Origin: Burkholderiales bacterium
GTDB taxonomy: Bacteria > Pseudomonadota > Gammaproteobacteria > Burkholderiales > SG8-41
Assembly (NCBI GenBank): GCA_050741255.1
Contig: JBOIEQ010000003.1
Span: 2,213 to 66,212, forward strand
Length of the DNA: 64,000 nucleotides
Reading direction: 5' to 3'
Of the stretch, positions 1 through 64,000 are shown in pieces (within the stretch, counting starts at the first letter, position 1; each line of letters starts with the position of its first letter). Under the pieces are notes generated by a model, which did not search any database, was not told where the DNA came from, and was given only the letters and a program-made list of their open reading frames with translations. The position numbers and the translations under genes were made by a program.

Positions 1-910
1 TGCGCTCGGCGCGCATGAATACCTGCGAACCCACGCCCTGGAACATGCGCAGGCCATACGCCAGCTCGAGCCCGAGCATCGGTCCCCACAGCCCCTGGGT
101 TTTCGAGAACTGGTTCATGACGCCGCCGCCGCCGCTCTCGTCGGTGGAGGTGGTGGATTTGGCGCGGCTGTAGGCGAGTCCCGCCATGACGGCGAGTGCC
201 GTGTCCGGCGCCACCGTGAAGCGCATGCCCGCGCCGCCCCGCACGGAGTACTTGATGTCCACCGAGCCGCCGGAATCCAGTCCGGGCGTCGGATGGAAAC
301 TCACGTAGGTCTTGCTTTCATCGGTGTTGTCGCCGATCACACTGGCGAAAAAGAAGACGTTGGCGAGCTGGTTCATGCGGCGCGCGAAGGGATTGACCGT
401 CAGTTCCAGGCCGCCGGTGAAGCCGCCGCCGTTGATGCCGGACGAGGCCGCGCCGAAGGGCGAACTGATACTGTTGTCGCTGTGGGTATAGCTGTAGCCC
501 AGCATGCCGCCCAGCCAGAACATGTTCTGCTGCTGTTGTTGCCTTCCGATGAGCGTGGCCGCGACGAGGGTGGCGACGCCGGTGGCGGTGTCCACGCGAT
601 AGCGGGTGGTTTCGCCATCTTTGACTTCCACGCGCTGGGGCGTGCCAACCTGCTGACCGGCGATGATCGTGCGCAACAGGTAATAGCCGGCGACGCGGTT
701 GCGCCACCACCATAGCCCGCGCCGGCGGTCGCTGTCTTCGTCCTCCTTGAGCTTCTGGCCACTCTTTTCGTCTTCGAGGGTAATGGTGGTCTCCGCGACC
801 TGGGCGCCGGCGCCAGTAACTTCCAAGTTGCCGGTCGCGAACGCGGGTCCCCCGAACAGGAATCCCAGCAGGAGGCCGCAAAGGCCGAGTAAGTGGTGGT
901 GCCGTGTCAT
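1..910 (-). CDS. Exported outer-membrane beta-barrel-like protein; 3' end runs off the left window edge (partial)
   Basis: Absent from the supplied track because there is no stop inside the window. I translated the minus strand by hand from ATG (CAT at 908-910). It reads MTRHHHLLGLCGLLLGFLFGGPAFA/TGNLEVTG, a signal peptide. A short region follows (YYLLRTIIAGQQVGTPQRVEVKDGETTRYRV), then Gly/Ser/aromatic-rich alternating segments (MFWLGGMLGYSYTH, GGFTGGLELTVNPF, DIKYSVRGGAGMRFTV, AGLAYSRA) typical of small OM barrels. The frame stays open to base 2. Confidence 0.6.
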   Translation of the reverse strand, partial: MTRHHHLLGLCGLLLGFLFGGPAFATGNLEVTGAGAQVAETTITLEDEKSGQKLKEDEDSDRRRGLWWWRNRVAGYYLLRTIIAGQQVGTPQRVEVKDGETTRYRVDTATGVATLVAATLIGRQQQQQNMFWLGGMLGYSYTHSDNSISSPFGAASSGINGGGFTGGLELTVNPFARRMNQLANVFFFASVIGDNTDESKTYVSFHPTPGLDSGGSVDIKYSVRGGAGMRFTVAPDTALAVMAGLAYSRAKSTTSTDESGGGGVMNQFSKTQGLWGPMLGLELAYGLRMFQGVGSQVFMRAER

Positions 911-1017
911 GACGCTCCCCTAGCTTGATGGGTCCCGGACGGGACGGGCGGGTGCAGCGGGTGCAACGCGTGAGACCGGTGCGACTTATGCGATGAGCAT
1001 AGCCGCCCGCGGGCGGG

Positions 1018-2415
1018 TCAGCCAAGCTTCAGCACGAATCTGCCCTCTCTTTTCCGGCCGTTGGTGTGCTCGGATACAACACGTACTGTCCAGATTTTTG
1101 CAGTGCGGAAGGTCGACGCCGGGATCTCCGCCAAAATACCCGCCGAAACAGGGGCTTGGAGAGTCGTGCCGACCTTCTGCCAGACACCGGGATTTTCTCC
1201 CTCGCCGATTTCGACGACCGCTTCCTTGAAGCGGTCGGCCGCCGCGGTGCCGCTGACGCGCACGTACTGACCGTCGTCCTTGCGGACTACCCCCAGCGCC
1301 GTGATCCCGGCCTCGACGAAAAACGCCGGATCGGCCGCCAGCGCCGCCTTCGCATCGAGCAGCCCGTAGCCGGTGTTCCCATCCACGCCCGGCTGGTCGA
1401 TGTCGCGGGCGGACTGCAGCAGCATGCGTCGCACCTCGGCCGCAGTCAGGGTCGGGCGTGCGGCGAGGACCAGGGAGGCCACGCCGGTGACGAATGGCGC
1501 GGCGAAAGAGGTGCCGTCCGCGCGGTAGTAGCGGTTCTCCGGCGCGCCGACGAAGTTCGCGCCCGGTTTGTAGCCTTTCACGCCGGCGAACAGCATGAAG
1601 TCGGTCTGCCGCGCGCGCAACGAGAGGATGTCTACTCCGGGTGCCGCGATGTCGATCGCGCCGCCGAAGTTGGAGAAGCCCGCGCGCCGGTCCTGCGGGT
1701 CGGTGGCCGCGACGGTCAACACATTTTCCAGGGAAGCTGGCGAATAGTCCTTCACGTCGCGGCCGTCGTTGCCGGCGGCGGCGATCACCAGGACGCCCTT
1801 GCTCGCGGCGTAATCCACTGCGCGTTTTTCCGACGCCGACAACTGCTGTGACGCAAGACTGAGGTTGATGATTCTCGCGCCGTTCTGGACCGCGTAGTAA
1901 ATCGCCGCCGCCGTGCGCGTGGGATAGTTGCGCCCGATCGAATTCATCACTCGCAGCGGCATGATCTGCACGTTCGGGTTGACCCCCAGCACGCCGGCGC
2001 CGTTCAGCGGCGACGCGACGATGACGCCGGCGACAAACGTGCCATGGCCGGTAAAGTCGAACGGATCGTTGTCGTTGTCGGCAAAGTCCCAGCCGATGAC
2101 GTCGTCCACGTAGCCGTTGCCGTCGTCGTCCTTGCCGTTGACGATTTCCTTCGGATTGCGCCAGACGCTGTCGCCGCGCAGGTCGGGGTGGAAATAATCG
2201 AGTCCGGAATCGATCACGGCGACGATGACGGGCGCGCCCGCGGGTGCCGACGGCGGCGTGGCGCCGAGGCCGATGCGCTTCAGGCCCCACAGATCGTCGT
2301 AGGCCTGGCCCCAAGTGCCGCGGGTGTCGAGGAAGGGCGCCGCGACCAGCGGCAGCGCGCAGGTCAGCAGCAAGACGGCAATGCCGGTCCGGCGCCGGGC
2401 TTCAGGCGTTTTCAT
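1018..2415 (-). CDS. Exported subtilisin-family (S8) serine peptidase with C-terminal extra domain
   Basis: 465 aa. Signal peptide MKTPEARRRTGIAVLLLTCALPLVAAPF. Asp/His/Ser triad motifs VAVIDSGLDYFHPDL, HGTFVAGVI and GTSFAAPFVTGVASL. The ATG overlaps the upstream stop (ATGA at 2412-2415). Confidence 0.9.
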   Translation of the reverse strand: MKTPEARRRTGIAVLLLTCALPLVAAPFLDTRGTWGQAYDDLWGLKRIGLGATPPSAPAGAPVIVAVIDSGLDYFHPDLRGDSVWRNPKEIVNGKDDDGNGYVDDVIGWDFADNDNDPFDFTGHGTFVAGVIVASPLNGAGVLGVNPNVQIMPLRVMNSIGRNYPTRTAAAIYYAVQNGARIINLSLASQQLSASEKRAVDYAASKGVLVIAAAGNDGRDVKDYSPASLENVLTVAATDPQDRRAGFSNFGGAIDIAAPGVDILSLRARQTDFMLFAGVKGYKPGANFVGAPENRYYRADGTSFAAPFVTGVASLVLAARPTLTAAEVRRMLLQSARDIDQPGVDGNTGYGLLDAKAALAADPAFFVEAGITALGVVRKDDGQYVRVSGTAAADRFKEAVVEIGEGENPGVWQKVGTTLQAPVSAGILAEIPASTFRTAKIWTVRVVSEHTNGRKREGRFVLKLG

Positions 2416-5400
2416 CGACTGCCCTGCCCGGTCTCGCGCTGCTGTTGTGCGCGATTCACGGTGACGTTGTTCGGCTTGCCGAAATCGAGCGGCGGCGGTT
2501 GCTTCGCGGCCGTATCGCTTTTCGGGCCCGATGCAGCCACCGGTGGCCCGGGATGGCGGGGGATGCTGAAGCGCGTTTCTTCGCAGACCTGGATGACCGA
2601 CACGGTGCCGCAGCTTCCGCCGCTGTTGACGACGGTACCCGGCGGCGTAGGCTCAAGCGGAATCTGCTCCGCAATCGCCTTTGCCTGCTGCAGGGCCGGA
2701 CCGGGATCCATTCTCTCGGCGCCGATCAGACGCAGATACTCATCCTTCTCCACGAACGCGCGCAGCGACTGCAAGTACGCGCGCTGTTCGCCGGCGAGCC
2801 GCTTGTTGCAGTCCTCGAGCCGCTTCTGCAGTTGCGCGATCTCGTCGAGCGCCTTCTGGATGCGGGGCTCGATGGCACGCAGTTTGGCCAGCCGCGCGCG
2901 GGCATCGACCATGCGGGGGCCGGTCGCTTCGCGACCGTTATAAAAACGCGCGTTATCCGCGTTGTTGGGCGGCGATGCATTCTCGCCGTGCTTCGCACGG
3001 TACTGCAGAAAGTATTCACGGTCACGGGCCATCTCGTCGAGGTTCGTGGCCAGGTCTTTTTCGGTGCCGAGGTGCGCACGGCTGACGCGCATTTCATCGA
3101 TCGCGCGGTGCAGTGCCTCGATGCGGGCGCGGCAGCGGTCGATGCATTTTTCGGTGCTCTTCAAATCGTCCGTGGTCTGTTTCAGGCGGTCGTTTTCGGC
3201 GCGCGTGCCGTTGTAGCGGTTGACCGCATCCGCATCCAGCTTTGACGGCGAAGCGCTCGGCTGCGGACCGCTGGCGGCCGTTTCCGCAGGCACGCGCTCA
3301 CCCGTCAGGTCGACGGTGAAATCGTTGATGTCGCGGATCGTCTGGCCGGTCAGATTCTGGCGCGTCTGTATGGTTTTCAGATCCTGCACCATGTTCTCGA
3401 CGCCCTTGGCATACATGCTGACGAACTCGCCGATGCCTGGCACCTTGCCGGCGATGCCGCCGACGAGATTGAGATACATCGAGAGCGCCTGGGCCGCCTG
3501 CACCGGGTCTTCGCGGCCGCGCTGCGCGGTGTCGAGGAACTCGATGATTTCGCCCGCCTTGCTGATGAGGCCTTCGATCTTTTCTTTCTGCTTGAAGCCT
3601 TTCTCGATGCCGTCGAGTACGCCGCCGAGTTTTTCGAACTTGCCGCCGCGCAGGCCGTTGATCTCGCTGATGAGGCCCTTGACGTCCGATTCCTCGACCG
3701 GCAGGCCGTTCTCATGCTTGTAGTTCAGGTACTCAAGCCGGGTGAGCAGGTTGAAGGCGTTCTGCCCGTACTCCACGCCCTCCTGCACGCGATCGGAATC
3801 GACGGTCTTGAACGAACCGAGGGCGATGCGCTGCGAGAGCGGCAGCGTGCCGCCACCCGCCGGGCAGGCGGAGGCGGGGATCTGGAAACGGCCGCCCGTC
3901 GGCGTCTGCACGCTGGGGCCGCGCGCGTCCTGCGGCTGCCACGGCCGGCCGGTGCCGTCCAGGAAGTTGATGACGTTGCCGTCGGCGTTCGCCGCGCGGT
4001 CGATGACCACGGGCTGCGCGAAGCTCTTGCCCTGCGCGACCTGCGTCTCGACCGGGTTGCGTCCCACCGAACGGACGGCTGACCCGGTGGGCTTGCGGCC
4101 CGGCGCTTCCGGTGCCATCTTGCTGCAGTCCTTTTCCTCGTCGGTCTTGTTGCCTGCGCCCGGCGCCATGCAGGCGTTCCCGCTCTGAGCGCTCTCTCCT
4201 TCAGCACCGCCGCCCGCCCCTTCCGGCACTCGAGTGGCATTGCGAAGGGTGCCGCCGGCGGCCTCGTTGGCGGCGGCCAGGTCCTGGAGTGACCTGGCGG
4301 TCACGTTGCAAGCGGTTATGTCGATGGGGTTCCACACGGCGAATAGCCCTTTGTTCTTGCTGCACAACTCTTGACACTCGCGCACCGCTGCTTCCCACGC
4401 GGACAGCGGGCCTGTCATTTCCTGCCATTCCTTGAACAACTCAGCGTGGCGCGCACGTTCCGCAGCCTGCTTGTCGCCGGCCGTGGTCTTCAAGTTCGTG
4501 TCGATGGTGTCCAGCTGGACCGCCAGCGCGTTCATGCGGAGCGCAATGGCGTTGTGCGTGTCCTCCCGGCGCCGGCACTCGATGTTTTCGCAGATGCCCG
4601 TCACGAAGCGCTTCATCGGCGCCTTTTGCAGAGGCGGGTAACGGCTGATGTCTTCCCGTTTCACAAGCGTATTCCCGTCCTCGTCCTGGAACTGCCAGAA
4701 ATAGGCGTTGCCCTGGGTGTTGAACTGGGCATAGCTGCGTCGCACGCCGCCGCCGGCTGCGGTGTACGTGAGGATGACGGGCAGGCCGTTTGCGTCCAGA
4801 CCCTCTTGATAACGTTTATTCGTGTCGTCCCGGTCGATGCCGTACTTCTTCTCCTGTTCGTCGATCCACAGCATCGACCGGCCCGCCGGCGTGAGCATGT
4901 AGCCCTGCGTGTTGCCGTTGGCGTCGAACCTGATGAAGTGGGTCAGCAGGTAGTAGGTCTCCAGCTTGCCTTTGAGCTCGAACCACTGCACGGCGCCGAT
5001 GATCTTGCCGTCATCGGAGTAGATAAACAGGGGTTCGGCGTAGTGAGCCTTGGTGCCCTCGTGCGGCTTGTTGTCGAGATAGGTCTTCACCTTCTGTTTG
5101 TACGCGGCATTCTCGGCGGCGTGCTTTTCCCGGTTGTCATAACCCGACTTGGAGGAGGCATCCTCAAAAGGTTTGCGGAGCGCCTTGTCGAATTCCTCCT
5201 GCGACATTCCCGGCGGCCGCGGCGGATCGTCCTTGTCCAGCCCGCTGCCGTCTTTGACGCCCTGTGGCGGCGTCTTCGCATCCTTGGTGTAGGACCCGTC
5301 TGGTGCGCTGACTGTCGCATCCCCGCCCTCGTTGGAGACCGTATGCGTGTCCTTCTTTGCATCGGTGTACTGGCCGTCCGCACGTCCGGGGCAGTCGCCT

Positions 5401-5891
5401 TCGCAGAGCCGGGCGTCAAATTCGGAACCCCGAATGCCTATGGTGGAAATGGCCGTATTCAGCCGGTAAGCACCGGTGTTTCCGCGTTTACCGATCTGGC
5501 CGGTGATGGCGCGCAGGCTGCCTTTCAGCAACCGGTAGACGAAGGAGTCGCGTTCAGCGCGGTCCTTCTCGAAGACATAGGCCTCGATCAGCACCCGCCC
5601 GTTGGGCCGGAGAAACACTTCCGCCCCATCGACGAACCGGATGTTGGCGTAAGCGCCGGCGTCGGTCGTGACGGTGTCTCCGTTGGCGACCGGGGTGCCC
5701 TTTTCCGCGCGTTTGAGTTCGCTGCCTGTGGTCTGGACGAAGACGCTGCCGACGACGTGATCGAGCGCGCCGACCGGTCCGCCCTGCGCCCAGAGGGCGC
5801 CGGCGACGAGGAGACCGCCCACGGCCAGCAGCCAGCGCGCGAACGCCGCGCTGATGGTGCCCCGTGTGTTGCGGCGCTGCCCCTTGCCCAT
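2412..5891 (-). CDS. Large exported FecR-domain protein (1159 aa from ATG 5891) with about 1000 aa of uncharacterised Cys-paired/coiled-coil extension
   Basis: Track ORF is 2412..6143. I place the start at the internal ATG (CAT 5889-5891) because GGGAGGGG lies just upstream on the minus strand and a hydrophobic anchor follows (ISAAFARWLLAVGGLLVAGALWAQG). FecR-like region: VGSVFVQTTGSELKRAEKGTPVANGDTVTTDAGAYANIRFVDGAEVFLRPNGRVLIE...LLKGSLRAITG...IGIRGSEFDARL. I recognise no motif in the rest. Confidence 0.75.
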   Translation of the reverse strand: MGKGQRRNTRGTISAAFARWLLAVGGLLVAGALWAQGGPVGALDHVVGSVFVQTTGSELKRAEKGTPVANGDTVTTDAGAYANIRFVDGAEVFLRPNGRVLIEAYVFEKDRAERDSFVYRLLKGSLRAITGQIGKRGNTGAYRLNTAISTIGIRGSEFDARLCEGDCPGRADGQYTDAKKDTHTVSNEGGDATVSAPDGSYTKDAKTPPQGVKDGSGLDKDDPPRPPGMSQEEFDKALRKPFEDASSKSGYDNREKHAAENAAYKQKVKTYLDNKPHEGTKAHYAEPLFIYSDDGKIIGAVQWFELKGKLETYYLLTHFIRFDANGNTQGYMLTPAGRSMLWIDEQEKKYGIDRDDTNKRYQEGLDANGLPVILTYTAAGGGVRRSYAQFNTQGNAYFWQFQDEDGNTLVKREDISRYPPLQKAPMKRFVTGICENIECRRREDTHNAIALRMNALAVQLDTIDTNLKTTAGDKQAAERARHAELFKEWQEMTGPLSAWEAAVRECQELCSKNKGLFAVWNPIDITACNVTARSLQDLAAANEAAGGTLRNATRVPEGAGGGAEGESAQSGNACMAPGAGNKTDEEKDCSKMAPEAPGRKPTGSAVRSVGRNPVETQVAQGKSFAQPVVIDRAANADGNVINFLDGTGRPWQPQDARGPSVQTPTGGRFQIPASACPAGGGTLPLSQRIALGSFKTVDSDRVQEGVEYGQNAFNLLTRLEYLNYKHENGLPVEESDVKGLISEINGLRGGKFEKLGGVLDGIEKGFKQKEKIEGLISKAGEIIEFLDTAQRGREDPVQAAQALSMYLNLVGGIAGKVPGIGEFVSMYAKGVENMVQDLKTIQTRQNLTGQTIRDINDFTVDLTGERVPAETAASGPQPSASPSKLDADAVNRYNGTRAENDRLKQTTDDLKSTEKCIDRCRARIEALHRAIDEMRVSRAHLGTEKDLATNLDEMARDREYFLQYRAKHGENASPPNNADNARFYNGREATGPRMVDARARLAKLRAIEPRIQKALDEIAQLQKRLEDCNKRLAGEQRAYLQSLRAFVEKDEYLRLIGAERMDPGPALQQAKAIAEQIPLEPTPPGTVVNSGGSCGTVSVIQVCEETRFSIPRHPGPPVAASGPKSDTAAKQPPPLDFGKPNNVTVNRAQQQRETGQGSR

Positions 5892-6018
5892 GGCCCCTCC
5901 CGGCCGGGAAAGAGCGCGCAATCTAGCACGCCGCGAATTACCCCTCCAATCCCGCGCCGTGGATAATCGGGCCTGCGCGGATTCCTCCCGTCGCCCATCC
6001 ATCGGCCGCCCTCCAGAC

Positions 6019-8145
6019 GTGAGCACATCCAAGACCGCGAAACGGCGTCCGGCAGCCGCGGCCGAAACGCCGGCGGCGCCGGAAACAGGACCGCTCGCCC
6101 GGGTGCCCAAGGGCACGCGCGACAAGCTGGCCAAGCTCGGCATCCGCCGCGCCTTCGACCTCGTCCTCCACCTGCCGCTGCGCTACGATGACGAGACCGA
6201 ACTGCACACCATCCGCGCCGCGCCTCACGGCCGCCACGTGCTCGTCGAGGGCACGGTCACCGACAACGCGGTGAAGTACCGCCCGCGCCGCCAGTTGCTG
6301 GTGACGATCGAGGACGCGAGCGGAGTGGTGATCGCGCGCTTCCTCAACTTCTACCCGAGCCAGGCCAGGCAGCTCGCCCCTGGCGCGCGGGTGCGCCTGT
6401 TCGGCGAAATCCGGCAGGGCTTTTTCGGCGCGGAGATGGTGCACCCGCGCTATCGCATGGTCAGCGAAGACACACCGGTGCCGGAGACGCTGACGCCGGT
6501 GTATCCAACCACCGCGGGGCTCGGTCAGTACCCGCTGCGCAAGCTGATCGAGCAGGCCGTGCGGGAAGAAGCGCTCGACGACACGCTGCCCGCACCATTG
6601 CTGGCGCAACTGGAATTGCCCGCTTTTCAGGACGCGGTGCGTGCCCTGCACTACCCGCCGCCCGACGCCAGCGCGCCGGCGCTCGAGGCGCGCACCACGG
6701 CCGCGTGGCGCCGGGTCAAGTTCGATGAATTGCTCGCGCAGCAGTTGTCGATGCGCCGGCACCGCGAACACCGGCGGCGCGTGCGCGCGCCGGTACTGCG
6801 CAACGCCGATGGTGATCACACTCGCGCGCTGCTGGCCGCGCTGCCATTTACGCTCACCGCCGCGCAACAGCGGGCATGGGGCGAGATCGCGCACGATCTG
6901 GCCGTGCCGCACCCGATGCAGCGCCTGCTACAGGGCGACGTCGGCAGCGGCAAGACGGTGGTGGCCGCGCTCGCCTGCCTGCGCGCCGTCGAGGCCGGTT
7001 ATCAGGCGGCCGTGATGGCGCCGACCGAAATTCTCACCGGCCAGCACTACGCCAAGTTCGCCGCGTGGCTGGAACCGCTCGGCATCCGCGTCGCCTGGCT
7101 GTCGGGCGCGGCGCCCGTGCGCGAGAAGCGCGCCGCGCTCGCGGCGGTGGCCAGCGGCGAGGCGCAGGTGGCGGTCGGCACTCACGCGCTGTTCCAGGAC
7201 AAGGTGGAATTCGCGAAGCTGGGGCTGGCCGTCATCGACGAACAGCACCGCTTCGGCGTCCACCAGCGGCTTGCGTTGCGCGCGAAGGGTTCAGCCGGCG
7301 CGGTACAACCGCACCAGCTGATGATGAGCGCCACGCCGATCCCGCGCACGCTGGCGATGAGTTATTACGCCGATCTCGACGTCTCCGCGATCGACGAACT
7401 GCCGCCCGGTCGCACGCCGGTGGCGACGCGTTTGGTGTCCAACGCACGCCGTCCGGAAGTGCTCCAGCGCGTGCGCGATGCCTGCCTCGGCGGCGCGCAG
7501 GCGTACTGGGTCTGCCCGCTGATCGAGGAATCCGAAACGCTGCAGCTCGAAACCGCGCTGGCGACCCACGCGCATCTGCAGGAGACCTTCCCGGAACTCC
7601 GGGTGGGGCTGGTGCACGGGCGCCTGCCCGCCGCGGAGAAAGCGGCGGTGATGCAGGCTTTCCAGTCCGGCGCGCTGCAGTTGCTGGTCGCCACCACGGT
7701 GATCGAGGTCGGCGTGGACGTGCCCAACGCGAGCCTGATGGTGATCGAGAACGCCGAGCGCATGGGGCTCTCGCAACTGCACCAGCTGCGCGGACGGGTC
7801 GGCCGCGGCGCTACGGCCAGCGCCTGCATCCTGCTCTACCAGAATCCGCTCACGCCGATGGCGCGCGAGCGGCTAAAGATCGTGTTCGAGAACATCGACG
7901 GCTTCGAGGTCGCGCGCCACGACCTGCGCCTGCGCGGGCCGGGCGAACTGCTGGGCGCCCGCCAGAGCGGGGTGCCGATGCTGCGCTTCGCGGATCCCGA
8001 AGCCGATCTCGACCTGCTGGAGGCGGCCCGCGCGGCGGCGGTCAGCCTGCTCGCGGCGGGCGGCAGCGGGCGGACGCGCGCCGACGACGCGGAACGGCAC
8101 CTCGAACGCTGGCTCGGCAGCCGCGAGGAACTGTTGCGGGCGTGA
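6019..8145 (+). CDS. recG: ATP-dependent DNA helicase RecG
   Basis: Walker A GDVGSGKT, motif II VIDEQHRFGV, HQLRGRVGRG, and the wedge-domain region LPLRYDDET. The track ORF starts at 5854, but that would overlap the divergent gene start. In-frame GTG at 6019 gives 708 aa. The start remains uncertain. Confidence 0.88.
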   Translation: MSTSKTAKRRPAAAAETPAAPETGPLARVPKGTRDKLAKLGIRRAFDLVLHLPLRYDDETELHTIRAAPHGRHVLVEGTVTDNAVKYRPRRQLLVTIEDASGVVIARFLNFYPSQARQLAPGARVRLFGEIRQGFFGAEMVHPRYRMVSEDTPVPETLTPVYPTTAGLGQYPLRKLIEQAVREEALDDTLPAPLLAQLELPAFQDAVRALHYPPPDASAPALEARTTAAWRRVKFDELLAQQLSMRRHREHRRRVRAPVLRNADGDHTRALLAALPFTLTAAQQRAWGEIAHDLAVPHPMQRLLQGDVGSGKTVVAALACLRAVEAGYQAAVMAPTEILTGQHYAKFAAWLEPLGIRVAWLSGAAPVREKRAALAAVASGEAQVAVGTHALFQDKVEFAKLGLAVIDEQHRFGVHQRLALRAKGSAGAVQPHQLMMSATPIPRTLAMSYYADLDVSAIDELPPGRTPVATRLVSNARRPEVLQRVRDACLGGAQAYWVCPLIEESETLQLETALATHAHLQETFPELRVGLVHGRLPAAEKAAVMQAFQSGALQLLVATTVIEVGVDVPNASLMVIENAERMGLSQLHQLRGRVGRGATASACILLYQNPLTPMARERLKIVFENIDGFEVARHDLRLRGPGELLGARQSGVPMLRFADPEADLDLLEAARAAAVSLLAAGGSGRTRADDAERHLERWLGSREELLRA

Positions 8146-8162
8146 TGCGATAATCGTCCGTC

Positions 8163-8702
8163 ATGAACCTGCGGGACTTCCTGTGGCAACCCTCACCGCC
8201 CTGCTGGGACGCCCGGCTGCGGCGGTGGCTGATCGACCGCGGCTCGCTGACGCGCCGCCTGCAGTCGCGCTGCCGGCGGTTCGCGGTGGAAGTCGTGGCG
8301 CAGCGCCCCATGGCGGCCACCTACGATGAAGGCCTGCTCCTCGGCATTGCGCGCCCGCAACAGGCGCTGGTGCGCGAAGTGCGGCTGATGTGCGACGGCC
8401 GTCCGGTCGTGTTCGCGCGTTCGGTGCTGGCGCGGGCGAGCCTGCAGGGGCCGTGGCGGATGGTCGGTGGCCTGGGCACCCGGCCGCTGGGGGCGGCTGT
8501 CTTCGCCGACCCCACCGTGACGCGCCGGCCGTTGCATTACACGCGCGTCGGCACCTGGCATGCCCTGCACCGCCGCGTGACCGCCGCGCTCGGCGTGGAA
8601 GTCCCGGGGCTGTGGGCGCGCCGCTCCCTGTTCGTGCGGGCGCGCCAGCCCCTGCTGGTGACCGAAGTCTTCCTGCCCGCGCTGCTCGCGCTCGCGCCAT
8701 GA
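8163..8702 (+). CDS. ubiC: Chorismate pyruvate-lyase
   Basis: 179 aa. WLIDRGSLTRRL, REVRLMCDGRPVVFARSVL and GTRPLGAAVFADP are typical of UbiC. The stop overlaps the ubiA start (ATGA). Confidence 0.8.
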   Translation: MNLRDFLWQPSPPCWDARLRRWLIDRGSLTRRLQSRCRRFAVEVVAQRPMAATYDEGLLLGIARPQQALVREVRLMCDGRPVVFARSVLARASLQGPWRMVGGLGTRPLGAAVFADPTVTRRPLHYTRVGTWHALHRRVTAALGVEVPGLWARRSLFVRARQPLLVTEVFLPALLALAP

Positions 8703-9574
8703 CGCTGCAACAGCGACTGAACGCCTACGAAAAGCTGATGCGGCTGGACAAGCCTATCGGCATCCTGCTTCTGCTGTGGCCGACGCTGTGGGGGTTGTGG
8801 TTGTCGTCCTTTGGTTTTCCCAATCCCTTCGTGTTCGTGATTTTCGTGCTCGGCGTGGTGCTGATGCGCTCGGCGGGCTGCGTGATGAACGATATCGCGG
8901 ACCGCCGCTTCGACGGCCAGGTCGAACGCACGAAGGATCGCCCGCTCGCCACCGGCCTCGTGTCGGTGCCCGAGGCGCTTGCGCTGGCGGCGGCACTCGC
9001 GCTGCTCGCCTTCCTGTTGGTCTGGCAACTCAACGCGCTGACGATCAAGCTCGCGGTGGTGGCGCTCGCGCTGGCGGTGATCTATCCCTTCCTCAAGCGC
9101 TTTTTCTGGCTGCCGCAAGCCTGGCTCGGCATCGCCTTCGGTTTCGGCATTCCAATGGCCTTTGCCGCGCACCACAAGCTGGTGGTGCCCATCGCGTGGG
9201 TGATGCTCGCGGCCAACGTGTTCTGGGCCATCGCCTACGACACCGAGTACGCGATGGTGGACCGCGAGGACGACCGCAAGCTTAAGCTCAAGTCGTCGGC
9301 CATCCTGTTCGGCCGCTTCGACGTGCTGGCGGTGATGCTGTGCCACGCGGTGTTTCTCGGCCTCATGGCCTGGGTCGGCGTGTGGGCGCACCTGGGCGTG
9401 TTCTATTTCATCGGCCTCGTCGCGGCGGCGATGCTGGCGGGCTCGCAATACCTGATGATCCGCGGGCGCGAGCGCGAACAGTGCTTCAAGGCCTTCCGCA
9501 GCAACAACCTGGTCGGCGCCGTGATCTACGGCGGCCTGGTGTTCGACTTCCTGTTCCGGGTGCCCTTATTCTGA
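8699..9574 (+). CDS. ubiA: 4-hydroxybenzoate polyprenyltransferase
   Basis: Internal ATG of track ORF 8390..9574: [33 protein letters not shown]. UbiA motif NDIADRRFD. Polytopic. Confidence 0.92.
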   Translation: [291 protein letters not shown]

Positions 9575-9589
9575 TTCCCGGGGGCTGAC

Positions 9590-11053
9590 GTGGCGTATCG
9601 CGATCTGCGCGAGTTTCTCGCGCAACTGGAAGCCGCGGGCGAGTTGAAGCGCCTCGCGCCGGAGGTCGATCCGCGTCTGGAGATGACCGAGATCGCCGAC
9701 CGCGTGCTGAAGGCGGGCGGTCCCGCGCTGCTGTTCGAAAAGCCCAGGGGCCATTCCATGCCGGTGCTGGCCAATCTCTTCGGCACGCCGGAACGCGTCG
9801 CGCGCGGCATGGGCCGGGATTCCGTCGCCGCGCTGGGCGAACTGGGTCAGCTGCTGGCCGAGCTCAAGGAGCCCGTGCCGCCGCGGGGCCTGAAGGACGC
9901 GTGGGACAAGCTCCCGCTGCTGAAGCAGGTGCTGGCGATGGTGCCGAAGCGCGTGTCGTCGCCGCCATGCCAGGAAATCGTGTGGGAGGCCGCGGACGTG
10001 GATCTCGCGCGCCTGCCCATTCAGACCTGCTGGCCGGGCGACGCGGGCCCGCTCATCACCTGGGGTCTCACGGTCACCCGCGGACCGAACAAGGCGCGGC
10101 AGAACCTGGGCATCTACCGCCAGCAGGTGATTGCCCCGAACAAACTCATCATGCGCTGGCTCGCCACGCGCGGCGGTGCGCTCGACTACCGCGACCATTG
10201 CCTCGCCCACCCGCGCGAGCCGTTTCCCGTCGCGGTGGCGCTCGGCGCCGATCCTGCGACCATGCTGGGCGCCGTGACGCCGGTGCCGGACACGCTGGGC
10301 GAATACCAGTTCGCGGGTCTGCTGCGCGGCTCGCGCACCGAGACCGCGCGCTGCCTGACGCACGCCCTCGACGTGCCGGCGACCGCCGAGATCGTGCTGG
10401 AGGGCTGGATCCAGCCGGGCGAGGCCGCGCTGGAAGGGCCCTTCGGCGACCACACCGGCTACTACAACGAGCGCGAGCGCTTCCCGGTGTTTACCGTCGA
10501 GCGCATGACGATGCGGCGTGACCCGATCTATCACTCGACCTATACCGGCAAGCCGCCGGACGAGCCGGCCGTGCTGGGCGTCGCGCTGAACGAAGTGTTC
10601 GTGCCGCTGCTACGCAAGCAGTTTCCCGAGATCGTGGACTTCTACCTGCCGCCCGAGGGCTGCTCCTACCGCATCGCCTGCGTCAGCCTGAAGAAACAGT
10701 ATCCCGGGCATGCGAAGCGCGTCATGTTCGGCGTGTGGTCCTTCCTCAGGCAGTTCATGTTCACCAAGTTCATCATCGTCACCGACGACGACGTGAACGT
10801 GCGCGACTGGAAAGAGGTGATCTGGGCGCTGTCCACGCGGGTGGACCCGGAACGCGACACGCTGATCGTGCCCAATACGCCGATCGACTATCTGGATTTC
10901 GCCAGCCCGGTGTCGGGCCTGGGTTCCAAGATGGGCATCGACGCCACCAACAAGTGGCCGGCGGAAACCGCGCGCGAATGGGGCCGCACGATCGAAATGT
11001 CCGCCGAGGTCAAAGCGCGGGTGGATGCGCTGTGGCAAACGTTGGGGCTATGA
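9590..11053 (+). CDS. ubiD: UbiD-family decarboxylase (3-octaprenyl-4-hydroxybenzoate carboxy-lyase)
   Basis: 487 aa with a GTG start. The N-terminus [20 protein letters not shown]...[28 protein letters not shown], plus GIYRQQV and PFGDHTGYY, are typical UbiD sequence. Confidence 0.92.
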
Positions 11054-11072
11054 GCGGAGCCGAAACGCGGAC

Positions 11073-11127
11073 AAAAAAAAGCCGGGGGCGACCCGGCTGT
11101 GTTCAAGAGCGGCGCAGCTTTTTCGTT
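11073..11127. terminator. Compound terminator region: GCCGGG-GGCGA-CCCGGC hairpin with an A8 tract on its left, plus an overlapping second hairpin followed by TTTTT
   Basis: Read on the minus strand, the first hairpin is followed by T8 (complement of 11073-11080), a canonical intrinsic terminator. On the plus strand, GCTGTG(11096-11101)...CGCAGC(11113-11118) is followed by TTTTTCGTTT and could terminate ubiD. Confidence 0.65.
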
Positions 11128-11367
11128 TAGCAATTAGTGCTGGGCCTGCTGTGTTACTGCGTTGCTTTGTTGCTACGAGCTTGATCAGCTGAGATTCCGG
11201 TTCACAGGGCACAGCCCCGGTAGAGAATCGTTCGCCAATCAATCCGTTGGAATCAGATTAAAGAATTCACTTTAAGTTGTCGAGATAACTGTCCGTCTAT
11301 TTGTGCGATTTTTCGGGCAGTGTTGTAGTTCTGCAACTACAAGATAACAATCTGATTTATAAAGAAA

Positions 11368-11410
11368 TACGGCCATCTCCACAGCCTGAAGGCTGAGCGA
11401 TGGCCGCAGA
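11368..11410 (-). terminator. Intrinsic terminator of the OMP gene
   Basis: Minus strand just after the stop at 11416: CGGCCATCgctCAGCCttcaGGCTGtggaGATGGCCG, followed by TATTTCTTTAT. Confidence 0.7.
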
Positions 11411-11415
11411 CGGGA

Positions 11416-12030
11416 TCAGAATTTCCAGAGAATCTGGGCGTTGAAAAAGTCGACGTCCGTTTTCCCGGTCGTGGTGCCCGAGCCCATGTCGCCGTAGCGC
11501 TCGTATTCCCCGCGGACCGCGATGTTTTTGGTGAAGTCGTACTGGGCGCCGACGCCCAGTTTCCAGCCCATGCCCTGGTCGCGGACGTTGATCACGCCCG
11601 AGCTCGTCGAGTCGGTCGTGTAGTAGGTCGCACCGACCTTCCCGTACAGCCCGAAGTTCGTCATCACCGGCAGCTTCCCGATCACGTCCCAGTACCACAC
11701 GTCGATCTTGAGGTTGGTGAAAACGACCGTCGGTGTGGCGTTGGTGGACGTCATGCCGTACTTGCCGAGGTTCGCATAGCCGAACTCAAAGCCGAGGTTC
11801 TGGTTGAGGTCGTAGCCGAGAAACAGCTTCCAGGCCATGTCGTCGTCGTCGTTCACCGCGGTGCTGGTGGGTACGCCCAAGGCGATCGTCAGGTTGCCGG
11901 CCGTGGCATTCGGATCCACGCTGCCATGCACGTAACCGCCGCCCGCGCCGACATAGAACTGCGCGTAGGCACCGCTGGCGACCAACATCGTCGCCGCCAG
12001 AGTCATTTGAAGCCATGTCTTAACTTTCAT
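11416..12030 (-). CDS. Small outer-membrane beta-barrel protein (OmpA-like barrel / OmpW-X type)
   Basis: Start at the internal ATG (CAT 12028-12030), 6 nt after AGGAGG. Signal peptide MKVKTWLQMTLAATMLVASGAYA/QFYVGAGGGY. Alternating aromatic/Gly strands. C-terminal ...AQILWKF (terminal Phe). Confidence 0.8.
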   Translation of the reverse strand: MKVKTWLQMTLAATMLVASGAYAQFYVGAGGGYVHGSVDPNATAGNLTIALGVPTSTAVNDDDDMAWKLFLGYDLNQNLGFEFGYANLGKYGMTSTNATPTVVFTNLKIDVWYWDVIGKLPVMTNFGLYGKVGATYYTTDSTSSGVINVRDQGMGWKLGVGAQYDFTKNIAVRGEYERYGDMGSGTTTGKTDVDFFNAQILWKF

Positions 12031-12246
12031 GTGCATCCTCCTGAAACAAATAGGGGAAAATACTGCAGCTTGATCATATCTCGAAACTGCCTCAATTTTC
12101 ACCTACAAGCACATGAATTTATTGAAAAGATTGTTTACCTGTGTTGTAAAGTCACAACGCCCACCATTAATTAGTGATTAAAAACAGTCACTTGACTTAT
12201 AGCCCGAAAAATACGGGATGACCCGGGAGACGACCCCCGTACGGGA

Positions 12247-13665
12247 TCAGCGGCTGTAAACCCAGGCCAGCAGGGCGTCCTGCAGGGGTTGCGCAGCGAG
12301 CGCGCGCGGATGATTCACCAGACAGACGACGACGACCGTGCGGCCGCGTGCATCGAGGACGTAGCCCGCAATCGCGCGCACGCCCGTCAGCGAACCCGTC
12401 TTGATATGGGCCTGGCCCGCGAGTTCGGAGTTGGCGAGCCGGCGCCGCATCGTGCCGTCCACCGCCACCAGCGGCAGCGATGACATCAGCTCCGACATCA
12501 CCGGGCTGCGCCACGCCGACAGCAGCAACTGGCCGAGACCGCGCGCGGTGATGCGCTCGATACGCGACAGTCCGGAGCCGTTTTCGAGCACGAGTTCCGG
12601 CAGCGCGAGTTTTTTCTGCGCGGCCCAGGCCCGCACCACGCGCGTGGCCTTGTCGGCGTCGCCCGGCGCGCCCAGGCCTACGGTGCCCAGCGTGAGGAAC
12701 AACTGGCGCGCCATCACGTTGTTGCTGAACTTGTTGATGTCGCGCACCACTTCCGCGAGCGGCGGCGAGGGCTGCGCAAACAGCGGCTTCGCTCCCGGCG
12801 GCACCGCGCCGTCGCGCGCGCCTCCGGTGAAGGTGCCGCCCAGTTCACGCCACAGCGTCTGGAACAGTCCCAGCAGGTACTGGCTGTGAGCGAGCACGCT
12901 GTAATTGCGTGTCCGCTCGCCGCACTGCGTGCTGTAGGCGCCGCTGAACAGCAGGCGGGCCGCGTTGCCGGTGCCCGTCGCGGCGACCTTCAGGCGTGCC
13001 AGCCAGTCACCGCAGGGTTCGTTGTCGAGCACGAGGTTGGCAAGCACCTGCACCTGCGGCAGGGCGGGCTCGGTGAGCACGCTCACTGTCCGGCGCTCAG
13101 GGTCCGGTACAAAACTCACGCGGATCGCACGGAAATTGACGAGTAGCGCATCCGGAGGCGTGTTGTAGGGCCGCGTCGGTTCGTTGTCGAAGCGCGACGG
13201 ATCGCTGTCATCGGCCGCGAAAGCCGTGCGGTCCAGTACCAGGTCGCCGCGGATCTCGCGGATGCCGCGCGCCCGCACCTGCCGCAGCAGGAGCCAGAAG
13301 GCCTCCAGCGTGAGCTTGGGATCGCCGCTGCCGCGCAGCACCAGATCGCCGTTCAGCACGTCGCCTTCGAGCCGGCCGGTCGTCAGGACTTCCGTGTTCC
13401 AGGCATAGGCCGGGCCCAGCAGATCGAGCGCGGCGTAGGTGGTCAGCAGCTTGATGGTGGAGGCCGGATTGAACGCGGCATCGACGTTCAGCGCCAGCAG
13501 CGGGTCCGCCTGCGCCACGTCCTGCACGTAGATCGCGACGGCGGATTCCGGGATGCCGCTCTGTACCAGCGCCTGGCGAACGGGCGGCGGCAGCGCCTGC
13601 GCCGCCGCGTGCGCGCAGGCCACAGCGCAGGCGAGGGTCAGCAACCGGCTAAGCAGCGAGCGCAT
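12247..13665 (-). CDS. dacB: D-alanyl-D-alanine carboxypeptidase/endopeptidase (PBP4, S13 family)
   Basis: 472 aa. Signal peptide; SxxK (NPASTIKLLT), SNN (KFSNNVMARQ) and KTG (HIKTGSLTG) boxes. Confidence 0.88.
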   Translation of the reverse strand: MRSLLSRLLTLACAVACAHAAAQALPPPVRQALVQSGIPESAVAIYVQDVAQADPLLALNVDAAFNPASTIKLLTTYAALDLLGPAYAWNTEVLTTGRLEGDVLNGDLVLRGSGDPKLTLEAFWLLLRQVRARGIREIRGDLVLDRTAFAADDSDPSRFDNEPTRPYNTPPDALLVNFRAIRVSFVPDPERRTVSVLTEPALPQVQVLANLVLDNEPCGDWLARLKVAATGTGNAARLLFSGAYSTQCGERTRNYSVLAHSQYLLGLFQTLWRELGGTFTGGARDGAVPPGAKPLFAQPSPPLAEVVRDINKFSNNVMARQLFLTLGTVGLGAPGDADKATRVVRAWAAQKKLALPELVLENGSGLSRIERITARGLGQLLLSAWRSPVMSELMSSLPLVAVDGTMRRRLANSELAGQAHIKTGSLTGVRAIAGYVLDARGRTVVVVCLVNHPRALAAQPLQDALLAWVYSR

Positions 13666-15022
13666 CGAGCGTCTTCACGGTGCGCGCGACCAGCAGCGCG
13701 TACTCGTCGTCGGTGATGATGTAGGGAGGAATGAAGTACACCGTGTTGCCGATCGGCCGCAGCAGCACCTCGCGCTCGAGCGCCGCCGCGAAGAAGCGCC
13801 GCGCGAAGGCCGGGTCCGCAGCGGCCACCTCGAAGGCGCGGAGCGTGCCGAGCTGGCGGAAGTTGCGCACGCGGGGATGCGCCATCAGCGGCGCCGTGAG
13901 CGCGGTCAGTCGCGGTTCGCGGGCGTGGTTGGCAGCGAGTACGTCGTCCGCCGCGAAGATGTCGAGCGTGGCAAGCGCCGCGCGGCAGGCGAGCGCGTTG
14001 CCGGTATAGGAGTGCGAATGCAGGAAGCCACGCGCGGTGGCATCGTCGTAGAACGCCGCGTAGACGGTATCGCTGGTCAGCACCGCCGACAGCGGGAGGT
14101 AACCACCGGAGATCCCCTTCGACAGGCACAGGAAGTCGGGCCGGATGCCGGCGTGCTCGTGCGCGAAGAAAGGGCCGGTGCGCCCGCAGCCGACGGCGAT
14201 CTCGTCGGCGATCAGGTGTACCCCGTAGCGGTCGCACAGTGCGCGCGCGCGGCGCAGGTACTCCGCGTCGTACATCACGAAGCCGGCGGCGCACTGGACC
14301 ATCGGTTCCACGATGAGCGCCGCGGTGGTGGCGTGGTGTTGTTCCAGGTGCGCTTCCAGCGCTTGCGCGCAGCGGATCGCCACCTCGCGGGCGGACTCGC
14401 CGGGCCTGGCCAGGCGGGCATCGGGCGCGGGAACCTGATGGCTCGCGCGCAGCAGCGGCGCATAGGCGTCCTTGAACAGGGCCACGTCGGTCACCGACAG
14501 CGCCCCCAGGGTTTCGCCGTGATAACCGCCGACGAGACTGACGAAACCGGCCTTGTCCGACTGTCCGGCGTTGCGCCAGTAATGGAAGCTCATCTTGAGC
14601 GCGATCTCGGTCGCGGAGGCGCCGTCGCTCGCATAGAAGCAGTGGCCGAGCGCGCCGCCGGTCAGGGCCGACAGCCGCTCGGCGAGCGCCACCGCCGGTT
14701 CGTGCGTGAAGCCGGCGAGCATTGCGTGCTCCAGCGTGTCGAGCTGGTCGATCAGCGCCGCGTTGATGCGCGGGTTGCAGTGGCCGAACAGGTTTACCCA
14801 CCACGAACTGATCGCGTCGAGCACCCGATGACCCGCGTCGTCGTACAGCCAGACGCCGGCCGCGCGTGCCACCGGAACGAGCGGCAGTTGCTCGTGGTGC
14901 TTCATTTGCGTGCACGGATGCCACACCGCCGCAAGGCTGCGCGTTAGCAGCGAAGCCTCGTGAGTGCCAGCAGCAGGGGAGGGTGTTGCGGGAACGAGAC
15001 GCGGCATCTTTACTTCATGCAC
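13649..15022 (-). CDS. bioA: Adenosylmethionine-8-amino-7-oxononanoate aminotransferase
   Basis: Class-III PLP aminotransferase. WHPCTQMK, WWVNLFGHCNP, and PLP-lysine context FLCLSKGISGGYLPLSAV. Start is either 15022 or 15007. The 3' end overlaps the dacB start by 17 nt. Confidence 0.88.
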   Translation of the reverse strand: MHEVKMPRLVPATPSPAAGTHEASLLTRSLAAVWHPCTQMKHHEQLPLVPVARAAGVWLYDDAGHRVLDAISSWWVNLFGHCNPRINAALIDQLDTLEHAMLAGFTHEPAVALAERLSALTGGALGHCFYASDGASATEIALKMSFHYWRNAGQSDKAGFVSLVGGYHGETLGALSVTDVALFKDAYAPLLRASHQVPAPDARLARPGESAREVAIRCAQALEAHLEQHHATTAALIVEPMVQCAAGFVMYDAEYLRRARALCDRYGVHLIADEIAVGCGRTGPFFAHEHAGIRPDFLCLSKGISGGYLPLSAVLTSDTVYAAFYDDATARGFLHSHSYTGNALACRAALATLDIFAADDVLAANHAREPRLTALTAPLMAHPRVRNFRQLGTLRAFEVAAADPAFARRFFAAALEREVLLRPIGNTVYFIPPYIITDDEYALLVARTVKTLDALAA

Positions 15023-15238
15023 GGGTTATGCAAAATTTTGCGTGTCGTCACGCTGAAAGGAGAGCGCTTTCAATCCGGACATCCCCGATCATCCGATCGC
15101 CGCGTGCTTGAACCGCAATCGAGTTCTTCGCCGTCAACGTTCTGTGCTGCCTGCCGTTGCTTCAGGGACGGCACAGAAAATTTGGCACCGTTTTTGCTCT
15201 GATTGAGTGTAACGCATCGCCGAGAAAGGACGCTCGCC

Positions 15239-15886
15239 ATGCCCGTGCAACTGCTTGATCGCATCGAAGATCAACTGGCCGCCACCAAGCTCCCGCTCGT
15301 CGCCATCACCGTGGCCGCCGTTCCCTGTCCTGATACCCCCGTCATCCTCACGCTGCATTGGCACGGCTTCATCAAGGAGAAGCTCGCCGACGTGGAGCAC
15401 GCCGAGCCCGTCGCCTACACCCCCATCCCGAGTTCCGCCCTGCAGGTGAACGAGCGCTGGAGCGACCTGGTAGCGCTTGACCGGGCGGCGCTTGATGCGG
15501 CGTGGGAACTCGGCGCCTGGGATGTGGCGCGGGCCGAGCGGCCCGGCTGCATGCGGCCCGGCGCCGATGCCCGCGAAACGCTCGAGTGCCTGCAGGCCTT
15601 CGGTGCCTTTCCGTACGGCATCAACGGCAACCAGGCGGTGGTCGCGGATGCGCCCGACGCCGAGGACCTGCTGGAACTGGCCTCGCGCCGCGGCTACCTG
15701 ATGTGGCTGTTCCGGCCGGTACGTGGCGGCATCTGGGGAGAAGTCGCCGATGACGTGACCCTGTCGGATGACGGCGGCCGCCCCGCGCCCTGCCCACATC
15801 GTCCGATCGCGCCGACCTGCGATGGCGTACGCAAGACTCTTTATCGTTTTGGCGTGTCCGGATCCGGCAGCCTGATCGAGCACTGA
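15239..15886 (+). CDS. Conserved hypothetical protein
   Basis: Coding-like composition. ATG at 15239 is preceded by AAAGGA (the track start at 15203 is TTG). No motif recognised. Confidence 0.5.
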   Translation: MPVQLLDRIEDQLAATKLPLVAITVAAVPCPDTPVILTLHWHGFIKEKLADVEHAEPVAYTPIPSSALQVNERWSDLVALDRAALDAAWELGAWDVARAERPGCMRPGADARETLECLQAFGAFPYGINGNQAVVADAPDAEDLLELASRRGYLMWLFRPVRGGIWGEVADDVTLSDDGGRPAPCPHRPIAPTCDGVRKTLYRFGVSGSGSLIEH

Positions 15887-15915
15887 TCCCCCTGCCCGGA
15901 TAGCGGTTTCCACAC

Positions 15916-15953
15916 AATAACGCCATGTGAGCGCTAGCTCACATGGCGTTATT
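15916..15953. terminator. Perfect 17-bp stem / 4-nt loop hairpin (AATAACGCCATGTGAGC-GCTA-GCTCACATGGCGTTATT)
   Basis: Read directly from the sequence, 30 nt after the stop of the 15239..15886 gene. There is no clear T-tract, so it could be a terminator, an insulator or a protein-binding palindrome. Confidence 0.5.
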
Positions 15954-15960
15954 CGTTCAT

Positions 15961-15992
15961 TCCCTTGAATTTCAGACCCAAGCCCCCTATTA
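15961..15992 (+). promoter_or_regulatory. sigma32 (RpoH)-type heat-shock promoter of groESL
   Basis: CCCTTGAA (-35, 15962-15969), a 13-14 nt spacer, then CCCCCTATTA (-10 region, 15983-15992). Compare the consensus CCCTTGAA-N13-15-CCCCATNTA. Confidence 0.6.
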
Positions 15993-16019
15993 TTAGCACT
16001 CGATTGCGGTGAGTGCCAA
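15993..16019 (+). promoter_or_regulatory. CIRCE operator (HrcA binding site)
   Basis: TTAGCACTC-GATTGCGGT-GAGTGCCAA. One mismatch to the consensus TTAGCACTC-N9-GAGTGCTAA. Confidence 0.85.
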
Positions 16020-16182
16020 GCCCGAACTCCGGTTCGGGACGCCCCGGAATCGGGGGCCTAGGATTTGACGCAGCAGTCGCAGCATCCGCGTTGATACCCG
16101 GCTCCTCCGGCAGCGGCACTCCCCGGTCCGCCCGGTTTTCATCCAGTCAGTCATTCGTCAACCAGTTCTGAGGAGACAGTCC

Positions 16183-18158
<1,976 letters not shown>

Positions 18159-18253
18159 CTCGCGCAGCGAGTTGCATATCCCGAGGATACGGAACAGGGG
18201 GAACAGCAGGTTTCCCCCGCTTTTCTCCTGACCCCTTCCTCTGGAATGAAAAA

Positions 18254-18281
18254 AGCCCCGCTACGGCGGGGCTTTTTTTTG
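18254..18281 (+). terminator. Intrinsic terminator after groEL
   Basis: AGCCCCGC-tacg-GCGGGGCT followed by T8. An additional hairpin, GGGGGAA...TTCCCCC, lies at about 18197-18219. Confidence 0.85.
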
Positions 18282-18322
18282 TGCGTGCGACTCACGTTAG
18301 AATCGGACCGAAGGGGAGCATC

Positions 18323-18637
18323 ATGCCGCTTGAATTTCAAATCGCGTCCGCGCTGCTGGTGCTGATCCAGGTCGCGCTGTACTTCCTGCTCGGGCAGGGC
18401 GTCCTGTACGTGATCGCCGGGGCTCAGCGCGAGAAGAACTGGTTCTACCAGCTGCTGAAAAAGGGCACCGCCTGGCTGGTGCGGGGCACGCGTCGGATCA
18501 CGCCGAAAATCGTGCTGGACCGGCACGTGCCCTTTTTGACGTTCCTGCTGCTCATCATCGCCGGGTTGGCCGTCATTCACTGGCAGCGCACCATCTGCCT
18601 CGCGCACCAGCTCGCGTGCCCGGGGCTCACGGCTTGA
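18323..18637 (+). CDS. Small hypothetical membrane protein
   Basis: Internal ATG after AGGGGAG. Two hydrophobic segments (IASALLVLIQVALYFLLGQGVLYVI; FLTFLLLIIAGLAVI). Confidence 0.45.
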   Translation: MPLEFQIASALLVLIQVALYFLLGQGVLYVIAGAQREKNWFYQLLKKGTAWLVRGTRRITPKIVLDRHVPFLTFLLLIIAGLAVIHWQRTICLAHQLACPGLTA

Positions 18638-18734
18638 CGGGTCGGGGCGTTCCCCTTACATTCCGGCCTTCGTTTTTCCGGCCCTGCGGCCAGATCCGCG
18701 CGCCGCAGCAGGTTTGAGCAGTCGTAGTTCGAGT

Positions 18735-18810
18735 GGCCAGGTAGCTCAGTTGGTAGAGCAGCGGATTGAAAATCCGCGTGTCGACGGTTCGATTCCGCCC
18801 CTGGCCACCA
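18735..18810 (+). tRNA. tRNA-Phe (anticodon GAA)
   Basis: 76 nt: GGCCAGGTAGCTCAGTTGGTAGAGCAGCGGATTGAAAATCCGCGTGTCGACGGTTCGATTCCGCCCCTGGCCACCA. Acceptor stem GGCCAGG/CCTGGCC, anticodon loop TTGAAAA, T-loop GGTTCGATTCC, encoded CCA. Confidence 0.95.
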
Positions 18811-18832
18811 TTCTTTCCCTTCAGTCCGGCGT

Positions 18833-19765
18833 TCAGTGCGACTTCAGGATCTCGAAGGCCTTCTGCAGAGCGCCTTCGATGCGCGCTTTTTCCTTCGCGA
18901 TCTTCTCGTCGGTCCATTCCCACAGTCCGCGCTTCGCCTTCATGCCGATGTGGCCCTTGGCCACCATGTCGCCCAGGAACTGCGGCGGCTTCTTCTCGGT
19001 ATGCAGGCTCGGATAGAGTGAATTGCCGGCGTAGAAGTTGGTATCCCAGCCCGACAGTTCCTTCTGCATCATCGGCCCGCAGGCGATGAACCGGAAGCCG
19101 AACCCGTAACGCACCGCCTTGTCGATGCCTTCGGCCGTGGTCACGCCATCGTTGATGAGATACAGCGCTTCGCGCACCAGGGCATGCTGCAGCCGGTTGC
19201 CGACGAAACCGGGGACGTCCTTGTTTACGCGGATCGGCGTCTTGCCGAGTTCGTTCGACCACGCCTCGAGTTGATCGCAAACCCTGGTATCGGTGAACTC
19301 CGCCTTGATCACTTCGACCAGCGGCACGAGGTGCGCAGGCATGAAGTAATGCAGGCCGGCGACCCGCGCACGCGTGTTCAGGTGCTGGCCGATGTCGCCG
19401 ATCGGGAAGGTGGAGGTATTGGTCGCGAGGATGGTGTCCGGTTTGCCGAGCGCTTCGAACTGGGAGAACAGCTTGCGCTTGAGCTCGAGGTCCTCGGTCG
19501 CGCATTCGACGACGAGCGCGAGCGCCTTCCACGGGAGTGCCTCGACCGTTGCGTGCAGCTGCACGGCCTTCGCTGTGCCCGCGTCGGCGCCGAGCTTCTT
19601 CACCGCGGATTCAAGCCGCGCCGGGAGGGCGTCGCGCGTTTTCTGCGACGGGCTCATGACGTGCACCCGCCAGCCGCCGGCGGCGAAGATGCTCGCGATA
19701 TCGCCGCCCATGATGCCGCCACCGATGACCGCCATCGCCTTGCCTCGACCCGCTTGCTGCGCCAT
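18833..19765 (-). CDS. 3-hydroxyacyl-CoA dehydrogenase family protein
   Basis: 310 aa. Rossmann motif AVIGGGIMGGDIA; ATNTSTFPI; PGFVGNRL. Confidence 0.85.
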   Translation of the reverse strand: MAQQAGRGKAMAVIGGGIMGGDIASIFAAGGWRVHVMSPSQKTRDALPARLESAVKKLGADAGTAKAVQLHATVEALPWKALALVVECATEDLELKRKLFSQFEALGKPDTILATNTSTFPIGDIGQHLNTRARVAGLHYFMPAHLVPLVEVIKAEFTDTRVCDQLEAWSNELGKTPIRVNKDVPGFVGNRLQHALVREALYLINDGVTTAEGIDKAVRYGFGFRFIACGPMMQKELSGWDTNFYAGNSLYPSLHTEKKPPQFLGDMVAKGHIGMKAKRGLWEWTDEKIAKEKARIEGALQKAFEILKSH

Positions 19766-19852
19766 GCTGCTTCCTCCGGGCTAGAATGAACTGAAATGAG
19801 CGTTGAAATGAGTGTTGAAATGCAGGCGACCGATTATAGAGGAGGCTGCGGC

Positions 19853-21535
19853 ATGTTCCCCTTGTCACTGGCGCGGCGGCTGGCGGCTGCATTCGTCGTT
19901 GCACTGCTCGTCGCGGGACTGCCGCCGGCCGCTTTCGCGCAGTTCGATGCGGCCCGCGCCTACAAGCAGAGCGAGGCCGTCAAGAAACGTTACCCCGATC
20001 CGCCCGTGCGCTTTGACACCCCGGGTTTCGCGCCCGGCAAGGCCGATTTCACCTCGCACGAGGAGATGATGGCCTTCCTCTACGCCCTGCAGCGCAAGGC
20101 GCCGGGCAACCTGCAGTTGCGCACGATCGGTGCGTCGGAGGAGGGCCGCGCGATCCCGATGCTGGTGCTGACCAATGCCGGCGCCTTTTCCGCGCCGGAG
20201 GTGCTGCGCCTGAACCGTCCGGTGGTGCTGCTGGCCGGTCTGCAGCACGGCAACGAACCGGCCGGCGGCGAGGTGATGCTGGCGCTGGCGCAGGAACTCG
20301 CCATCGGTCCGCTGAAGCCGTTGCTCGACCGCATCACGGTGGTGATCGTGCCGCGCAACAACCCGGACGGCGCGTTCTATTTCACCCGCTCGCCCGCGCG
20401 CGGCATCGACATCAACCGCGACCATATCAAGCTGGATCTGCCGGAGACGATCGCGCTGCACAAGGTGATCAACGAATTCCAGCCCGAGGTGTTCGTGGAC
20501 GCGCATGAGTTCAGCGTGGCCACCCGCTGGATCCAGAAGTTCGGCAAGCTGTTGGCCTACGACCTGACCTTCCTGTACGCAACCAATCCCAACGTGGCGC
20601 CGGAACTGACGGCGCTGGCGGACAAGCGCTTCCGTGCCGCGATCGTGCGCGACGTGGAGAAGGCCGGCTACACGCAGCACTGGTACTTCACGACCTCCTA
20701 CAACATGGAGGACAAGAAGGTGTCGATGGGCGGTACCTCGCCCGACATCGGCCGTAATACCGCGGGCCTGCAGAACGCGATTTCCTTCCTGATCGAAACG
20801 CGCGGCGTGGGCATCGGCCGCGAGAGCTACGCGCGGCGTGTGCACACGCACCAGGTCGCGATCACCGCCGTGCTGCAGACGGCCGCCGCCAACGCCGATG
20901 AACTGCGTGCGGCGGTGCGCGGCGCACGGCTGGCGACGGCGAAACGCGGCGCCGCGCCGGGCCCGCAGGACACGATCGCCGTGCGCGTGAAAGTCCCCAC
21001 CGTGCCGCACAAGCTCACGATGCTCGATCCGCAGTCCGGCGAGCCCGCGGAGGTGGAGGTGCAGTGGGAGGATTCGCTGGCCGCCATTCCCGATCTCGTG
21101 CGGCAACGGCCCGCGGCCTACCTGATGCCGCCTTCCTACGGCGATATCGCGCGGCGGCTGGAACTGTCCGGGGTCGATGTGCGGCGTCTGCGACAGGCGA
21201 CGACGCTCGACGTGGAAAGCTATCAGGTGACCGACAAGCGCGTCAGCGATGTGTTCTATGAGGGGCACATCCGCAACACCGTGACCACCGACGTGGTGCG
21301 CAAGCCGGTGACCTTCCAGCCGGGCAGCTATGTCTTTTCGATGGCGCAGGCGAACGCGAATCTCATTGCCGTGGCGCTGGAACCGGAATCGCCGTCGAGC
21401 TTCGTGACGTTCGGGCTGATTCCGGTGGACAAGAAGGGCGCGACCCTGATGGGCGGCGCCGCCAGCGAAGTGCCGGTGTACCGGCTGCCGGCGCCGGCGG
21501 CGCTGGACACGGTGCCGTGGGAGGCGCCGCGGTAA
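19853..21535 (+). CDS. Exported M14-family zinc carboxypeptidase
   Basis: ATG at 19853 lies 8 nt after AGGAGG. Signal peptide MFPLSLARRLAAAFVVALLVAGLPPAAFA. Zinc motif GLQHGNEPAGGE, plus DINRDH. Confidence 0.8.
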   Translation: MFPLSLARRLAAAFVVALLVAGLPPAAFAQFDAARAYKQSEAVKKRYPDPPVRFDTPGFAPGKADFTSHEEMMAFLYALQRKAPGNLQLRTIGASEEGRAIPMLVLTNAGAFSAPEVLRLNRPVVLLAGLQHGNEPAGGEVMLALAQELAIGPLKPLLDRITVVIVPRNNPDGAFYFTRSPARGIDINRDHIKLDLPETIALHKVINEFQPEVFVDAHEFSVATRWIQKFGKLLAYDLTFLYATNPNVAPELTALADKRFRAAIVRDVEKAGYTQHWYFTTSYNMEDKKVSMGGTSPDIGRNTAGLQNAISFLIETRGVGIGRESYARRVHTHQVAITAVLQTAAANADELRAAVRGARLATAKRGAAPGPQDTIAVRVKVPTVPHKLTMLDPQSGEPAEVEVQWEDSLAAIPDLVRQRPAAYLMPPSYGDIARRLELSGVDVRRLRQATTLDVESYQVTDKRVSDVFYEGHIRNTVTTDVVRKPVTFQPGSYVFSMAQANANLIAVALEPESPSSFVTFGLIPVDKKGATLMGGAASEVPVYRLPAPAALDTVPWEAPR

Positions 21536-21542
21536 GGACGGT

Positions 21543-22403
21543 TCAGTCCGTCATCGTTTTTTCGAGTTTGCCCGTCGCCGTCCATTTCGACGGCGTTGCC
21601 AACGGCGCCCCACCAGCCCGCGCGGTGCCGTCGATCGCGCCGCCGTTTACACGTCCGGTAAATTCACGAGTCGCGCCGCCGTCCTCGATGGACAGCGTGA
21701 TCTGGTCGCCGGTGATCCGGGCGCTCCGAAGCTGCGCCGGCTTGCCGCCGATCGTGGCCTTGCCGGAGAGCTCCTGGTACTTCTGGTCGAGCTTGACCTC
21801 GTAGGCCTGCCCGTTCGCCAGCCATGTCCAGGTGCCGGCCACCTTGGCGGGCACGATCCACAGGTAGGCCGTGCCGCCGCGCGTTTCAATCTGGTCGGCG
21901 GCCCAGTTGCCCATGTCGAAAGCGTGCGACACGATGCGCGTGCCCGGCTTCAGGTTGAGCAGCGTCGGCCGCAGCTTGAGGTTGATCGAGGTCAGCAGGT
22001 ACATCGTGATGACCGTCGCCTTCGAGAAATCGGTCTCGAAGAGGTCGGCCTTCACGAACGTGGCCCGCGCCGAGACGCCCGCCGCGGCGGCGTTTTTCTT
22101 CGACAGCTCCACCATCTCGGGCTCGTACTCGATGCCCGTCGCGGTCGCGCCGCGCCGGGCTGCCGCGATCACGGTGCGGCCATCGCCGGAACCCAGATCG
22201 AAGACGATATCGTTCGACGTGACCTTGGCCATGTCGAGCATCCGGCCGACCAGTTCCTGGCCGGTCGGCACCCAGACGACGTCCTTGCCGGGCTGGCCGG
22301 AGTAGGGCTCGAACTTTGGCGCGGGTTGCGGCTGGGCGAATGCGCTGGCGGCGCCGCACAGGAGCAGCGCAAGACCCGCCTTGCGCAGGGAGAGCGACAT
22401 CAT
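21543..22403 (-). CDS. Signal-peptide-bearing class I SAM-dependent methyltransferase (paralog 1)
   Basis: Internal ATG (CAT 22401-22403). MMSLSLRKAGLALLLCGAASAFA/QPQP; SAM motif I VFDLGSGDGRTVIAAARRGA; C-terminal extra domain of about 100 aa. Confidence 0.75.
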   Translation of the reverse strand: MMSLSLRKAGLALLLCGAASAFAQPQPAPKFEPYSGQPGKDVVWVPTGQELVGRMLDMAKVTSNDIVFDLGSGDGRTVIAAARRGATATGIEYEPEMVELSKKNAAAAGVSARATFVKADLFETDFSKATVITMYLLTSINLKLRPTLLNLKPGTRIVSHAFDMGNWAADQIETRGGTAYLWIVPAKVAGTWTWLANGQAYEVKLDQKYQELSGKATIGGKPAQLRSARITGDQITLSIEDGGATREFTGRVNGGAIDGTARAGGAPLATPSKWTATGKLEKTMTD

Positions 22404-22416
22404 GGCGGCGGTTGGC

Positions 22417-23256
22417 TCAGGACTTCGCGAGCTTGCCCGACGCCGCCCACTTCGCCGCGCTGCCGCCCGCTTTCGCCATGCCGTCGATGGCCGAGCCGGA
22501 TACGCGGCCGGTGAATTCGCGCACCGCGCCGCCTTCATCGACGGTGAGCGTGATCTGGTCGCCATTGATCTTGGCGCTGGTCAGCTTGGCCGGCTTGCCG
22601 CCGATCATGGCCGTCCCGGTCAGCTCCTGATACTTCTGCGCCAGCGTGACTTCGTAGTTCTGGTTGTTGGCCTGCCACGTCCAGGTGCCGGCGACTTTCG
22701 CGGGGACGATCCAGAAATACGCGGTACGGCCTTCCACGCTGGCGGTTTCGTCGGCCTTCCAGTCGTCCATCGTGAACGCATGCGACACCACGCGGGTGCC
22801 GGGTTTCATGTTGAGGATGGTCGGCCGCAGCTTCACGTTCAGCGACGGCAGCAGGTACATGGTCACGACGGTCGCCTTGCTGAAGTCCGTGACGAAAATG
22901 TCACCGTTGATGAACGTGGCGTTGGCGGAGACGCCGGCTTTCTCGGCGTTGAGTTTCGACAGGCTCGCCATGTCCGGATTGAATTCGATGCCCGTCGCCT
23001 TTGCGCCGCGCTTGGCGGCGGCGATCACCGTGCGGCCGTCGCCGGAACCGAGATCGAAGACGATGTCGTTCGGCGTGACTTTCGCCATGTCGAGCATTTT
23101 GGCGATGAGGTTTTCGGGGGTCGGCACCCAGATCACATCCTTGCCTTCCTGGCCGACCTGCGGCGTGTAGGTGGCATCGGCGGCAATGACGGTGGCGGCG
23201 GGCAGGACGAGCGCCAGGGCAACGGCGGCGCGCGCGAGTGAACGGACAAATGACAT
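22417..23256 (-). CDS. Signal-peptide-bearing class I SAM-dependent methyltransferase (paralog 2)
   Basis: Internal ATG (CAT 23254-23256) after AAGGAG. MSFVRSLARAAVALALVLPAATVIA/ADAT; VFDLGSGDGRTVIAAAKRGA. Collinear with paralog 1 over its full length. Confidence 0.78.
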   Translation of the reverse strand: MSFVRSLARAAVALALVLPAATVIAADATYTPQVGQEGKDVIWVPTPENLIAKMLDMAKVTPNDIVFDLGSGDGRTVIAAAKRGAKATGIEFNPDMASLSKLNAEKAGVSANATFINGDIFVTDFSKATVVTMYLLPSLNVKLRPTILNMKPGTRVVSHAFTMDDWKADETASVEGRTAYFWIVPAKVAGTWTWQANNQNYEVTLAQKYQELTGTAMIGGKPAKLTSAKINGDQITLTVDEGGAVREFTGRVSGSAIDGMAKAGGSAAKWAASGKLAKS

Positions 23257-23300
23257 TGCTGACTCCTTGGTGGGAATGACCTGACGGAAGAGGGGCAATC

Positions 23301-24278
23301 TTACTCCGGCTTCGCGCCGGAGGCCTTCACGACCGGCGCCCAACGCGCGATTTCGGACTTGATGTGGGCGCTGAATTCTTCAGGGGTGTTGCCGACAGGA
23401 TCCGCGCCATCGGCCGCCAGCCGTTCCCGCACGTCGGGCCGCTGCAGGACCCTGACGATGTCCGCATTCAGCCTGGCCACGATCTCGCGCGGCGTGCCCG
23501 CCGGCGCGAGGACGCCGTACCATTGCGTCGCTTCGTATCCCGGCACGGCTTCGGCGATCGCCATCACCTCGGGCATGACGGCGAGGCGTTTGGCGGTGCC
23601 CACCCCGATCGGGCGCAGCTTGCCGGACTTGATGTGCGGCATCAGGGCCGGCATGCCCGTGATCGTCATCTGGGTCTGGCCGGCGATCAGGTCGTAGATG
23701 GCCGGGCCGGCGCCCTTGTAGGGGATATGCACGAGCTGGACCTTGGCGAGCAGTTCGAAGTACACCACGGCCAGGTGGGTCGCGCTGCCGCTGCCGCCGG
23801 AGCCGTACAGCACCTGCCGCGGCTTCGCCCGCGCAATCGCCAGGAAGTCCTTCACGTTGCGCGCCGGAAACGACGGGTGCACGACCATGCCGTTCGGCAC
23901 CATCGCCAGCAGCGTGATCGGGGCGAAGTCCCTGATGGCGTCGTACGGCAGCTTGGGATACAGCGTCGGGTTCGCGCCGAAGGTACCGATGTGCCCCATG
24001 ACGATCGTATAGCCGTCGGCCGGTGCTCTCGAGGCCAGCTCGACGCCGATGGTGCCGCCGGCACCGCCGCGATTCTCGACGACCACCTGCTGACCCCACG
24101 CTTCGCTCAGTTTCAGCGCCACGAGGCGCGCCAGAAAATCAGTACTGCCGCCGGGCGGGAAGGGCGCGATGAAGCGCACGGGCTTGGTTGGAAACGTCTG
24201 TGCGATGACCGGACCCGCGCCGGCGGCGAGACCCAGGATTGCAGCGATGACCACCAGCGGCCGACGTGTGCGCATCAT
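23301..24278 (-). CDS. Bug/TctC-family tripartite tricarboxylate transporter substrate-binding protein
   Basis: Signal peptide plus FPTKPVRFIAPFPPGGSTDFLARL. Confidence 0.9.
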   Translation of the reverse strand: MMRTRRPLVVIAAILGLAAGAGPVIAQTFPTKPVRFIAPFPPGGSTDFLARLVALKLSEAWGQQVVVENRGGAGGTIGVELASRAPADGYTIVMGHIGTFGANPTLYPKLPYDAIRDFAPITLLAMVPNGMVVHPSFPARNVKDFLAIARAKPRQVLYGSGGSGSATHLAVVYFELLAKVQLVHIPYKGAGPAIYDLIAGQTQMTITGMPALMPHIKSGKLRPIGVGTAKRLAVMPEVMAIAEAVPGYEATQWYGVLAPAGTPREIVARLNADIVRVLQRPDVRERLAADGADPVGNTPEEFSAHIKSEIARWAPVVKASGAKPE

Positions 24279-24284
24279 GTTCTC

Positions 24285-25502
24285 CTAGGTCGATTTGTTC
24301 AGGCGGCCATCGATGGTGGCGCCCTCGGTCACCATGCGTTCGATGTCGGCGTCGGACAGTCCGACCTCGCGCAGGATCTCGACGGAACTCTGACCCAGCT
24401 TGTCCGCCGGCTGCCAGCCTTCACGCAGGCCGCACGACCATTGGTTGGGCAGGCGCATGCTGCGTGTTTTGCCTTCGGTCGGATGGTCTTTGATCTCGAA
24501 GAAGCCGATGTCTTTCAGGTGCGGGTCTTCCAGCAGGCTGTCGAGCGTGTGGTAGGGCATCGCCGGCACATCGTTGGCGTCGAAGATTTCCAGCCATTCG
24601 GCGGTGGTCTTGCCGCGCAGCGCCGCGAGCCTGATCTCGAAGTAGTCCTTCACGTTCGCGAAGCGCCCCGGCACGCTGGAGAAGCGCGGGTCGGTCTTGA
24701 GTTCCGGCCGCCCGATCGCATCGAAGTACGCGAAGGCCTGGTCGTTGGTGTTGGCGGAGATGCAGATGTAGCCATCCTTGGTCGGGATCGGTTTGTTCTG
24801 CGGATCGAGCAGCCGCGGATCGCCGGTTTCGCCGAGCGGCGGATCGAAGGTTTTCAGGTACATGTGCTCTTCGAGCACGAACTTGACCATGTTCTCGAAC
24901 ATCGGAATCTCGATCGAGGCGCCCTCGCCGGTGCGGGCAACACGGTAGAGCGCCATCGCGATCATCTGCACCGCAATCAGCCCGGAGACCTTGTCGGCGA
25001 CCACCATGGGCACAAACCGCGGCTCGCCGCCTGCCCGGTGATGAATCGCGGCCATGCCGCCCGAGCCCTGGATGATGGTGTCGTAGGCGGGCTTGTCGCG
25101 GTAGCGGCCATCCTGGCCGAAGCCGAACATGCCGCAATAGACGATCTTGGGGTTGATCGCACGCACGTCGTCGTACGACAGCTTCAGCCGCGCCATCGCG
25201 GCGGGCCGGACATTCCATACCAGCACGTCGGCACGGGCGATCAGTTTCTTCAACGCCGCGAAGCCGGACGGCTGCTTGAGGTCCAGCACGATCGAGCGCT
25301 TGTTGCGGTTGAGGTGCAGGAACTTCGCGCCCATGGCCGGCGTCACGGACTTGCCGTTCATGGTGCGGATCAGGTCGCCGGATTTGGTCTCGACCTTGAT
25401 GACTTCCGCGCCGTGGTCGGCGAGGATCTGCGTGGCGAGCGGGCCGACAACGACCGAGGTGAGGTCGACGATGGTGACGCCTTCGAGCGGGCCGCCGGCC
25501 AT
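24285..25502 (-). CDS. Family III CoA-transferase (CaiB/BaiF type)
   Basis: Internal ATG (CAT 25500-25502). MAGGPLEGVTIVDLTSVVVGPLATQILADHGAEVIKVE. The start overlaps the upstream stop (TAATG). Confidence 0.85.
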   Translation of the reverse strand: MAGGPLEGVTIVDLTSVVVGPLATQILADHGAEVIKVETKSGDLIRTMNGKSVTPAMGAKFLHLNRNKRSIVLDLKQPSGFAALKKLIARADVLVWNVRPAAMARLKLSYDDVRAINPKIVYCGMFGFGQDGRYRDKPAYDTIIQGSGGMAAIHHRAGGEPRFVPMVVADKVSGLIAVQMIAMALYRVARTGEGASIEIPMFENMVKFVLEEHMYLKTFDPPLGETGDPRLLDPQNKPIPTKDGYICISANTNDQAFAYFDAIGRPELKTDPRFSSVPGRFANVKDYFEIRLAALRGKTTAEWLEIFDANDVPAMPYHTLDSLLEDPHLKDIGFFEIKDHPTEGKTRSMRLPNQWSCGLREGWQPADKLGQSSVEILREVGLSDADIERMVTEGATIDGRLNKST

Positions 25503-26359
25503 TACGCGTACTCTGCTTCGGCCGTCAGCGCCAGCGCGCCGGTGTCGTCCAGCGCCCACAGGCGGCCAGCCTTGCCGCCGGCCGCCGGTTCGCCCTGAAT
25601 CGCAATCGGCCGGCCGACGAACAGCGGCCGCACGTTGCGCGAGGCGATGTGGCGGATGACCGCACCGTTGGCGCGCGCGAGTTCGAACACCAGCAGCGTC
25701 GTCAGGCCCCCGTTCATGACCAGCGTCGGATAGCCCTCGACCTGCGTGACGTACGGCAAGTCGTAGTGGATGCGATGCCCGTTGAAGGTCAGCGCCGAGT
25801 AGCGGAACAGCATCACCGGGTCCGGGGTGACGGTGTTTTTCCAGACCGCCGTGCCGGGCGCGGGCTGCGGGGCGGGAGGCGCCGCACCTTTCTCCGGTTC
25901 GTCGCGGTAGACGATGTCCTGTTCCTCCGTGATGGCGAGACCGCGCGCGCTGGAAATCTCCGCCACCACCGTCACGAACACCATCTGCCCGGTGCGGCCT
26001 TGCTTGGGCGTGACGCTCTTGATCGTCGAGCGCTTGGTGACTTCGTCACCCACGCGCAGGTCGGCGTGGAAGGTGATGCGCTTGCCGGCGAACATGCGGC
26101 GCGGCAGCGGTACCGGCGGCAGGAAGTCGCCGCGCGCCGGGTGCCCGTCCGGGCCGATCTGCGACTGGCGCACCACGCGCGGAAACAGCATCGAGTGCCA
26201 GCCGATCGGCAGCACGTCGCCGAGCTTGGGATGCGGGTCGTCGCGGTCGAGCGTCGCGCTCAGCCGATGCACGGCGGGCACGGTGACGAAATCGGTGTCG
26301 GATTCCTCGCGGCCGATCCATTGCTTCAGGTCGTCCAGCGTCTTCACGGGGGTGTTCAC
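25502..26359 (-). CDS. Hotdog-fold acyl-CoA dehydratase/hydratase (MaoC/FAS1-like dehydratase family)
   Basis: 285 aa. The pattern ...LPIGWHSMLFPRVV...GDFLPPVPLPRRMFAGKRITFHADLRVGDEVT...MVFVTV... is typical of this two-part hotdog hydratase family. The call is also supported by coupling to the CoA-transferase. Confidence 0.6.
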   Translation of the reverse strand: MNTPVKTLDDLKQWIGREESDTDFVTVPAVHRLSATLDRDDPHPKLGDVLPIGWHSMLFPRVVRQSQIGPDGHPARGDFLPPVPLPRRMFAGKRITFHADLRVGDEVTKRSTIKSVTPKQGRTGQMVFVTVVAEISSARGLAITEEQDIVYRDEPEKGAAPPAPQPAPGTAVWKNTVTPDPVMLFRYSALTFNGHRIHYDLPYVTQVEGYPTLVMNGGLTTLLVFELARANGAVIRHIASRNVRPLFVGRPIAIQGEPAAGGKAGRLWALDDTGALALTAEAEYA

Positions 26360-26463
26360 GTTCTGCTCTCCTGATCATGGCGGCCTGTACGAGGCGCTGC
26401 GTTCACGGGTGACCGCCGACAATAGCCGAACCCGCCGGGAACTACAAAGCCCGGTCTACCTCA

Positions 26464-26943
26464 TCATTTCAGCGACTGCCCCCGCACACTCTTGATGCCG
26501 GCGCGCTTGATCACGCAGATCGCGTAGGAAGAAAAGCCCGGTATGTCGGGCGTGGCGACGATCTGCGGATTCAGGTCGCCTTTGTCGTCGAGGGTAAACC
26601 CCATGAACCTCGTGAGGCTCGATCGCGCGACGTGCGTCAACACGAGTTCACGGCTGAAGTCTATGTCGGGCAGCGGGGCCTTGATCTGCCAGGCGCGCCA
26701 CAGTTGTTCCAGCGTGCCCCGGTCGGTGATGACCGCGGGCGCCGAGTCCGGCGGGGCCGGCACCCGGCCGTTCCATTGTTGAAGCAGGGTCACCGACTGC
26801 GGCTTGGCGGCGGCGGTGTCCGCCGCCGCGGCGGGCGCGCAGCAGAGCGTGAACACCGCGAGCGCATGGATCAGACCCGTTGCGCTGGCCGCGGCACGTG
26901 TTCTCCAATCCCCAATCCCGAATTTCCAATCCCGTTTCATCAT
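26464..26943 (-). CDS. Small exported hypothetical protein
   Basis: 159 aa. Hydrophobic leader GLIHALAVFTLCCAPAAAA/DTAAAK. The first about 13 codons are made of a tandem heptamer repeat, so the start is uncertain. Confidence 0.45.
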   Translation of the reverse strand: MMKRDWKFGIGDWRTRAAASATGLIHALAVFTLCCAPAAAADTAAAKPQSVTLLQQWNGRVPAPPDSAPAVITDRGTLEQLWRAWQIKAPLPDIDFSRELVLTHVARSSLTRFMGFTLDDKGDLNPQIVATPDIPGFSSYAICVIKRAGIKSVRGQSLK

Positions 26944-26947
26944 GGCT

Positions 26948-27916
26948 TCATTCGGCCTTCGCGCCGGAATCCTTCACCGCCTGGCCCCACTTGGCGATCT
27001 CCGACTTGATATAGGCCGCGAACTCGGCGCGCGTGCCGGGCACCGGCGTGAACGCGAGCGCGGCGAGCCGTTCCTTCACGTCCGCCTGGTTCAGGATGCG
27101 CACCATCTCTGCGTTCAGCTTGTCGAGGATGGCGGGTGGCGTGCCGGCGGGGGCGGCGATGCCGATCCAGCCGACCGCCTCGAATTTGGGATAACCGGAC
27201 TCCGCGATCGTCGGCAGGTCGGGCAGGTACGGCGAACGCGCGAGGGTCGCGATGCCGAGGCCCCGCAGGCGGCCGGAGAGGATGTGCGGGCGTACCGCCG
27301 GGATGGCGTCGAACATGGCGGGAATCTGGCCGCCGATCACCGCCGTGTTGGCCTCGGCGCTGCCCTTGAACGGCACGTGATTCAACTTGATGCCGGCCGC
27401 CGAAGCGAACATTTCCGTCGACAAGTGGCTGGTGGAACCGGCGCCGAGCGAGGCGTAGCTGATCTGGCCGGGCTTCTCTTTCGCCGCCGCGACGAACTCC
27501 TTGACGGTCTTGTACGGCGTGGCGGGACTGACCACCAGCACCTGCGGCGTAAGACCCAAATTGGAAATCGGTGCGAAATCCCTGACGGCGTCGTACGGCA
27601 GCTTCGCGTACAGCGTCGGATTGATGCCGAAGGCGCTGGAGACCGCCATGACCAGCGTGTAGCCGTCCGGCGTCGCGTTCCTGGCGACTTCGGTACCGAC
27701 CACGCCGCCGGCGCCGGGACGGTTGTCGATGATCACCTGCTGCTTCCACTGCTCGCCCATCTTCTGGCCGACCAGCCGCGCCATGATGTCGGTGGAGGAC
27801 CCGGGCGTGAACTGCACGATGATGCGGATGGGCTTGGTGGGATAGTCCTGCGCCAGCGCGGGCAGTGCGGGTAGCGCGAGGGACGCTGTTGCGAGCGCCT
27901 TCAACAGGGTGGACAT
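26948..27916 (-). CDS. Bug/TctC-family substrate-binding protein
   Basis: Internal ATG (CAT 27914-27916) after AGGAGG. MSTLLKALATASLALPALPALA/QDYPTKPIRIIVQFTPGSSTD. Confidence 0.9.
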   Translation of the reverse strand: MSTLLKALATASLALPALPALAQDYPTKPIRIIVQFTPGSSTDIMARLVGQKMGEQWKQQVIIDNRPGAGGVVGTEVARNATPDGYTLVMAVSSAFGINPTLYAKLPYDAVRDFAPISNLGLTPQVLVVSPATPYKTVKEFVAAAKEKPGQISYASLGAGSTSHLSTEMFASAAGIKLNHVPFKGSAEANTAVIGGQIPAMFDAIPAVRPHILSGRLRGLGIATLARSPYLPDLPTIAESGYPKFEAVGWIGIAAPAGTPPAILDKLNAEMVRILNQADVKERLAALAFTPVPGTRAEFAAYIKSEIAKWGQAVKDSGAKAE

Positions 27917-27953
27917 GGCAACCTCCTGGGGGAAACCGCTGCGCTGCGCGCCG

Positions 27954-28805
27954 TTACAGGGCGGGCAGCCTGAAATCGAACTCGACCCGCTCATGGGGTT
28001 TTTGCAGCCGGTAACGCGCCGCGTCGGCGGCGTCGCCCGGCCGCGGCTGCAGCACGAGTTTCGCGCGCACGCCGAACACGGCGTCCGCGTCGAGATAGGG
28101 ATCGCCGGCGAAGAACAGTTCGGTCACCAGCGTCTGGTGGGCCGGGGCCGACACCTTGAAGTGGAAATGCGCGGGCCGCCAGGCGTGCCGCCCGCCCACG
28201 CGCAGCAGGTCACCGACCGGGCCGTCGTACGGCACCTTGTAAGGCGAAGGCTTGATCGTGGTGAAGGCGTAACGGCCGTCGGCGCCGGTCTGCATGCGGC
28301 AGTACAGGTTGTACTTCGCCTGCGCTGCGTCCTGCTGCCAGTACTTGCCGTTGTCCGCCGCCTGCCAGAACTCGAGCAGTGCGCCGGCCACGGGTTTGCC
28401 GGCGCTGTCCAGGACGTGACCGCGCATCAAGAGCGGCGTGCCCGGGTTTTTCCCGATGAGGTCGCCGTCCACCGGCACCATCGGCGCGCCTTCCGCATAG
28501 AACGGCCCGAGCACGCTGCGCTCGGTCGCGCCGCTGCGGTCGCGCAGCAGGTCCACCAGCGAGGACAGGCCCAGCACGTCGGAGGTCAGCACGAACTCGC
28601 TGCGGTCGTTCGTGGAGATCTCCGCCGCCCGGTGCAGGAAGTCGATCGCGCGCCGCCATTCCTCCGGCGTGAGGTCCACTTCGCGCGCGAAGGCGTGCAG
28701 GTGCGTGACCAGCGCCGCGATCACCTGTTTCAGACGCGGATCGCCGCCCTTGTCGAAGGAACGGATGACCGCTTCAGTGATGCGGTCGCGGTCGATGTCA
28801 TGCAT
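27954..28805 (-). CDS. Intradiol ring-cleavage dioxygenase (hydroxyquinol/catechol 1,2-dioxygenase family)
   Basis: 283 aa. N-terminal helical linker domain; GPFY; LLEFWQAADNGKY; GRYAFTTIKPSPYKVP; WRPAHFHFKV. Confidence 0.85.
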   Translation of the reverse strand: MHDIDRDRITEAVIRSFDKGGDPRLKQVIAALVTHLHAFAREVDLTPEEWRRAIDFLHRAAEISTNDRSEFVLTSDVLGLSSLVDLLRDRSGATERSVLGPFYAEGAPMVPVDGDLIGKNPGTPLLMRGHVLDSAGKPVAGALLEFWQAADNGKYWQQDAAQAKYNLYCRMQTGADGRYAFTTIKPSPYKVPYDGPVGDLLRVGGRHAWRPAHFHFKVSAPAHQTLVTELFFAGDPYLDADAVFGVRAKLVLQPRPGDAADAARYRLQKPHERVEFDFRLPAL

Positions 28806-28821
28806 GGGGGGCTGAGACCGG

Positions 28822-29790
28822 TCAGTCGGCCTTGGCGCCGGAGACCTTTACGACCTGCGCGTACTGGGCGACTTCCGCCTTGAGCGTCTTGGCGAATTCC
28901 GCCGCGGTATTGGGCGTCACGTCGAACGAGAGGCCCGCGAGCCGCTCCTTCACGTCCGGTGCCTGCAGCGCGCGCTGGATCTCGGCATTGAGCTTGTTGA
29001 CGATGGGCATCGGCGTGCCGGCCGGCGCGAAGAACGCGAACCAGGTGTAGTCCGCGAAGCCGGGAAAGCCCTGCTCCGCGACCGTGGGAATCTCCGGCAG
29101 CGCGGGTGAACGCTTCGCGCTGGTGACGGCGAGCCCGCGGATGCGGTTGCCCCTGATCAGCGGTACCGCCGGCGGCATCGACGTGCTGCCGATCGGCACC
29201 TGGCCGCCGACCACTGCGGTGACGGCTGTTGCCGGGCTGTACGGCACGTGCTGGATGTCGATCTTGGCGAGGGTTTTGAGCAGTTCCATCGCGAGGTGGG
29301 TCGTCGTGCCGGTGCCGGAGGACGCGTAGCTCATCGGCTTGGTTTTCGCGAGCGCGATCAGCTCGGCCAGCGTGTTCGCCGGCACGGAAGGATGCACGAA
29401 GAAGATGTTGGGCGTGGAGGCGGCCTGGATCACCGGCGTGAAGTCCTTGATCGCGTAGCCGGGGTTGGCGTACAGGCTGACGTTGACCGCGAAGGCGACG
29501 CTGGTGCCGAGCAGGGTGTAGCCGTCGTTGTTCGCGCGCGCGGCGACCTGTGCGCCCACGTTGCCGCCGGCGCCGCCGCGGTTCTCGATGATCACGTTCT
29601 GCCCCCAGGCCTCCGTCAGCTTGGGCGCGATGAGCCGCGCGATGATGTCGGTCGAGGCGCCGGGCGGGAAGGCGACCAGGATGCGGATCGGCTTGGTCGG
29701 GTAAGCGGCGGGGGCGCCCTGCGCGAGGGCGGGAGCGGCCGCAAGCGTTGCGGCGAGCGCGCAGACCTGCGCGGGGAAGCGGCGATGCAT
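28822..29790 (-). CDS. Bug/TctC-family substrate-binding protein
   Basis: ATG (CAT 29788-29790) lies 7 nt after GGAGGA (the track start at 29805 is GTG). MHRRFPAQVCALAATLAAAPALA/QGAPAAYPTKPIRILVAFPPGASTD. Confidence 0.9.
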   Translation of the reverse strand: MHRRFPAQVCALAATLAAAPALAQGAPAAYPTKPIRILVAFPPGASTDIIARLIAPKLTEAWGQNVIIENRGGAGGNVGAQVAARANNDGYTLLGTSVAFAVNVSLYANPGYAIKDFTPVIQAASTPNIFFVHPSVPANTLAELIALAKTKPMSYASSGTGTTTHLAMELLKTLAKIDIQHVPYSPATAVTAVVGGQVPIGSTSMPPAVPLIRGNRIRGLAVTSAKRSPALPEIPTVAEQGFPGFADYTWFAFFAPAGTPMPIVNKLNAEIQRALQAPDVKERLAGLSFDVTPNTAAEFAKTLKAEVAQYAQVVKVSGAKAD

Positions 29791-29915
29791 GGTGTTTTCC
29801 TCCACAAGGGGTTCGCACGATCCGCCGGCCGGTCTGTTGCCGGGTCCGCGACGGCAGCGAGGGCCGCGTAGTTTACCCGCGTTTCGCGGGCGCTCCGCCC
29901 GTGCTGCGTGCGCCG

Positions 29916-30731
29916 TCAGGTGAAGTAGAGCTTGAAGGCGGTTTCCCCGCCGATGATGCGCCGCTGGTTGGCATCGGGCACCCAGTCCCGGAAGCTCGCG
30001 ACGGCGTGTTCATAGCGCATCGAATCCTCGAACGCCGCGAACGGCCAGTCGCTGCCCCACAGCAGCCGTTCGGGTCCGGCGTGGGCGAGCAGGGCCTGCG
30101 CGCAGTCTCGCGCGACTTGCGTCGACTCCAGTCGGTAGCCGGCGGACAGCTTGACCCAGGTGCGGCCGTTGTCCACCGCGCGGAGCACCGCCTGGAAGCC
30201 TTCGCACGCAACGCCCTTGCCGCGCTGCGGGTGGCCGAAATGGTCGATGATCAGCTTGACGCCGGCCGCCTGCAGCGTCGCGATGGGCGCGGCCAGCAGC
30301 GGGGCTTCCTGGTTGATGTGCACGTGCCAGTCGAGATCGCGCACGCGGCGGAAAAACTTCCGGTATTCGGGTGTCGTGATGTCGGGCAGGTCCTTCACCT
30401 TGCGCCACTGCAGGCGCACGCCCACCACGCCGTCGTCCTTCATCATGCGCATCACGTACGGATCGATCGTGGGCTTGACGATCACCGTCGTACGCAGGCG
30501 CTTGTGCTTGCGCGTCGCCTCGATCGAATACTCGTTGTAATCGTCGAACAGGCTCGCCGCCGCGAGCACGGCGTACCGGATGCCGTGCCGGTCGAGCGTC
30601 GCGAGGTATTGATCGATGGTGGCGTCGGCGGGCGGCTTGTGCCACGCCGTCGGGGCCAGCGGCATGTCGGTCGTGTAGACATGCGCGTGGCTGTCGACCA
30701 GGGGCGCATCGGGAGTGTTGGATTGAATCAT
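29916..30731 (-). CDS. Amidohydrolase-2 family metal-dependent hydrolase (LigI-like lactonase/decarboxylase superfamily)
   Basis: 271 aa. N-terminal metal motif LVDSHAHVY. TIM-barrel-like length. WGSDWPF near the C-terminus. Confidence 0.7.
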   Translation of the reverse strand: MIQSNTPDAPLVDSHAHVYTTDMPLAPTAWHKPPADATIDQYLATLDRHGIRYAVLAAASLFDDYNEYSIEATRKHKRLRTTVIVKPTIDPYVMRMMKDDGVVGVRLQWRKVKDLPDITTPEYRKFFRRVRDLDWHVHINQEAPLLAAPIATLQAAGVKLIIDHFGHPQRGKGVACEGFQAVLRAVDNGRTWVKLSAGYRLESTQVARDCAQALLAHAGPERLLWGSDWPFAAFEDSMRYEHAVASFRDWVPDANQRRIIGGETAFKLYFT

Positions 30732-30855
30732 CGGGTCGGCGTCGATCGGAGTCGGGCAGCTAGCTTAAGGCCGCCGCAGGCAGGCGTGCAACGGGCATTG
30801 ACCCGGTAAAAGGCACTGCGTATAAGATCGCTGCCTTTCAAGAGCAGGATCGGTG

Positions 30856-31794
30856 ATGACTTCATCCAGTAACGACGCTGCGGAACCGCTGCGCATCTAC
30901 GGCAACCTCTCGTTGCTGGAAATGGCGCCGGTATTGATGGCCGCCGCGCAGGTTTATCCCGGCAAGACGCTGGTGGAGCACGGCAGCGCGATGGCGCTGT
31001 GGGGCAAGAGCAGCGACCTCGCGAGCCTGACGTCGGCCGGACAGGCGGATCTGGCGGGAAACTCCCAGACGCAGGCCCTGCGCGCCGCCGTCGGCAATCC
31101 GGACATGCGCTTCATCCTCACCCTCGCCGAGTGTCCTTATCGCATCGTCGCACGCCGCTCGGCGGGCATCGCCCGGCTGGCGGACCTGCGCGGCAAGCGG
31201 ATCGCCACGCAACTCGAGTCCTCCGGCGCGTATTTCATGGAGCAGATGCTGCGCACCGCCGGTCTTTCCGCGGAGGAGGTGGTCAGCGTGCCCTTCATGG
31301 CCCATACGGATACGCCGCTGAGCCTGGTGCCGGAGGCGCTGCGCGCCGGCCAGATCGACGCCGCGGCGTTGTGGGAGCCGCAGCCGCAGCGCGCGATGGT
31401 CGCTCTGGGCAGCGACGGGATCGAGTTTTCCGATCCGGCGGTCTATACCGAGAAATTCAACCTATGCACTACGCAGGCCAAACTGGAGAACCCCGTGCTG
31501 CGGCCGAAGATCGTCGCGTTCGTGCGGGCGTTGATCGAGGCCGCGGCGCGTTTGAAAAAAGACCCGGAGGCGGGCTGGCAACTCGTTGCGCAGGCGGCGA
31601 AGCTGGACCTCGAAACGGTACGAGGTGCGTGGCCCCGCTTCAAATACCCGGGCGCGCTCGCGCCCGATCTGCTTGATGTCTTCGAACGGGAGGACGTCTG
31701 GATCGCGAGGACCCAGGGCCGCGCGCCGCGCACGCGCGTCGAGCTGTCCCGGCTGATCGACGACAGCGTGGTACGGGAAGCGCGGGCGGGCTGA
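30856..31794 (+). CDS. NMT1/SsuA-like substrate-binding-fold protein without an obvious signal peptide
   Basis: About 312 aa. The pattern ...LRGKRIATQLESSGAYFMEQMLRTAGLSAEEV...GQIDAAALWEPQ... is typical of sulfonate/nitrate-type periplasmic binding folds. The N-terminus MTSSSNDAAEPLRIYG is not hydrophobic. Confidence 0.5.
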   Translation: MTSSSNDAAEPLRIYGNLSLLEMAPVLMAAAQVYPGKTLVEHGSAMALWGKSSDLASLTSAGQADLAGNSQTQALRAAVGNPDMRFILTLAECPYRIVARRSAGIARLADLRGKRIATQLESSGAYFMEQMLRTAGLSAEEVVSVPFMAHTDTPLSLVPEALRAGQIDAAALWEPQPQRAMVALGSDGIEFSDPAVYTEKFNLCTTQAKLENPVLRPKIVAFVRALIEAAARLKKDPEAGWQLVAQAAKLDLETVRGAWPRFKYPGALAPDLLDVFEREDVWIARTQGRAPRTRVELSRLIDDSVVREARAG

Positions 31795-31806
31795 CGCTTT
31801 ACCCCA

Positions 31807-32784
31807 CTACTCCGGTTTCAGATTCAGCGCGCGCACCAGCTTGCCCCAGCGCTGTGTCTCGGCGTCGAGCAGCTTGCCGAATTCCTCCGGCGTGCTGAGC
31901 ACGATGTCCACCGCCATGCCGCGCATGGTTTCGACGATGCTCGGTTGCTGCATCACCTTGTGGATCTCGGCGTTGAGGGTATCGATGATCGGTTGCGGCG
32001 TGCGCGCGGGCACCAGGACGCCGAGCACCGCGTCCGCGCGGAAGCCCGGCACGCCTGACTCGGCGATTGTCGGCAGTTGCGGGGAGGAGGCGGATCGCTT
32101 TGCGCTCGCGGTGGCGAGTGCGCGCAGCCGCCCGCTCTCGATGTGCGGCTTGACGGTCAGGGCGTTGCCGAAGACCAGCGCCACTTCCCCGGACAGCGCC
32201 GCCACCAGCGCCGGGCCCGCGCCCTTGAAGGGAATCTCGCGCAGTTTCACGCCCGCCATCTGGTTGAACAGTTCGGTTGCCAGTTGCGCGGAGCTGCCGT
32301 TGCCGCCGGAGGCGTAGTTGATCTGGTCCGGGCGCGCTTTCGCCAGCGCGATGAGTTCCTTGATGTTGCGCGCCGGCAGGGACGGATGGGCGACCAGCAC
32401 GTACGGCGAAGAGGCGACCATGGACACCGGCGCGAAATCGCGCTGCGTGTCGTACGGCAGCTTGGCATACAGGCTCGGATTCACCGAATGCGGGCTGGAG
32501 ACGAAGATCAGCGTGTAGCCGTCGGGCGCGGCGCGCGCGACGATTTCCGTGCCGATGATGCCGTTGGCGCCCCCGCGGTTGTCCACGATGACCTGCCGTT
32601 TCAGCGACTCCGTCATGCCCGCGGCGAGGTGGCGCGCGATGATGTCCGTGCCGCCGGCCGGCGGAAAGGGGACCACCATGCGTACGGTTTTCGCCGGATA
32701 CGGTTGGGCATGCACCGCGCCCGCACCGGCGATGACCGCGATCGCCGCGATGCCCGCGGGGCCAAGGTTCCACTTCTCCATCAT
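31807..32784 (-). CDS. Bug/TctC-family substrate-binding protein
   Basis: Signal peptide plus YPAKTVRMVVPFPPAGGTDIIARH. Confidence 0.9.
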   Translation of the reverse strand: MMEKWNLGPAGIAAIAVIAGAGAVHAQPYPAKTVRMVVPFPPAGGTDIIARHLAAGMTESLKRQVIVDNRGGANGIIGTEIVARAAPDGYTLIFVSSPHSVNPSLYAKLPYDTQRDFAPVSMVASSPYVLVAHPSLPARNIKELIALAKARPDQINYASGGNGSSAQLATELFNQMAGVKLREIPFKGAGPALVAALSGEVALVFGNALTVKPHIESGRLRALATASAKRSASSPQLPTIAESGVPGFRADAVLGVLVPARTPQPIIDTLNAEIHKVMQQPSIVETMRGMAVDIVLSTPEEFGKLLDAETQRWGKLVRALNLKPE

Positions 32785-32818
32785 TCCTCCAGATTCTGTT
32801 GGGCGGCGTGGATGCCCG

Positions 32819-33730
32819 TCAGCCCTTCGCCGCCAGCGTCTTCGCTTCCCGCGCCTTGATGGCGTCGTAGCGCGCGATCAGCTTCTGCGCGCGCACGATG
32901 ATCGGGATGTCGATCATCTTGCCGTCGAGCGACCACGAGCCGCGGCCGGCGGCAGCGGCTTCCTTGTCGAGCTTGATCACCTTGCGCGCGTATTCGACTT
33001 CCTCGGCGGTCGGCGTGTATTCCTCGTTGACGATCGTGACCTGGCCGGGATGGATGCAGCCCGCGCCCATGAAGCCGAAGTCGCGCGAGCGGCGCACCAT
33101 GGCCCGGAACTTGTCCCAGTCGCCGAAACCCGCGACGCTGTCGATGAAGCCGAACGGCATGATGCCTGCCGCGTTGGCGGCGATGATCATGTGCTGCTTC
33201 GGATAGAACAAGGCGTCGCCGGTCGGCTGCATGTTGCAGTTGAGCGCGAAGTCCTCGCCGCCGATGTTGCAGCCCACGATGCGATCGCAGGATTGCGTGA
33301 TCTCCTGGATGCGGAAGAATGCATCGGGCGTTTCGATCATCGTGATGAATTTCGTGTGGCCGACCGTCATGCCGCGCTTTTCCTCCAGCTCGGTCACCAG
33401 TTCGTCCAGCAGGCGCACATGCGAGGCGCTGTCGGCTTTAGTGACAGCGATGCCGTTGACGTCCGGGCAGACTGAATGTTCGAGGTCGCGCACGGTCATG
33501 GACAGCGGCCGGTTGATGCGCACCACCACGTCCGCGCCTGCCTGCCGCACTCGGGCGGCGGCTTTTTCGACCAGCGTGCGCGCCTTGTCCTTTTCGGCGG
33601 GCGGCACCGCATCCTCGAGGTCGAGCTGGATGACATCGGCGCCGCGCGTGTGCGCCTTGTCCACGTACTTGTCGACGTTGACGGGCACGTACATGAGCGA
33701 GCGCCAGACCGGCAGTTGCTTGGGTTTCAT
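32819..33730 (-). CDS. HpcH/HpaI aldolase / citrate lyase beta (CitE)-like acyl-CoA lyase
   Basis: Internal ATG (CAT 33728-33730) of the fused track ORF 32819..34807. MKPKQLPVWRSLMYVPVNVDKYVDKAHTRGADVIQLDLEDAV. ATGA overlap with the upstream gene. Confidence 0.82.
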   Translation of the reverse strand: MKPKQLPVWRSLMYVPVNVDKYVDKAHTRGADVIQLDLEDAVPPAEKDKARTLVEKAAARVRQAGADVVVRINRPLSMTVRDLEHSVCPDVNGIAVTKADSASHVRLLDELVTELEEKRGMTVGHTKFITMIETPDAFFRIQEITQSCDRIVGCNIGGEDFALNCNMQPTGDALFYPKQHMIIAANAAGIMPFGFIDSVAGFGDWDKFRAMVRRSRDFGFMGAGCIHPGQVTIVNEEYTPTAEEVEYARKVIKLDKEAAAAGRGSWSLDGKMIDIPIIVRAQKLIARYDAIKAREAKTLAAKG

Positions 33731-34983
33731 TCGTCGTCCTCTTTCGTCACGGGGATGCCTTCGCAGGCGATGCCCGCAGCCAGCAGTTGTTGATAGGCGG
33801 CCTCGTCCACGCCGAGGCCGGCGAGTACGCTGCGGTTGTGTTCGCCGAGGCGCGGTGCCGGCGTGCGGATGGAGGCGGGCGTGCCGGACAGCCGCGGCAC
33901 GACGTGGTGCATCGGGAAGCGGCCCATGTCGGCATCCGGGTAGTCGGCGAGCAGTTCGCGCTCCAGCACGTGCGGATCTTCGACGATCTGCGCGATGTCG
34001 TAGATCGGACCGATGGTCACGTCGGCTTTCTCGAAGAAGGCGACGTTCTCCGCCTGCGTGCGCTCGGCAACGAACGCGCCGATGATCGCGTCCAGTTCCT
34101 CGGCGTATTTCACGCGGTTGGCGTTGGTCTTGTAGCGCGGGTTGTCGATGAGGTCGGCGCGGCCGATGGAACTGAAGACCCGTTCGGCCATTTTCTGGAT
34201 GGACGCCGAGAGGCCGACGTAGAGGCCGTCCTTGCAGCGGTAGGCATTGCGCGGCGCGGCGTTGGTCGAGCGGCTGCCGGTGCGCGGCTTCACCTTGCCG
34301 GTCAGCCGGTGGTACGCGGCCTGCGGGCCCAGCACGGCGAACAGCGGGTCGAGGAGCGGCAGATCGATCACCTGGCCCTTGCCGCCGTTCATTTCCACTT
34401 CGCGCAGCGCGACCAGCACGCCTGACGCCCCGTACAGGCCGGCAATGGTATCGGCCAGGTACATCGGCGGCAGCACCGGCTCGCGGTCTTCGAAGCCGTT
34501 CAACGAGGCGAAGCCCGACATGCCCTCCACGAGCGTGCCGAAGCCGGGCCGGCGGCGGTAGGGGCCTGTCTGTCCCCAGCCGGAGATGCGGACGATGATG
34601 AGCCTGGGATTCTTCGCGAGCAGGACGTCGGGACCCAGTCCCATCTTCTCCAGCGTGTCGGGACGGAAGCTCTCGATGAAGACCTGCGCGGAAGGCACGA
34701 GCTTCAGCAGCAGATCGCGCGCTTCCGCCTTGCGCAGTTCGAGTCCGAGGCTGCGCTTGTTGCGGGCGTAGAGCTTCCAGTTGGTGTCGACGTCCTTGAC
34801 CTTCCACGCGCGCAGCGTGTCGCCGCCCGGCGGTTCGACCTTGATCACCTCCGCGCCGAAATCGGCGAGCACCTGCGTGACCTGGTTGCCGGCGACGAGC
34901 CGCGACAGGTCGAGCACGCGCACGCCGTTCAGCGGGCCGCGGGCGTCGGGGGTGTACTCGCGTTTGACGATGCCGCCCATCAT
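33727..34983 (-). CDS. Family III CoA-transferase (CaiB/BaiF type)
   Basis: Internal ATG of track ORF 33727..35877. [59 protein letters not shown] overlap with the Bug stop. Confidence 0.85.
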   Translation of the reverse strand: MMGGIVKREYTPDARGPLNGVRVLDLSRLVAGNQVTQVLADFGAEVIKVEPPGGDTLRAWKVKDVDTNWKLYARNKRSLGLELRKAEARDLLLKLVPSAQVFIESFRPDTLEKMGLGPDVLLAKNPRLIIVRISGWGQTGPYRRRPGFGTLVEGMSGFASLNGFEDREPVLPPMYLADTIAGLYGASGVLVALREVEMNGGKGQVIDLPLLDPLFAVLGPQAAYHRLTGKVKPRTGSRSTNAAPRNAYRCKDGLYVGLSASIQKMAERVFSSIGRADLIDNPRYKTNANRVKYAEELDAIIGAFVAERTQAENVAFFEKADVTIGPIYDIAQIVEDPHVLERELLADYPDADMGRFPMHHVVPRLSGTPASIRTPAPRLGEHNRSVLAGLGVDEAAYQQLLAAGIACEGIPVTKEDDE

Positions 34984-35948
34984 TCCGCCTTGATGTTGGA
35001 TTCCCTGACGACCTTCACCCAGCGCGCGATCTCCGCCTTGAACATCGCGGTGAACGCCTCGGGCGTGGCCGGCGTCGGTTCGGCACCGAAGTCCGCGAAG
35101 CGCTTCTTCATGTCGTCGGTGACGAGGATCTTGTTGATCTCGGCGTTCAGCCGCTCGACGACCGGCCGCGGTGTTTTCACGGGTGCGAAAAAGCCCCACC
35201 ACAGCGAGACGTCGTAGCCGGGCAGGCCACTTTCCGCGATGGTCGGGAGGTTCGGCAGGAAGGCGGAGCGCTTGGCGGTGCTCATGCCGATGGCGCGCAG
35301 CCGGCTGCTCTTGATCTGCGTCTCCACCGAAGCGGCACTGACCAGCAGGACCTGCACCTGCCCCGCCATGAGGTCGACGAGCGCGGGCGCCATGCCCTTG
35401 TGCGGGACGTGGACCATGCTGATTTTCGCCATCGAGGCGAACACTTCGGTACCCATGTGGTTGATGCCGCCGACGCCCGACGAGGTGTAGTTCAGTTGCC
35501 CGGGTTTCGCGCGCGCGATGGCGATCAGTTCCCGGGCGTTCTTCGCCGGGACCGACGGATGCACGACCAGCACCAGCGGACCGTTGCCGAGCAGCGCCAC
35601 GCCGGTGACGTCGTTGACCGGATCGAAGGGCTGTTTCGGCTGCAACGCCACGGTCGTCGTGTAAGTACTGGAGGAAATGTAGATCGTCGAGCCGTCGGGC
35701 GCCGATTTCGCCATCAGGTCCGCGGCGAGCATCTGGCTCGCGCCGGGGCGGTTGTCCACCAGCACCGGCTGGCCGAGGATTTCGGAGAGGCGCTGGCCGA
35801 CCGCGCGCGCCAGGATATCGTTGCTGCCGCCCGGCGGCGAGCCGACCAGCACCCGGATCGGTTTGGTCGGCGTCCACGGTTGTGCAAGCGCGTGCGGCGC
35901 GGTGAGCAGGACGAAGGCGACGAGCGGAACATAAAGCACGCGTTTCAT
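34980..35948 (-). CDS. Bug/TctC-family substrate-binding protein
   Basis: Internal ATG (CAT 35946-35948) after [49 protein letters not shown]. Confidence 0.9.
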
Positions 35949-36042
35949 GGGTGGGTCCTCCGGGGTGCTACAGGGCACTACGGGGCGCTCTGCGCCGGCG
36001 GGAGGCCGCGTTATACTTCGCGGCTCTTCGCAGGAGATTAAC

Positions 36043-36963
36043 ATGACCGACCTGTCCTCCGGACCGGGTAACAGCCCGAACCTCGCCTCCGCCGGCGCCC
36101 GATTCCGCGCCGCCGTCGCCGCCGAAAAACCGCTGCAGATTGTCGGCACCATCAATGCTTATCACGCGCGGCTCGCCGAGCGCGAAGGCTACAAGGCGAT
36201 TTACCTGTCGGGCGGGGGCGTTGCCGCCGGCTCGCTCGGCATCCCCGATCTCGGCATTTCCAGCCTCGACGACGTGCTGACCGACATCCGCCGCATCACC
36301 GATACCTGCAGCCTGCCGCTGCTGGTCGACGTGGACACCGGCTTCGGGTCGAGCGCCTTCAACGTCGCGCGCACCGTGAAGTCGCTCATCAAGTTCGGCG
36401 CCGCCGGCATGCACATCGAGGATCAGGTCGGCGCCAAGCGCTGCGGCCATCGGCCGAACAAGGAACTGGTCTCCAAGCAGGAGATGGTCGATCGCATCAA
36501 GGCCGCGATGGACGCCAAGACCGACCCGAACTTCGTGGTGATGGCGCGCACCGACGCGCTGGCCGTGGAGGGTTTCGACAAGGCCGTCGAACGGGCGATG
36601 GCCTGCGTGGAAGCGGGCGTCGACATGATCTTCCCCGAGGCGATCACCGAACTGGCGATGTACAAGAAGTTCGCCGATGCGGTGAAAGTGCCAATCCTCG
36701 CCAACATCACCGAGTTCGGCCAGACGCCGCTGTTCACGACGCAGGAGCTGGCCTCCGCCGACGTGGCGATGGCGCTCTACCCGCTGTCCGCCTTCCGCGC
36801 CATGAACGCTGCAGCTCTCAACGTGTTCCATGCGATCCGCAAGGAGGGCACCCAGAAGAACGTGGTGAACACCATGCAGACCCGGGACCAGTTGTACGAC
36901 TACCTGGGCTATCACCACTACGAGCAGAAGCTCGACGCGCTGTTCAAGCAGCACAAAAAGTAG
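36043..36963 (+). CDS. prpB: 2-methylisocitrate lyase (isocitrate lyase/PEP mutase superfamily)
   Basis: ATG at 36043 after [33 protein letters not shown]; family signature GAKRCGH; [11 protein letters not shown]. Confidence 0.82.
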
Positions 36964-37069
36964 CCCCGGCAGGGTCCCGCCGGGCCGCCGCGGCCACGGG
37001 GCGGTCGTTGCCCCGCCAGGGCGGAGCGGCCTAAAATGGCCGCGAAACAGCCTCTGCGGCCATACCCCC

Positions 37070-38323
37070 ATGCAGCTCTTCGCCTTCGGCATCAACCACC
37101 ACACCGCGCCGCTCGACGTGCGCGAGCGGGTGGCGTTTCCCGCCGAGCGCATGGGCGAGGCGCTGCGCGACCTTGTGCAGCGGCATCCGGTGCAGGAGGC
37201 GGCGATCGTCTCGACCTGCAACCGCACCGAGGTCTACTGCAACACCGACACGCCGCGCCACGCGATCGAGTGGCTTGCGGATTATCACCAGATCAAGGCC
37301 GCAAACGTCGAGCCATATCTCTACAAGCTGCCGCACGACCGCGCGGTGAAGCACGCCTTCCGCGTTGCGAGCGGACTCGACTCCATGGTGCTGGGCGAGC
37401 CGCAGATCCTCGGCCAGTTGAAGGACGCGGTGCGCGCGGCGGAATCCGCCGGCACGCTCGGCCTGCTGTTGAACAAGCTGTTCCAGCGCACCTTCTCCGT
37501 AGCCAAGGCGGTGCGCACGGAAACCGAGATCGGCGCGAGCACGGTGTCGATGGCGGCGGCGGTGGTGCGGCTGGCCGAAAGCATCTACCCGTCGATCGAG
37601 GGGCAGAACGTGCTGTTCATCGGCGCCGGCGAGATGATCGAGTTGACGGCGACGCACTTCGCGGCGCGGCGGCCGAAGCACATGGTGTTCGCCAACCGTA
37701 CCGTCGAGCGTGCGCAGGCGCTGGCCGACCGCTTCGTGGGCCGCACCATCGCGTTGAACGATCTCGCGACGCAACTCCCGCTCTACGACATCATCGTCAG
37801 CTGCACGGCGAGCCCCTTGCCGATCATCGGCAAGGGCATGCTCGAAAGCGCGCTGCGCGCGCGCAAGCACCGGCCGGTACTGGTGGTGGACCTTGCCGTG
37901 CCGCGCGACGTGGAGGCTGAAGTCGCGCAGATGGACGACGTCTTCCTCTACACCGTGGACGATCTCGGCCGCATCGCGCAGGAAGGCATGGACAACCGCA
38001 TCACCGCCGTGACCCAGGCCGAGGCCATCATCGACACCCAGGTGATCGATTTCATGCACTGGCTCGACCACCGCGCCATGGTGCCGGCCATCCGCGCGCT
38101 CCGCGACGACGCTGACCGGGCGCGCCGCCGCGCCGTGGAACGGGCGCTCAAACACCTGGCCACCGGCGGCTCGGCGGCAGAGGCCATCGAGCAGTTGTCC
38201 CACACGCTCACCAACAAGCTCCTCCACGCGCCCACCCAGGCGCTCTCGCAGGCCGGCGGCGAAGACCACGAGCCGCTGCGCGCGCTGCTGGCCAAGCTCT
38301 ACGACCTGCGCGACAAAGAATGA
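37070..38323 (+). CDS. hemA: Glutamyl-tRNA reductase
   Basis: 417 aa. [23 protein letters not shown]; STCNRTEVY; GAGEMIEL. Confidence 0.95.
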
Positions 38324-39411
38324 AGCCGAGCATGGCGGGCAAGCTCGAGCAGCTCGCGGGGCGGCTCGAAGAGGTGACGCGTCTGTTGTCCGCCGAAAGC
38401 GCCACGGCGAACCTGGACCAGTACCGGAAACTGACGCGCGAGCATTCCGACCTGACCCCGGTGATCGAGCTCTACCGCGCCTTCCGCGCCGCCGAACGCG
38501 ATCTCGGCGCCGCGCAGGAGATGGCGGGGGATCCCGCGATGAAGTCCTTTGCGGACGAGGAGCTGAAGGACGCGCGGGCCCGCATCGCGGAACTGGAGGA
38601 AAAGCTCCGCAAGGAACTGCTGCCCAAGGATCCCAACGACGAGCGCAGCATCTTTCTCGAGATCCGCGCCGGCACCGGCGGTGACGAGTCCACGTTGTTC
38701 GCCGCCGACCTGTTCCGCATGTACTCGCGCTACGCCGAGCGTCACCGCTGGCCGGTGGAGATCATGTCCGAGAGCGGCAGCGAACTGGGCGGCTACAAGG
38801 AGATCATCGCCCGGATCGACGGCCAGGGCGCGTATTCGAAGCTCAAGTTCGAGTCCGGCGGGCACCGCGTGCAGCGCGTGCCCCTGACGGAGACGCAGGG
38901 CCGCATCCACACCTCGGCGTGCACGGTGGCGGTGATGCCCGAAGCCGACGAAGTGGTCGACGTCGTGCTCAATCCCGCGGAGATGCGCATCGACACTTTC
39001 CGCGCGTCCGGCGCCGGCGGCCAGCACGTCAACAAGACCGACTCCGCGATCCGCATCACGCACCTGCCGACCGGCATCGTCGTCGAATGCCAGGACGACC
39101 GCTCGCAGCACAAGAACAAGGCGCGCGCGCTGTCGGTGCTGGCGGCGCGCATCAAGGACCAGCAGTTGCGCGCGCAGCAGGCCAAGGAAGCCGCCACGCG
39201 CAAGTCGCTGATCGGCAGCGGCGACCGCTCCGAGCGCATCCGCACCTACAATTTCCCGCAGGGCCGCGTGACGGACCACCGCATCGGCCTCACGCTGCAC
39301 AAGATCGCCGCGATCATGGACGGCGACCTCGAGGAACTGAGCGCCGCGCTGATCGCCGAGCATCAGGCGGAGCAGCTTGCGCAGTTGTCCGAGGAATCGC
39401 AGGCGGCCTGA
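38320..39411 (+). CDS. prfA: Peptide chain release factor 1
   Basis: 363 aa. GGQ motif [29 protein letters not shown] overlap with hemA. Confidence 0.96.
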
Positions 39412-39427
39412 GCGCGTGGTGGACAAA

Positions 39428-39520
39428 GCGCCGGGGTCAGGCCCGGCGGTGAAAAAAACCGCCGGGGTTAAATCCGGGTATAAAAAAAGCCACCGGGGTT
39501 AAACCCGGTGGTGCCCAAAA
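39428..39520. repeat. Three tandem hairpin + A7 modules (CCGGGG-loop-CCCGG cores) in the prfA-prmC spacer
   Basis: Module 1: CGCCGGG-gtcagg-CCCGGCG + A7. Module 2: CCGGG-gttaaa-TCCGG + A7. Module 3: CCACCGGG-gttaaa-CCCGGTGG. Modules 2 and 3 share the core CCGGGGTTAAAYCCGG. Confidence 0.7.
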
Positions 39521-39629
39521 CGGGCGGGAGGGAGCTTGATCGCTGATCGCGAGTGACAAGCCGAGTTTAGGAATCTCCTCCGGTCTTCTCCATTCCTCAG
39601 ACGGACTAAGCCTTTCCGCATAGACCCGC

Positions 39630-40445
39630 ATGCCCACACTCGACGACGCGATCAGGGACAGCGGTTTGCCGCCGGTGGAAGCGCGATCGCTCGCGGCCGC
39701 GGTGCTGCGCTGCACGCGGACGCAACTGGTGATGCGCGGCCCGGAGACCCTTGATGCGGGAGCCGTGTCCGGCCTCGACGCATTGTTCGCGCGCCGCCGC
39801 GCGGGCGAACCCGTGGCCTATCTCACCGGCGAACGCGAGTTCTACGGCCTGCCGTTCCGGGTCACCCCCGCGGTGCTGATCCCGCGCCCCGAAACCGAAC
39901 TGCTGGTCGACTTCGCGCTGGAGACGGTGGGCGAGACGCGGGGCGCCCGCGTGCTCGACCTCGGCACCGGCAGCGGGTGCATCGCGATCGCCATCGCGCA
40001 TCGCCGTCCGCAGGCGCGGGTGATGGCGGTCGACCGCAGCGATGCGGCACTGGCGGTGGCGCGTGCGAACGCGCAGGTGCTGGGCGCGGACAACGTGCAG
40101 TTCGCGCAGGGCGACTGGTTCGCGGCGCTCGGTGCGACCCGCTACGACCTGATCGTGGCCAACCCCCCGTACGTGGCGGCGGGTGATGCGCATCTGACGC
40201 AGGGCGACCTGCGCTTTGAACCGATGGCGGCGCTCGCCTCCGGCCCGGACGGGCTCGACGCCATCCGCGCGATTGTGTACGCGGCGCCGGCGCACCTCGA
40301 AGCCGGCGGCTGGCTCGCTTTCGAACACGGCTACGATCAGGCGGAAATCGTCCGTGAACTGCTGGCACGGACCGGGTTCAAAGTAGTGTTCTCGCGGCGC
40401 GATCTGGCCGGGATCGAGCGGATTTCCGGGGGGCGGCTTTCTTGA
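39630..40445 (+). CDS. prmC: Release factor glutamine N5-methyltransferase
   Basis: 271 aa. SAM motif VLDLGTGSGCIAIA; catalytic NPPY (IVANPPYV). Confidence 0.92.
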   Translation: MPTLDDAIRDSGLPPVEARSLAAAVLRCTRTQLVMRGPETLDAGAVSGLDALFARRRAGEPVAYLTGEREFYGLPFRVTPAVLIPRPETELLVDFALETVGETRGARVLDLGTGSGCIAIAIAHRRPQARVMAVDRSDAALAVARANAQVLGADNVQFAQGDWFAALGATRYDLIVANPPYVAAGDAHLTQGDLRFEPMAALASGPDGLDAIRAIVYAAPAHLEAGGWLAFEHGYDQAEIVRELLARTGFKVVFSRRDLAGIERISGGRLS

Positions 40446-40513
40446 CGCTGTCGGCCCTCAACCATTAAACTTAAGCCCGATGGATTTACTCAAGTATTAA
40501 TTCAGCCCCTGAT

Positions 40514-40834
40514 TTGGAGAACGCACGGATGAGTACCCAGGACGTCATCAAGCAACAGGTCACCGGCCACAAGGTCGTGCTGTACATGAAGGGTTCGCCC
40601 GATTTTCCGCAATGCGGATTTTCTGCGAACGCGGTCAACATCCTGCGCGCGTGCGGCGTGGACCAGCCGTTCACCGTCAACGTGCTGGAAAACCCGGACA
40701 TCCGGCAGGGCATCAAGGAATACGCGAACTGGCCGACCATCCCGCAGCTCTACGTGGACGGCGAATTCGTCGGCGGCTCGGACATCATCACCGAGATGCA
40801 CCAGAGCGGCGAACTGCAAAAACTGTTCAAGTAA
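40514..40834 (+). CDS. grxD: Monothiol glutaredoxin (Grx4 family)
   Basis: 106 aa. VVLYMKGSPDFPQCGFS active site; WPTIPQLYVDGEFVGG. Confidence 0.95.
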   Translation: MENARMSTQDVIKQQVTGHKVVLYMKGSPDFPQCGFSANAVNILRACGVDQPFTVNVLENPDIRQGIKEYANWPTIPQLYVDGEFVGGSDIITEMHQSGELQKLFK

Positions 40835-40852
40835 CTCGGCGTTACCTCGCAG

Positions 40853-40884
40853 AAAAAACTCCGCCCATGGCGGAGTTTTTTTTT
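40853..40884. terminator. Bidirectional intrinsic terminator between convergent grxD and a Bug gene
   Basis: AGAAAAAA-CTCCGCC-cat-GGCGGAG-TTTTTTTTT. Confidence 0.85.
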
Positions 40885-40895
40885 CGTACGTGGGG

Positions 40896-41864
40896 CTACT
40901 GCGCGATCTTCGCGCCGGCGAACACACCACGCCACTTGTCGAGGTCGCTGCGGATGAGCTTGGCGAATGCCTCCGGTGTGGACGGCGCCGCATTCAGCCC
41001 TTGCGCTTCCAGCGGTTTGTTCACTTCGGCGTCGGCGAGCGCCGCGACCATCTCGCGATTCAGCCGCGTCACCAGGGTCGGTGGCGTGCGCGCCGGCGCC
41101 AGCAGGCCGTACCAGAACGTGGCGTCGTAGCCCGGCACACCCGCCTCCGCGAACGAGGGTACGTTGGGTAAAGTGGGATCGCGCTTCAGGCTGGTGACGG
41201 CAATCGCCTTCACCCGCGTGCCGCCGAAGCTCTTGATCGTCGTAACCGTCACGAACGCGAGCTGTACCTCGCCACCGATCAGATTGGTCACCATCTCGCT
41301 GCCGCCCTTGTACGGCACATGCACGATGTCGAGTTTCGCGAGCTTTTTCAGCAGCTCGCCGCCGAGATGGCCGGCCGAGCCGTTGCCCGGCGAGGCGTAA
41401 TTCAGGGCACCGGGTTTCGCACGCGCGAGGGCCAGCAGTTCGGGTACCGTCTGCGCCGGCAGCGATGGCGTCGCGACCAGCACGTTGCAGAACGTGACCG
41501 CGATGCCGATCGGGGCGAAGTCCTTGATCGGGTCATACGCGAGCTTGGTGCCCATCGCCGGGCTGATCGTGAGCGGACCGACCCCGCCCCAGAACAGCGT
41601 GTAGCCGTCCGGCGCGGCCTTGGCGACCGTATCGGCCGCGATGTTGCCGCCGGCGCCCGCGCGGTTCTCGACTACGAAGTTGACGCGGAGGCTGTCGCCC
41701 ATGCGGCGCGCAATGGCGCGGGCGGAGGTGTCCGAGGAGCCGCCGGGCGCGAACCCCACCGCCAGCCGTATGGGTTTGGTCGGGTATTCATCGGCGGCAA
41801 GGGCCCCGGTTGTCAGCAGGGTGAACGCGCATAGCGCGAACACCGGTGGTCGGCAGAACATCAT
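40896..41864 (-). CDS. Bug/TctC-family substrate-binding protein
   Basis: Signal peptide plus YPTKPIRLAVGFAPGGSSDTSARA. Confidence 0.9.
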   Translation of the reverse strand: MMFCRPPVFALCAFTLLTTGALAADEYPTKPIRLAVGFAPGGSSDTSARAIARRMGDSLRVNFVVENRAGAGGNIAADTVAKAAPDGYTLFWGGVGPLTISPAMGTKLAYDPIKDFAPIGIAVTFCNVLVATPSLPAQTVPELLALARAKPGALNYASPGNGSAGHLGGELLKKLAKLDIVHVPYKGGSEMVTNLIGGEVQLAFVTVTTIKSFGGTRVKAIAVTSLKRDPTLPNVPSFAEAGVPGYDATFWYGLLAPARTPPTLVTRLNREMVAALADAEVNKPLEAQGLNAAPSTPEAFAKLIRSDLDKWRGVFAGAKIAQ

Positions 41865-42637
41865 CAGTCCGTTTCCTTCAGAAAATCGAGCAGGTGGCCG
41901 GCTACTGTGGCCGGGGATTCGAGCAATACGCTGTGCTTCAGACCGGGCAGCACGATGAACTGCGCGTGCGGCATGCGTTCGGTCATTGCCTTTGACATGC
42001 GCGGCGTGGAGCCCGCGTCGAGTTCGCCGGTCATGACCAGGGTGCGGTGCGGTATGCGGTGCAGTTCGTCGATGAGATCGCTCTCTGCCAGCACGCGATA
42101 GGCCGCCGCGTAGCAGTGCGGGTCGTTCGCGCGGCTCGCGCGCTTGCGTTTCTCGATGACCTCCGGATGCGCGGCCTGGAAAGTTTTCGTGAACCAGCGG
42201 TCCACCGCGGCATCGAGATGGCCTTCCGCGCCGCCGGCGGCGAGTGCATCCGCGCGGGCGCGCGCCTTCGCGCTTTCCACCGGCGTGCGTGCGCCGATGG
42301 CGCTGATCAGGGCGAGCCGGCCGACACGCGCCGGCTGCGCGAGCGCCAATGCCTGCGCGATGAGCCCGCCGAGCGAGAATCCCGCCACGTCGGCCGTGGC
42401 GAGACCGAGATGATCGAGCAACGCGAGGTGATCGTCGACGAAATCCCGCAGCGCGTAAGGTCCGGGCAGCTTCGTCGACGCGCCGTGTCCGCGCAGGTCA
42501 TAACGGACCAGGCGAAAGTGCGGGCGCAGCCGCTCGACGACGCTGTCCCAGCTGTCGAGCGCGCCCCCCACGCCGTGGATCAACACCAGCGGCGGGCCTC
42601 TGCCTTCGATGACGTGGTGCGGAATGAAGTGAGTCAT
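41864..42637 (-). CDS. Alpha/beta-fold hydrolase (3-oxoadipate enol-lactonase-like)
   Basis: 257 aa. PPLVLIHGVGG; nucleophile elbow GFSLGG; C-terminal His region LPGLKHSVLLE. Confidence 0.8.
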   Translation of the reverse strand: MTHFIPHHVIEGRGPPLVLIHGVGGALDSWDSVVERLRPHFRLVRYDLRGHGASTKLPGPYALRDFVDDHLALLDHLGLATADVAGFSLGGLIAQALALAQPARVGRLALISAIGARTPVESAKARARADALAAGGAEGHLDAAVDRWFTKTFQAAHPEVIEKRKRASRANDPHCYAAAYRVLAESDLIDELHRIPHRTLVMTGELDAGSTPRMSKAMTERMPHAQFIVLPGLKHSVLLESPATVAGHLLDFLKETD

Positions 42638-42679
42638 GAATGCTGCTGCCGGCGCGGGACGCGGTACTGCGCATGCGCG

Positions 42680-44119
42680 TCAGGTGCTCCGCACCAGCCG
42701 GCGCACCGCGTGGCTGGCCACGACGCGGCCGTCCCGGGCGTAGCCTTCGTGGTTTTCCTCGATTTCGTCGAGCGGGTACACGTAATTGACCATCAGGCCG
42801 GCTGCGCGCGCGAGGCCGCGGCGGCTGGTGTCCGCGAGCCAGTGCACGCGCTCGAGCCGCGCGCCGTTGCCGAGATGGAAACGCGCCACCGGATCGAGTG
42901 GCCGTTCGTGCTGTTTTTCAGCAAGGAGGTAGCGCGCGGCGAGCGGCGGCAGCACCGGCGCGAGCGCGGCGACGATCTCCGGATGCTGGTGCCAGTCTTC
43001 CTGGTCGAGGAGCACGCCGAGAGCCGCCGCCGGATCGCCCTTGCGGGCCGCCGCGCAGATGGCATCGGCGGCGGTGGCGGGAACGAGCGAAGGATCCTGC
43101 ACAGCGACGCGGCCGTTGAGCCAGCGTCGGAAGTCCGGCAGCGGCGACAGCGTGACGAAGGTGTCGAGTTTCGGCAGCTCACTTTTCAACAGTTCCACCA
43201 CGCGCTTGATCAGGAAGCCGCCGAAGCTCACGCCGCGCAGCCCCTTCTGGGTGTTCGAGATCGAGTAGAACACCGCCACCTCCGCGCGCGCCGGGTCGGC
43301 GGCGGGCTTGGCTTCGTCGAGCAGGTCGTGGACGCTGGACGCAATGTCGCGCGTCAGCGCGACCTCCACGAACACCAGCGGCTCGTCGGGCATGCGCGGA
43401 TGAAAGAAGGCGTAGCAACGGCGGTCGGAATCCAGCCGGTGGCGCAGGTCCGTCCACGAGCGGATTTCGTGCACCGCCTCGTAGCTGATCAGTTTTTCCA
43501 GCAGCGAAGCCGGCGAGTCCCAGGTGATCCGTTCGAGACGCAGGAAGCCGACGTCGAACCAGCGCACAAACAGGCCGCGCAGCTCGTCGTCGAGGGTGGC
43601 GAGCTCGGGGTGCTGGTCGACGAGCCGCAGCAGGTCGGTGCGCATGTCGACGAGGAACTTCACGCCGTCGGGCAGCGAGTTGAAGTGCGTGAAGATGCGG
43701 CTGCTCGGCGCGGCCAGCGTGCGGCGCAGTGCCAGCGCCGCGCTACGCGCGGCGCGCGGGTCCGCGGCGGAATGGTACTGCGCGATCGCCAGCTCCACGC
43801 TCGCCCCGTCAGGGCCATAGCGTTCGAGCAGCAGCTCGAAGAAAGCGTGTTTGCCGGCATCGGACAGCGTTGCGTAGATGGCCGCGATCTCCGCGGCGCG
43901 GTCGCGCGCGGAGATTTCGCCGCCGGCGCCGCGCGCACTGTCGTCGAGGATCTGGCGCAACTGCAGCGCGGTGCGCGCTGACAGCGGGCGGGTTTCCTGA
44001 AACGGCCCCTTGAGCCGCCGCCACAGCGAGCGCAGACCGAACCCGCTGCGGGGTTCCGCGACGGCGGCGCCCTCGACGGGAGTCGAGGGGGTCGGTTGAT
44101 TGGTGCGGTCGGTGGGCAT
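42680..44119 (-). CDS. Malonyl-CoA decarboxylase
   Basis: 479 aa. FYSISNTQKGLRGVSFGGFLIKRVVELL and LSPLPDFRRWL are hallmark MCD sequences. Confidence 0.85.
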   Translation of the reverse strand: MPTDRTNQPTPSTPVEGAAVAEPRSGFGLRSLWRRLKGPFQETRPLSARTALQLRQILDDSARGAGGEISARDRAAEIAAIYATLSDAGKHAFFELLLERYGPDGASVELAIAQYHSAADPRAARSAALALRRTLAAPSSRIFTHFNSLPDGVKFLVDMRTDLLRLVDQHPELATLDDELRGLFVRWFDVGFLRLERITWDSPASLLEKLISYEAVHEIRSWTDLRHRLDSDRRCYAFFHPRMPDEPLVFVEVALTRDIASSVHDLLDEAKPAADPARAEVAVFYSISNTQKGLRGVSFGGFLIKRVVELLKSELPKLDTFVTLSPLPDFRRWLNGRVAVQDPSLVPATAADAICAAARKGDPAAALGVLLDQEDWHQHPEIVAALAPVLPPLAARYLLAEKQHERPLDPVARFHLGNGARLERVHWLADTSRRGLARAAGLMVNYVYPLDEIEENHEGYARDGRVVASHAVRRLVRST

Positions 44120-44219
44120 CGGCGTGAGGCGCTTCTTCGGCTACCATCCACCGTAAAGCAAAAACATGACTTGTGCCAAGGGTCTCCGTTCGATTTTCGC
44201 AGTGCAAAGGAAACATTCG

Positions 44220-45224
44220 ATGGGTAAGCAACATGCGCAACACTCGTGGGCCTGGCTGTTGGGCGCGGCCGCGTTCTGCGCCGCCACCGGCGCCGGCGCG
44301 GCCGATTCCCCGGCCGGCACGGCGGCCAGCTATCCGAACCGCCCCATTCGCATCCTGGTGCCGTTCTCGGCCGGCAGCGCTTCCGACATCTTCGCGCGCA
44401 CCGTGGGCGCACGCATGACGGAGGCCTGGAACCAGCAGGTCGTCGTCGACAACCGGCCGAGCGCCGGCGGCGTCATCGCGACCGAAGCGGTGGCGCGCGC
44501 CACGCCCGACGGCTACACGCTGCTCGTCGTGTCGGCGGGGCACGCGGTGAGCGCGGCGCTCTACACCAACCTGCCGTACGATCCGGTGAAGGACTTCGCC
44601 GGCGTGTCGAATCTCGCCAACGTGCCGAGCATCATGGTCGTGGCGCCCGGCAGCGGCATCCGCAACGTCAAGGACCTCATCGCGGCGGCGAAGGCGAAGC
44701 CGGGCGAACTGGCCTACGCGTCACCTGGCATCGGAAGTGCGAATCACCTGGCCACGGAATACTTCAGGAATCTGGCCGGCGTGCAGATCACGCACGTGCC
44801 GTACAAGGGCATACCCGAGGGGCTGACGGCGGTCATCGGCGGGCAGGTGACGCTGTTCCTCGCGCCGGCGGTGAACGCCCTGCCGCTGGTCAAGGACGGC
44901 AAGCTGCTCGCCATCGCCACCTCCACCGGCAAGCGCGCGGCGGTGCTGCCGGACGTGCCGACGCTGGCCGAGGCCGGCGTGCCCGGCTACGTGTTCGATC
45001 CGTGGTTCGCGATGCTGGCGCCGGCGGAGACGCCGCGGCCCATCGTCGACAAGCTGAACGCCGTGGTGGTGCGCGCGCTGTCGCTGCCGCAGGTCAGGGA
45101 ACGGCTGCTGGCGGCGGGCGCGGAGGCGGCGCCCACGACACCGGAGCAACTCGACAAACACATCCGCGCCGAAGTCGCGAAGTTCAAGAAGATCGTGCTG
45201 GACGCCGGCATCAAGCCGGAATGA
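44220..45224 (+). CDS. Bug/TctC-family substrate-binding protein
   Basis: ATG at 44220 after AAGGAAA. Signal peptide; YPNRPIRILVPFSAGSASDIFART. Confidence 0.9.
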   Translation: MGKQHAQHSWAWLLGAAAFCAATGAGAADSPAGTAASYPNRPIRILVPFSAGSASDIFARTVGARMTEAWNQQVVVDNRPSAGGVIATEAVARATPDGYTLLVVSAGHAVSAALYTNLPYDPVKDFAGVSNLANVPSIMVVAPGSGIRNVKDLIAAAKAKPGELAYASPGIGSANHLATEYFRNLAGVQITHVPYKGIPEGLTAVIGGQVTLFLAPAVNALPLVKDGKLLAIATSTGKRAAVLPDVPTLAEAGVPGYVFDPWFAMLAPAETPRPIVDKLNAVVVRALSLPQVRERLLAAGAEAAPTTPEQLDKHIRAEVAKFKKIVLDAGIKPE

Positions 45225-45233
45225 GGCGCCGGC

Positions 45234-46112
45234 TCAGTTGCTCCACAGCCCCCAGCCGTACTGCGCGAGCAGCGCCAGCGCGATGCACAGCAGGAAGCCC
45301 TTGACCCAGCGCCGGTAGGTCTGCGCGTCCAGGCGGTCGCGCACGCGCACGCCCGCCAGCGCCGCAGCCACGGCCACCAGCACCAGCGGCAGCGTGGCGA
45401 GCCACAGCGAGGCGCCGACCATGCCGCTGGCGGCGAGCACGCTGAACTGCGTCAGCTTGCCCACCACGAAGCACAGATTGAGCCCCTGCACGAAGGCCGC
45501 CGGCGTGAGCCCCAGCGCCGAGTAGTACATGATCAGCGGCGCCGCGGCCACGTTGGCGGTGGCTTCGCAGGCGCCGCCGACGAAGGACGCCGTGAGGCCG
45601 AACGCCACGGGATGCCGGCGCACCGCCGGTGATTCGCCGAAGCCCAGGCGGTCGAGCGCGAGCCACAGCAGGATGATCAGCGCCAGCACCAGCGAGTACG
45701 GCGCCTCCGGCGCGGCCACGAACACGACGCCGCCGATGAACGCGCCCACCAGCATGCCGAGCGGCATGAACCAGAAGCGCCGGAACAGTTCGCGCAGCGG
45801 CGGCCCCAGGACCACGTTGAGGATGACCGCCGCGAGGCAGGGCAGCAGGATCAGCACGATCGCCTGCTGCATGCCCAGCCAGAGGGCGATGAGGGGCGTG
45901 GCGATGGTGGGAAAACCCAGTCCGAGCGAGCCTTGCATGAAGCCGGCCACCGCGATGACCGTGCCGATCGCGAGCCACCCGAGCAGGGGGATGCCGTCGA
46001 AGCCGGCGATCAACGCGGAGATCCGTGATACTGCACCGGGCGATTGTAATCGGCCCGCGCCGGCGATTTCCGTCTGGACAGCGGGACCTCCGCGCCGCAA
46101 TACTCGGCGCAT
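45234..46112 (-). CDS. TauE/SafE-family (sulfite exporter-like) polytopic membrane protein; start uncertain
   Basis: Gly-rich TM segments (AGFMQGSLGLGFPTIATPLIAL..., FVGGACEATANVAAAPLIMYY). The track start at 46112 would abut the divergent GMC start at 46111. An in-frame TTG at 46013 is an alternative. Confidence 0.6.
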   Translation of the reverse strand: MRRVLRRGGPAVQTEIAGAGRLQSPGAVSRISALIAGFDGIPLLGWLAIGTVIAVAGFMQGSLGLGFPTIATPLIALWLGMQQAIVLILLPCLAAVILNVVLGPPLRELFRRFWFMPLGMLVGAFIGGVVFVAAPEAPYSLVLALIILLWLALDRLGFGESPAVRRHPVAFGLTASFVGGACEATANVAAAPLIMYYSALGLTPAAFVQGLNLCFVVGKLTQFSVLAASGMVGASLWLATLPLVLVAVAAALAGVRVRDRLDAQTYRRWVKGFLLCIALALLAQYGWGLWSN

Positions 46113-47712
46113 GCGCGCCGGAACGTACGACTACGTGATCGTCGGCGCCGGTTCCGCCGGCTGCGTGCTGGCGAACCGGCTGACGGCTAGCGGCCGCTAT
46201 TCCGTGCTGTTGCTGGAAGCGGGGCCCGTGGACCGCAACCTGTGGATCCATCTTCCGATCGGCTATGCGAAGACGATGTTCCATCCCGTCTACAACTGGC
46301 GCTTCCACACCGAGCCCGAAGCGTGGATGAACGACCGCAAAATCTACTGGCCGCGCGGGCGCGGGCTGGGCGGTTCGTCCTCCATCAACGGGCTGATCTA
46401 CGTGCGCGGCCAGCGCGAGGACTACGATCACTGGGCCGCGCTCGGCAACGCGGGCTGGGGGTTCGACGACGTGCTGCCGTACTTCATCCGCAGCGAGAAC
46501 AATTCGCGCGGGGCGGACGGGTACCACGGCAGCGACGGTCCGCTGGCCTGTTCCGACATCGGCGAGACGCATCCGCTGATGGAGGCGATCATCAAGGCCG
46601 GCGGCGAACTCGGCGTGCCGCGCAACGACGATTTCAACGGCGCGCGGCAGGAGGGGGTCGGTTACTACCAGTTGTTCACGCGCAACGGCTGGCGCTGCTC
46701 GACGGCGGTGGGTTACCTCAAGCCGGCACGCCACCGCGCCAATCTGCGCGTGGAAACGGACGCGCACGCGACGGCAGTGCTGTTCGAGGGTGCGCGTGCG
46801 ACGGGGGTCCGGTACCGCCGGCACGGTGTCGTGCACGAGGCCCATGCCGCGCGTGAAGTCATCCTCGCCGCGGGCGCGCTGCAAACGCCGCAACTGCTGC
46901 AGTTGTCCGGGATCGGCGCCGCGGAAGTGCTGGCGCCGCACGGCATCGCCGTGCGCCATCATTTGCCGGGCGTTGGCGAGAACCTGCAGGACCACCTGCA
47001 GGCGCGCGTCATGTTCAAGGTCACGCGGCCGATCACCACCAACGACGCATTGCGCAGCCCGTGGGCGCGCTTCCGGATGGGCTGGCAATGGCTCACGCAG
47101 CGCACCGGCCCGCTCGCCATCGGCATCAACCACGGCGGCATGTTTACGCGCGCGCTGCCCGGGTCGGTGACGCCCGACATCCAGTTTCATTTTGCGGCGT
47201 TGTCCGCGGAGATGGCCGGCGCGGCGACGCATCCGTGGTCCGGATGCACGTTTTCCGTCTGCCAGTTGCGGCCGACCTCGCGCGGCACGGTGCGCCTCCA
47301 GTCGCCGGACCCGCTGGCCGCCCCGGTGATGCGGGCGAACTATCTGTCCACCGAGCTCGATTGCAAAACCATGGTCGAAGGCGTCCGCTTCGCGCGCAAG
47401 CTTGCGCGCGCGCCGGCGCTGGCGCCCCTGATCGGCGAGGAGTACCGGCCGGGTGCGGGCGCGCAGAGTGACGACGAAGTGCTCGGATTCGTGCGCAACT
47501 ACGGTGCCACGATCTTCCATCCCGTCGGCACCTGCAGGATGGGCGCCGACCCGCTGGCCGTGGTCGATGCCCGGCTGCGCGTGCACGGCATCGGTGCGCT
47601 GCGCGTGGTGGACGCCTCGATCATGCCTTCGCTGGTGTCCGGCAACACGAACGCGCCAGTGGTGATGATCGCGGAAAAGGCGGCCGACCTGATTCTCGGC
47701 GACGCGCGTTAG
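46111..47712 (+). CDS. GMC-family FAD oxidoreductase (choline/alcohol dehydrogenase-like)
   Basis: Internal ATG of track ORF 45529..47712. YDYVIVGAGSAGCVLANRL; GMC signature GGSSSINGLIYVRG; C-terminal NTNAPVVMIAEKAADLI. Confidence 0.9.
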   Translation: MRAGTYDYVIVGAGSAGCVLANRLTASGRYSVLLLEAGPVDRNLWIHLPIGYAKTMFHPVYNWRFHTEPEAWMNDRKIYWPRGRGLGGSSSINGLIYVRGQREDYDHWAALGNAGWGFDDVLPYFIRSENNSRGADGYHGSDGPLACSDIGETHPLMEAIIKAGGELGVPRNDDFNGARQEGVGYYQLFTRNGWRCSTAVGYLKPARHRANLRVETDAHATAVLFEGARATGVRYRRHGVVHEAHAAREVILAAGALQTPQLLQLSGIGAAEVLAPHGIAVRHHLPGVGENLQDHLQARVMFKVTRPITTNDALRSPWARFRMGWQWLTQRTGPLAIGINHGGMFTRALPGSVTPDIQFHFAALSAEMAGAATHPWSGCTFSVCQLRPTSRGTVRLQSPDPLAAPVMRANYLSTELDCKTMVEGVRFARKLARAPALAPLIGEEYRPGAGAQSDDEVLGFVRNYGATIFHPVGTCRMGADPLAVVDARLRVHGIGALRVVDASIMPSLVSGNTNAPVVMIAEKAADLILGDAR

Positions 47713-47841
47713 ACGCGTGCGAGTGGCGCGGCGCGTCGCACCGTGCATGCTATGATGATTTCATAATGGTGCATGGGTGCGAAACGCGCGCACTATCGCG
47801 CGGTGCCAGTATTCAACCGGTATTCAACGTACGGGGAGACG

Positions 47842-48618
47842 ATGATGGCTGACATGAATCCGTACAAGGCGCCCGACGCGGCTGTGGCCGATGTCGCCAC
47901 CGGTCAGGGCGGGGACGCGGTGTCCGTGCCGGCGGGCAACGGCTGGCAGTGGATCGCCGACGCTTTTGCCCTGTTCAAGCAGCAGCCGGCGTTGTGGATC
48001 GGCGTGACGATCGTCTTTTTCCTCATGTTGATCGTCTTGCAGATCATCCCCGTCATCGGCGCGCTGGGCGCCTATCTGCTCGCACCGGTGCTCGCCGGCG
48101 GCCTCATGCTCGGCTGCCGCGCGCAGGAGCGCGGGGAAGGCCTCACCTTCAATCATCTCTTCGCCGGCTTCAGCACCAACACGAGCAACCTGGTGGTGGT
48201 CGGCGTGCTCATGCTGGTGGCCATTGTCATCGCGGTGGCCATCGTGTTGATCATCTTCGGGGCCGGGATGCTTGCCCTGTTCATGGGCGGCGGCTCAAAA
48301 GCAGTGACGGGGGGGAGTATCTCCATCATGACCGTGATGCTGGCGGCGCTCGTGATGGTCGGCCTGTCGGTGCCGATCTACATGGCGGTCTGGTTCGCGC
48401 CTGCGCTGGTGGTGTTCCGCGGCCTGTCGGCGGTCGAGGCGATGAAGGCGAGCTTCGGCGCCTGCCTGAAGAACATCGTGCCCTTCATCGTCTACAGCGT
48501 CGTGGTCTTCGTACTCGGCATCATCGCCACCATTCCGGTGGGCCTGGGCTGGTTCGTGCTGGGCCCGATACTGGTGATCGCGGTGTACACCACCTACAAG
48601 GACATTTTCCAGGAGTAA
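47842..48618 (+). CDS. Polytopic membrane protein of unknown function (BPSS1780-like architecture, tentative)
   Basis: ATG at 47842 after GGGGAG. N-terminus MMADMNPYKAPDAAV, then about 5 hydrophobic segments. Confidence 0.6.
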   Translation: MMADMNPYKAPDAAVADVATGQGGDAVSVPAGNGWQWIADAFALFKQQPALWIGVTIVFFLMLIVLQIIPVIGALGAYLLAPVLAGGLMLGCRAQERGEGLTFNHLFAGFSTNTSNLVVVGVLMLVAIVIAVAIVLIIFGAGMLALFMGGGSKAVTGGSISIMTVMLAALVMVGLSVPIYMAVWFAPALVVFRGLSAVEAMKASFGACLKNIVPFIVYSVVVFVLGIIATIPVGLGWFVLGPILVIAVYTTYKDIFQE

Positions 48619-48638
48619 CGCCGCCTGTTCCGGCGGCC

Positions 48639-49331
48639 ATGATGCTCGACACGCTCCGTTCGGTCGCCACCCCTGAAGGCATCGAGCTCGAACTGCGGCT
48701 CGCCGGTCCGGCCGCGCGGGCGGTGGCGTGGCTGGTGGACCTGCTGGTTCGCGTCGCGCTCTACCTCTCCGCAACGGTGGTGCTCGCGCCGCTCGCGGGG
48801 ATGGGGTCCGGGCTCGCCCTGATCCTGGTTTTTGCACTGGAATGGCTGTACCCGGCAGTGTTCGAGGCTGTGTGGAACGGCCAGACGCCCGGCAAGCGCG
48901 TGATGAAGATCGCCGTGCTGCGCAACGACGGCACGCCGATCGGCTGGCACGAGGCGCTGGTGCGCAACCTGCTGCGCGCGATCGATTTCCTGCCGTTCTG
49001 CTACGGCATCGGCCTCACGGCCATGCTGATCAACCGCGATTTCAAGCGCCTGGGCGATCTGGTTGCCGGCACCGTGGTCGTGTATCGCGATCACGAACGC
49101 CTGCAGGCGATGATCCCCGTCGCGCCGCCACAGGCGCCGCGCGTGCCGCTCGCGCTCGCCGAGCAGCGCGCGGTGCTCGCCTTCGCCGGCCGCGTTCCCG
49201 TGCTCACGCCCGAGCGCGCTGCCGAGTTGGCGGAAATCCCGGTGCGGCTGACCGGCCAGGCGCAGGGCCCGGCCGCGGTCGAACGCCTGCTGCGGATCGC
49301 GAACTTCCTGATCGGCAGGTCCGCGCCTTGA
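48639..49331 (+). CDS. RDD-family membrane protein
   Basis: Internal ATG of out-of-register track ORF 47949..49331. RAVAWLVDLLVR; GQTPGKRVMKIAVL; RDFKRLGDLVAGTVVVY. Confidence 0.75.
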   Translation: MMLDTLRSVATPEGIELELRLAGPAARAVAWLVDLLVRVALYLSATVVLAPLAGMGSGLALILVFALEWLYPAVFEAVWNGQTPGKRVMKIAVLRNDGTPIGWHEALVRNLLRAIDFLPFCYGIGLTAMLINRDFKRLGDLVAGTVVVYRDHERLQAMIPVAPPQAPRVPLALAEQRAVLAFAGRVPVLTPERAAELAEIPVRLTGQAQGPAAVERLLRIANFLIGRSAP

Positions 49332-50314
49332 AGCAGGAGGAATTCGAACGCGCGCATGCGCCGCTGTGGCGCGCGTTCGAGGCGTGGCTGGCGCGCGACG
49401 CGCTCGGGTCCGGCGCGGGCCCCGCGCCGCCGGATGCGCTGGCCGACGGCGCGGTGCCGCAGCGTTACCGGGTGCTCTGCCAGCACCTGGCGCTCGCCCG
49501 CGACCGCGGCTACAGCGCCGATCTTGTCGAGCGGTTGAACCAGCTCGCGCTGCGCGGCCATCGCCTGCTCTACGGCACGCGCGTGGAAGCGGGCAACCGC
49601 GTCCTCGACTTCATCACCGACGGCTTTCCGCGCGCGGTGCGCGCGGAGCGCCGCTTCGCCGCCGCCGCCGCGCTGCTCCTGTTCGGGCCTTTCCTGCTGC
49701 TGATCGTGGCGCTGGGCCCGTATCCGGACCTCGTGTACTACTTCATCCCGCCGGCCGAGGTCGCGAAGTACGAGGAGATGTACAGCCCGACCGCCGAGCA
49801 TCTCGGCCGCACGCGTTCGGCCGATTCCGCGTTCTACATGTTCGGCATCTACATCTGGAACAACGTGCGGATCGGCTTCCAGACATTCGCCGGCGGCCTC
49901 GTGTTCGGTCTCGGCGCCGTGCTCGCGCTGGTCTTCAACGGCATCGCGCTCGGCGCGGTGGCGGGTCATCTCACGCATGCGGGCTACGCGCTGACGTTCT
50001 GGACCTTCGTCTCCGGCCACAGTGCGTTCGAGCTGACGGCAATCGCGCTGTCGGGCGCGGGGGGGCTGCGCCTGGGCGCTGCACTGGTCGCGCCGGGGCG
50101 GCTCTCGCGCAAGGCGGCGCTGGTCGCGGCCGCGCACCGTGCGGGCCCGGTCGTCTACGGCGCCGCGGGCATGCTGGTGCTCGCCGCGGTGATCGAGGCG
50201 TTCTGGTCCTCGGTGACCACGCTGGCCCCGCAGCTCAAGTGGGGCGTCGGCGCCGTACTGTGGGTGCTGACGCTCGCCTACTTCACGTTCACGGGGCGCC
50301 GCCGTGGATCTTGA
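49328..50314 (+). CDS. SpoIIM-like (DUF95) membrane protein
   Basis: TTG start overlapping the RDD stop (TTGA), in frame with track ORF 48728..50314. IWNNVRIGFQTFAGGLVFGLGAVLALVFNGIALGAV...GHSAFELTAIALSGAGGLRLG. Confidence 0.6.
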   Translation: MKQEEFERAHAPLWRAFEAWLARDALGSGAGPAPPDALADGAVPQRYRVLCQHLALARDRGYSADLVERLNQLALRGHRLLYGTRVEAGNRVLDFITDGFPRAVRAERRFAAAAALLLFGPFLLLIVALGPYPDLVYYFIPPAEVAKYEEMYSPTAEHLGRTRSADSAFYMFGIYIWNNVRIGFQTFAGGLVFGLGAVLALVFNGIALGAVAGHLTHAGYALTFWTFVSGHSAFELTAIALSGAGGLRLGAALVAPGRLSRKAALVAAAHRAGPVVYGAAGMLVLAAVIEAFWSSVTTLAPQLKWGVGAVLWVLTLAYFTFTGRRRGS

Positions 50315-51833
50315 GCGCCTCGCCCTGCAACTGCGCCCGCGCAATCCGTGGGAGGCGATGGACCTCGGCGCAGCGATGCTGCGAGAATGGTGGCAGCCGG
50401 TCTACGGCGCGTGGTTCGCGGTGTACGGGCCGGCCGTCGTGCTGCTGCACCTCGTCTTCACCGCGCATCCCGCGCTCGCGCTGCTCGCGCTGTGGTGGCT
50501 GAAGCCCGCGTTCGACCGCATCGTGCTGCACGTGGCCGCCGGCAGCGTGTTCGGCGCGTCGCCCGCCGTGCGCGACACCGTGCGCGGCTACTTCCGCTAC
50601 GCCGGCCGCGGGCTGTTCGCGTCGCTGACCTACTACCGCTTCGATCTCGCGCGGTCGTTCAATCTGCCGGTGTGGCAACTGGAGGGGCTGCGCGGCGCGC
50701 CCGCGCGCAAGCGCGCGCAGGCGCTGCACAGGCGCGCCCGCGGACACGCCGTGTGGCTGACGCTGATTTGCGCGAATTTCGAGCTGGTGCTGTTCTTCTC
50801 TCTCATCGGCCTGCTGGCGATGGTGACGCCGGCGCACGCCGGCGAGCAGTGGGGCTGGGCGGCCTTCTTCCTCGGCCGGGACGATCTGCCGCTGTGGCGC
50901 GTCATCGTCGAACACGCGTGTTACCTGCTGGCCGTGTCCATCGTGGAGCCTCTCTACGTGACCGCCGGTTTCGCGTTGTATCTCAACCGGCGCACGCAAC
51001 TGGAGGCCTGGGACGTGGAGCTGCAGTTGCGCCGGCTGGAGGCGGCCCCCGGACGGTCCGCGCCGCTGCGCCAGGCGGCGGCGGTGGCGGTGCTCGCACT
51101 CGTCCTCGGCTGGAGCGCGACGCCGTGGCCCGTGTTCGCCGCAGAACCGCCCCCGGCGACGCCGGCCGGCGAGGCGGCGCGCGAGGTGCTCAAGGACCCC
51201 GCGTTCGAACAATGGAAAGACAACACGGGCTGGCGCTACGTCGGGCCGGGTCTCGGCGGCGAGGAATCCAGGCGGGAGCCGCGCAAGTCTGCCGACACCG
51301 ACTGGAGCGGCCTGATCAATGGCATCGCCGAGCTGCTCCGCCTCCTGGCGTGGGCCGCCGGCGCCGCCGCCATTGCGTGGCTGCTGTGGATCGTCGCGCG
51401 CTATGCGGGGCTCGCCCGCGGCGGCTGGCGGGAGGGTTACCGGCCGCCGGATGCGCTGTTCGGGCTCGACCTGCGGCCCGAGTCGCTGCCCGATGACGTG
51501 CCCGGCACGGCCGCGGCGCTGATGCGCGAGGGCCGGCTGCGCGAGGCGCTCGCGCTGCTCTACCGCGGGGCACTGGTGAAGCTCGTGCACGTGCGTCACG
51601 TGGAGATCGCCGCCGCCGATACCGAAGGCGATTGCGTGCGCCGCGTGAGCGCCGCCACCCCGGGCGCCACCGCGCAGTACTTCGCGCGGCTGGTGGGCGT
51701 GTGGCAGGGCGCGGCCTATGCGAACCGCCTGCCGCCGCCCGCCGATGCCGAGGCGCTCGCGCGCGAGTGGGCGGCGGCCTTCGCGCCCGAGACCGCGCCC
51801 GGTACGGCCACGCCGAACGGCCCGTCCGCATGA
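50304..51833 (+). CDS. Polytopic membrane protein with DUF4129-like C-terminal domain
   Basis: GTG start overlapping the upstream gene by 11 nt. Several TM segments, then a soluble tail ...GRLREALALLYRGALVKLVHVRHVEIAAADTEGDC.... Confidence 0.55.
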   Translation: MDLERLALQLRPRNPWEAMDLGAAMLREWWQPVYGAWFAVYGPAVVLLHLVFTAHPALALLALWWLKPAFDRIVLHVAAGSVFGASPAVRDTVRGYFRYAGRGLFASLTYYRFDLARSFNLPVWQLEGLRGAPARKRAQALHRRARGHAVWLTLICANFELVLFFSLIGLLAMVTPAHAGEQWGWAAFFLGRDDLPLWRVIVEHACYLLAVSIVEPLYVTAGFALYLNRRTQLEAWDVELQLRRLEAAPGRSAPLRQAAAVAVLALVLGWSATPWPVFAAEPPPATPAGEAAREVLKDPAFEQWKDNTGWRYVGPGLGGEESRREPRKSADTDWSGLINGIAELLRLLAWAAGAAAIAWLLWIVARYAGLARGGWREGYRPPDALFGLDLRPESLPDDVPGTAAALMREGRLREALALLYRGALVKLVHVRHVEIAAADTEGDCVRRVSAATPGATAQYFARLVGVWQGAAYANRLPPPADAEALAREWAAAFAPETAPGTATPNGPSA

Positions 51834-52957
51834 CCCGGAACCGCCTCATTTCGGCCGTGCTGTGCGTGCTCCTCGCGTGGGCCGCGTACTGGTTCGCCAC
51901 GCGTTTCGCGCGCGTGACCGAGCGCGAGCATGTGGGATTCCAGGGCGAGGCGCTCGAGGATCCGCTGCTCGCGGCGGGCCGGGTCGCGCGCAAGCTGGGA
52001 CTGCCCGCGCAGCGGTTGGCCAGCACCGCCCAGCTGCAGTCCGTGCCCGCCGACGCCGTGCTGGTGCTGGCGGACCGTCGCGCCATGACGCCGCAATTCG
52101 CGGAACGGCTGCTCGCGTGGGTGGAGCGCGGCGGCCATCTCGTCACGGTCGGCATACCCGGGGACGACGACGATCCGCTGCTCGATGCGCTCGGCATCCG
52201 CCGCGAGTGGGCCAAGGGCAACCTGCAGACGCTTTACGAACTGCAACTGGCGAAGGGCGAACGGCCGCTGCGGATGCAGTTGCGGGAGCGTACGACCCGC
52301 ATGCGGTTTTCGGAAAAGGACCCGCGCGCCGTGTTCACGGTGGTCGACAGGGCCGGCATGGCGTGGCTGCTGCATACCCGGGTGGGCGGTGGCGCGGTGA
52401 CGCTGCTGCCGGGACTGGGCTTCGCCACCAACGGCGAACTCGGCAATTTCGACCACGCCGAGGCGTTCTGGCAGCTCGTCAACCTCCAGTCCGGCCGCCG
52501 CGCGCTGTGGACGGCCACGCGCCTCGAAACACCGTCGCTCACGCGCTGGATCGGCGAACACGCGCTTGGCGCGGCCGGCGTCGCGCTGGTGCTGCTGCTG
52601 TTCTGGCTGTGGCGCGTGGTGCCGCGCTTCGGGCCGGTCGCGCCGGACCCGATGCCCGCACGGCGGCGCCTGCTCGACCACCTGCGCGCGGCCGGACGGT
52701 TTCACTGGCGGCGCGAAGGCTCGCCCGGACTCCTGCATGCCGCGCGCGAAGCCAGTCTGCGGCGACTCGCCCGCGTGCATCCTGATCTCGCCGCATTGAC
52801 ACCCACCGACCGCGCGCGCGAAGCGGCGGCGCGTACCGGGTTGTCGGCGGACGCCGCGCGCATCGCCTACGAGCTCCCCGCGGTGGACACCCGCGAATTC
52901 ACCGCGGCGGTGAGCGCGTTGCAGACCTTCGAGGAACGGCTGAATCGCCGCGCGTAG
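51830..52957 (+). CDS. DUF4350-like membrane-anchored protein
   Basis: ATGA overlap with the upstream stop. N-terminal anchor LISAVLCVLLAWAAYWFA; VLVLADRRAMTPQFAERLLAWVERGGHLVTVG; second TM ALGAAGVALVLLLFWLW. Confidence 0.55.
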   Translation: MTRNRLISAVLCVLLAWAAYWFATRFARVTEREHVGFQGEALEDPLLAAGRVARKLGLPAQRLASTAQLQSVPADAVLVLADRRAMTPQFAERLLAWVERGGHLVTVGIPGDDDDPLLDALGIRREWAKGNLQTLYELQLAKGERPLRMQLRERTTRMRFSEKDPRAVFTVVDRAGMAWLLHTRVGGGAVTLLPGLGFATNGELGNFDHAEAFWQLVNLQSGRRALWTATRLETPSLTRWIGEHALGAAGVALVLLLFWLWRVVPRFGPVAPDPMPARRRLLDHLRAAGRFHWRREGSPGLLHAAREASLRRLARVHPDLAALTPTDRAREAAARTGLSADAARIAYELPAVDTREFTAAVSALQTFEERLNRRA

Positions 52958-52993
52958 CGGCTTATCCCTGTTGCAAACGATCCAGGAAGAACC

Positions 52994-53971
52994 ATGACGA
53001 CACCGACCGCAGAACAATTCCAGCAGGCCACCCGCGCGGCAACCGCCATGCGCACCGAGATTGCCAAGGCGCTGGTCGGCCAGGACGAGATCGTCGAGCA
53101 CACGCTGGCGGCACTGCTCGCCGCGGGCCACGTGCTGATCGAGGGCGTGCCCGGCCTCGGCAAGACGCTGCTCGTGCGGGCACTCGCGCGCACCTTTGAC
53201 GGCAAGTTCGCGCGCATCCAGTTCACGCCGGATCTTATGCCGGCCGACGTCACGGGCCACACGCTCTACGACCAGGCCGCGCACCAGTTCGTGACGCGGC
53301 GCGGGCCGGTGTTCACCAACCTGCTGCTCGCCGACGAGATCAACCGCGCGCCTGCCAAGACACAGGCCGCGCTGCTGGAGGTGATGCAGGAAGGGCAGGT
53401 CACGATCGAGGGCGAGTCCCAACTGCTCGAGCCGCCGTTCATGGTGCTCGCCACGCAGAACCCGATCGAGCACGAGGGCACCTACGCGCTGCCGGAAGCG
53501 CAGCTCGACCGCTTTTTGCTCAAGGTGAAGATTGTCTACCCGGATGCGCAGCAGGAAGCGGCGCTCGTGCGGCAGGTGACCACCGGCACCGTCGGCGAGA
53601 AACTCAACGTCGACGCGGTCGCCCCGCTGCTGAAGCCCGCGCAGGTGCTCGCGCTGCAACAGATCACCGCCGGCGTGCGGGTGGACGACGCGGTGCACGA
53701 CTACGCCGTGCGCATCGTGCGCGCGACGCGGACGTGGAACGGTGTCGCCTCCGGCGCGGGGCCGCGCGGCGGCATCGCGCTCGTACGTGCCGCCCGTGCG
53801 GTGGCGCTCCTCGGCGGCCGCGATTTCGTGACGCCGGACGACGTGAAGCGCATGGCGCTGCCGGCCCTGCGCCACCGGGTGACGCCCGCGCCGGAGCTGG
53901 AAATCGAGGGCCAGGACGCCGACGCGATCCTGGCGGCGCTGCTGGCGCGCGTCGAAGCGCCAAGAACGTGA
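52994..53971 (+). CDS. MoxR-family AAA+ ATPase
   Basis: 325 aa. Walker A GVPGLGKT; Walker B LLADEINRA; ATQNPIEHEGTYALPEAQLDRF. Confidence 0.92.
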   Translation: MTTPTAEQFQQATRAATAMRTEIAKALVGQDEIVEHTLAALLAAGHVLIEGVPGLGKTLLVRALARTFDGKFARIQFTPDLMPADVTGHTLYDQAAHQFVTRRGPVFTNLLLADEINRAPAKTQAALLEVMQEGQVTIEGESQLLEPPFMVLATQNPIEHEGTYALPEAQLDRFLLKVKIVYPDAQQEAALVRQVTTGTVGEKLNVDAVAPLLKPAQVLALQQITAGVRVDDAVHDYAVRIVRATRTWNGVASGAGPRGGIALVRAARAVALLGGRDFVTPDDVKRMALPALRHRVTPAPELEIEGQDADAILAALLARVEAPRT

Positions 53972-54073
53972 GGGGTGAGGAGAGAGGGGTGAGGGGAAAA
54001 GCTCACAAAGCTGGTTGGTGGGTGGAGAGGGTCAGTCGGTTTCTCCCCTCCCCCCTCACGCCTCACCCCTCAC
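53968..54073. repeat. Imperfect palindromic element with arms made of tandem GTGAGGG heptamers
   Basis: Left arm GTGAGGGGTGAGGAGAGAGGGGTGAGGGGAAAA (it begins inside the moxR stop codon). Right arm TTTCTCCCCTCCCCCCTCACGCCTCACCCCTCAC. G-rich loop of about 40 nt. Confidence 0.75.
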
Positions 54074-54080
54074 CGCAACA

Positions 54081-55388
54081 ATGCTGATCCCTTCCCGCCC
54101 CTTCCTCTGGATCCTCGCCGCGCTGCTGGCGGTTGGCATCGCCGCGGCGTTCGTGCCGGAGATCAAGCTCGCGTGGGCGTTCGCGGCGACGGTGCTGGCG
54201 GTCGGCGCGCTGGGCGACGGGCTCTACGCGGTGAGCGCCCCGCGCCTGTCCGCGCGACGCGTGGTGCCGGGCTCGCTGGCGCTGGGCGTCTGGCATCCGG
54301 TGCGGCTGCGGCTGGCGAACGGCGAGCGCAGGGCGCTGACGCTCGTGCTCTACGACCACCACCCGGCGCCCTTCGAGACGCGCGGACTGCCGCGCGCGGT
54401 GAGGCTGCCGGCCGGCGGCTGGTCGGAGATCGAATACGAGGTGCGGCCGGTCCAGCGCGGCGAGTTCCGCTTTGGCGCGGTGGAGGTGCGCGTGCGTTCG
54501 CCGCTCGCGCTGTGGGTGCGCGCCGCGGACACGGGCGAAGCGTCCCTGACGCGCGTGTATCCGAACTTCGCGGCGATCACGAAGTACGCGCTGCTTGCCA
54601 CCGACAACCGGCTCTCGCAGATCGGCATCCTGCAGCGCCGGCGGCGCGGCGAGGGACTCGACTTCCACCAGTTGCGCGAATGGCGCGAGGGCGACAGCCT
54701 GCGCTCGGTGGACTGGAAGGCGACCTCGCGCACGATGAAGCTGGTGTCGCGCGAGTACCAGGACGAGCGCGACCAGCAGATCGTGTTCCTGATTGACTGC
54801 GGTCGACGGCTCGCCGCGCAGGACGACGACCTGTCGCATTTCGACCACGTGCTCAACTCGGCGCTGCTGTTGTCCTACGTGGCGCTGCGGCAGGGCGACG
54901 CGGTGGGTTTCATGACTTTTGGCGGCGTCGAGCGCTTCATGGCGCCGCGCAAGTCGGCGGCCACGGTCAGCCTGATGCTAAACCAGCTCTACGACCTGCA
55001 GCCGACGCTGGCGTCGAGCGACTATACCGCCGCGGCGCTTGCGCTCACGCTGCGCGTGCGCAAGCGCGCGCTGGTGGTGGTGCTGTCGAACCTGCGCGAC
55101 GAGGATGACGACACGCTCGCGCCCGCGCTGGCGCTGCTGTCGCAGCGGCACCTGGTGATGTTCGCGAGTCTGCGCGAGCACCTGTTGACGCGGGCGCTGG
55201 ACGTGCGCGTGGACAGTTTCGACCGCGCGCTGACGCATGCTTCCGCGGCGCAGTACCTGCGGGCGCGCGAAGTGGCTTTCCGCCGGCTGGGCCAGCGCGG
55301 CGCGACCTGTCTCGACGTCGAACCGCAGCAACTGGCGGTGGCGCTGGTGAACCGCTACCAGGACCTGAAGCGGGCGGGGCGGTTGTAA
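54081..55388 (+). CDS. DUF58-domain protein (MoxR partner, vWA-like fold)
   Basis: ATG at 54081. Two N-terminal TM segments. DFHQLREWREGDSLRSVDWKATSR motif. Confidence 0.85.
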   Translation: MLIPSRPFLWILAALLAVGIAAAFVPEIKLAWAFAATVLAVGALGDGLYAVSAPRLSARRVVPGSLALGVWHPVRLRLANGERRALTLVLYDHHPAPFETRGLPRAVRLPAGGWSEIEYEVRPVQRGEFRFGAVEVRVRSPLALWVRAADTGEASLTRVYPNFAAITKYALLATDNRLSQIGILQRRRRGEGLDFHQLREWREGDSLRSVDWKATSRTMKLVSREYQDERDQQIVFLIDCGRRLAAQDDDLSHFDHVLNSALLLSYVALRQGDAVGFMTFGGVERFMAPRKSAATVSLMLNQLYDLQPTLASSDYTAAALALTLRVRKRALVVVLSNLRDEDDDTLAPALALLSQRHLVMFASLREHLLTRALDVRVDSFDRALTHASAAQYLRAREVAFRRLGQRGATCLDVEPQQLAVALVNRYQDLKRAGRL

Positions 55389-55398
55389 CTGCAACAAT

Positions 55399-55512
55399 GG
55401 AACCACAGAGGCACGGAGGCGCGGAGGAAACCGGGAACGAACAAATTCACAGGCCCCGATTAAATTTTCCGGTTTGTCGGCTTTTCTCCGTGCCTCCGTG
55501 CCTCTGTGGTTC
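55399..55512. repeat. Near-perfect 30-bp inverted repeat element with arms containing tandem GCRCGGAG units
   Basis: GGAACCACAGAGGCACGGAGGCGCGGAGGAAA ... TTTCTCCGTGCCTCCGTGCCTCTGTGGTTC. Central part of about 50 nt. Confidence 0.8.
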
Positions 55513-55535
55513 AATCGTTTTCAAGGAAAGCCACC

Positions 55536-56846
55536 ATGAGCTGCAGCCACCACTACTACCAGCAGGCCGGCCTCGGCGACGACGCCTTCACGCTCGACGC
55601 CTCCACCGTCACCTTCGGCGCCGGTTGCCTCAAGGAAGCGGGCGACCATGCGCGGGCGCTGGGCCTGAAGCGCGTCGCCCTGTTTACGGACAAGGGCGTG
55701 GTGAAGCTGGAACATTGCGCGGTGGTGCGCCGGTCGCTAGCCGGCGCCGGCATCGACGTGGCGGTGTACGATGAAGTGGCCGTGGAGCCGACCGACGTGT
55801 CCTTCCAGGCGGCGAGCCGGTTTGCGGCGGCGGGCAGGTTCGACGGCTTCGTCTCCGTCGGCGGCGGCTCCGTGATGGACACCTGCAAGGCCGCCAACGT
55901 CTACGCCACGCATCCCGCCGAGTTCCTCGCCTATATCAACGCGCCGGTCGGCCGCGGGGAGCCGGTGCCCGGCCCGCTGAAGCCGCACATCGCCTGCCCG
56001 ACGACGTCGGGCACCGGTTCGGAAGTCACCGGGATCGCGATCTTCGACTACCTGCCGATGCAGGCGAAGACCGGCATGGTCTCGCGTCGCATGAAGCCGA
56101 CGACCGCGCTGATCGATCCCGACGTCACGCGCACGCTGCCGGCGACGATCGTGGCCGCCACCGGTTTCGACGCCATGTCCCATGCGCTGGAAACACTGAC
56201 GGCGATTCCGTACGCGCGCCGTGCGAAAGCGCCGCAACCGAGCCGCCGGCCGGTGAGCCAGGGCGCCAATCCGTGGAGCGACGCCGTGGCGCACGAAGCG
56301 CTCGACCTCGTGGGGAAGTATTTCCTGCGCGCGGTACAGGACGCCAGCGACCTCGAGGCGCGCGCCGAGATGATGTACGCCGCGACACTGGCCGGCATCG
56401 CTTTCGGCAACGCGGGCTGCCACCTGCCACATGGCATGTCCTACGCCGTGTCCGGCCTGATCCGCGAATTCCGCGCGCCGGAGTACGCGCAGGACGGCCC
56501 CTTCATCCCGCACGGCATGTCGGTGATCCTCAACGCGCCGTCGGTCTACCGCTTCACCGCCGAGGCCTGTCCCGACCGGCACCTCGACGCCGCGCGCCGC
56601 CTCGGCGCGGACGCGAAGGGCGCGACGGAGGCCGATGCGGGCGAAGTGCTGGCGAAGCGCCTGATCGAATTCGTGCGCGCGGTGGGTTTTCCGAACGGCC
56701 TGTCCGCGGTGGGCTTTTCCGAGCGCGATCTCGATGCGCTGGTGCAGGGGGCGTTGCCGCAGGCGCGGGTGATCAACAACGCGCCGCGGGCAGTGGGGCC
56801 GGAAGAATTGCGGAAACTGTACGCCGGGGCGCTTGCGTACTGGTAA
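55536..56846 (+). CDS. Iron-containing alcohol dehydrogenase family protein (hydroxyacid-oxoacid transhydrogenase-like)
   Basis: ATG at 55536 after [20 protein letters not shown]; [11 protein letters not shown]; metal-site His residues ([14 protein letters not shown]). Confidence 0.8.
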
Positions 56847-56856
56847 TTCCTGACGC

Positions 56857-57558
56857 TCAGCCGCGCAGCCACGCCTCCAGCGCCTGCGTCACGGCCTCCG
56901 GTTGTTCGATCGCGCTCAGGTGGCCGCAGTCGGGGATGGTCACGAGCCGCGCGCCGGCGATGCCGGCCGCGATCTCGGCCGCGCGCTCCGGCGGCGTGGG
57001 CACGTCCTGGTCGCCCACCAGCACCAGCGTCGGGCAACGGATGGCCGGCAGTCCGGGCAATGAATCCGGACGCTGCATGATCGCCGTCAGTTGCCGCACG
57101 AAGGCTTCCGCACCGGCGTCTTCGGCCATGGCGTGGACGATGCCGCGGAGCGCCGCGTCCTCGCGGCGGCCCGGGTGCACGAAATTCGGATAGAGCAGGT
57201 CCGGTATTTCACCGAAGTGCCCGGCCTGCGCCTGCGCGATCTGCTCCTTGCGTTTCGCGGTCTGCTCCGCGGTGTCCGCGCGCGCCGATGTGTCGAGCAG
57301 TGCCAGCCGCGCCACGCGGTCCGGCGCCTGGCGCAGGATCTCGAACGCGATGTAACCGCCCATCGAATGGCCGGCGAGCGCGAAGCGCGGCGGGGCGTCG
57401 GCGAGGATGCGCTTGGCGATGCCCGTCATGCTGTCGTCGCGTGTGTGATCGGCGACCGTCACCGGGCCGGAGCGCCACAGCGCGGGAATCTGCGCGGCGT
57501 AAAAACGCGGCGAGCAGAGCAGGCCGGGAATGAGGACGACGGGCAGGGCAGCATGCAT
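56857..57558 (-). CDS. Alpha/beta-fold hydrolase
   Basis: Internal ATG. MHAALPVVLIPGLLCS; nucleophile elbow LAGHSMGGYIAF; C-terminal CGHLSAIEQP. Confidence 0.8.
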   Translation of the reverse strand: MHAALPVVLIPGLLCSPRFYAAQIPALWRSGPVTVADHTRDDSMTGIAKRILADAPPRFALAGHSMGGYIAFEILRQAPDRVARLALLDTSARADTAEQTAKRKEQIAQAQAGHFGEIPDLLYPNFVHPGRREDAALRGIVHAMAEDAGAEAFVRQLTAIMQRPDSLPGLPAIRCPTLVLVGDQDVPTPPERAAEIAAGIAGARLVTIPDCGHLSAIEQPEAVTQALEAWLRG

Positions 57559-57634
57559 GAGCGTTTCCGGTAACGGATGGAGGCAGGAGGGTGTCACACG
57601 CCCTGGCGCAGGGTCTGTAGGCGAGCGTCTGACG

Positions 57635-58759
57635 TCAGCTGACGTCGTGCGGTCTGGCTCTTCGATGCACCTCCGGGTTCAGCGCCGCGATCCGTTTGGC
57701 GAGCGAGGGGTGCGTGGCGAGACAGCGCCAGCCCACGGCCGGCACGAAGAGCAGCGGCCCGACTTCCTCGCGATACGGCCCGCTTAAACGCTGCGTTCCG
57801 GTCTGCTGCAGTCGCCGCAGCAGCGCGTCCACCGCAGCCGGATTCCGCGTGAGCTGCAGGGTCGTCGCGTCCGCGAGCAGCACGCGTTGGCGGGCGCCGA
57901 GCGCGCGTATCCATCGCGCGAGCGCGTATCCGCAGCTCCCGATGAGCGAGATCACGCCGCCGAAAAAGGCGACGATCATGCCGAAGAAGCATCCGGCCTT
58001 GCCGAGGTCGCCGACGTTGCCGTCGCTGTCGCCCGAATGACGCAGCACCGCGCCCGGCGCGCCCACCAGGGACCGGCCGGCCGCGTAGACGGCGGTGAGG
58101 CCGGCGAGCCAGCCGATCATGCGCACGTTGAGCGCGACGTCGCCGTTGGCCACGCGCCCCAGCGCGTACGCCACCAGCGCCTGCAGCTCCGCCCGCGGCA
58201 GCCGGAGGACTGCGCCCTGCGTGAGGATGACGGCGATGTCGTCCGGCCCGGCAGCGAACGACAGGGCGTTGACGGATTCCCGGTCCGCGTCGAGCACGTA
58301 GAGCGCGGGCGGCAGCAGTTGCGCAGCCAGCGCCATTTCATCGGCGACGTTGATGAGCTGCCGCTCCTCTTCGAACGGCCTGTCGCGGTCCACGGGCCGT
58401 GCGCCGAGGCTGCGCGCGAACGCCGCGGAGCCCTTCCGGAGTCCGCGCCGGCGCGCCTGCGCGCCGTTGGCCATCACGAGGAGCGACACTCCGCTGATGA
58501 CCGCGTAAAACCCCAGCGGCATGGCGGCGAGCACTCGCCACGGTTCGGTCTGTATCGTGCCCAGCGCCTCCGGCGGCAGGCGGTCCATCGCGATCCCGGC
58601 GAGGGCCAGCCCCATGAACACGTTGATCGTGGCGACGACCAGCGGCACGCACAGCAGGACCAGCGCGAAGCGCCACCGCGCCCGCCGCGCGGCGGACGCC
58701 TGCGCGGCAAAAAAATCGATGGTCCCGGCCGGCGTTTCGGCGGGAGGCGCAGCGCTCAC
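57635..58759 (-). CDS. M48-like membrane protein with substituted active site (predicted pseudo-peptidase)
   Basis: 374 aa with the family layout: N-terminal DFFAAQASAARRARWRF plus TM, and C-terminal THPSLAKRIAAL. Where HExxH is expected it reads ELQALVAYALGRVANGDVALNVRM. Where SRxxExxAD is expected it reads ARQRVLLAD. Confidence 0.7.
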   Translation of the reverse strand: MSAAPPAETPAGTIDFFAAQASAARRARWRFALVLLCVPLVVATINVFMGLALAGIAMDRLPPEALGTIQTEPWRVLAAMPLGFYAVISGVSLLVMANGAQARRRGLRKGSAAFARSLGARPVDRDRPFEEERQLINVADEMALAAQLLPPALYVLDADRESVNALSFAAGPDDIAVILTQGAVLRLPRAELQALVAYALGRVANGDVALNVRMIGWLAGLTAVYAAGRSLVGAPGAVLRHSGDSDGNVGDLGKAGCFFGMIVAFFGGVISLIGSCGYALARWIRALGARQRVLLADATTLQLTRNPAAVDALLRRLQQTGTQRLSGPYREEVGPLLFVPAVGWRCLATHPSLAKRIAALNPEVHRRARPHDVS

Positions 58760-59361
58760 GCGCTCAGGGATACGCGAACCGGCTGCCGCTCCTCCGGACG
58801 CTCGGTCTGGAACGACGAGGCTTCGCGGAACGAGAAGATCGCGGCGAGGAGGTTGCTCGGAAAGATCTGGATCGCGGTGTTGTAGCGGAGCACCGCGTCG
58901 TTATAGGCCTGCCGCGCGAACGCCACCTTGTTTTCGGTGGAGGTGAGTTCCTCCGACAGGCTGGCGATCGTCTTGTCGGCCTTGAGGTCCGGATACGACT
59001 CGACCAGCGCGAAGAGGCGCTGCAGCGCGCCGCTCAGGCCGGCATCCTCGGCGGCGAGCTGCCGGATGGCCTCGGCGCTGCGCGGATTCGCGGCCGCCTT
59101 CTCGCTTGCAGAAACCGCGGCTGCGCGGGCCCGGGTGACCGACTCCAGGGTCTCGCGTTCGTGCTTCAGGTAACCCCGCGCCGTCTCCACGAGATTCGGG
59201 ATGAGATCGAAGCGGCGCTTGAGCTGGACGTCGATCTGCGCGAAGGCGTTGACGAAGCGATTGCGCAGCCGGACGAGCGCGTTGTAACCGAGTATCGCCC
59301 AGGCCGCGAGGACCACGGCGATTGCGATCAGCAGTATCTGGATCGTGATGAACGTCAGCAT
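58756..59361 (-). CDS. lemA: LemA-family protein
   Basis: ATG (CAT 59359-59361) after GGGGAGG. N-terminal TM, then GYNALVRLRNRFVNAFAQIDVQLKRRFDLIPNLVETARGY...ESYPDLKA...ENKVAFARQAYNDAV. ATGA overlap with the M48-like gene. Confidence 0.9.
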   Translation of the reverse strand: MLTFITIQILLIAIAVVLAAWAILGYNALVRLRNRFVNAFAQIDVQLKRRFDLIPNLVETARGYLKHERETLESVTRARAAAVSASEKAAANPRSAEAIRQLAAEDAGLSGALQRLFALVESYPDLKADKTIASLSEELTSTENKVAFARQAYNDAVLRYNTAIQIFPSNLLAAIFSFREASSFQTERPEERQPVRVSLSA

Positions 59362-59387
59362 GAGCGGCCTCCCCGGGCGCGTGCAGG

Positions 59388-59600
59388 TTAGTTCGGTCGG
59401 GCGAGGATCTTGCTGTACAGGCGGTCGTATTCCTGTTTGGTGACGGCGCCTTCCTTCAGCGCGCGTTGCAAGTCGGTGAGTTCCTGGCCCTTGGAGATCG
59501 TCGTCGTGCCCTGCACGCGGACGTAGGTATCGCCGCCGCCGCAACCGGCGAGCGAGACAAGGGCAAAGGCGGCGAGGGCGATCCTGATCGTGGTTTTCAT
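59388..59600 (-). CDS. SHOCT-domain lipoprotein
   Basis: ATG (CAT 59598-59600) after GGGGAG. Lipobox in MKTTIRIALAAFALVSLAGC. C-terminal SHOCT-like ELTDLQRALKEGAVTKQEYDRLYSKIL. Confidence 0.7.
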   Translation of the reverse strand: MKTTIRIALAAFALVSLAGCGGGDTYVRVQGTTTISKGQELTDLQRALKEGAVTKQEYDRLYSKILARPN

Positions 59601-59620
59601 GTTGGGCTCCCCGTTCGCTT

Positions 59621-59839
59621 TCACTGGACGCTGTCGATGAGCGACTGCTTCTGGCGCTCGTAGTCGCGTTCGTTCAGCGCCCCGGAGTCGCGGGCTTTCT
59701 TGAGATCGATCAACTGTTGTCCGACCGACACGCTGACCGTGGGTTGCAGGACTTCGTTGCCACCGCAGCCGCCCACAAGCAAAGCAGTGGCCAGCGCAGC
59801 GGCAGTCAATGGTTGTCGCAGTCTCGTCATCATCGCCAT
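59621..59839 (-). CDS. SHOCT-domain lipoprotein (paralog)
   Basis: Lipobox LLVGGC. C-terminal QLIDLKKARDSGALNERDYERQKQSLI. Confidence 0.7.
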   Translation of the reverse strand: MAMMTRLRQPLTAAALATALLVGGCGGNEVLQPTVSVSVGQQLIDLKKARDSGALNERDYERQKQSLIDSVQ

Positions 59840-59906
59840 CTCCCTTTTTGGGATCGATTATAGGCCCACGCTGTCGAGCGCGGACGGTGTGGGTGCCGGA
59901 GGCATG

Positions 59907-60995
59907 TCACCCCCGCTCGTTCAGAAATACGCGCGCCTGCTTTTCCCCATCGGCCATCAGCATCCCGATGTTTTCCGGACTGCGGTCGATCTTGCTTTCG
60001 TAGTCGAGCTTGGCCTGCAGCTCCGCCGACATCTCGATGAACGGGATGTAATAGTCGCGATCCTCGGCGCCGGGATAGGCGCGTGGAATGCGGATCGGTT
60101 CCTTCACGTCGAACTGTTGCAGGAATTCGGGGCGCAGCGCGTTGTTGCGCAGCAGGTCGTTGATGAAGGCGAGCGAGTCGAGGCCCTGGAACAGGGAGAC
60201 GTTGCCGACCAGCTGGTTGCGGCGGTCGCCGATGGCTTCCGGCGCGCTCGGCACCCTGGCACACACGGTCGGATTGATCTTGATCACCCAGACTTCGTGC
60301 GGGATGTTCTGCCTGCCCACGTAAATCGGCCGGATGAGTTCCTTCACCGGCGGATTGTCGGAAAAAAGTCCGTCCCAGTAGGCGCCGCCGTCGAACTCCA
60401 CGGCGGGAAAGATGTTGGGCACGGCGCAGGAGGAGAGGATGTGCTCCACGCGGATCTCGCCCGTGCGGGAGCTGAATTTGACGAGTTGCCCGGTCAGGAT
60501 GTTGACGGCGCCGAGCAGGAGCGCCGGTCCGTCTTCGAGCGCCCCCCACCGCTTCAGCTCGCTGAAATCCATGTGTGCTTCGAGCAGGGCGCGCAGGTCG
60601 GTAAAGCGCGGACGAAACTTTGACGCCACGGCGCCGAACATCGACGTCAGCACGGGCGAGGACGGGCTGATGTTGAACTGGGGCATCTGGCCCCGGCTGA
60701 CGGTGCGCATGGATTCCACGACGAACTGGTTGAACGCCTGCTCGGCGGGAGATTGCGCGGTGTTCTCGTTCCAGAACTCGATGATGCGGCGCCAGGGTTC
60801 GGGATCCTTCTTCGCGAGGGAGTACCAGGCGAGCGCGGCGCAGATCGAGCCGCCCGAGGTTCCGGACAGGCTGACGATGTTGAAGTCCTTGTGCACCCCC
60901 TCCTCGAACAATCCCTTCAGGACGCCGGCGGTGAAAGCGGTCTGGCTGCCGCCGCCCTGGCAGGCGATGGCGATTTTCGTTTTGGGTGTCGGCAT
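59907..60995 (-). CDS. Patatin-like phospholipase
   Basis: Internal ATG (CAT 60993-60995). Oxyanion motif IACQGGGSQTAFTAG; nucleophile GTSGGS; Asp region FDGGAYWDGLFSDNPP. Confidence 0.85.
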   Translation of the reverse strand: MPTPKTKIAIACQGGGSQTAFTAGVLKGLFEEGVHKDFNIVSLSGTSGGSICAALAWYSLAKKDPEPWRRIIEFWNENTAQSPAEQAFNQFVVESMRTVSRGQMPQFNISPSSPVLTSMFGAVASKFRPRFTDLRALLEAHMDFSELKRWGALEDGPALLLGAVNILTGQLVKFSSRTGEIRVEHILSSCAVPNIFPAVEFDGGAYWDGLFSDNPPVKELIRPIYVGRQNIPHEVWVIKINPTVCARVPSAPEAIGDRRNQLVGNVSLFQGLDSLAFINDLLRNNALRPEFLQQFDVKEPIRIPRAYPGAEDRDYYIPFIEMSAELQAKLDYESKIDRSPENIGMLMADGEKQARVFLNERG

Positions 60996-61125
60996 GGGGG
61001 TGTTCCTGGAAATCGGACGGGAATCGGCAGCTTGCGGCGATGCTAACACCCACAGCGTACCCGGCGCGGTGCGCGCGTCCGCGTCACCCGCCAGCACCAG
61101 CACCAGCAGCGCATGCGCGACGGGG

Positions 61126-61680
61126 TCAGCCGCTGGTGGGGTCGCTCGAAGCTGCCGAGCGGACCTCATTTCCGATGATCTCCAGGAACTGCTTCAGCTC
61201 CCGCCGGGTGCGCAAATGAAAAACGCGTTTGCGCTGCGCCGCTTCCGCTCCATAGGCCCTGTACTTTGGTGTCAGGTGACGATGACAAGGCCAGAGCACC
61301 CGGTAACTCTGGAGGGAACTGCTGATCACCGGGCTGCCTGCCGGCCAGCCCGGGGGGTCGACGAACAGCCCTTGAACCAGCCGCTTCGTGATCCACCAGG
61401 CATGCACGGCCAGCGGCAGGTCGACATGCACAAGGGTATCCGCTGCTTCGAATCGTTCCCAGGCGGGTTTGACGCTGTCGAAGCCGTCGATGATCCATTC
61501 GTCGCAGCGGATGAGCGCCGCATGCGCCTGAAGATATTCTTCCTGCGGGACGGCGATGCCCCCGGTCCGGAACTGCATTTTGTCGATCACGTGCAGCGGC
61601 AGGCCGGTGATGGCCGCCAGTTCGCGGGCCAGCGTCGATTTGCCGCCACCCGCATTGCCGAAGATTGCCACTCGCTTCAT
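61126..61680 (-). CDS. P-loop NTPase, adenylate-kinase/topology-modulation-protein-like
   Basis: 184 aa. MKRVAIFGNAGGGKSTLAREL (Walker A); small single-domain kinase-like size. Confidence 0.65.
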   Translation of the reverse strand: MKRVAIFGNAGGGKSTLARELAAITGLPLHVIDKMQFRTGGIAVPQEEYLQAHAALIRCDEWIIDGFDSVKPAWERFEAADTLVHVDLPLAVHAWWITKRLVQGLFVDPPGWPAGSPVISSSLQSYRVLWPCHRHLTPKYRAYGAEAAQRKRVFHLRTRRELKQFLEIIGNEVRSAASSDPTSG

Positions 61681-61869
61681 GCGGCCTGCCCGACTGGTCC
61701 GGTTCGGTTCCGTGCAACGGGAGGAAGCTTCCCCCTAAATCCGTTTGCCATCAATCCCTTGCCGGTGTGGGCCAACGCGGGCCCCGGTGCATAATGCAAG
61801 CGCTTGCAGTCATGCGGGGGCTCGCCTAAACTCCCTTCCCCACCCGCACGCATAACGGAGGAGTCCGCC

Positions 61870-63630
61870 ATGAACACCATGACCGAAGCCAAATCCCTCG
61901 CGCAGTCCGGCAAGGTGCGCATGACGTCCTCGGAAGCCTTCGTCGAAACGCTGATCGCACAGGGGGTGAAGGACACCTTCGGCATCGTCGGCTCGGCCTA
62001 CATGGACGCGCACGACCTGTTCCCGGCGGCCGGTATCCGCTTCCTGTCGGTGGCGCACGAGCAGAACGCCGCGCACATGGCCGACGGCTACTCGCGGGTG
62101 ACGGGCAAGCACGGGGTGTGCATCGCGCAGAACGGCCCGGGCATCACGAACTTCGTGACGGGTATCGCGGCGGCCTACTGGGCGCATTCGCCGGTGGTGT
62201 GCATCACGCCGGAATCCGGCTCCCTGTCGATGGGCCTGGGCGGCTTCCAGGAAACGGAGCAGATGCCGATCTTCTCCAAGATCACCAAGTGGCAGGTGCA
62301 CGTGAATTCGCCGCTGCGCATCGCGGAACTGACCTCGCGCGCCTTCGACTATGCGATGGCGGAACGCGGCCCGGTGCAGATCAACATTCCGCGCGATTAC
62401 TTCTACGGCGAAGGCGACTACGAGATCCCGCAGCCGCAGCGCATCGAGCGCGGCCCCGGCGGCCCCGAGTCGCTGGACGCGGCGGCGCGGCTGCTGGCGA
62501 AGGCCAAGTTCCCGGTCATCCTCTCCGGCGGCGGCGTGATCATGGCGAACGGCATCAAGGAATGCGCCGCGCTCGCCGAGTACCTGACCGCGCCGGTTGT
62601 CAGCTCCTACCTGCACAACGATTCCTTCCCGGCCTCGCACCCGCTCGCCTGCGGACCGCTCGGCTACCAGGGCTCCAAAGCGGCGATGAAACTCATCGCC
62701 AGGGCCGACGTGGTGCTCGCGCTCGGCTCGCGCCTGGGCCCCTTCGGCACGCTGCCGCAGCACGGACTCGACTACTGGCCGAAGAACGCCAAAATCATCC
62801 AGGTCGACGCCGACCCGCGCATGATCGGGCTGGTCAAGAAAGTGTCGATCGGCATCGTCGGCGACGCGAAGCTTGCGGCACTGGCCTTGCTGGAGCGGCT
62901 GAAGGGCTTCGGCAAGATGCCGCCGAACAAGGCGCGCCTCACCGACATCCGCACGGAAAAAGAAGCGTGGGCGAAGGAACTGGAGAAATGGCCCTCGCCG
63001 AACGCCAAGGGCCGCATCGGTCCGCGCCAGGCGCTGACCGCGCTGGCGAAGGCGCTGCCGAAGAACGCGATGGTCTCCACCGACATCGGCAACGTGTGCT
63101 CGGTGTCGAACAGCTATCTGAATTTCGACACGGCGCCGTCCTTTCTTGCCGCGATGAGCTTCGGCAACTGCGGCTACTCCTTCCCCGCGGCGATGGGCGC
63201 GAAGGTGGGCCGGCCCGACCGGCCCGCGATCGCCTACGTCGGCGATGGCGCCTGGGGCATGAGCCTCACGGAAGTCATGACCTGCGTGCGCGAGGACATT
63301 CCGGTCGTGGCGGTGGTGTTCAACAACGGGCAGTGGGGTGCGGAGAAGAAGAACCAGGTGGACTACTTCGACAACCGCTTCCTCGGCACCGATCTCGAAA
63401 ACCCAAACTTCGCGGACGTCGCCGAAGCGATGGGTGCGCGCGGCATCACGGTCGATCACGTGGACGAGATCGGCGACGCGATGAAGGCGGCCGTGAAGTC
63501 GAACAAGCCCACCGTCATCAACCTGATGCTGACACAGGAGCTGGGCGATCCGTTCCGGCGCGACGCGTTCAAGCCGCCGCACCGGTTGCTCGCCAAGTAC
63601 CGGAAGTACAGCGCGAAGCAGTTCCGCTGA
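61870..63630 (+). CDS. xsc: Thiamine-diphosphate enzyme, sulfoacetaldehyde acetyltransferase (Xsc)-like
   Basis: ATG at 61870 after GGAGGAG. MTSSEAFVETLIAQGVKDTFGIVGSAYM...; HNDSFPASHPLACGPLGYQGSKAAMKLIARADVVLALGSRLGPFGTLPQHGLDYWPKNAKIIQVD; TPP motif GDGAWGMS...NNGQWGAEKKNQ. It matches my recollection of Xsc sequences better than acetolactate synthases. Confidence 0.7.
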   Translation: MNTMTEAKSLAQSGKVRMTSSEAFVETLIAQGVKDTFGIVGSAYMDAHDLFPAAGIRFLSVAHEQNAAHMADGYSRVTGKHGVCIAQNGPGITNFVTGIAAAYWAHSPVVCITPESGSLSMGLGGFQETEQMPIFSKITKWQVHVNSPLRIAELTSRAFDYAMAERGPVQINIPRDYFYGEGDYEIPQPQRIERGPGGPESLDAAARLLAKAKFPVILSGGGVIMANGIKECAALAEYLTAPVVSSYLHNDSFPASHPLACGPLGYQGSKAAMKLIARADVVLALGSRLGPFGTLPQHGLDYWPKNAKIIQVDADPRMIGLVKKVSIGIVGDAKLAALALLERLKGFGKMPPNKARLTDIRTEKEAWAKELEKWPSPNAKGRIGPRQALTALAKALPKNAMVSTDIGNVCSVSNSYLNFDTAPSFLAAMSFGNCGYSFPAAMGAKVGRPDRPAIAYVGDGAWGMSLTEVMTCVREDIPVVAVVFNNGQWGAEKKNQVDYFDNRFLGTDLENPNFADVAEAMGARGITVDHVDEIGDAMKAAVKSNKPTVINLMLTQELGDPFRRDAFKPPHRLLAKYRKYSAKQFR

Positions 63631-63654
63631 ACGGGTGAGGGCGGTGCCCTCCGC

Positions 63655-64000
63655 ATGAACGACCCGCGCCCGCCGCAGGTCGCCGGCGTCACGCTGGCCG
63701 ACGTCGCGCGCCGTGCCAAAGTGTCGACGGCCACCGTCTCACGTGCGCTGTCGCTGCCGCAGATGGTGAAGCCCGCCACGCTGCGCCGCGTGCAGGCGGC
63801 CGTGGAAGCGCTGGGCTACGTCGCGCACGGCGCCGCGCGCGCGCTGGCGTCACGGCGCACGCACACCATCGGCGCCGTCATCCCCACGCTCGACAACGCG
63901 ATCTTCGCCAACACCACGCACGCGCTGCAGCGGGCCTTCGACGCGGCGGGTTACACCCTGCTGCTCGCCTCGCACGAATTCGACCCCGCGGCCGAAGTGC
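63655..64000 (+). CDS. LacI-family transcriptional regulator, 5' part (runs off the right edge)
   Basis: Translated by hand: MNDPRPPQVAGVTLADVARRAKVSTATVSRALSLPQMVKPATLRRVQAAVEALGYVAHGAARALASRRTHTIGAVIPTLDNAIF... This is the HTH plus the start of the sugar-binding fold. Not in the track because it has no stop in the window. Confidence 0.85.
   Translation, partial: MNDPRPPQVAGVTLADVARRAKVSTATVSRALSLPQMVKPATLRRVQAAVEALGYVAHGAARALASRRTHTIGAVIPTLDNAIFANTTHALQRAFDAAGYTLLLASHEFDPAAEV

Follow-up and report, generated by a model that had tools for sequence, protein, structure and literature searches.

What is the long body of a protein that resembles known families at its head alone, and where did it come from? 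The question is raised by a large minus-strand gene in the window (the whole 64,000-nucleotide stretch of Burkholderiales DNA analysed here). A sequence-only reading had described about 1000 residues downstream of a FecR domain with no recognisable motif, an odd composition, a low GC content and paired cysteines, and had offered two interpretations, horizontal acquisition or a new array of extracytoplasmic domains under functional constraint. The description was partly confirmed, and of the two interpretations the novel constrained array was supported, while import of compositionally foreign DNA was not. The peptides quoted in that reading are all encoded by the minus-strand ORF in question (Table 1), whose product exactly matches MGH8616214.1, a "FecR domain-containing protein" of a Burkholderiales MAG, in the protein collection. 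A ribosome-binding site of the GGAGG type (GGGAGG) lies 5–9 nt 5′ of the ATG at 5891; a longer ORF extending to 6143 is probably untranslated, because it overlaps the recG start region. Full-length homologs include P0001 (69% identity) and P0002 (61%).

Table 1. Features of the large gene, its product and the two genes downstream, in window coordinates.
Feature	Residues	Position	Strand	Basis
Large gene	1159 codons + stop	2412..5891	-	complete
Sec-type signal peptide	1-35	5787..5891	-	read from sequence
FecR-type domain PF04773 (head)	72-161	5409..5678	-	Pfam, E = 1.1e-6, 29.4 bits
Linker, Asp/Lys/Pro/Gly/Thr-rich	162-230	5202..5408	-	composition
Module A	231-520	4332..5201	-	profile search, alignment, AF2 model
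Cys-stapled helical hairpin within module A	434-520	4332..4592	-	alignment, AF2
Conserved region of low-confidence structure, Gly/Ala/Pro-rich	521-698	3798..4331	-	homolog identity
Module B helical bundle	699-864	3300..3797	-	AF2, conservation
Most conserved family motif, helix-Pro-Gly-helix	791-835	3387..3521	-	alignment
Module B long antiparallel coiled coil	884-1074	2670..3242	-	AF2, conserved motifs
C-terminal tail	1075-1159	2415..2669	-	alignments, homolog sequences
S8 (subtilisin-family) peptidase	465 aa	1018..2415	-	Pfam Peptidase_S8, E = 1.6e-59
Small outer-membrane beta-barrel protein, 5′ part	303 codons	1..910	-	translation, similarity

The signal peptide combines a basic n-region with the hydrophobic core WLLAVGGLLVAGALWA, and the 19-residue hydrophobicity maximum of the protein (KD 1.81) falls within it; cleavage is predicted after LWA, and the homolog P0002 has a classical ALA-QAG site. 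Pfam recognized FecR only (gathering cutoff 24 bits), and the LapA retention module gave a weak, sub-threshold match to residues 43–105 (20.8 bits versus a cutoff of 50). The linker that follows (D 16.9%, P 12.3%, K 9.2%) opens with C163-x3-C167, both invariant in close homologs. Pfam, NCBIfam and PADLOC covered nothing of residues 165–1159, coiled-coil noise aside; PDB sequence and profile searches, and Foldseek searches against PDB and BFVD, returned no significant match to these residues. The claim of some 1000 residues without a recognisable motif was thus borne out, and no effector-like catalytic or toxin domain was recognized anywhere in the protein. Signal-peptide-headed FecR proteins such as those of the Leptospira LipL45/Lsa33 type likewise combine a signal peptide and PF04773 with a long, unrelated body. 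They differ in that body: P0003–P0014 match 9–19% of the query, in the head region only, and modules A and B were absent from the FecR-headed exported proteins inspected.

When 1.84 billion representatives were searched exhaustively with profiles, 38 relatives emerged, and the region divided into two modules. The 38 matches comprise proteins with module A only, module B only or both, joined to varied partner domains, and some family members carry different N-terminal parts before module B. The body after FecR therefore consists of two conserved, previously undescribed exported protein modules, and the family is rare. This supports the domain array interpretation: the modules are separable, turn up again in other proteins with signal peptides and correspond to no known family, and the protein has a Sec-type signal peptide and a conserved cysteine pattern.

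Module A matches about 25 representative proteins, mostly directly after their signal peptides. Its AF2 model (mean pLDDT 86.7) shows two N-terminal helices, a beta-hairpin sheet of about 10 strands bearing the motifs FDxxGNxxG and FNxxGxPYxGE..DxDG, with three long helices after it. Foldseek found no PDB match to this model with E < 1e-3, the best being the OspA single-layer sheet (TM 0.14), and Pfam matched none of 23 module A members. The helical hairpin extends from C434-x4-C439 (CxxC in most relatives) to C506-x3-C510; in the model, the former pair lies just before helix 437–467 and the latter within helix 493–520. Across 23 sequences of about 22% identity, C434, C439 and C510 never vary and C506 is kept in at least 90%, and disulfide bonds probably join the C434/C439 and C506/C510 pairs. 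The cysteines had been said to occur mostly in close pairs, and this pattern is real: among 15 cysteines, four pairs spaced by no more than 5 residues were observed against 0.88 expected (P = 0.007). All 15 are conserved in two close homologs. The closely paired and conserved cysteines sit at the ends of long helices predicted by AF2.

Between the modules, residues 521–698 contain C528, C574, C589, C676 and the motif P-x-E-A-G-G-G-x-E, were modelled with pLDDT below 50 and coincide with the GC-rich part of the gene. Residues 601–720 are 83–90% identical to P0001 and P0002, and the cysteine motifs ACxV, GC and CN of the inter-module region recur in P0032, P0035 and P0036. Module B, spanning residues ~699–1110, was modelled with moderate confidence (mean pLDDT 59). 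Its bundle, kept in P0030–P0038 and P0046, comprises helices at residues 699–727, 734–748, 753–765, 772–792, 796–814 and 820–863 (pLDDT 53–76) and includes the helix-Pro-Gly-helix motif GRxDPVxAAEAxxxYLxLxxxIAGKVPGMGEFVxxYAxxV, with 22 invariant columns in an alignment of 11 sequences. The coiled coil (helices 884–941, 944–968 and 991–1057; pLDDT 76–94) carries C916 in CIxxC and C1028 in LEDCxKRL, both motifs being kept in relatives, and drew coiled-coil noise alone from Pfam. The tail, of low AF2 confidence, runs from a conserved V.V..C-E-E (C1103, with C1094 near) through a Pro-rich stretch to QPPPxDF.

We then examined composition. The reported Lys/Asp/Asn/Tyr richness is regional and modest, seen in residues 231–430 (K 9.0%, D 7.5%, Y 7.0%) and 701–870 (K 7.1%), but not ORF-wide: overall K is 5.5%, inside the range of window genes, of which the GroEL gene reaches 9.1%. 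Similarly, the middle part is less GC-rich than its surroundings only in places, as two troughs (4650–5250, 0.57–0.61; 3150–3750, 0.60–0.62; window mean 0.67) parted by a GC-rich stretch (3750–4200, 0.71–0.72) rather than as a single dip. These troughs would suit a gene recently acquired from a donor of different composition, as would the absence of the large gene from a pattern scan of 185,579 GTDB species-representative genomes and the different genes that flank the closest homologs. However, GC3 along the gene (0.74–0.92, mean 0.82) is like that of the neighbours (0.76–0.92), and the synonymous-codon log-likelihood lies 0.067 per codon under expectation, inside the spread of neighbouring genes, and near 0 in residues 226–450, the most Lys/Tyr-rich and lowest-GC part. 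The dips arise at codon positions 1 and 2, that is, from amino-acid content, and are not a codon-usage signal. Since GC3 and codon usage match the neighbours, nothing in the composition points to a foreign origin, and the case for horizontal acquisition made from low GC and odd composition fails. A close relative, moreover, has a syntenic ortholog. A recent import of compositionally foreign DNA is thus largely refuted, and we regard it as very improbable.

The closely related genome in question, L017, shares the recG-ubiC synteny of the window, and its RecG is 94.6% identical to that of the window. The large proteins are 45% identical overall, but this figure conceals a sharp change along the sequence. 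Over residues 1–160 they are about 81% identical, and third-position identity in the first 80 residues is 79%, at the genomic level (recG, 75%). From about residue 160 the body is 23–66% identical per 80-residue block, mostly below 50%, and third-position identity is 35–58%, with synonymous sites near saturation. Amino-acid and third-position identity both fall from the linker onward, and blastn similarity stops at window position ~5434; the recombination breakpoint lies at or just before the linker and its C163-x3-C167. The FecR head is about 90% identical even in P0068, whose body has diverged. The protease encoded downstream co-varies with the body: over the same 126 residues, the window S8 is 90% identical to that of L002, 81% to L001 and 75% to L017. 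Against L001 and L002, the S8s are 85–88% identical and the small outer-membrane proteins just 42–44%. The conserved head, diverged body and co-varying S8 indicate that recombination replaced the body with an old, divergent allele from within the family, not with compositionally foreign DNA, and that body and protease have been swapped together as a cassette between related strains.

The large gene is surrounded by recG, ubiC, ubiA, ubiD and the genes for the S8 peptidase and the small outer-membrane protein. The S8 start overlaps the large gene stop by 4 nt (ATGA). An S8 gene lies directly downstream (0–3 nt or overlapping) in 8/8 lineages with full module B: the window, L001, L002, L017, the L003 type (also including L004, L010 and L011), L005, L008 and L018. 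The L017 S8, 75% identical to that of the window, was called by similarity and not by Pfam because its contig ends after 126 aa. In every one of these eight lineages, a dedicated subtilase without a propeptide accompanies full module B, and the partner S8s form one subfamily, 45–54% identical across lineages, whereas the module B partners are about 25% identical. P0046, which combines FG-GAP repeats with a partial module B, has no S8 gene in its 10-kb contig. The window S8 has a signal peptide and an intact D69/H124/S303 triad but no I9 propeptide, a feature in which it resembles specific processing proteases. The third gene of the operon, that of the small outer-membrane protein, runs past the window start; its product, like the large protein and the peptidase, has a signal peptide. 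It is 42–44% identical to OMP_b-brl proteins of 340–342 aa at the same position in L001 and L002, and its Pfam matches are sub-threshold (Autotransporter beta-domain, 23.1 bits versus 26; OMP_b-brl, 20.7 versus 28.7). In L001 and L002 this gene is followed by one for a 213-aa lipoprotein, a position that lies beyond the window here; in L001, the product of the fourth gene carries a lipobox. In other lineages a MacB-type pump is encoded as well.

Dedicated subtilases cleave Bordetella FhaB (SphB1) and mycobacterial EspB (mycosin MycP1). As in those systems, a large exported protein is here encoded with a specific S8 protease, and the window S8, which lacks a classical propeptide, matches the mycosin model TIGR03921 below threshold (206.6 bits versus a cutoff of 278.75); processing here is putative. 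Unlike in those systems, the large protein has no sequence or fold relationship to FhaB or EspB, and the secretion context is a Sec signal with a small outer-membrane protein and lipoprotein or, in relatives, with a MacB-type pump. We suggest that the large protein is likely matured or controlled by its cognate subtilase. It would be exported by Sec and fold in the periplasm, where the paired cysteines would form disulfides stapling antiparallel helices. The FecR-type head might, at a guess, dock it to an envelope partner, likely the operon's small outer-membrane barrel or lipoprotein, leaving modules A and B as the working body. The subtilase would cut in a conserved unstructured stretch (residues 162–230 or 521–698), and this would free or activate the helical module B, either on the cell surface or extracellularly. 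The exchange of body and protease between strains fits a strain-specific role of a secreted or surface-exposed protein, for instance in competition, adhesion or phage interaction. As a whole, this is the explanation we tentatively favour, while holding it to be somewhat short of probable.

The FecR domain, which scores above the gathering cutoff, would also be expected of a trans-envelope sensor, an anti-sigma factor or a regulator of cell-surface signalling whose periplasmic extension is unusually long. FecR/PupR anti-sigma regulators share PF04773, but the large protein has neither a cytoplasmic anti-sigma domain nor an internal transmembrane helix, its FecR domain directly follows a cleavable-looking signal peptide, and neither an ECF (fecI-type) sigma factor nor a TonB-dependent transducer is encoded nearby. 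A signal peptide and FecR head also occur on many unrelated large exported proteins. A sensor role is hard to credit. A role as an alpha-helical pore-forming toxin of the ClyA/XaxAB/MakA/AhlB kind, in which the subtilase would activate module B and the helix-Pro-Gly-helix would insert in membranes, is improbable, if less so. MakA, XaxB, SmhB, YaxA, AhlB and AhlC are among the top Foldseek PDB matches of module B, and the elongated all-helical outline, a head with a conserved hairpin beside very long coiled-coil helices, fits; the protein is exported and probably disulfide-bonded, and hypervariability such as that of this locus is common among toxin loci. However, all matches to the superfamily have E ≥ 0.39, query TM ≤ 0.15 and probability ≤ 0.33, and long-helix models draw non-specific matches, with flagellins, MukB and dynein in the same list. 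Unlike the hydrophobic insertion element of such toxins, the hairpin here has a KD of 1.14, at most a moderate hydrophobicity, and its counterparts in relatives are charged or amphipathic; module B sits inside a 1159-aa multi-module protein, and no immunity-like gene was seen.

A stronger competitor to maturation of the large protein by the subtilase, though we still think it unlikely, is that the protein is no substrate but a scaffold or regulator, a coiled-coil adaptor in the periplasm that would hold the subtilase in place and turn its activity on or off; gene coupling and co-variation fit this equally well. The coiled-coil domains of EnvC, PcsB and RipC/RipA couple cell-wall hydrolases to FtsEX, a MacB-type ABC transporter. 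Module B, which joins a helical bundle to a long antiparallel coiled coil, is likewise exported and associated with a hydrolase, although a subtilase and not a peptidoglycan hydrolase, and the RipA N-terminal coiled-coil domain (6ewy) was its Foldseek match no. 2 (probability 0.80), a non-significant one (E = 0.49). Module A genes of relatives lie in or beside operons for MacB_PCD/FtsX, a membrane-fusion protein and OEP (L003 type, L005, L014, L015/L016 and L018; P0036 of L005 has only the Cys-stapled helical hairpins of module A). Against this, those transporters, with their OEP and membrane-fusion protein, look like tripartite efflux or export pumps and not FtsEX, and no MacB/FtsX-type gene occurs in the operon, among the scanned window ORFs or at the module A loci L006 and L012. 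The 4-nt overlap of the large gene and the S8 gene, which suggests matched amounts of both products, would suit an adaptor, and in P0047 a single polypeptide combines module A with a member of this S8 subfamily that shares 50% identity with the window S8. Such a fusion is more usual between an enzyme and a domain that targets or regulates it than between an enzyme and its substrate.

The large "FecR domain-containing" gene encodes a Sec-exported protein whose body, the region downstream of the FecR domain, carries conserved cysteines and two modules described in no database. Because a GGGAGG sequence precedes the ATG at 5891 and the two close homologs, P0001 and P0002, share this start, we assigned the gene to a shorter interval than the mechanical ORF, giving a protein of 1159 amino acids. 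The exact protein sequence is public (MGH8616214.1, on a 72-kb contig). A gene for an S8 peptidase (a subtilase; S8) and one for a small outer-membrane barrel (OMP) follow it, and recG, ubiC, ubiA and ubiD diverge from it upstream. On the opposite strand, the mechanical ORF of recG overlaps that of the large gene. Since RecG has 693 aa in the syntenic locus L017, the window recG is expected to start further in, leaving a divergent intergenic region of ~170 nt. A consensus scan of this region found no sigma-70-like promoter, and a promoter/terminator scan of 800-6300 gave no signal above the count expected from shuffled sequence. No paralog of the large protein was found elsewhere in the window by tblastn.

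Coordinates of the features discussed (window nucleotides unless residues or another locus are named)
Feature	Coordinates	Strand	Remark
Small outer-membrane beta-barrel (OMP)	start at 910		after S8; leaves the window
S8 peptidase	1018-2415	minus	directly downstream of the large gene, 4-nt overlap
Large gene, as assigned	2412-5891	minus	1159 aa
Large gene, mechanical ORF	6143-2412	minus	
FecR domain (PF04773)	aa 72-161		residues of the large protein
Module A	aa ~231-520		residues of the large protein
Module B	aa ~699-1110		residues of the large protein
GC troughs	3150-3750 and 4650-5250		within the large gene
Overlap of the mechanical ORFs	5854-6143		recG ORF from 5854
Divergent intergenic region	5892-6063		recG start near 6064
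recG in L017	1312-3393		locus L017
Sharpest GC drop in the first 12 kb	11100-11400		upstream of the OmpA-like gene
OmpA-like barrel gene	11416-12102	minus	228 aa
DUF4129 protein	50304-51833	plus	cluster 50304-55388
325-aa ORF	52994-53971	plus	cluster 50304-55388
DUF58 protein	54015-55388	plus	cluster 50304-55388
Patatin-like protein	59907-61169	minus	
Codon-usage outlier ORF	60412-61794	plus	rejected
242-281-aa membrane protein	16614-17387		locus L003
242-281-aa membrane protein	6832-7560		locus L005
242-281-aa membrane protein	16852-17697		locus L018

The sequence-only reading had described the body as Lys/Asp/Asn/Tyr-rich and low in GC, and had considered a horizontal origin. The peptides that it quoted are all present in the translation. 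The Lys/Asp/Tyr richness holds for certain regions (K 9.0% and Y 7.0% at aa 231-430; K 7.1% at aa 701-870) and not for the whole ORF, whose Lys content of 5.5% is inside the range of the window genes. GC is indeed low in places, in the form of two troughs flanking a GC-rich Gly/Ala/Pro stretch and not of one middle dip. These dips are restricted to GC1 and GC2; GC3 is 0.82 for the whole gene and 0.74-0.92 per 100-codon window, as compared with 0.76-0.92 in the other window genes. Synonymous codon choice, scored by leave-one-out likelihood against the other window genes, was 0.067 per codon below expectation, a shortfall no larger than the scatter among undoubtedly native genes (ubiA, for example), and the deviation was about zero at aa 226-450, the most Lys/Tyr-rich part. 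GC3 and codon usage are thus native, the outcome specified beforehand as arguing against horizontal transfer on compositional grounds, and we consider it extremely improbable that the gene is a compositionally foreign acquisition. Over the first 12 kb, GC drops most sharply (0.46-0.50) outside the large gene, upstream of the gene for an OmpA-like 8-stranded barrel; this protein is Lys/Asn/Tyr-rich and its gene has a GC1 of 0.51 and a native GC3 of 0.82, a second case of a composition-driven GC dip in an exported protein.

The earlier reading was right in finding no known domain after FecR. For residues 165-1159, Pfam, NCBIfam and PADLOC gave no family match and yielded coiled-coil noise only, even at permissive thresholds and when each alignment member was scanned singly against these collections, and profile searches of PDB sequences gave no match. 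FecR itself is the sole Pfam match (E = 1.1e-6, 29.4 bits against a cutoff of 24); NCBIfam matches are sub-threshold and all within the head region. The periplasmic FecR domain is common to the large protein and the FecR/PupR anti-sigma regulators, but the latter possess a cytoplasmic anti-sigma domain and a single transmembrane helix, both absent here: the large protein opens with a 35-residue signal-peptide-like segment, followed directly by the FecR region, and aa 15-33 form its sole strongly hydrophobic segment. In addition, FecR/PupR systems include an adjacent FecI-type ECF sigma factor and a TonB-dependent transducer, neither of which flanks the large gene. Because anti-sigma domain, internal transmembrane helix, sigma factor and transducer are all missing, the large protein is not a FecR/PupR anti-sigma regulator, and we give hardly any credence to a role as a FecR-type signalling sensor. 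An identity as a LapA-type adhesin was also rejected. The LapA retention module (NF033682) scored below its curated cutoff (20.8 bits against 50, aa 43-105), and, unlike LapA-type adhesins, which are exported by a T1SS without a Sec signal and released by a LapG-type (BTLCP) cysteine protease, the large protein has a Sec-type signal and an S8 partner. A signal peptide followed by a FecR domain also heads many otherwise unrelated exported proteins of 700-1700 aa (P0003-P0014), several of them with Thr/Ala-rich linkers and Gly-rich C-terminal domains. This recurrence suggests that, away from anti-sigma proteins, the FecR fold serves as a general-purpose head for docking to the envelope.

Full-length homologs are rare: a word-indexed search of 5.8 billion proteins returned only P0001 (69% identity) and P0002 (61%), the remaining matches being to the FecR head of large exported proteins with unrelated bodies. 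An exhaustive HMM search with a profile of aa 165-1159 against 1.84 billion cluster representatives gave 38 matches, and mapping these back onto the large protein resolved two modules, A and B. Module A occurs in ~25 representative proteins of 560-1900 aa, usually right after the signal peptide and followed by variable C-terminal parts, in one case with Big_13-type Ig domains. In an alignment of 23 module-A sequences (A3; ~22% identity), C434, C439 and C510 are invariant and C506 is nearly so, and the motifs FDxxGNxxG and FNxxGxPYxGE..DxDG are evident. Module B is C-terminal in proteins with differing N-terminal parts, namely module A (P0032, P0033), Pfam-less regions (P0035) or Cys-stapled hairpin repeats (P0036); P0046 has FG-GAP repeats joined to a partial module B, with further sequence beyond. 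The module-B core (alignment A5, 11 sequences) has 22 invariant columns and the motif GRxDPVxAAEAxxxYLxLxxxIAGKVPGMGEFVxxYAxxV. Pattern scans with A5 and a further family alignment, A1, confirmed no relatives in 185,579 species-representative genomes, and a metagenome scan added only two loci, both of the type represented by L003. Word-indexed searches with A3 and A5 gave no match, which probably reflects a limit of the word index and is not evidence of absence. No relevant publication on a family of FecR-domain/subtilase/MacB-linked proteins was found in the literature. Three of the proteins (P0049, P0057 and P0064) share another unannotated Cys-rich helical motif, DLQAVIDAA..A....C....CPV.DC; in P0064 it is accompanied by a copy of the coiled-coil motifs that mark module B (RCIxNTQ.. 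and ..DCQRRLPGEEQA), so that modules appear to have been shuffled within a wider superfamily.

The cysteines are closely paired, as had been noticed by eye (four pairs spaced by <=5 residues as against 0.88 expected, P = 0.007), and all 15 are kept in both close homologs. A model of module A built from the 23-sequence alignment (mean pLDDT 86.7) consists, in order, of two helices, a set of about ten hairpin-forming beta strands into which one helix is inserted, and three long helices, with a CxxC-type pair just before the first long helix and a CxxxC pair inside the last. In this model the cysteines are placed with the geometry expected of an antiparallel helical hairpin stapled by disulfides, and the bonds would be of this helix-stapling kind. 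Foldseek found no PDB structure similar to the module A model at E < 1e-3; the best were OspA single-layer beta-sheets (TM 0.14). Comparison of the stapled hairpin of module A with the coiled coil of module B as possible homologous repeats gave an hhalign probability of 11.7%, which does not show such homology. The module B model has a mean pLDDT of 59, with a helical bundle at aa 699-864 (53-76), in which a conserved Pro-Gly lies between two helices, and very long helices at aa 884-1074 (76-94; AF2 helices 884-941, 944-968 and 991-1057). Residues 520-698 fell below 50, yet aa 601-720 are 83-90% identical among the close homologs. The module B model showed no significant structural similarity to the alpha-pore-forming toxins of the ClyA superfamily; a hydrophobic hairpin or beta-tongue as in that superfamily is absent, the conserved hairpin having a KD of 1.14 and being amphipathic or charged in relatives. 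We regard a pore-forming toxin, not demonstrably of the ClyA type, as very unlikely.

Genetically, module B goes with a single subfamily of subtilases that lack a propeptide, and in one case module A is fused to a member of it. An S8 gene follows the large gene, at a distance of 0-3 nt or overlapping, in all lineages whose module B is complete: the window; L001 and L002; L017; the L003 type (also L004, L010 and L011); L005; L008; and L018. The L017 contig breaks off 126 aa into the S8, which was assigned by its 75% identity to the window S8 and not by Pfam. Across lineages, the S8s are 45-54% identical and their module-B partners ~25%. The fusion, P0047, joins module A and a complete S8 peptidase of the same subfamily (50% identical to the window S8) in one protein. 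The window S8 matches Peptidase_S8 (Pfam E = 1.6e-59), carries a signal peptide and has an intact triad of D69 (VIDSG), H124 (GHGT) and S303 (GTSFAAP). An I9 inhibitor/chaperone propeptide is typical of secreted subtilisins; the window S8 has no I9 match and only ~15 residues between the signal peptide and the catalytic domain.

Module-A proteins, together with P0036, the module-B protein that has stapled hairpins only, are repeatedly linked to MacB-type pumps. In the L003 type, L005 and L018, a 242-281-aa membrane protein is encoded nearby, as is an operon for an OEP, a membrane-fusion protein, an ABC ATPase and MacB; two of these three lineages (the L003 type and L005) have an additional, second S8. 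P0039 and P0043, which contain module A only, are encoded within MacB-type pump operons, and two other module-A-only proteins are not. There is no MacB-type gene in the large-gene operon or among the window ORFs scanned. Partners in the FecR-headed clade are the small OMP and a 213-aa lipoprotein, of which the L001 copy has no match in Pfam, NCBIfam or PDB; the idea that it is a LapG-like transglutaminase-fold protease, which would suit the weak LapA-retention match of the FecR head, found no support in the same collections and was dropped. The 242-281-aa protein, which always precedes the OEP/MFP/ABC/MacB genes and is 64% identical between L003 and L005, has a signal peptide, one hydrophobic helix, a Ser/Gly-rich linker and a Cys-rich C-terminal domain, and matches no family. 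It possibly has an N-terminal CarboxypepD_reg/Ig-like domain, to which both this protein and the window OMP gave sub-threshold matches only (E 0.002-0.07); BLASTP detected no similarity between the two.

The body and the protease are swapped as a cassette between close relatives. P0068 (1181 aa), encoded in L017, shares the recG-ubiC synteny of the window gene. Between these two loci, RecG is 94.6% identical in amino acids and 75% at third codon positions, and UbiA is 87% identical over a 245-aa fragment; the large proteins are 45% identical over their whole length (third positions, 50%). Identity is 81% over aa 1-80 (third positions, 79%) and 82% over aa 81-160 (59%), and from aa ~160 it is 23-66% in 80-residue blocks (35-58%). 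Nucleotide similarity ends around window position 5434 (~aa 153), a breakpoint that is approximate only, since synonymous-site counts per block are small. Third-position identity in the body is near the level given by codon bias alone, with synonymous sites near saturation. Such saturation beside a head at baseline divergence points to replacement by recombination with an anciently diverged allele and is not what rapid in situ divergence would produce. P0001 and P0002, whose genes lie in another context, beside an amino-acid permease gene, resemble the window protein more closely than P0068 does. The S8 co-varies with the body: along one and the same 126-aa stretch, the window S8 shares 90% identity with that of L002, 81% with that of L001 and 75% with that of L017. 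Comparison of the window with L001/L002 gives 85-88% identity for the S8s but only 42-44% for the OMP. A conserved N-terminal part with a variable, strain-exchanged remainder is also found in polymorphic toxin/effector systems; these, however, have a toxin domain and an adjacent immunity gene, whereas the large protein contains no toxin domain recognised by Pfam, NCBIfam or PADLOC, and its partners are the S8, the OMP and the lipoprotein. L001 and L017 come from the same metagenome sample (ERZ12298642) and represent two different FecR-headed alleles, P0002 adjoining the permease gene and P0068 adjoining recG. On these short contigs, the two may be paralogous loci of one organism, and these loci would then be the likely source of the cassette exchange.

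The sequence assigns no biochemical function to the large protein, and the finding is a lead for experiments, not a solved mechanism. The reading that we favour, tentatively and with somewhat less than even confidence, is that of a disulfide-stapled, head-docked protein processed by its subtilase and acting at the surface or outside the cell. The FecR head would dock the protein to an envelope partner, the subtilase would cut within one of the conserved unstructured stretches, and the product would then work at the cell surface or beyond it. Exported proteins matured by a dedicated subtilase include FhaB, with SphB1, and EspB, with mycosin; these are the closest known cases in operating logic, but neither system is homologous to the present one. 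The main rival is that the large protein tethers or regulates the protease, like the coiled-coil hydrolase regulators that are coupled to FtsEX-type transporters. The large protein, which is exported and has a long antiparallel coiled coil predicted by AF2, indeed shares this feature with the EnvC/PcsB/RipC-type regulators, and both the P0047 fusion and the MacB links of the relatives favour this explanation. Against it, a gene for the FtsEX/MacB-type transporter to which such regulators are coupled, though present beside distant relatives, was found neither in this operon nor among the window ORFs scanned, and the linked systems have the character of tripartite pumps. We thus regard a tether or regulator as an unlikely but appreciable alternative. 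A broader scheme, which we hold to be decidedly unlikely, would make module A the docking or recognition domain of an unrecognised envelope pathway, in which tripartite pumps of the MacB type handle large disulfide-stapled helical proteins delivered by Sec, either exporting them or controlling them mechanically; in this Burkholderiales clade the pump would have been replaced by the FecR head, the small OMP and the lipoprotein, and module B and the subtilase that co-evolves with it would form a polymorphic effector cassette that strains trade by recombination.

What was annotated as "hypothetical, FecR domain-containing" now comprises two new protein modules with diagnostic motifs, whose consistent genetic partner is a single propeptide-less subtilase subfamily, joined in some lineages by MacB-type pumps. 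Replacement of the locus as a cassette between near-identical genomes is an unusual population behaviour. These results describe, in clean and testable terms, a protein family that had not been characterised before and whose partner is unusually consistent. If the proposed processing is true, the system would be a new Gram-negative example of a dedicated subtilase maturing an exported, disulfide-stapled helical protein, and a way into an envelope or secretion function so far limited to uncultured lineages.

Two further observations concern the distal part of the window. A plus-strand ORF that stood out in codon usage (z = -11) proved to be a wrong-strand artefact of GC3-based gene calling; the true gene on the opposite strand encodes a protein that looks patatin-like by its GxSxG motif and has the motifs GGGSQ and G-T-S-G-G. 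The plus-strand cluster encoding a DUF4129 protein, a 325-aa ORF and a DUF58 protein looks like a MoxR/DUF58/transglutaminase-type operon.

Follow-up and report, generated by a model that had tools for sequence, protein, structure and literature searches.

A 64,000-nucleotide stretch of Burkholderiales DNA (contig JBOIEQ010000003.1; herein the window) carries four closely spaced minus-strand genes, encoding two small SHOCT-like lipoproteins (lipoA and lipoB), a LemA family protein, and an M48 peptidase homolog (M48L). The initial annotation read them as one operon specifying a periplasm-facing envelope complex in which proteolysis has been lost. We asked whether the four genes belong together and what the M48 homolog has become. 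The probable answer to the first question is that they are two independent conserved gene pairs, lipoA-lipoB and LemA-M48L, made adjacent by local rearrangement in this Burkholderiales lineage; M48L is a pseudoenzyme variant of an uncharacterized LemA-M48 pair.

Layout of the Locus

Open reading frame and sequence checks placed all four genes on the minus strand (Table 1) and upheld the reported gaps, with 20 nt between the lipoA stop and the lipoB ATG and 26 nt between the lipoB stop and the LemA ATG. The reported ATGA overlap was corrected: the LemA/M48L junction is GTGA (gcGTGAgc), the M48L GTG at position 58759 overlapping the LemA TGA by 4 nt. This GTG start is supported by homologs that likewise begin with V and have a conserved N terminus. 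For lipoA, a start at 59833 or 59830 is more likely than the first ATG because a GGGAG lies at 59844-59840 and the homologs are 70 residues long. On the far side of M48L, the α/β hydrolase comprises ∼233 residues from the ATG at 57558, and its ORF reaches back to a GTG at 57597. The patatin-like phospholipase gene upstream of lipoA is treated as a neighbor of the four genes.

Table 1. Features of the locus, in positions of the window
Feature	Position	Strand	Description and basis
lipoA	59621..59839	-	Small A-type SHOCT-like lipoprotein (predicted), 72 aa from first ATG; lipobox LVGG-C
lipoB	59388..59600	-	Small B-type SHOCT-like lipoprotein (predicted), 70 aa; lipobox SLAG-C; mature start CGGGDTYVRVQGTTTISKGQELTDLQRAL
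LemA family protein	58756..59361	-	201 aa; one N-terminal TM helix; helical domain predicted cytoplasmic
M48L	57635..58759	-	HtpX-like M48 homolog, 374 aa; GTG start overlapping LemA stop
YALGR (M48L residues 198-202)	58154..58168	-	In place of HEXXH; alignment to HEFSH/HEVSH
RQRV (M48L residues 290-293)	57881..57892	-	Replaces RQRE with third zinc ligand; alignment
TATAAT, -10-like hexamer	59857..59862	-	In 67-nt spacer from patatin stop to lipoA; candidate lipoA-lipoB promoter; sequence reading
Patatin-like phospholipase (flanking)	59907..60995	-	362 aa; no signal peptide; PF01734
α/β hydrolase (flanking, downstream of M48L)	56857..57558	-	Abhydrolase_6 and Abhydrolase_1 matches

The TATAAT hexamer is shared with a close relative, L169, in which the same TTATAATCGA is present upstream of lipoA and the upstream gene differs. 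A consensus promoter scan found no full -35/-10 promoter. A terminator scan returned three terminator-like sites where 2.5 are expected by chance, none of them between lipoB and LemA. Given the 20- and 26-nt gaps and the terminator result, cotranscription of the four genes is plausible, and because the second gap is just 26 nt, transcription from lipoA-lipoB would probably read through into LemA-M48L. Cotranscribed genes are often functionally linked, a point that we count against the reading of two independent pairs.

A Tandem Pair of Predicted Lipoproteins

lipoA and lipoB are paralogs (38% identity over 63 residues, E = 1e-12), and each has a lipobox (LVGGC in lipoA, SLAGC in lipoB), as the initial annotation had recognized. 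They are classed as lipoproteins on this motif, their acylation and membrane localization being predicted; the lipobox Cys is invariant in 38 of 38 aligned family members. The concern that these small ORFs might lack homologs was unfounded. There are 146 homolog clusters for lipoB, across which the Cys (C20) is invariant and the mature part near-invariant, and dN/dS for the lipoprotein genes is 0.18-0.28; both are therefore real genes. The NCBIfam lipoprotein signal-peptide models LptM and YgdI/YgdR gave weak matches, which were not used for naming. At least one public record labels a member of the family “gas vesicle protein GvpG”.

Assignment of the C-terminal region to SHOCT, proposed from a motif, holds for the family and falls short for the single sequences. 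Against PF09851, lipoA scores 21.6 bits and lipoB 14.9 bits, both below the gathering cut-off of 27, whereas 29 of the 38 family members match at E ≤ 0.01 (best 5e-6), all scores being subthreshold. The AlphaFold2 (AF2) model of lipoB is a two-helix hairpin (helices 37-49 and 55-67; block pLDDT 92). What lipoA and lipoB appear to share with SHOCT is thus a C-terminal amphipathic two-helix hairpin of ∼28 residues with the pattern L..L...G.(I/L)(T/S)..E(Y/F). The description of SHOCT as an oligomerization domain is not supported, since the defining paper's own test gave no support for oligomerization (PMC3581485). SHOCT-like domains are predicted to be mostly intracellular (PMC11237479), whereas those of lipoA and lipoB follow a lipoprotein signal peptide and so would be periplasmic. 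The two also differ from SHOCT proteins in being stand-alone proteins in a fixed A-B pair. Under the E. coli sorting rule, a lipoprotein without Asp at position +2 goes to the outer membrane; neither lipoA nor lipoB has Asp there, which would give both that destination.

In each context with room, an A-type ortholog lies directly upstream of the lipoB-type gene. Seven distinct contexts of this A-then-B tandem were sampled, several from related metagenomes. LemA is nearby in two of them, both close relatives, and the other five have no LemA or M48 inside the sampled flanks. Judged by these neighborhoods, lipoA-lipoB is a tandem pair independent of LemA-M48L.

A Widespread LemA-M48 Gene Pair

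LemA is among the more widespread bacterial membrane families without an assigned function. The window protein matches PF04011 at 179.1 bits (cut-off 26.2; E = 6e-53) over profile positions 1-148 of 149. A match to the NCBIfam MamQ model (94.6 bits) is far below its cut-off of 250 and was not used for naming. MamQ is the sole LemA family member tied to a cellular process (PMC4902198), and in a model from a 2026 preprint, a LemA-like domain joins PimA to the α/β hydrolase EphE on the cytoplasmic side of the membrane (10.64898/2026.07.15.738315). Both the magnetosome protein MamQ and the LemA-like domain of mycobacterial ML0451c resemble the window LemA in having a helical-bundle LemA domain on a membrane anchor, and both are proposed to be membrane-associated scaffolds or remodelers (PMC4902198; 10.64898/2026.07.15.738315). 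The window differs in having neither magnetosome genes nor a NUDIX fusion and in pairing LemA with an M48 homolog; the likeness is one of functional analogy only. A defense-system reading was dropped: a PADLOC scan of the four proteins gave none, just LemA against LmuB at E = 0.035.

That LemA is often paired with M48 proteins, as the initial annotation had stated, was borne out on a large scale. Among the matches listed, LemA lies directly upstream of an HEXXH-bearing M48 gene in 137 of 148 loci with room, spanning Verrucomicrobiota, Planctomycetota, Proteobacteria, Lentisphaerae, and others; this gene order marks LemA-M48 as a two-gene unit of ancient origin. The M48 partner is usually a long form of ∼640 residues, with an M48 match of ∼100 bits and C-terminal TerB-like matches. 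Among the matches listed, the next gene downstream of a large LemA subfamily is thus almost always one for an HtpX-like protease that carries a TerB-like tail. The two proteins of the pair are annotated just as “LemA family protein” and “M48 family metalloprotease”. Literature searches on LemA with M48, HtpX, or TerB and on HtpX pseudoproteases returned nothing relevant, and a description of the pair was not found in the searchable literature. No third gene recurs around 141 LemA-M48 loci, the largest neighbor cluster being present at no more than 13 of the 141 (among the matches listed). Many of the neighbor clusters are alternative-frame ORFs of GC-rich DNA.

The window pair has the same order and strand as LemA and the long M48, and its M48 region is 31-33% identical to the long form over residues ∼14-362. 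It differs in a partner of ∼365 rather than ∼640 residues that has neither the TerB-like domain nor the catalytic residues. On sequence grounds, LemA-M48L clearly derives from the long pair. The window LemA is 77-91% identical to the LemA proteins at L002, L087, and L088 and mostly 50-70% identical to those paired with active M48. The LemA partner shows normal conservation, whereas the divergence of M48L exceeds expectation by 5-6 identity points.

M48L Is an HtpX-Like Protein without Catalytic Residues

The call of an inactive M48-like protein stood up to closer analysis. M48L matches PF01435 at 28.1 bits (cut-off 20.3), and its best match in both sequence profile (E = 3e-8) and structure (TM 0.77) is the HtpX domain 3CQB. 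Its AF2 model (pLDDT 88.1) has an HtpX-like fold, for which Foldseek returned 3CQB, Ste24, and ZMPSTE24; an NCBIfam HtpX match lies far below cut-off and was not used for naming. At the HEXXH site, M48L reads YALGR, aligned with HEFSH in active relatives and HEVSH in 3CQB. The third-ligand site reads RQRV in place of RQRE, whose Glu lies in the helix after TM4 (RQRE..AD) and which active relatives have as R[QE]RE. M48L stops after the M48 region, at 374 residues, and has no C-terminal TerB-like domain. By alignment, it is therefore an M48 homolog without any of the three zinc ligands, the catalytic Glu, or the TerB-like tail.

M48L belongs to a dead clade of 27 sequences, in which HEXXH is present in none and the third-ligand Val in all. 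Across the clade, the catalytic positions have changed from H to Y/S/H/W, from E to A/V/G/T, from H to R/L/Q/E, and from E to V. Within the best 150 representatives of the 3,304 matches that reach E ≤ 1e-30, the dead clade contributes 5, and HEXXH is kept in 144. dN/dS for M48L is 0.20-0.24, compared with 0.10 for the neighboring Fe-ADH gene. This purifying selection, together with the confident HtpX-like model (pLDDT 88), means that M48L is not a decaying pseudogene.

About eight dead-clade loci were examined, several from related metagenomes; the genome and metagenome scans brought chiefly distant active relatives, the only new dead-clade loci among the matches listed being L089-L091. LemA is directly upstream of M48L in four dead-clade loci besides the window and is missing beside it in three members (L001, L089, and the P0018 locus); a neighboring LemA is therefore not a strict requirement for M48L. 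A further group of M48 homologs, ∼490 residues long and also devoid of HEXXH (P0050-P0061), was weighed as possible kin of the dead clade. It was treated as a separate case because LemA is missing from the single context inspected (L170), where the neighbors are OmpA, FHA, PP2C, and kinase genes.

Comparison with HtpX, the E. coli inner-membrane zinc metalloprotease of M48 subfamily B, shows that the folds are homologous and that the modeled helices of M48L follow the HtpX pattern, in which a pair of TM helices at the N terminus leads into a domain predicted to be cytoplasmic, followed by another membrane hairpin and a C-terminal helix. Two HtpX motifs persist in M48L: THP, and the NGD that follows the metal helix. 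With YALGR for HEXXH and Val for the third-ligand Glu, it would not be a peptidase. Its gene adjoins LemA, and the heat-shock or Cpx control that belongs to HtpX has no sign in M48L.

Topology was predicted from hydropathy, positive-inside K/R counts, and the AF2 helix pattern. For M48L, the helix pattern and K/R distribution agree with an HtpX-type topology, TM3 falling below the hydropathy threshold; LemA has a hydropathy peak at residues 1-19 (score 2.7), with K/R solely C-terminal to the TM helix. By the positive-inside rule and homology to HtpX, the soluble domains of both proteins are most likely cytoplasmic. The periplasm-facing parts of M48L would be just two ∼20-residue loops, a topology that argues against the periplasm-facing complex first envisaged.

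Two Pairs or One Unit

The closest LemA-M48L relatives, L087 (86% identity) and L088 (81%), have no lipoprotein genes, and lipoA-lipoB was not found at L002 or at ∼160 other LemA-M48 loci among the matches listed. With LemA absent from five of the seven lipoprotein contexts as well, the proposed four-gene unit is not co-conserved; among the loci examined, the two pairs lie near each other only in the window and in L169. At L169, a patatin ortholog (93%) sits between lipoB and LemA. This neighborhood has outlasted at least one rearrangement, which makes selection for the linkage possible. At L087, the α/β hydrolase ortholog (88%) holds a window-like position and is followed by the patatin ortholog; neither gene is present at the LemA-M48L loci of L088 and L002. 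Genes thus come and go around a fixed LemA-M48L core, between TPP-enzyme and Fe-ADH genes.

The recurrence of the two hydrolases raises an alternative, a membrane-lipid module specific to this lineage, in which LemA-M48L scaffolds a cytoplasmic patatin and α/β hydrolase at the inner membrane face and lipoA-lipoB is tied to the patatin. Orthologs of both adjoin LemA-M48L in the window, L087, and L169 even though gene order has changed, and the modeled bridging of PimA and EphE by a LemA-like domain offers a parallel (10.64898/2026.07.15.738315). We consider this reading unlikely. L088 and L002 carry LemA-M48L with neither hydrolase, the 141 LemA-M48 loci have no recurrent neighbor among the matches listed, and the linkage is explained by shared ancestry, since both hydrolases occur together at three closely related loci. 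A patatin does occur two genes downstream of lipoA-lipoB in L176-L180, but it is 25% identical to the window patatin and of the split type, a PlpD-like patatin plus POTRA-Omp85; not being an ortholog, it leaves the patatin link weak, and four of the seven lipoprotein contexts have no patatin.

The envelope complex of the initial annotation, in which LemA and M48L in the inner membrane would be bound or anchored from the periplasm by the two SHOCT lipoproteins, is quite improbable. The common strand, the short gaps and the 4-nt overlap, the lack of a detected terminator between lipoB and LemA, and the proximity of the pairs in L169, a second close relative, are what it would lead one to expect, and contact with M48L would in principle be possible through its two short periplasmic loops. 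Against it stand the lipoprotein-free loci of L087 and L088, the five lipoprotein contexts with no LemA or M48 in the sampled flanks, the predicted cytoplasmic location of most of LemA and M48L (K/R pattern and HtpX homology), and the outer membrane destination expected for lipoproteins without Asp at +2. We infer that no physical link joins lipoA-lipoB to LemA-M48L.

A more far-reaching proposal, which we regard as very unlikely, takes the dead, truncated M48L as a sign that the widespread LemA-M48 pair serves at its core not for proteolysis but as a LemA-centered membrane scaffold, here organizing the patatin and α/β hydrolase for membrane-lipid turnover, with the SHOCT lipoproteins as a patatin-linked periplasmic accessory.

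A Proposed Noncatalytic Role for M48L

Under the preferred reading of two independent pairs, the ancestral module would be a single-pass inner-membrane LemA encoded upstream of a ∼640-residue HtpX-like M48 zinc protease with a TerB-like domain. In the small clade of the window, the protease partner would have lost its three zinc ligands, the catalytic Glu, and the C-terminal domain. Because these residues are lost and the protein has since been under purifying selection, M48L would most likely be a noncatalytic membrane partner of LemA, possibly a scaffold, a substrate-binding subunit, or a regulator. lipoA and lipoB would be paralogous periplasmic lipoproteins of ∼50 mature residues, each ending in a SHOCT-like hairpin; always in the order A then B and with a candidate -10 element of their own, they appear mobile between unrelated contexts.

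Membrane protease folds are conserved after the loss of catalytic residues in the rhomboid-like iRhoms and Derlins and in plastid FtsHi, where retention of the fold implies a role in binding or scaffolding; these proteins differ from M48L in fold and organism. The clade of the window may likewise be viewed as a natural separation-of-function variant, in which the partner is conserved without catalysis and without the tail. Its retention in this form speaks for a pair function that includes binding or scaffolding with LemA. In practical terms the gain is modest: a correction to the four-protein periplasmic complex first envisaged, and the flagging of a small lipoprotein family.

The dead and active groups share twelve invariant alignment columns (N137, E141, A145, R189, D207, R290, R292, D297, A298, T304, R305, and R356). 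These columns, the strong purifying selection, and the intact M48 fold might suggest that M48L is still a protease with an unconventional active site, which is highly improbable given that the residues now at the four catalytic positions serve neither as metal ligands nor as a base and that, of the four His in the window protein, only H350 of the structural THP motif is conserved. Common to dead and active proteins, N137, E141, R189, D207, R290, R292, D297, R305, and R356 are instead candidate residues for the noncatalytic role.

Arrangement of the Four Genes

Four genes in the window, which derives from a Burkholderiales MAG, encode two small lipoproteins (lipoA and lipoB), LemA, and M48L, a homologue of the HtpX-like M48 proteases (Table). 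The initial annotation read them as one operon for a periplasm-facing envelope complex that had lost proteolysis. We lean instead toward two separate pairs, a cytoplasm-facing LemA-M48L in which M48L is noncatalytic and a periplasmic lipoA-lipoB, joined by local rearrangement. Transcription would likely run from lipoA-lipoB through into LemA-M48L in the window genome, and only because the rearrangement set lipoA-lipoB 26 nt upstream.

The gaps of 20 nt and 26 nt in the run read as first described, but the LemA/M48L junction, given as ATGA, is actually GTGA; the GTG at 58759 overlaps the LemA TGA stop (58756-58759). Homologues of M48L likewise open with Val followed by a conserved N terminus in the alignment, and the close relatives L087 and L088 have the same GTG start a few nucleotides past the LemA stop, without overlap. 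The motif GGGAG at 59844-59840, together with homologues of 70 aa, suggests 59833 or 59830 as the ATG where lipoA really begins. Long alternative-frame and antisense ORFs over the real genes (57635-59544 and neighbors, both strands) were rejected as genes, being typical of GC-rich DNA; as the DNA beneath them is conserved, they even match from one locus to another in BLAST. A perfect palindrome of 16 nt, GACGTCAGCTGACGTC, lies across the M48L stop codon; half sites resembling TGACGTCA occur in it, and it does not have the form of a terminator hairpin. Just past the Fe-ADH gene, the window and L088 share a syntenic DUF4350/MoxR-type AAA+/DUF58 gene set (66-93% identity), which has no relation to the four-gene finding.

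Table. Features of the window and of homologous loci from other genomes or metagenomes
Feature	Locus	Coordinates	Strand	Remarks
lipoA	window	59621-59839	minus	ORF, 72 aa counted from first ATG
lipoB	window	59388-59600	minus	ORF, 70 aa
LemA	window	58756-59361	minus	ORF, 201 aa
M48L	window	57635-58759	minus	ORF, 374 aa, GTG start
Candidate TATAAT	window	59862-59857	minus	upstream of lipoA
Candidate TATAAT	L169	196-201
Patatin-like phospholipase	window	59907-60995
Patatin-like phospholipase	L169	750-1838
Patatin-like phospholipase	L176	4294-6568
Palindrome	window	57631-57646	minus	16 nt
Spurious ORF (example)	window	57887-58885	plus	332 aa
DUF4350/MoxR/DUF58 set	window	51632-55388	plus
DUF4350/MoxR/DUF58 set	L088	7405-10942
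M48L relative without adjacent LemA	L001	5001-6098
M48L relative without adjacent LemA	L089	3959-5068
~490-aa M48 homologue	L170	4001-5419

The Lipoprotein Pair

lipoA and lipoB are paralogues (38% identity, E = 1e-12), as initially proposed, and in both a signal peptide precedes the lipobox Cys. The SHOCT assignment holds at the level of the family, 29 of the 38 members in alignment A3 matching at E ≤ 0.01; singly, the C-terminal matches fall under the threshold of 27 bits (lipoA, 21.6; lipoB, 14.9). Because the AF2 model of lipoB is also a confident two-helix hairpin (residues 37-49 and 55-67), “SHOCT-like lipoproteins” is a fair label. The oligomerization role invoked for SHOCT failed its original test (PMC3581485). 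Homologues of lipoB fall into 146 clusters, whose mature sequence, CGG(G)DTYV.VQGTTTISKGQELTDLQRAL.EGAI, hardly varies. Below threshold, all 38 family members (A3) also match Pfam GvpG in its C-terminal part, and one lipoB-family record at NCBI (P0153) is titled “gas vesicle protein GvpG”; on a 70-aa lipoprotein that name is probably a misannotation, most likely owed to the SHOCT-like hairpin.

The lipoA-like gene lies ~20 nt upstream of the lipoB-like gene wherever upstream room exists. Seven distinct contexts were found (the window; L169; L085/L086; L084; L083; L171-L175; L176-L180), and LemA is near the pair only in the window and L169, a close relative (lipoB 94%) with the order lipoA-lipoB-patatin-LemA. 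The lipoprotein and M48L-type contexts read are few, several coming from related samples. A perfect TATAAT hexamer, set amid ~68% GC DNA, is conserved as TTATAATCGA in L169; because it is kept there despite a different upstream gene, lipoA-lipoB probably has its own promoter, traveling with the pair.

In three of the seven contexts, a gene for a patatin-like phospholipase is no more than two genes away from lipoA-lipoB, and L087 (M48L 86%, LemA 91% to the window) has the order LemA-M48L-abhydrolase-patatin. Such neighbors would fit a lineage-specific lipid module including the patatin and abhydrolase, which we consider rather unlikely; the L176-L180 patatin is nonorthologous, a split PlpD-like patatin and POTRA/Omp85 pair with 25% identity to the window's patatin. 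A true complex of all four proteins, as their adjacency in the window might imply, is quite improbable. The genes do not behave as one conserved unit: the closest LemA-M48L relatives, L087 and L088, are without the lipoproteins, and the family HMM detected none in the remaining ~160 LemA-M48 loci, among the matches listed. L088 (81%) reads TPP enzyme-169 aa-LemA-M48L, then Fe-ADH, DUF58, and MoxR on the opposite strand, its flanks corresponding to those of the window on both sides.

LemA and M48 as a Pair

LemA is assigned without ambiguity (PF04011, 179 bits); within its family, essentially only MamQ has a known role (PMC4902198), and a 2026 model describes a LemA-like scaffold in mycobacteria (10.64898/2026.07.15.738315). 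We sampled 160 loci listed from species-representative genomes and metagenomes, plus loci from exact-protein look-ups. Among the matches listed, LemA is directly upstream on the same strand in 137 of 148 HEXXH-bearing M48 loci with room upstream, and no third gene recurs beside the two (largest neighbor cluster ≤13 of 141 loci). The arrangement recurs in Verrucomicrobiota, Planctomycetota, Lentisphaerae, Proteobacteria, Myxococcota, and others; LemA and M48 make up an old gene pair, complete in itself. The short relatives of M48L that share its missing catalytic residues (the dead clade) adjoin LemA in the window, L002, L087, L088, and L090. L001, L089, and the P0018 locus form a sub-branch (54-59% identity to the window) encoded without adjoining LemA, so M48L can exist solo. 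LemAs with dead and with active partners are mostly 50-70% identical; compared with active-active pairs at equal LemA distance, M48L has diverged by a further 5-6 identity points.

LemA has zero residues ahead of its TM helix and Arg/Lys exclusively after it; M48L carries RRARWR ahead of TM1 and five K/R within 15 residues past TM2. From this distribution, the AF2 helix pattern, and the established membrane topology of HtpX, we infer that both soluble domains are cytoplasmic, in conflict with a periplasm-facing complex. M48L would expose only two ~20-residue loops to the periplasm, the predicted compartment of the lipoproteins. LemA and M48L would form an inner-membrane pair whose ancestor was a LemA-HtpX-like protease module, and lipoA and lipoB a separate pair, probably a heterodimer or acting via a common partner.

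M48L as a Pseudoenzyme

M48L passes Pfam M48 weakly (28.1 bits, cut-off 20.3; active relatives, ~100 bits), and a protein record 100% identical to it is titled “MAG: M48 family metalloprotease [Burkholderiales bacterium]”. Its AF2 model is confident (pLDDT 88.1, pTM 0.82), with HtpX and Ste24/ZMPSTE24 as best PDB matches and BlaR1 more weakly. Aligned to the active relatives (HEXXH-bearing, ~640 aa) and HtpX domain 3CQB, residues 198-202 are YALGR in place of HEXXH and residues 290-293 are RQRV, Val replacing the third-zinc-ligand Glu of RQRE; of four His only H350, within the structural THP motif, is conserved. Judged by these residues, M48L is a true M48 homologue that cannot act canonically as a zinc peptidase, which bears out the claimed inactivity; residual unconventional catalysis is highly improbable.

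The dead clade comprises 27 homologues (~365 aa, 42-85% identical) with 58 invariant alignment columns; none has HEXXH and all 27 have Val at the third-ligand position. Between the window and L087 and L088, dN/dS is 0.20-0.24 for M48L, compared with 0.13-0.20 for LemA and 0.10 for the adjoining Fe-ADH. On this sequence evidence, M48L is no decaying wreck; it is conserved as a pseudoenzyme. A profile search, run exhaustively over 1.84 billion representative proteins, placed the dead clade at 5 of the 150 best matches, followed by a score gap (305 to 256 bits) and thousands of ~650-aa proteins (3,304 at E ≤ 1e-30); 144 of the 150 keep HEXXH. At the C terminus the long proteins continue for ~280 residues with TerB-like matches, an extension absent from M48L. 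The M48L lineage probably lost active site and tail in an old, single event and has been kept since as a noncatalytic partner: scaffold, substrate binder, or regulator. The searchable literature yielded nothing on the LemA-M48 pair or HtpX-type pseudoproteases; the dead, truncated form is new here, and the kind of pair it derives from is already known, though uncharacterized.

P0194, a full-length 645-aa relative, has HQFSH in place of HEFSH and keeps the TerB-like tail; it has independently lost just the catalytic Glu. A second group of M48 homologues without HEXXH (P0050-P0061) is ~490 aa long; its sole context read, L170, lacks LemA and has OmpA-like, FHA, PP2C phosphatase, and Ser/Thr kinase genes as neighbors.
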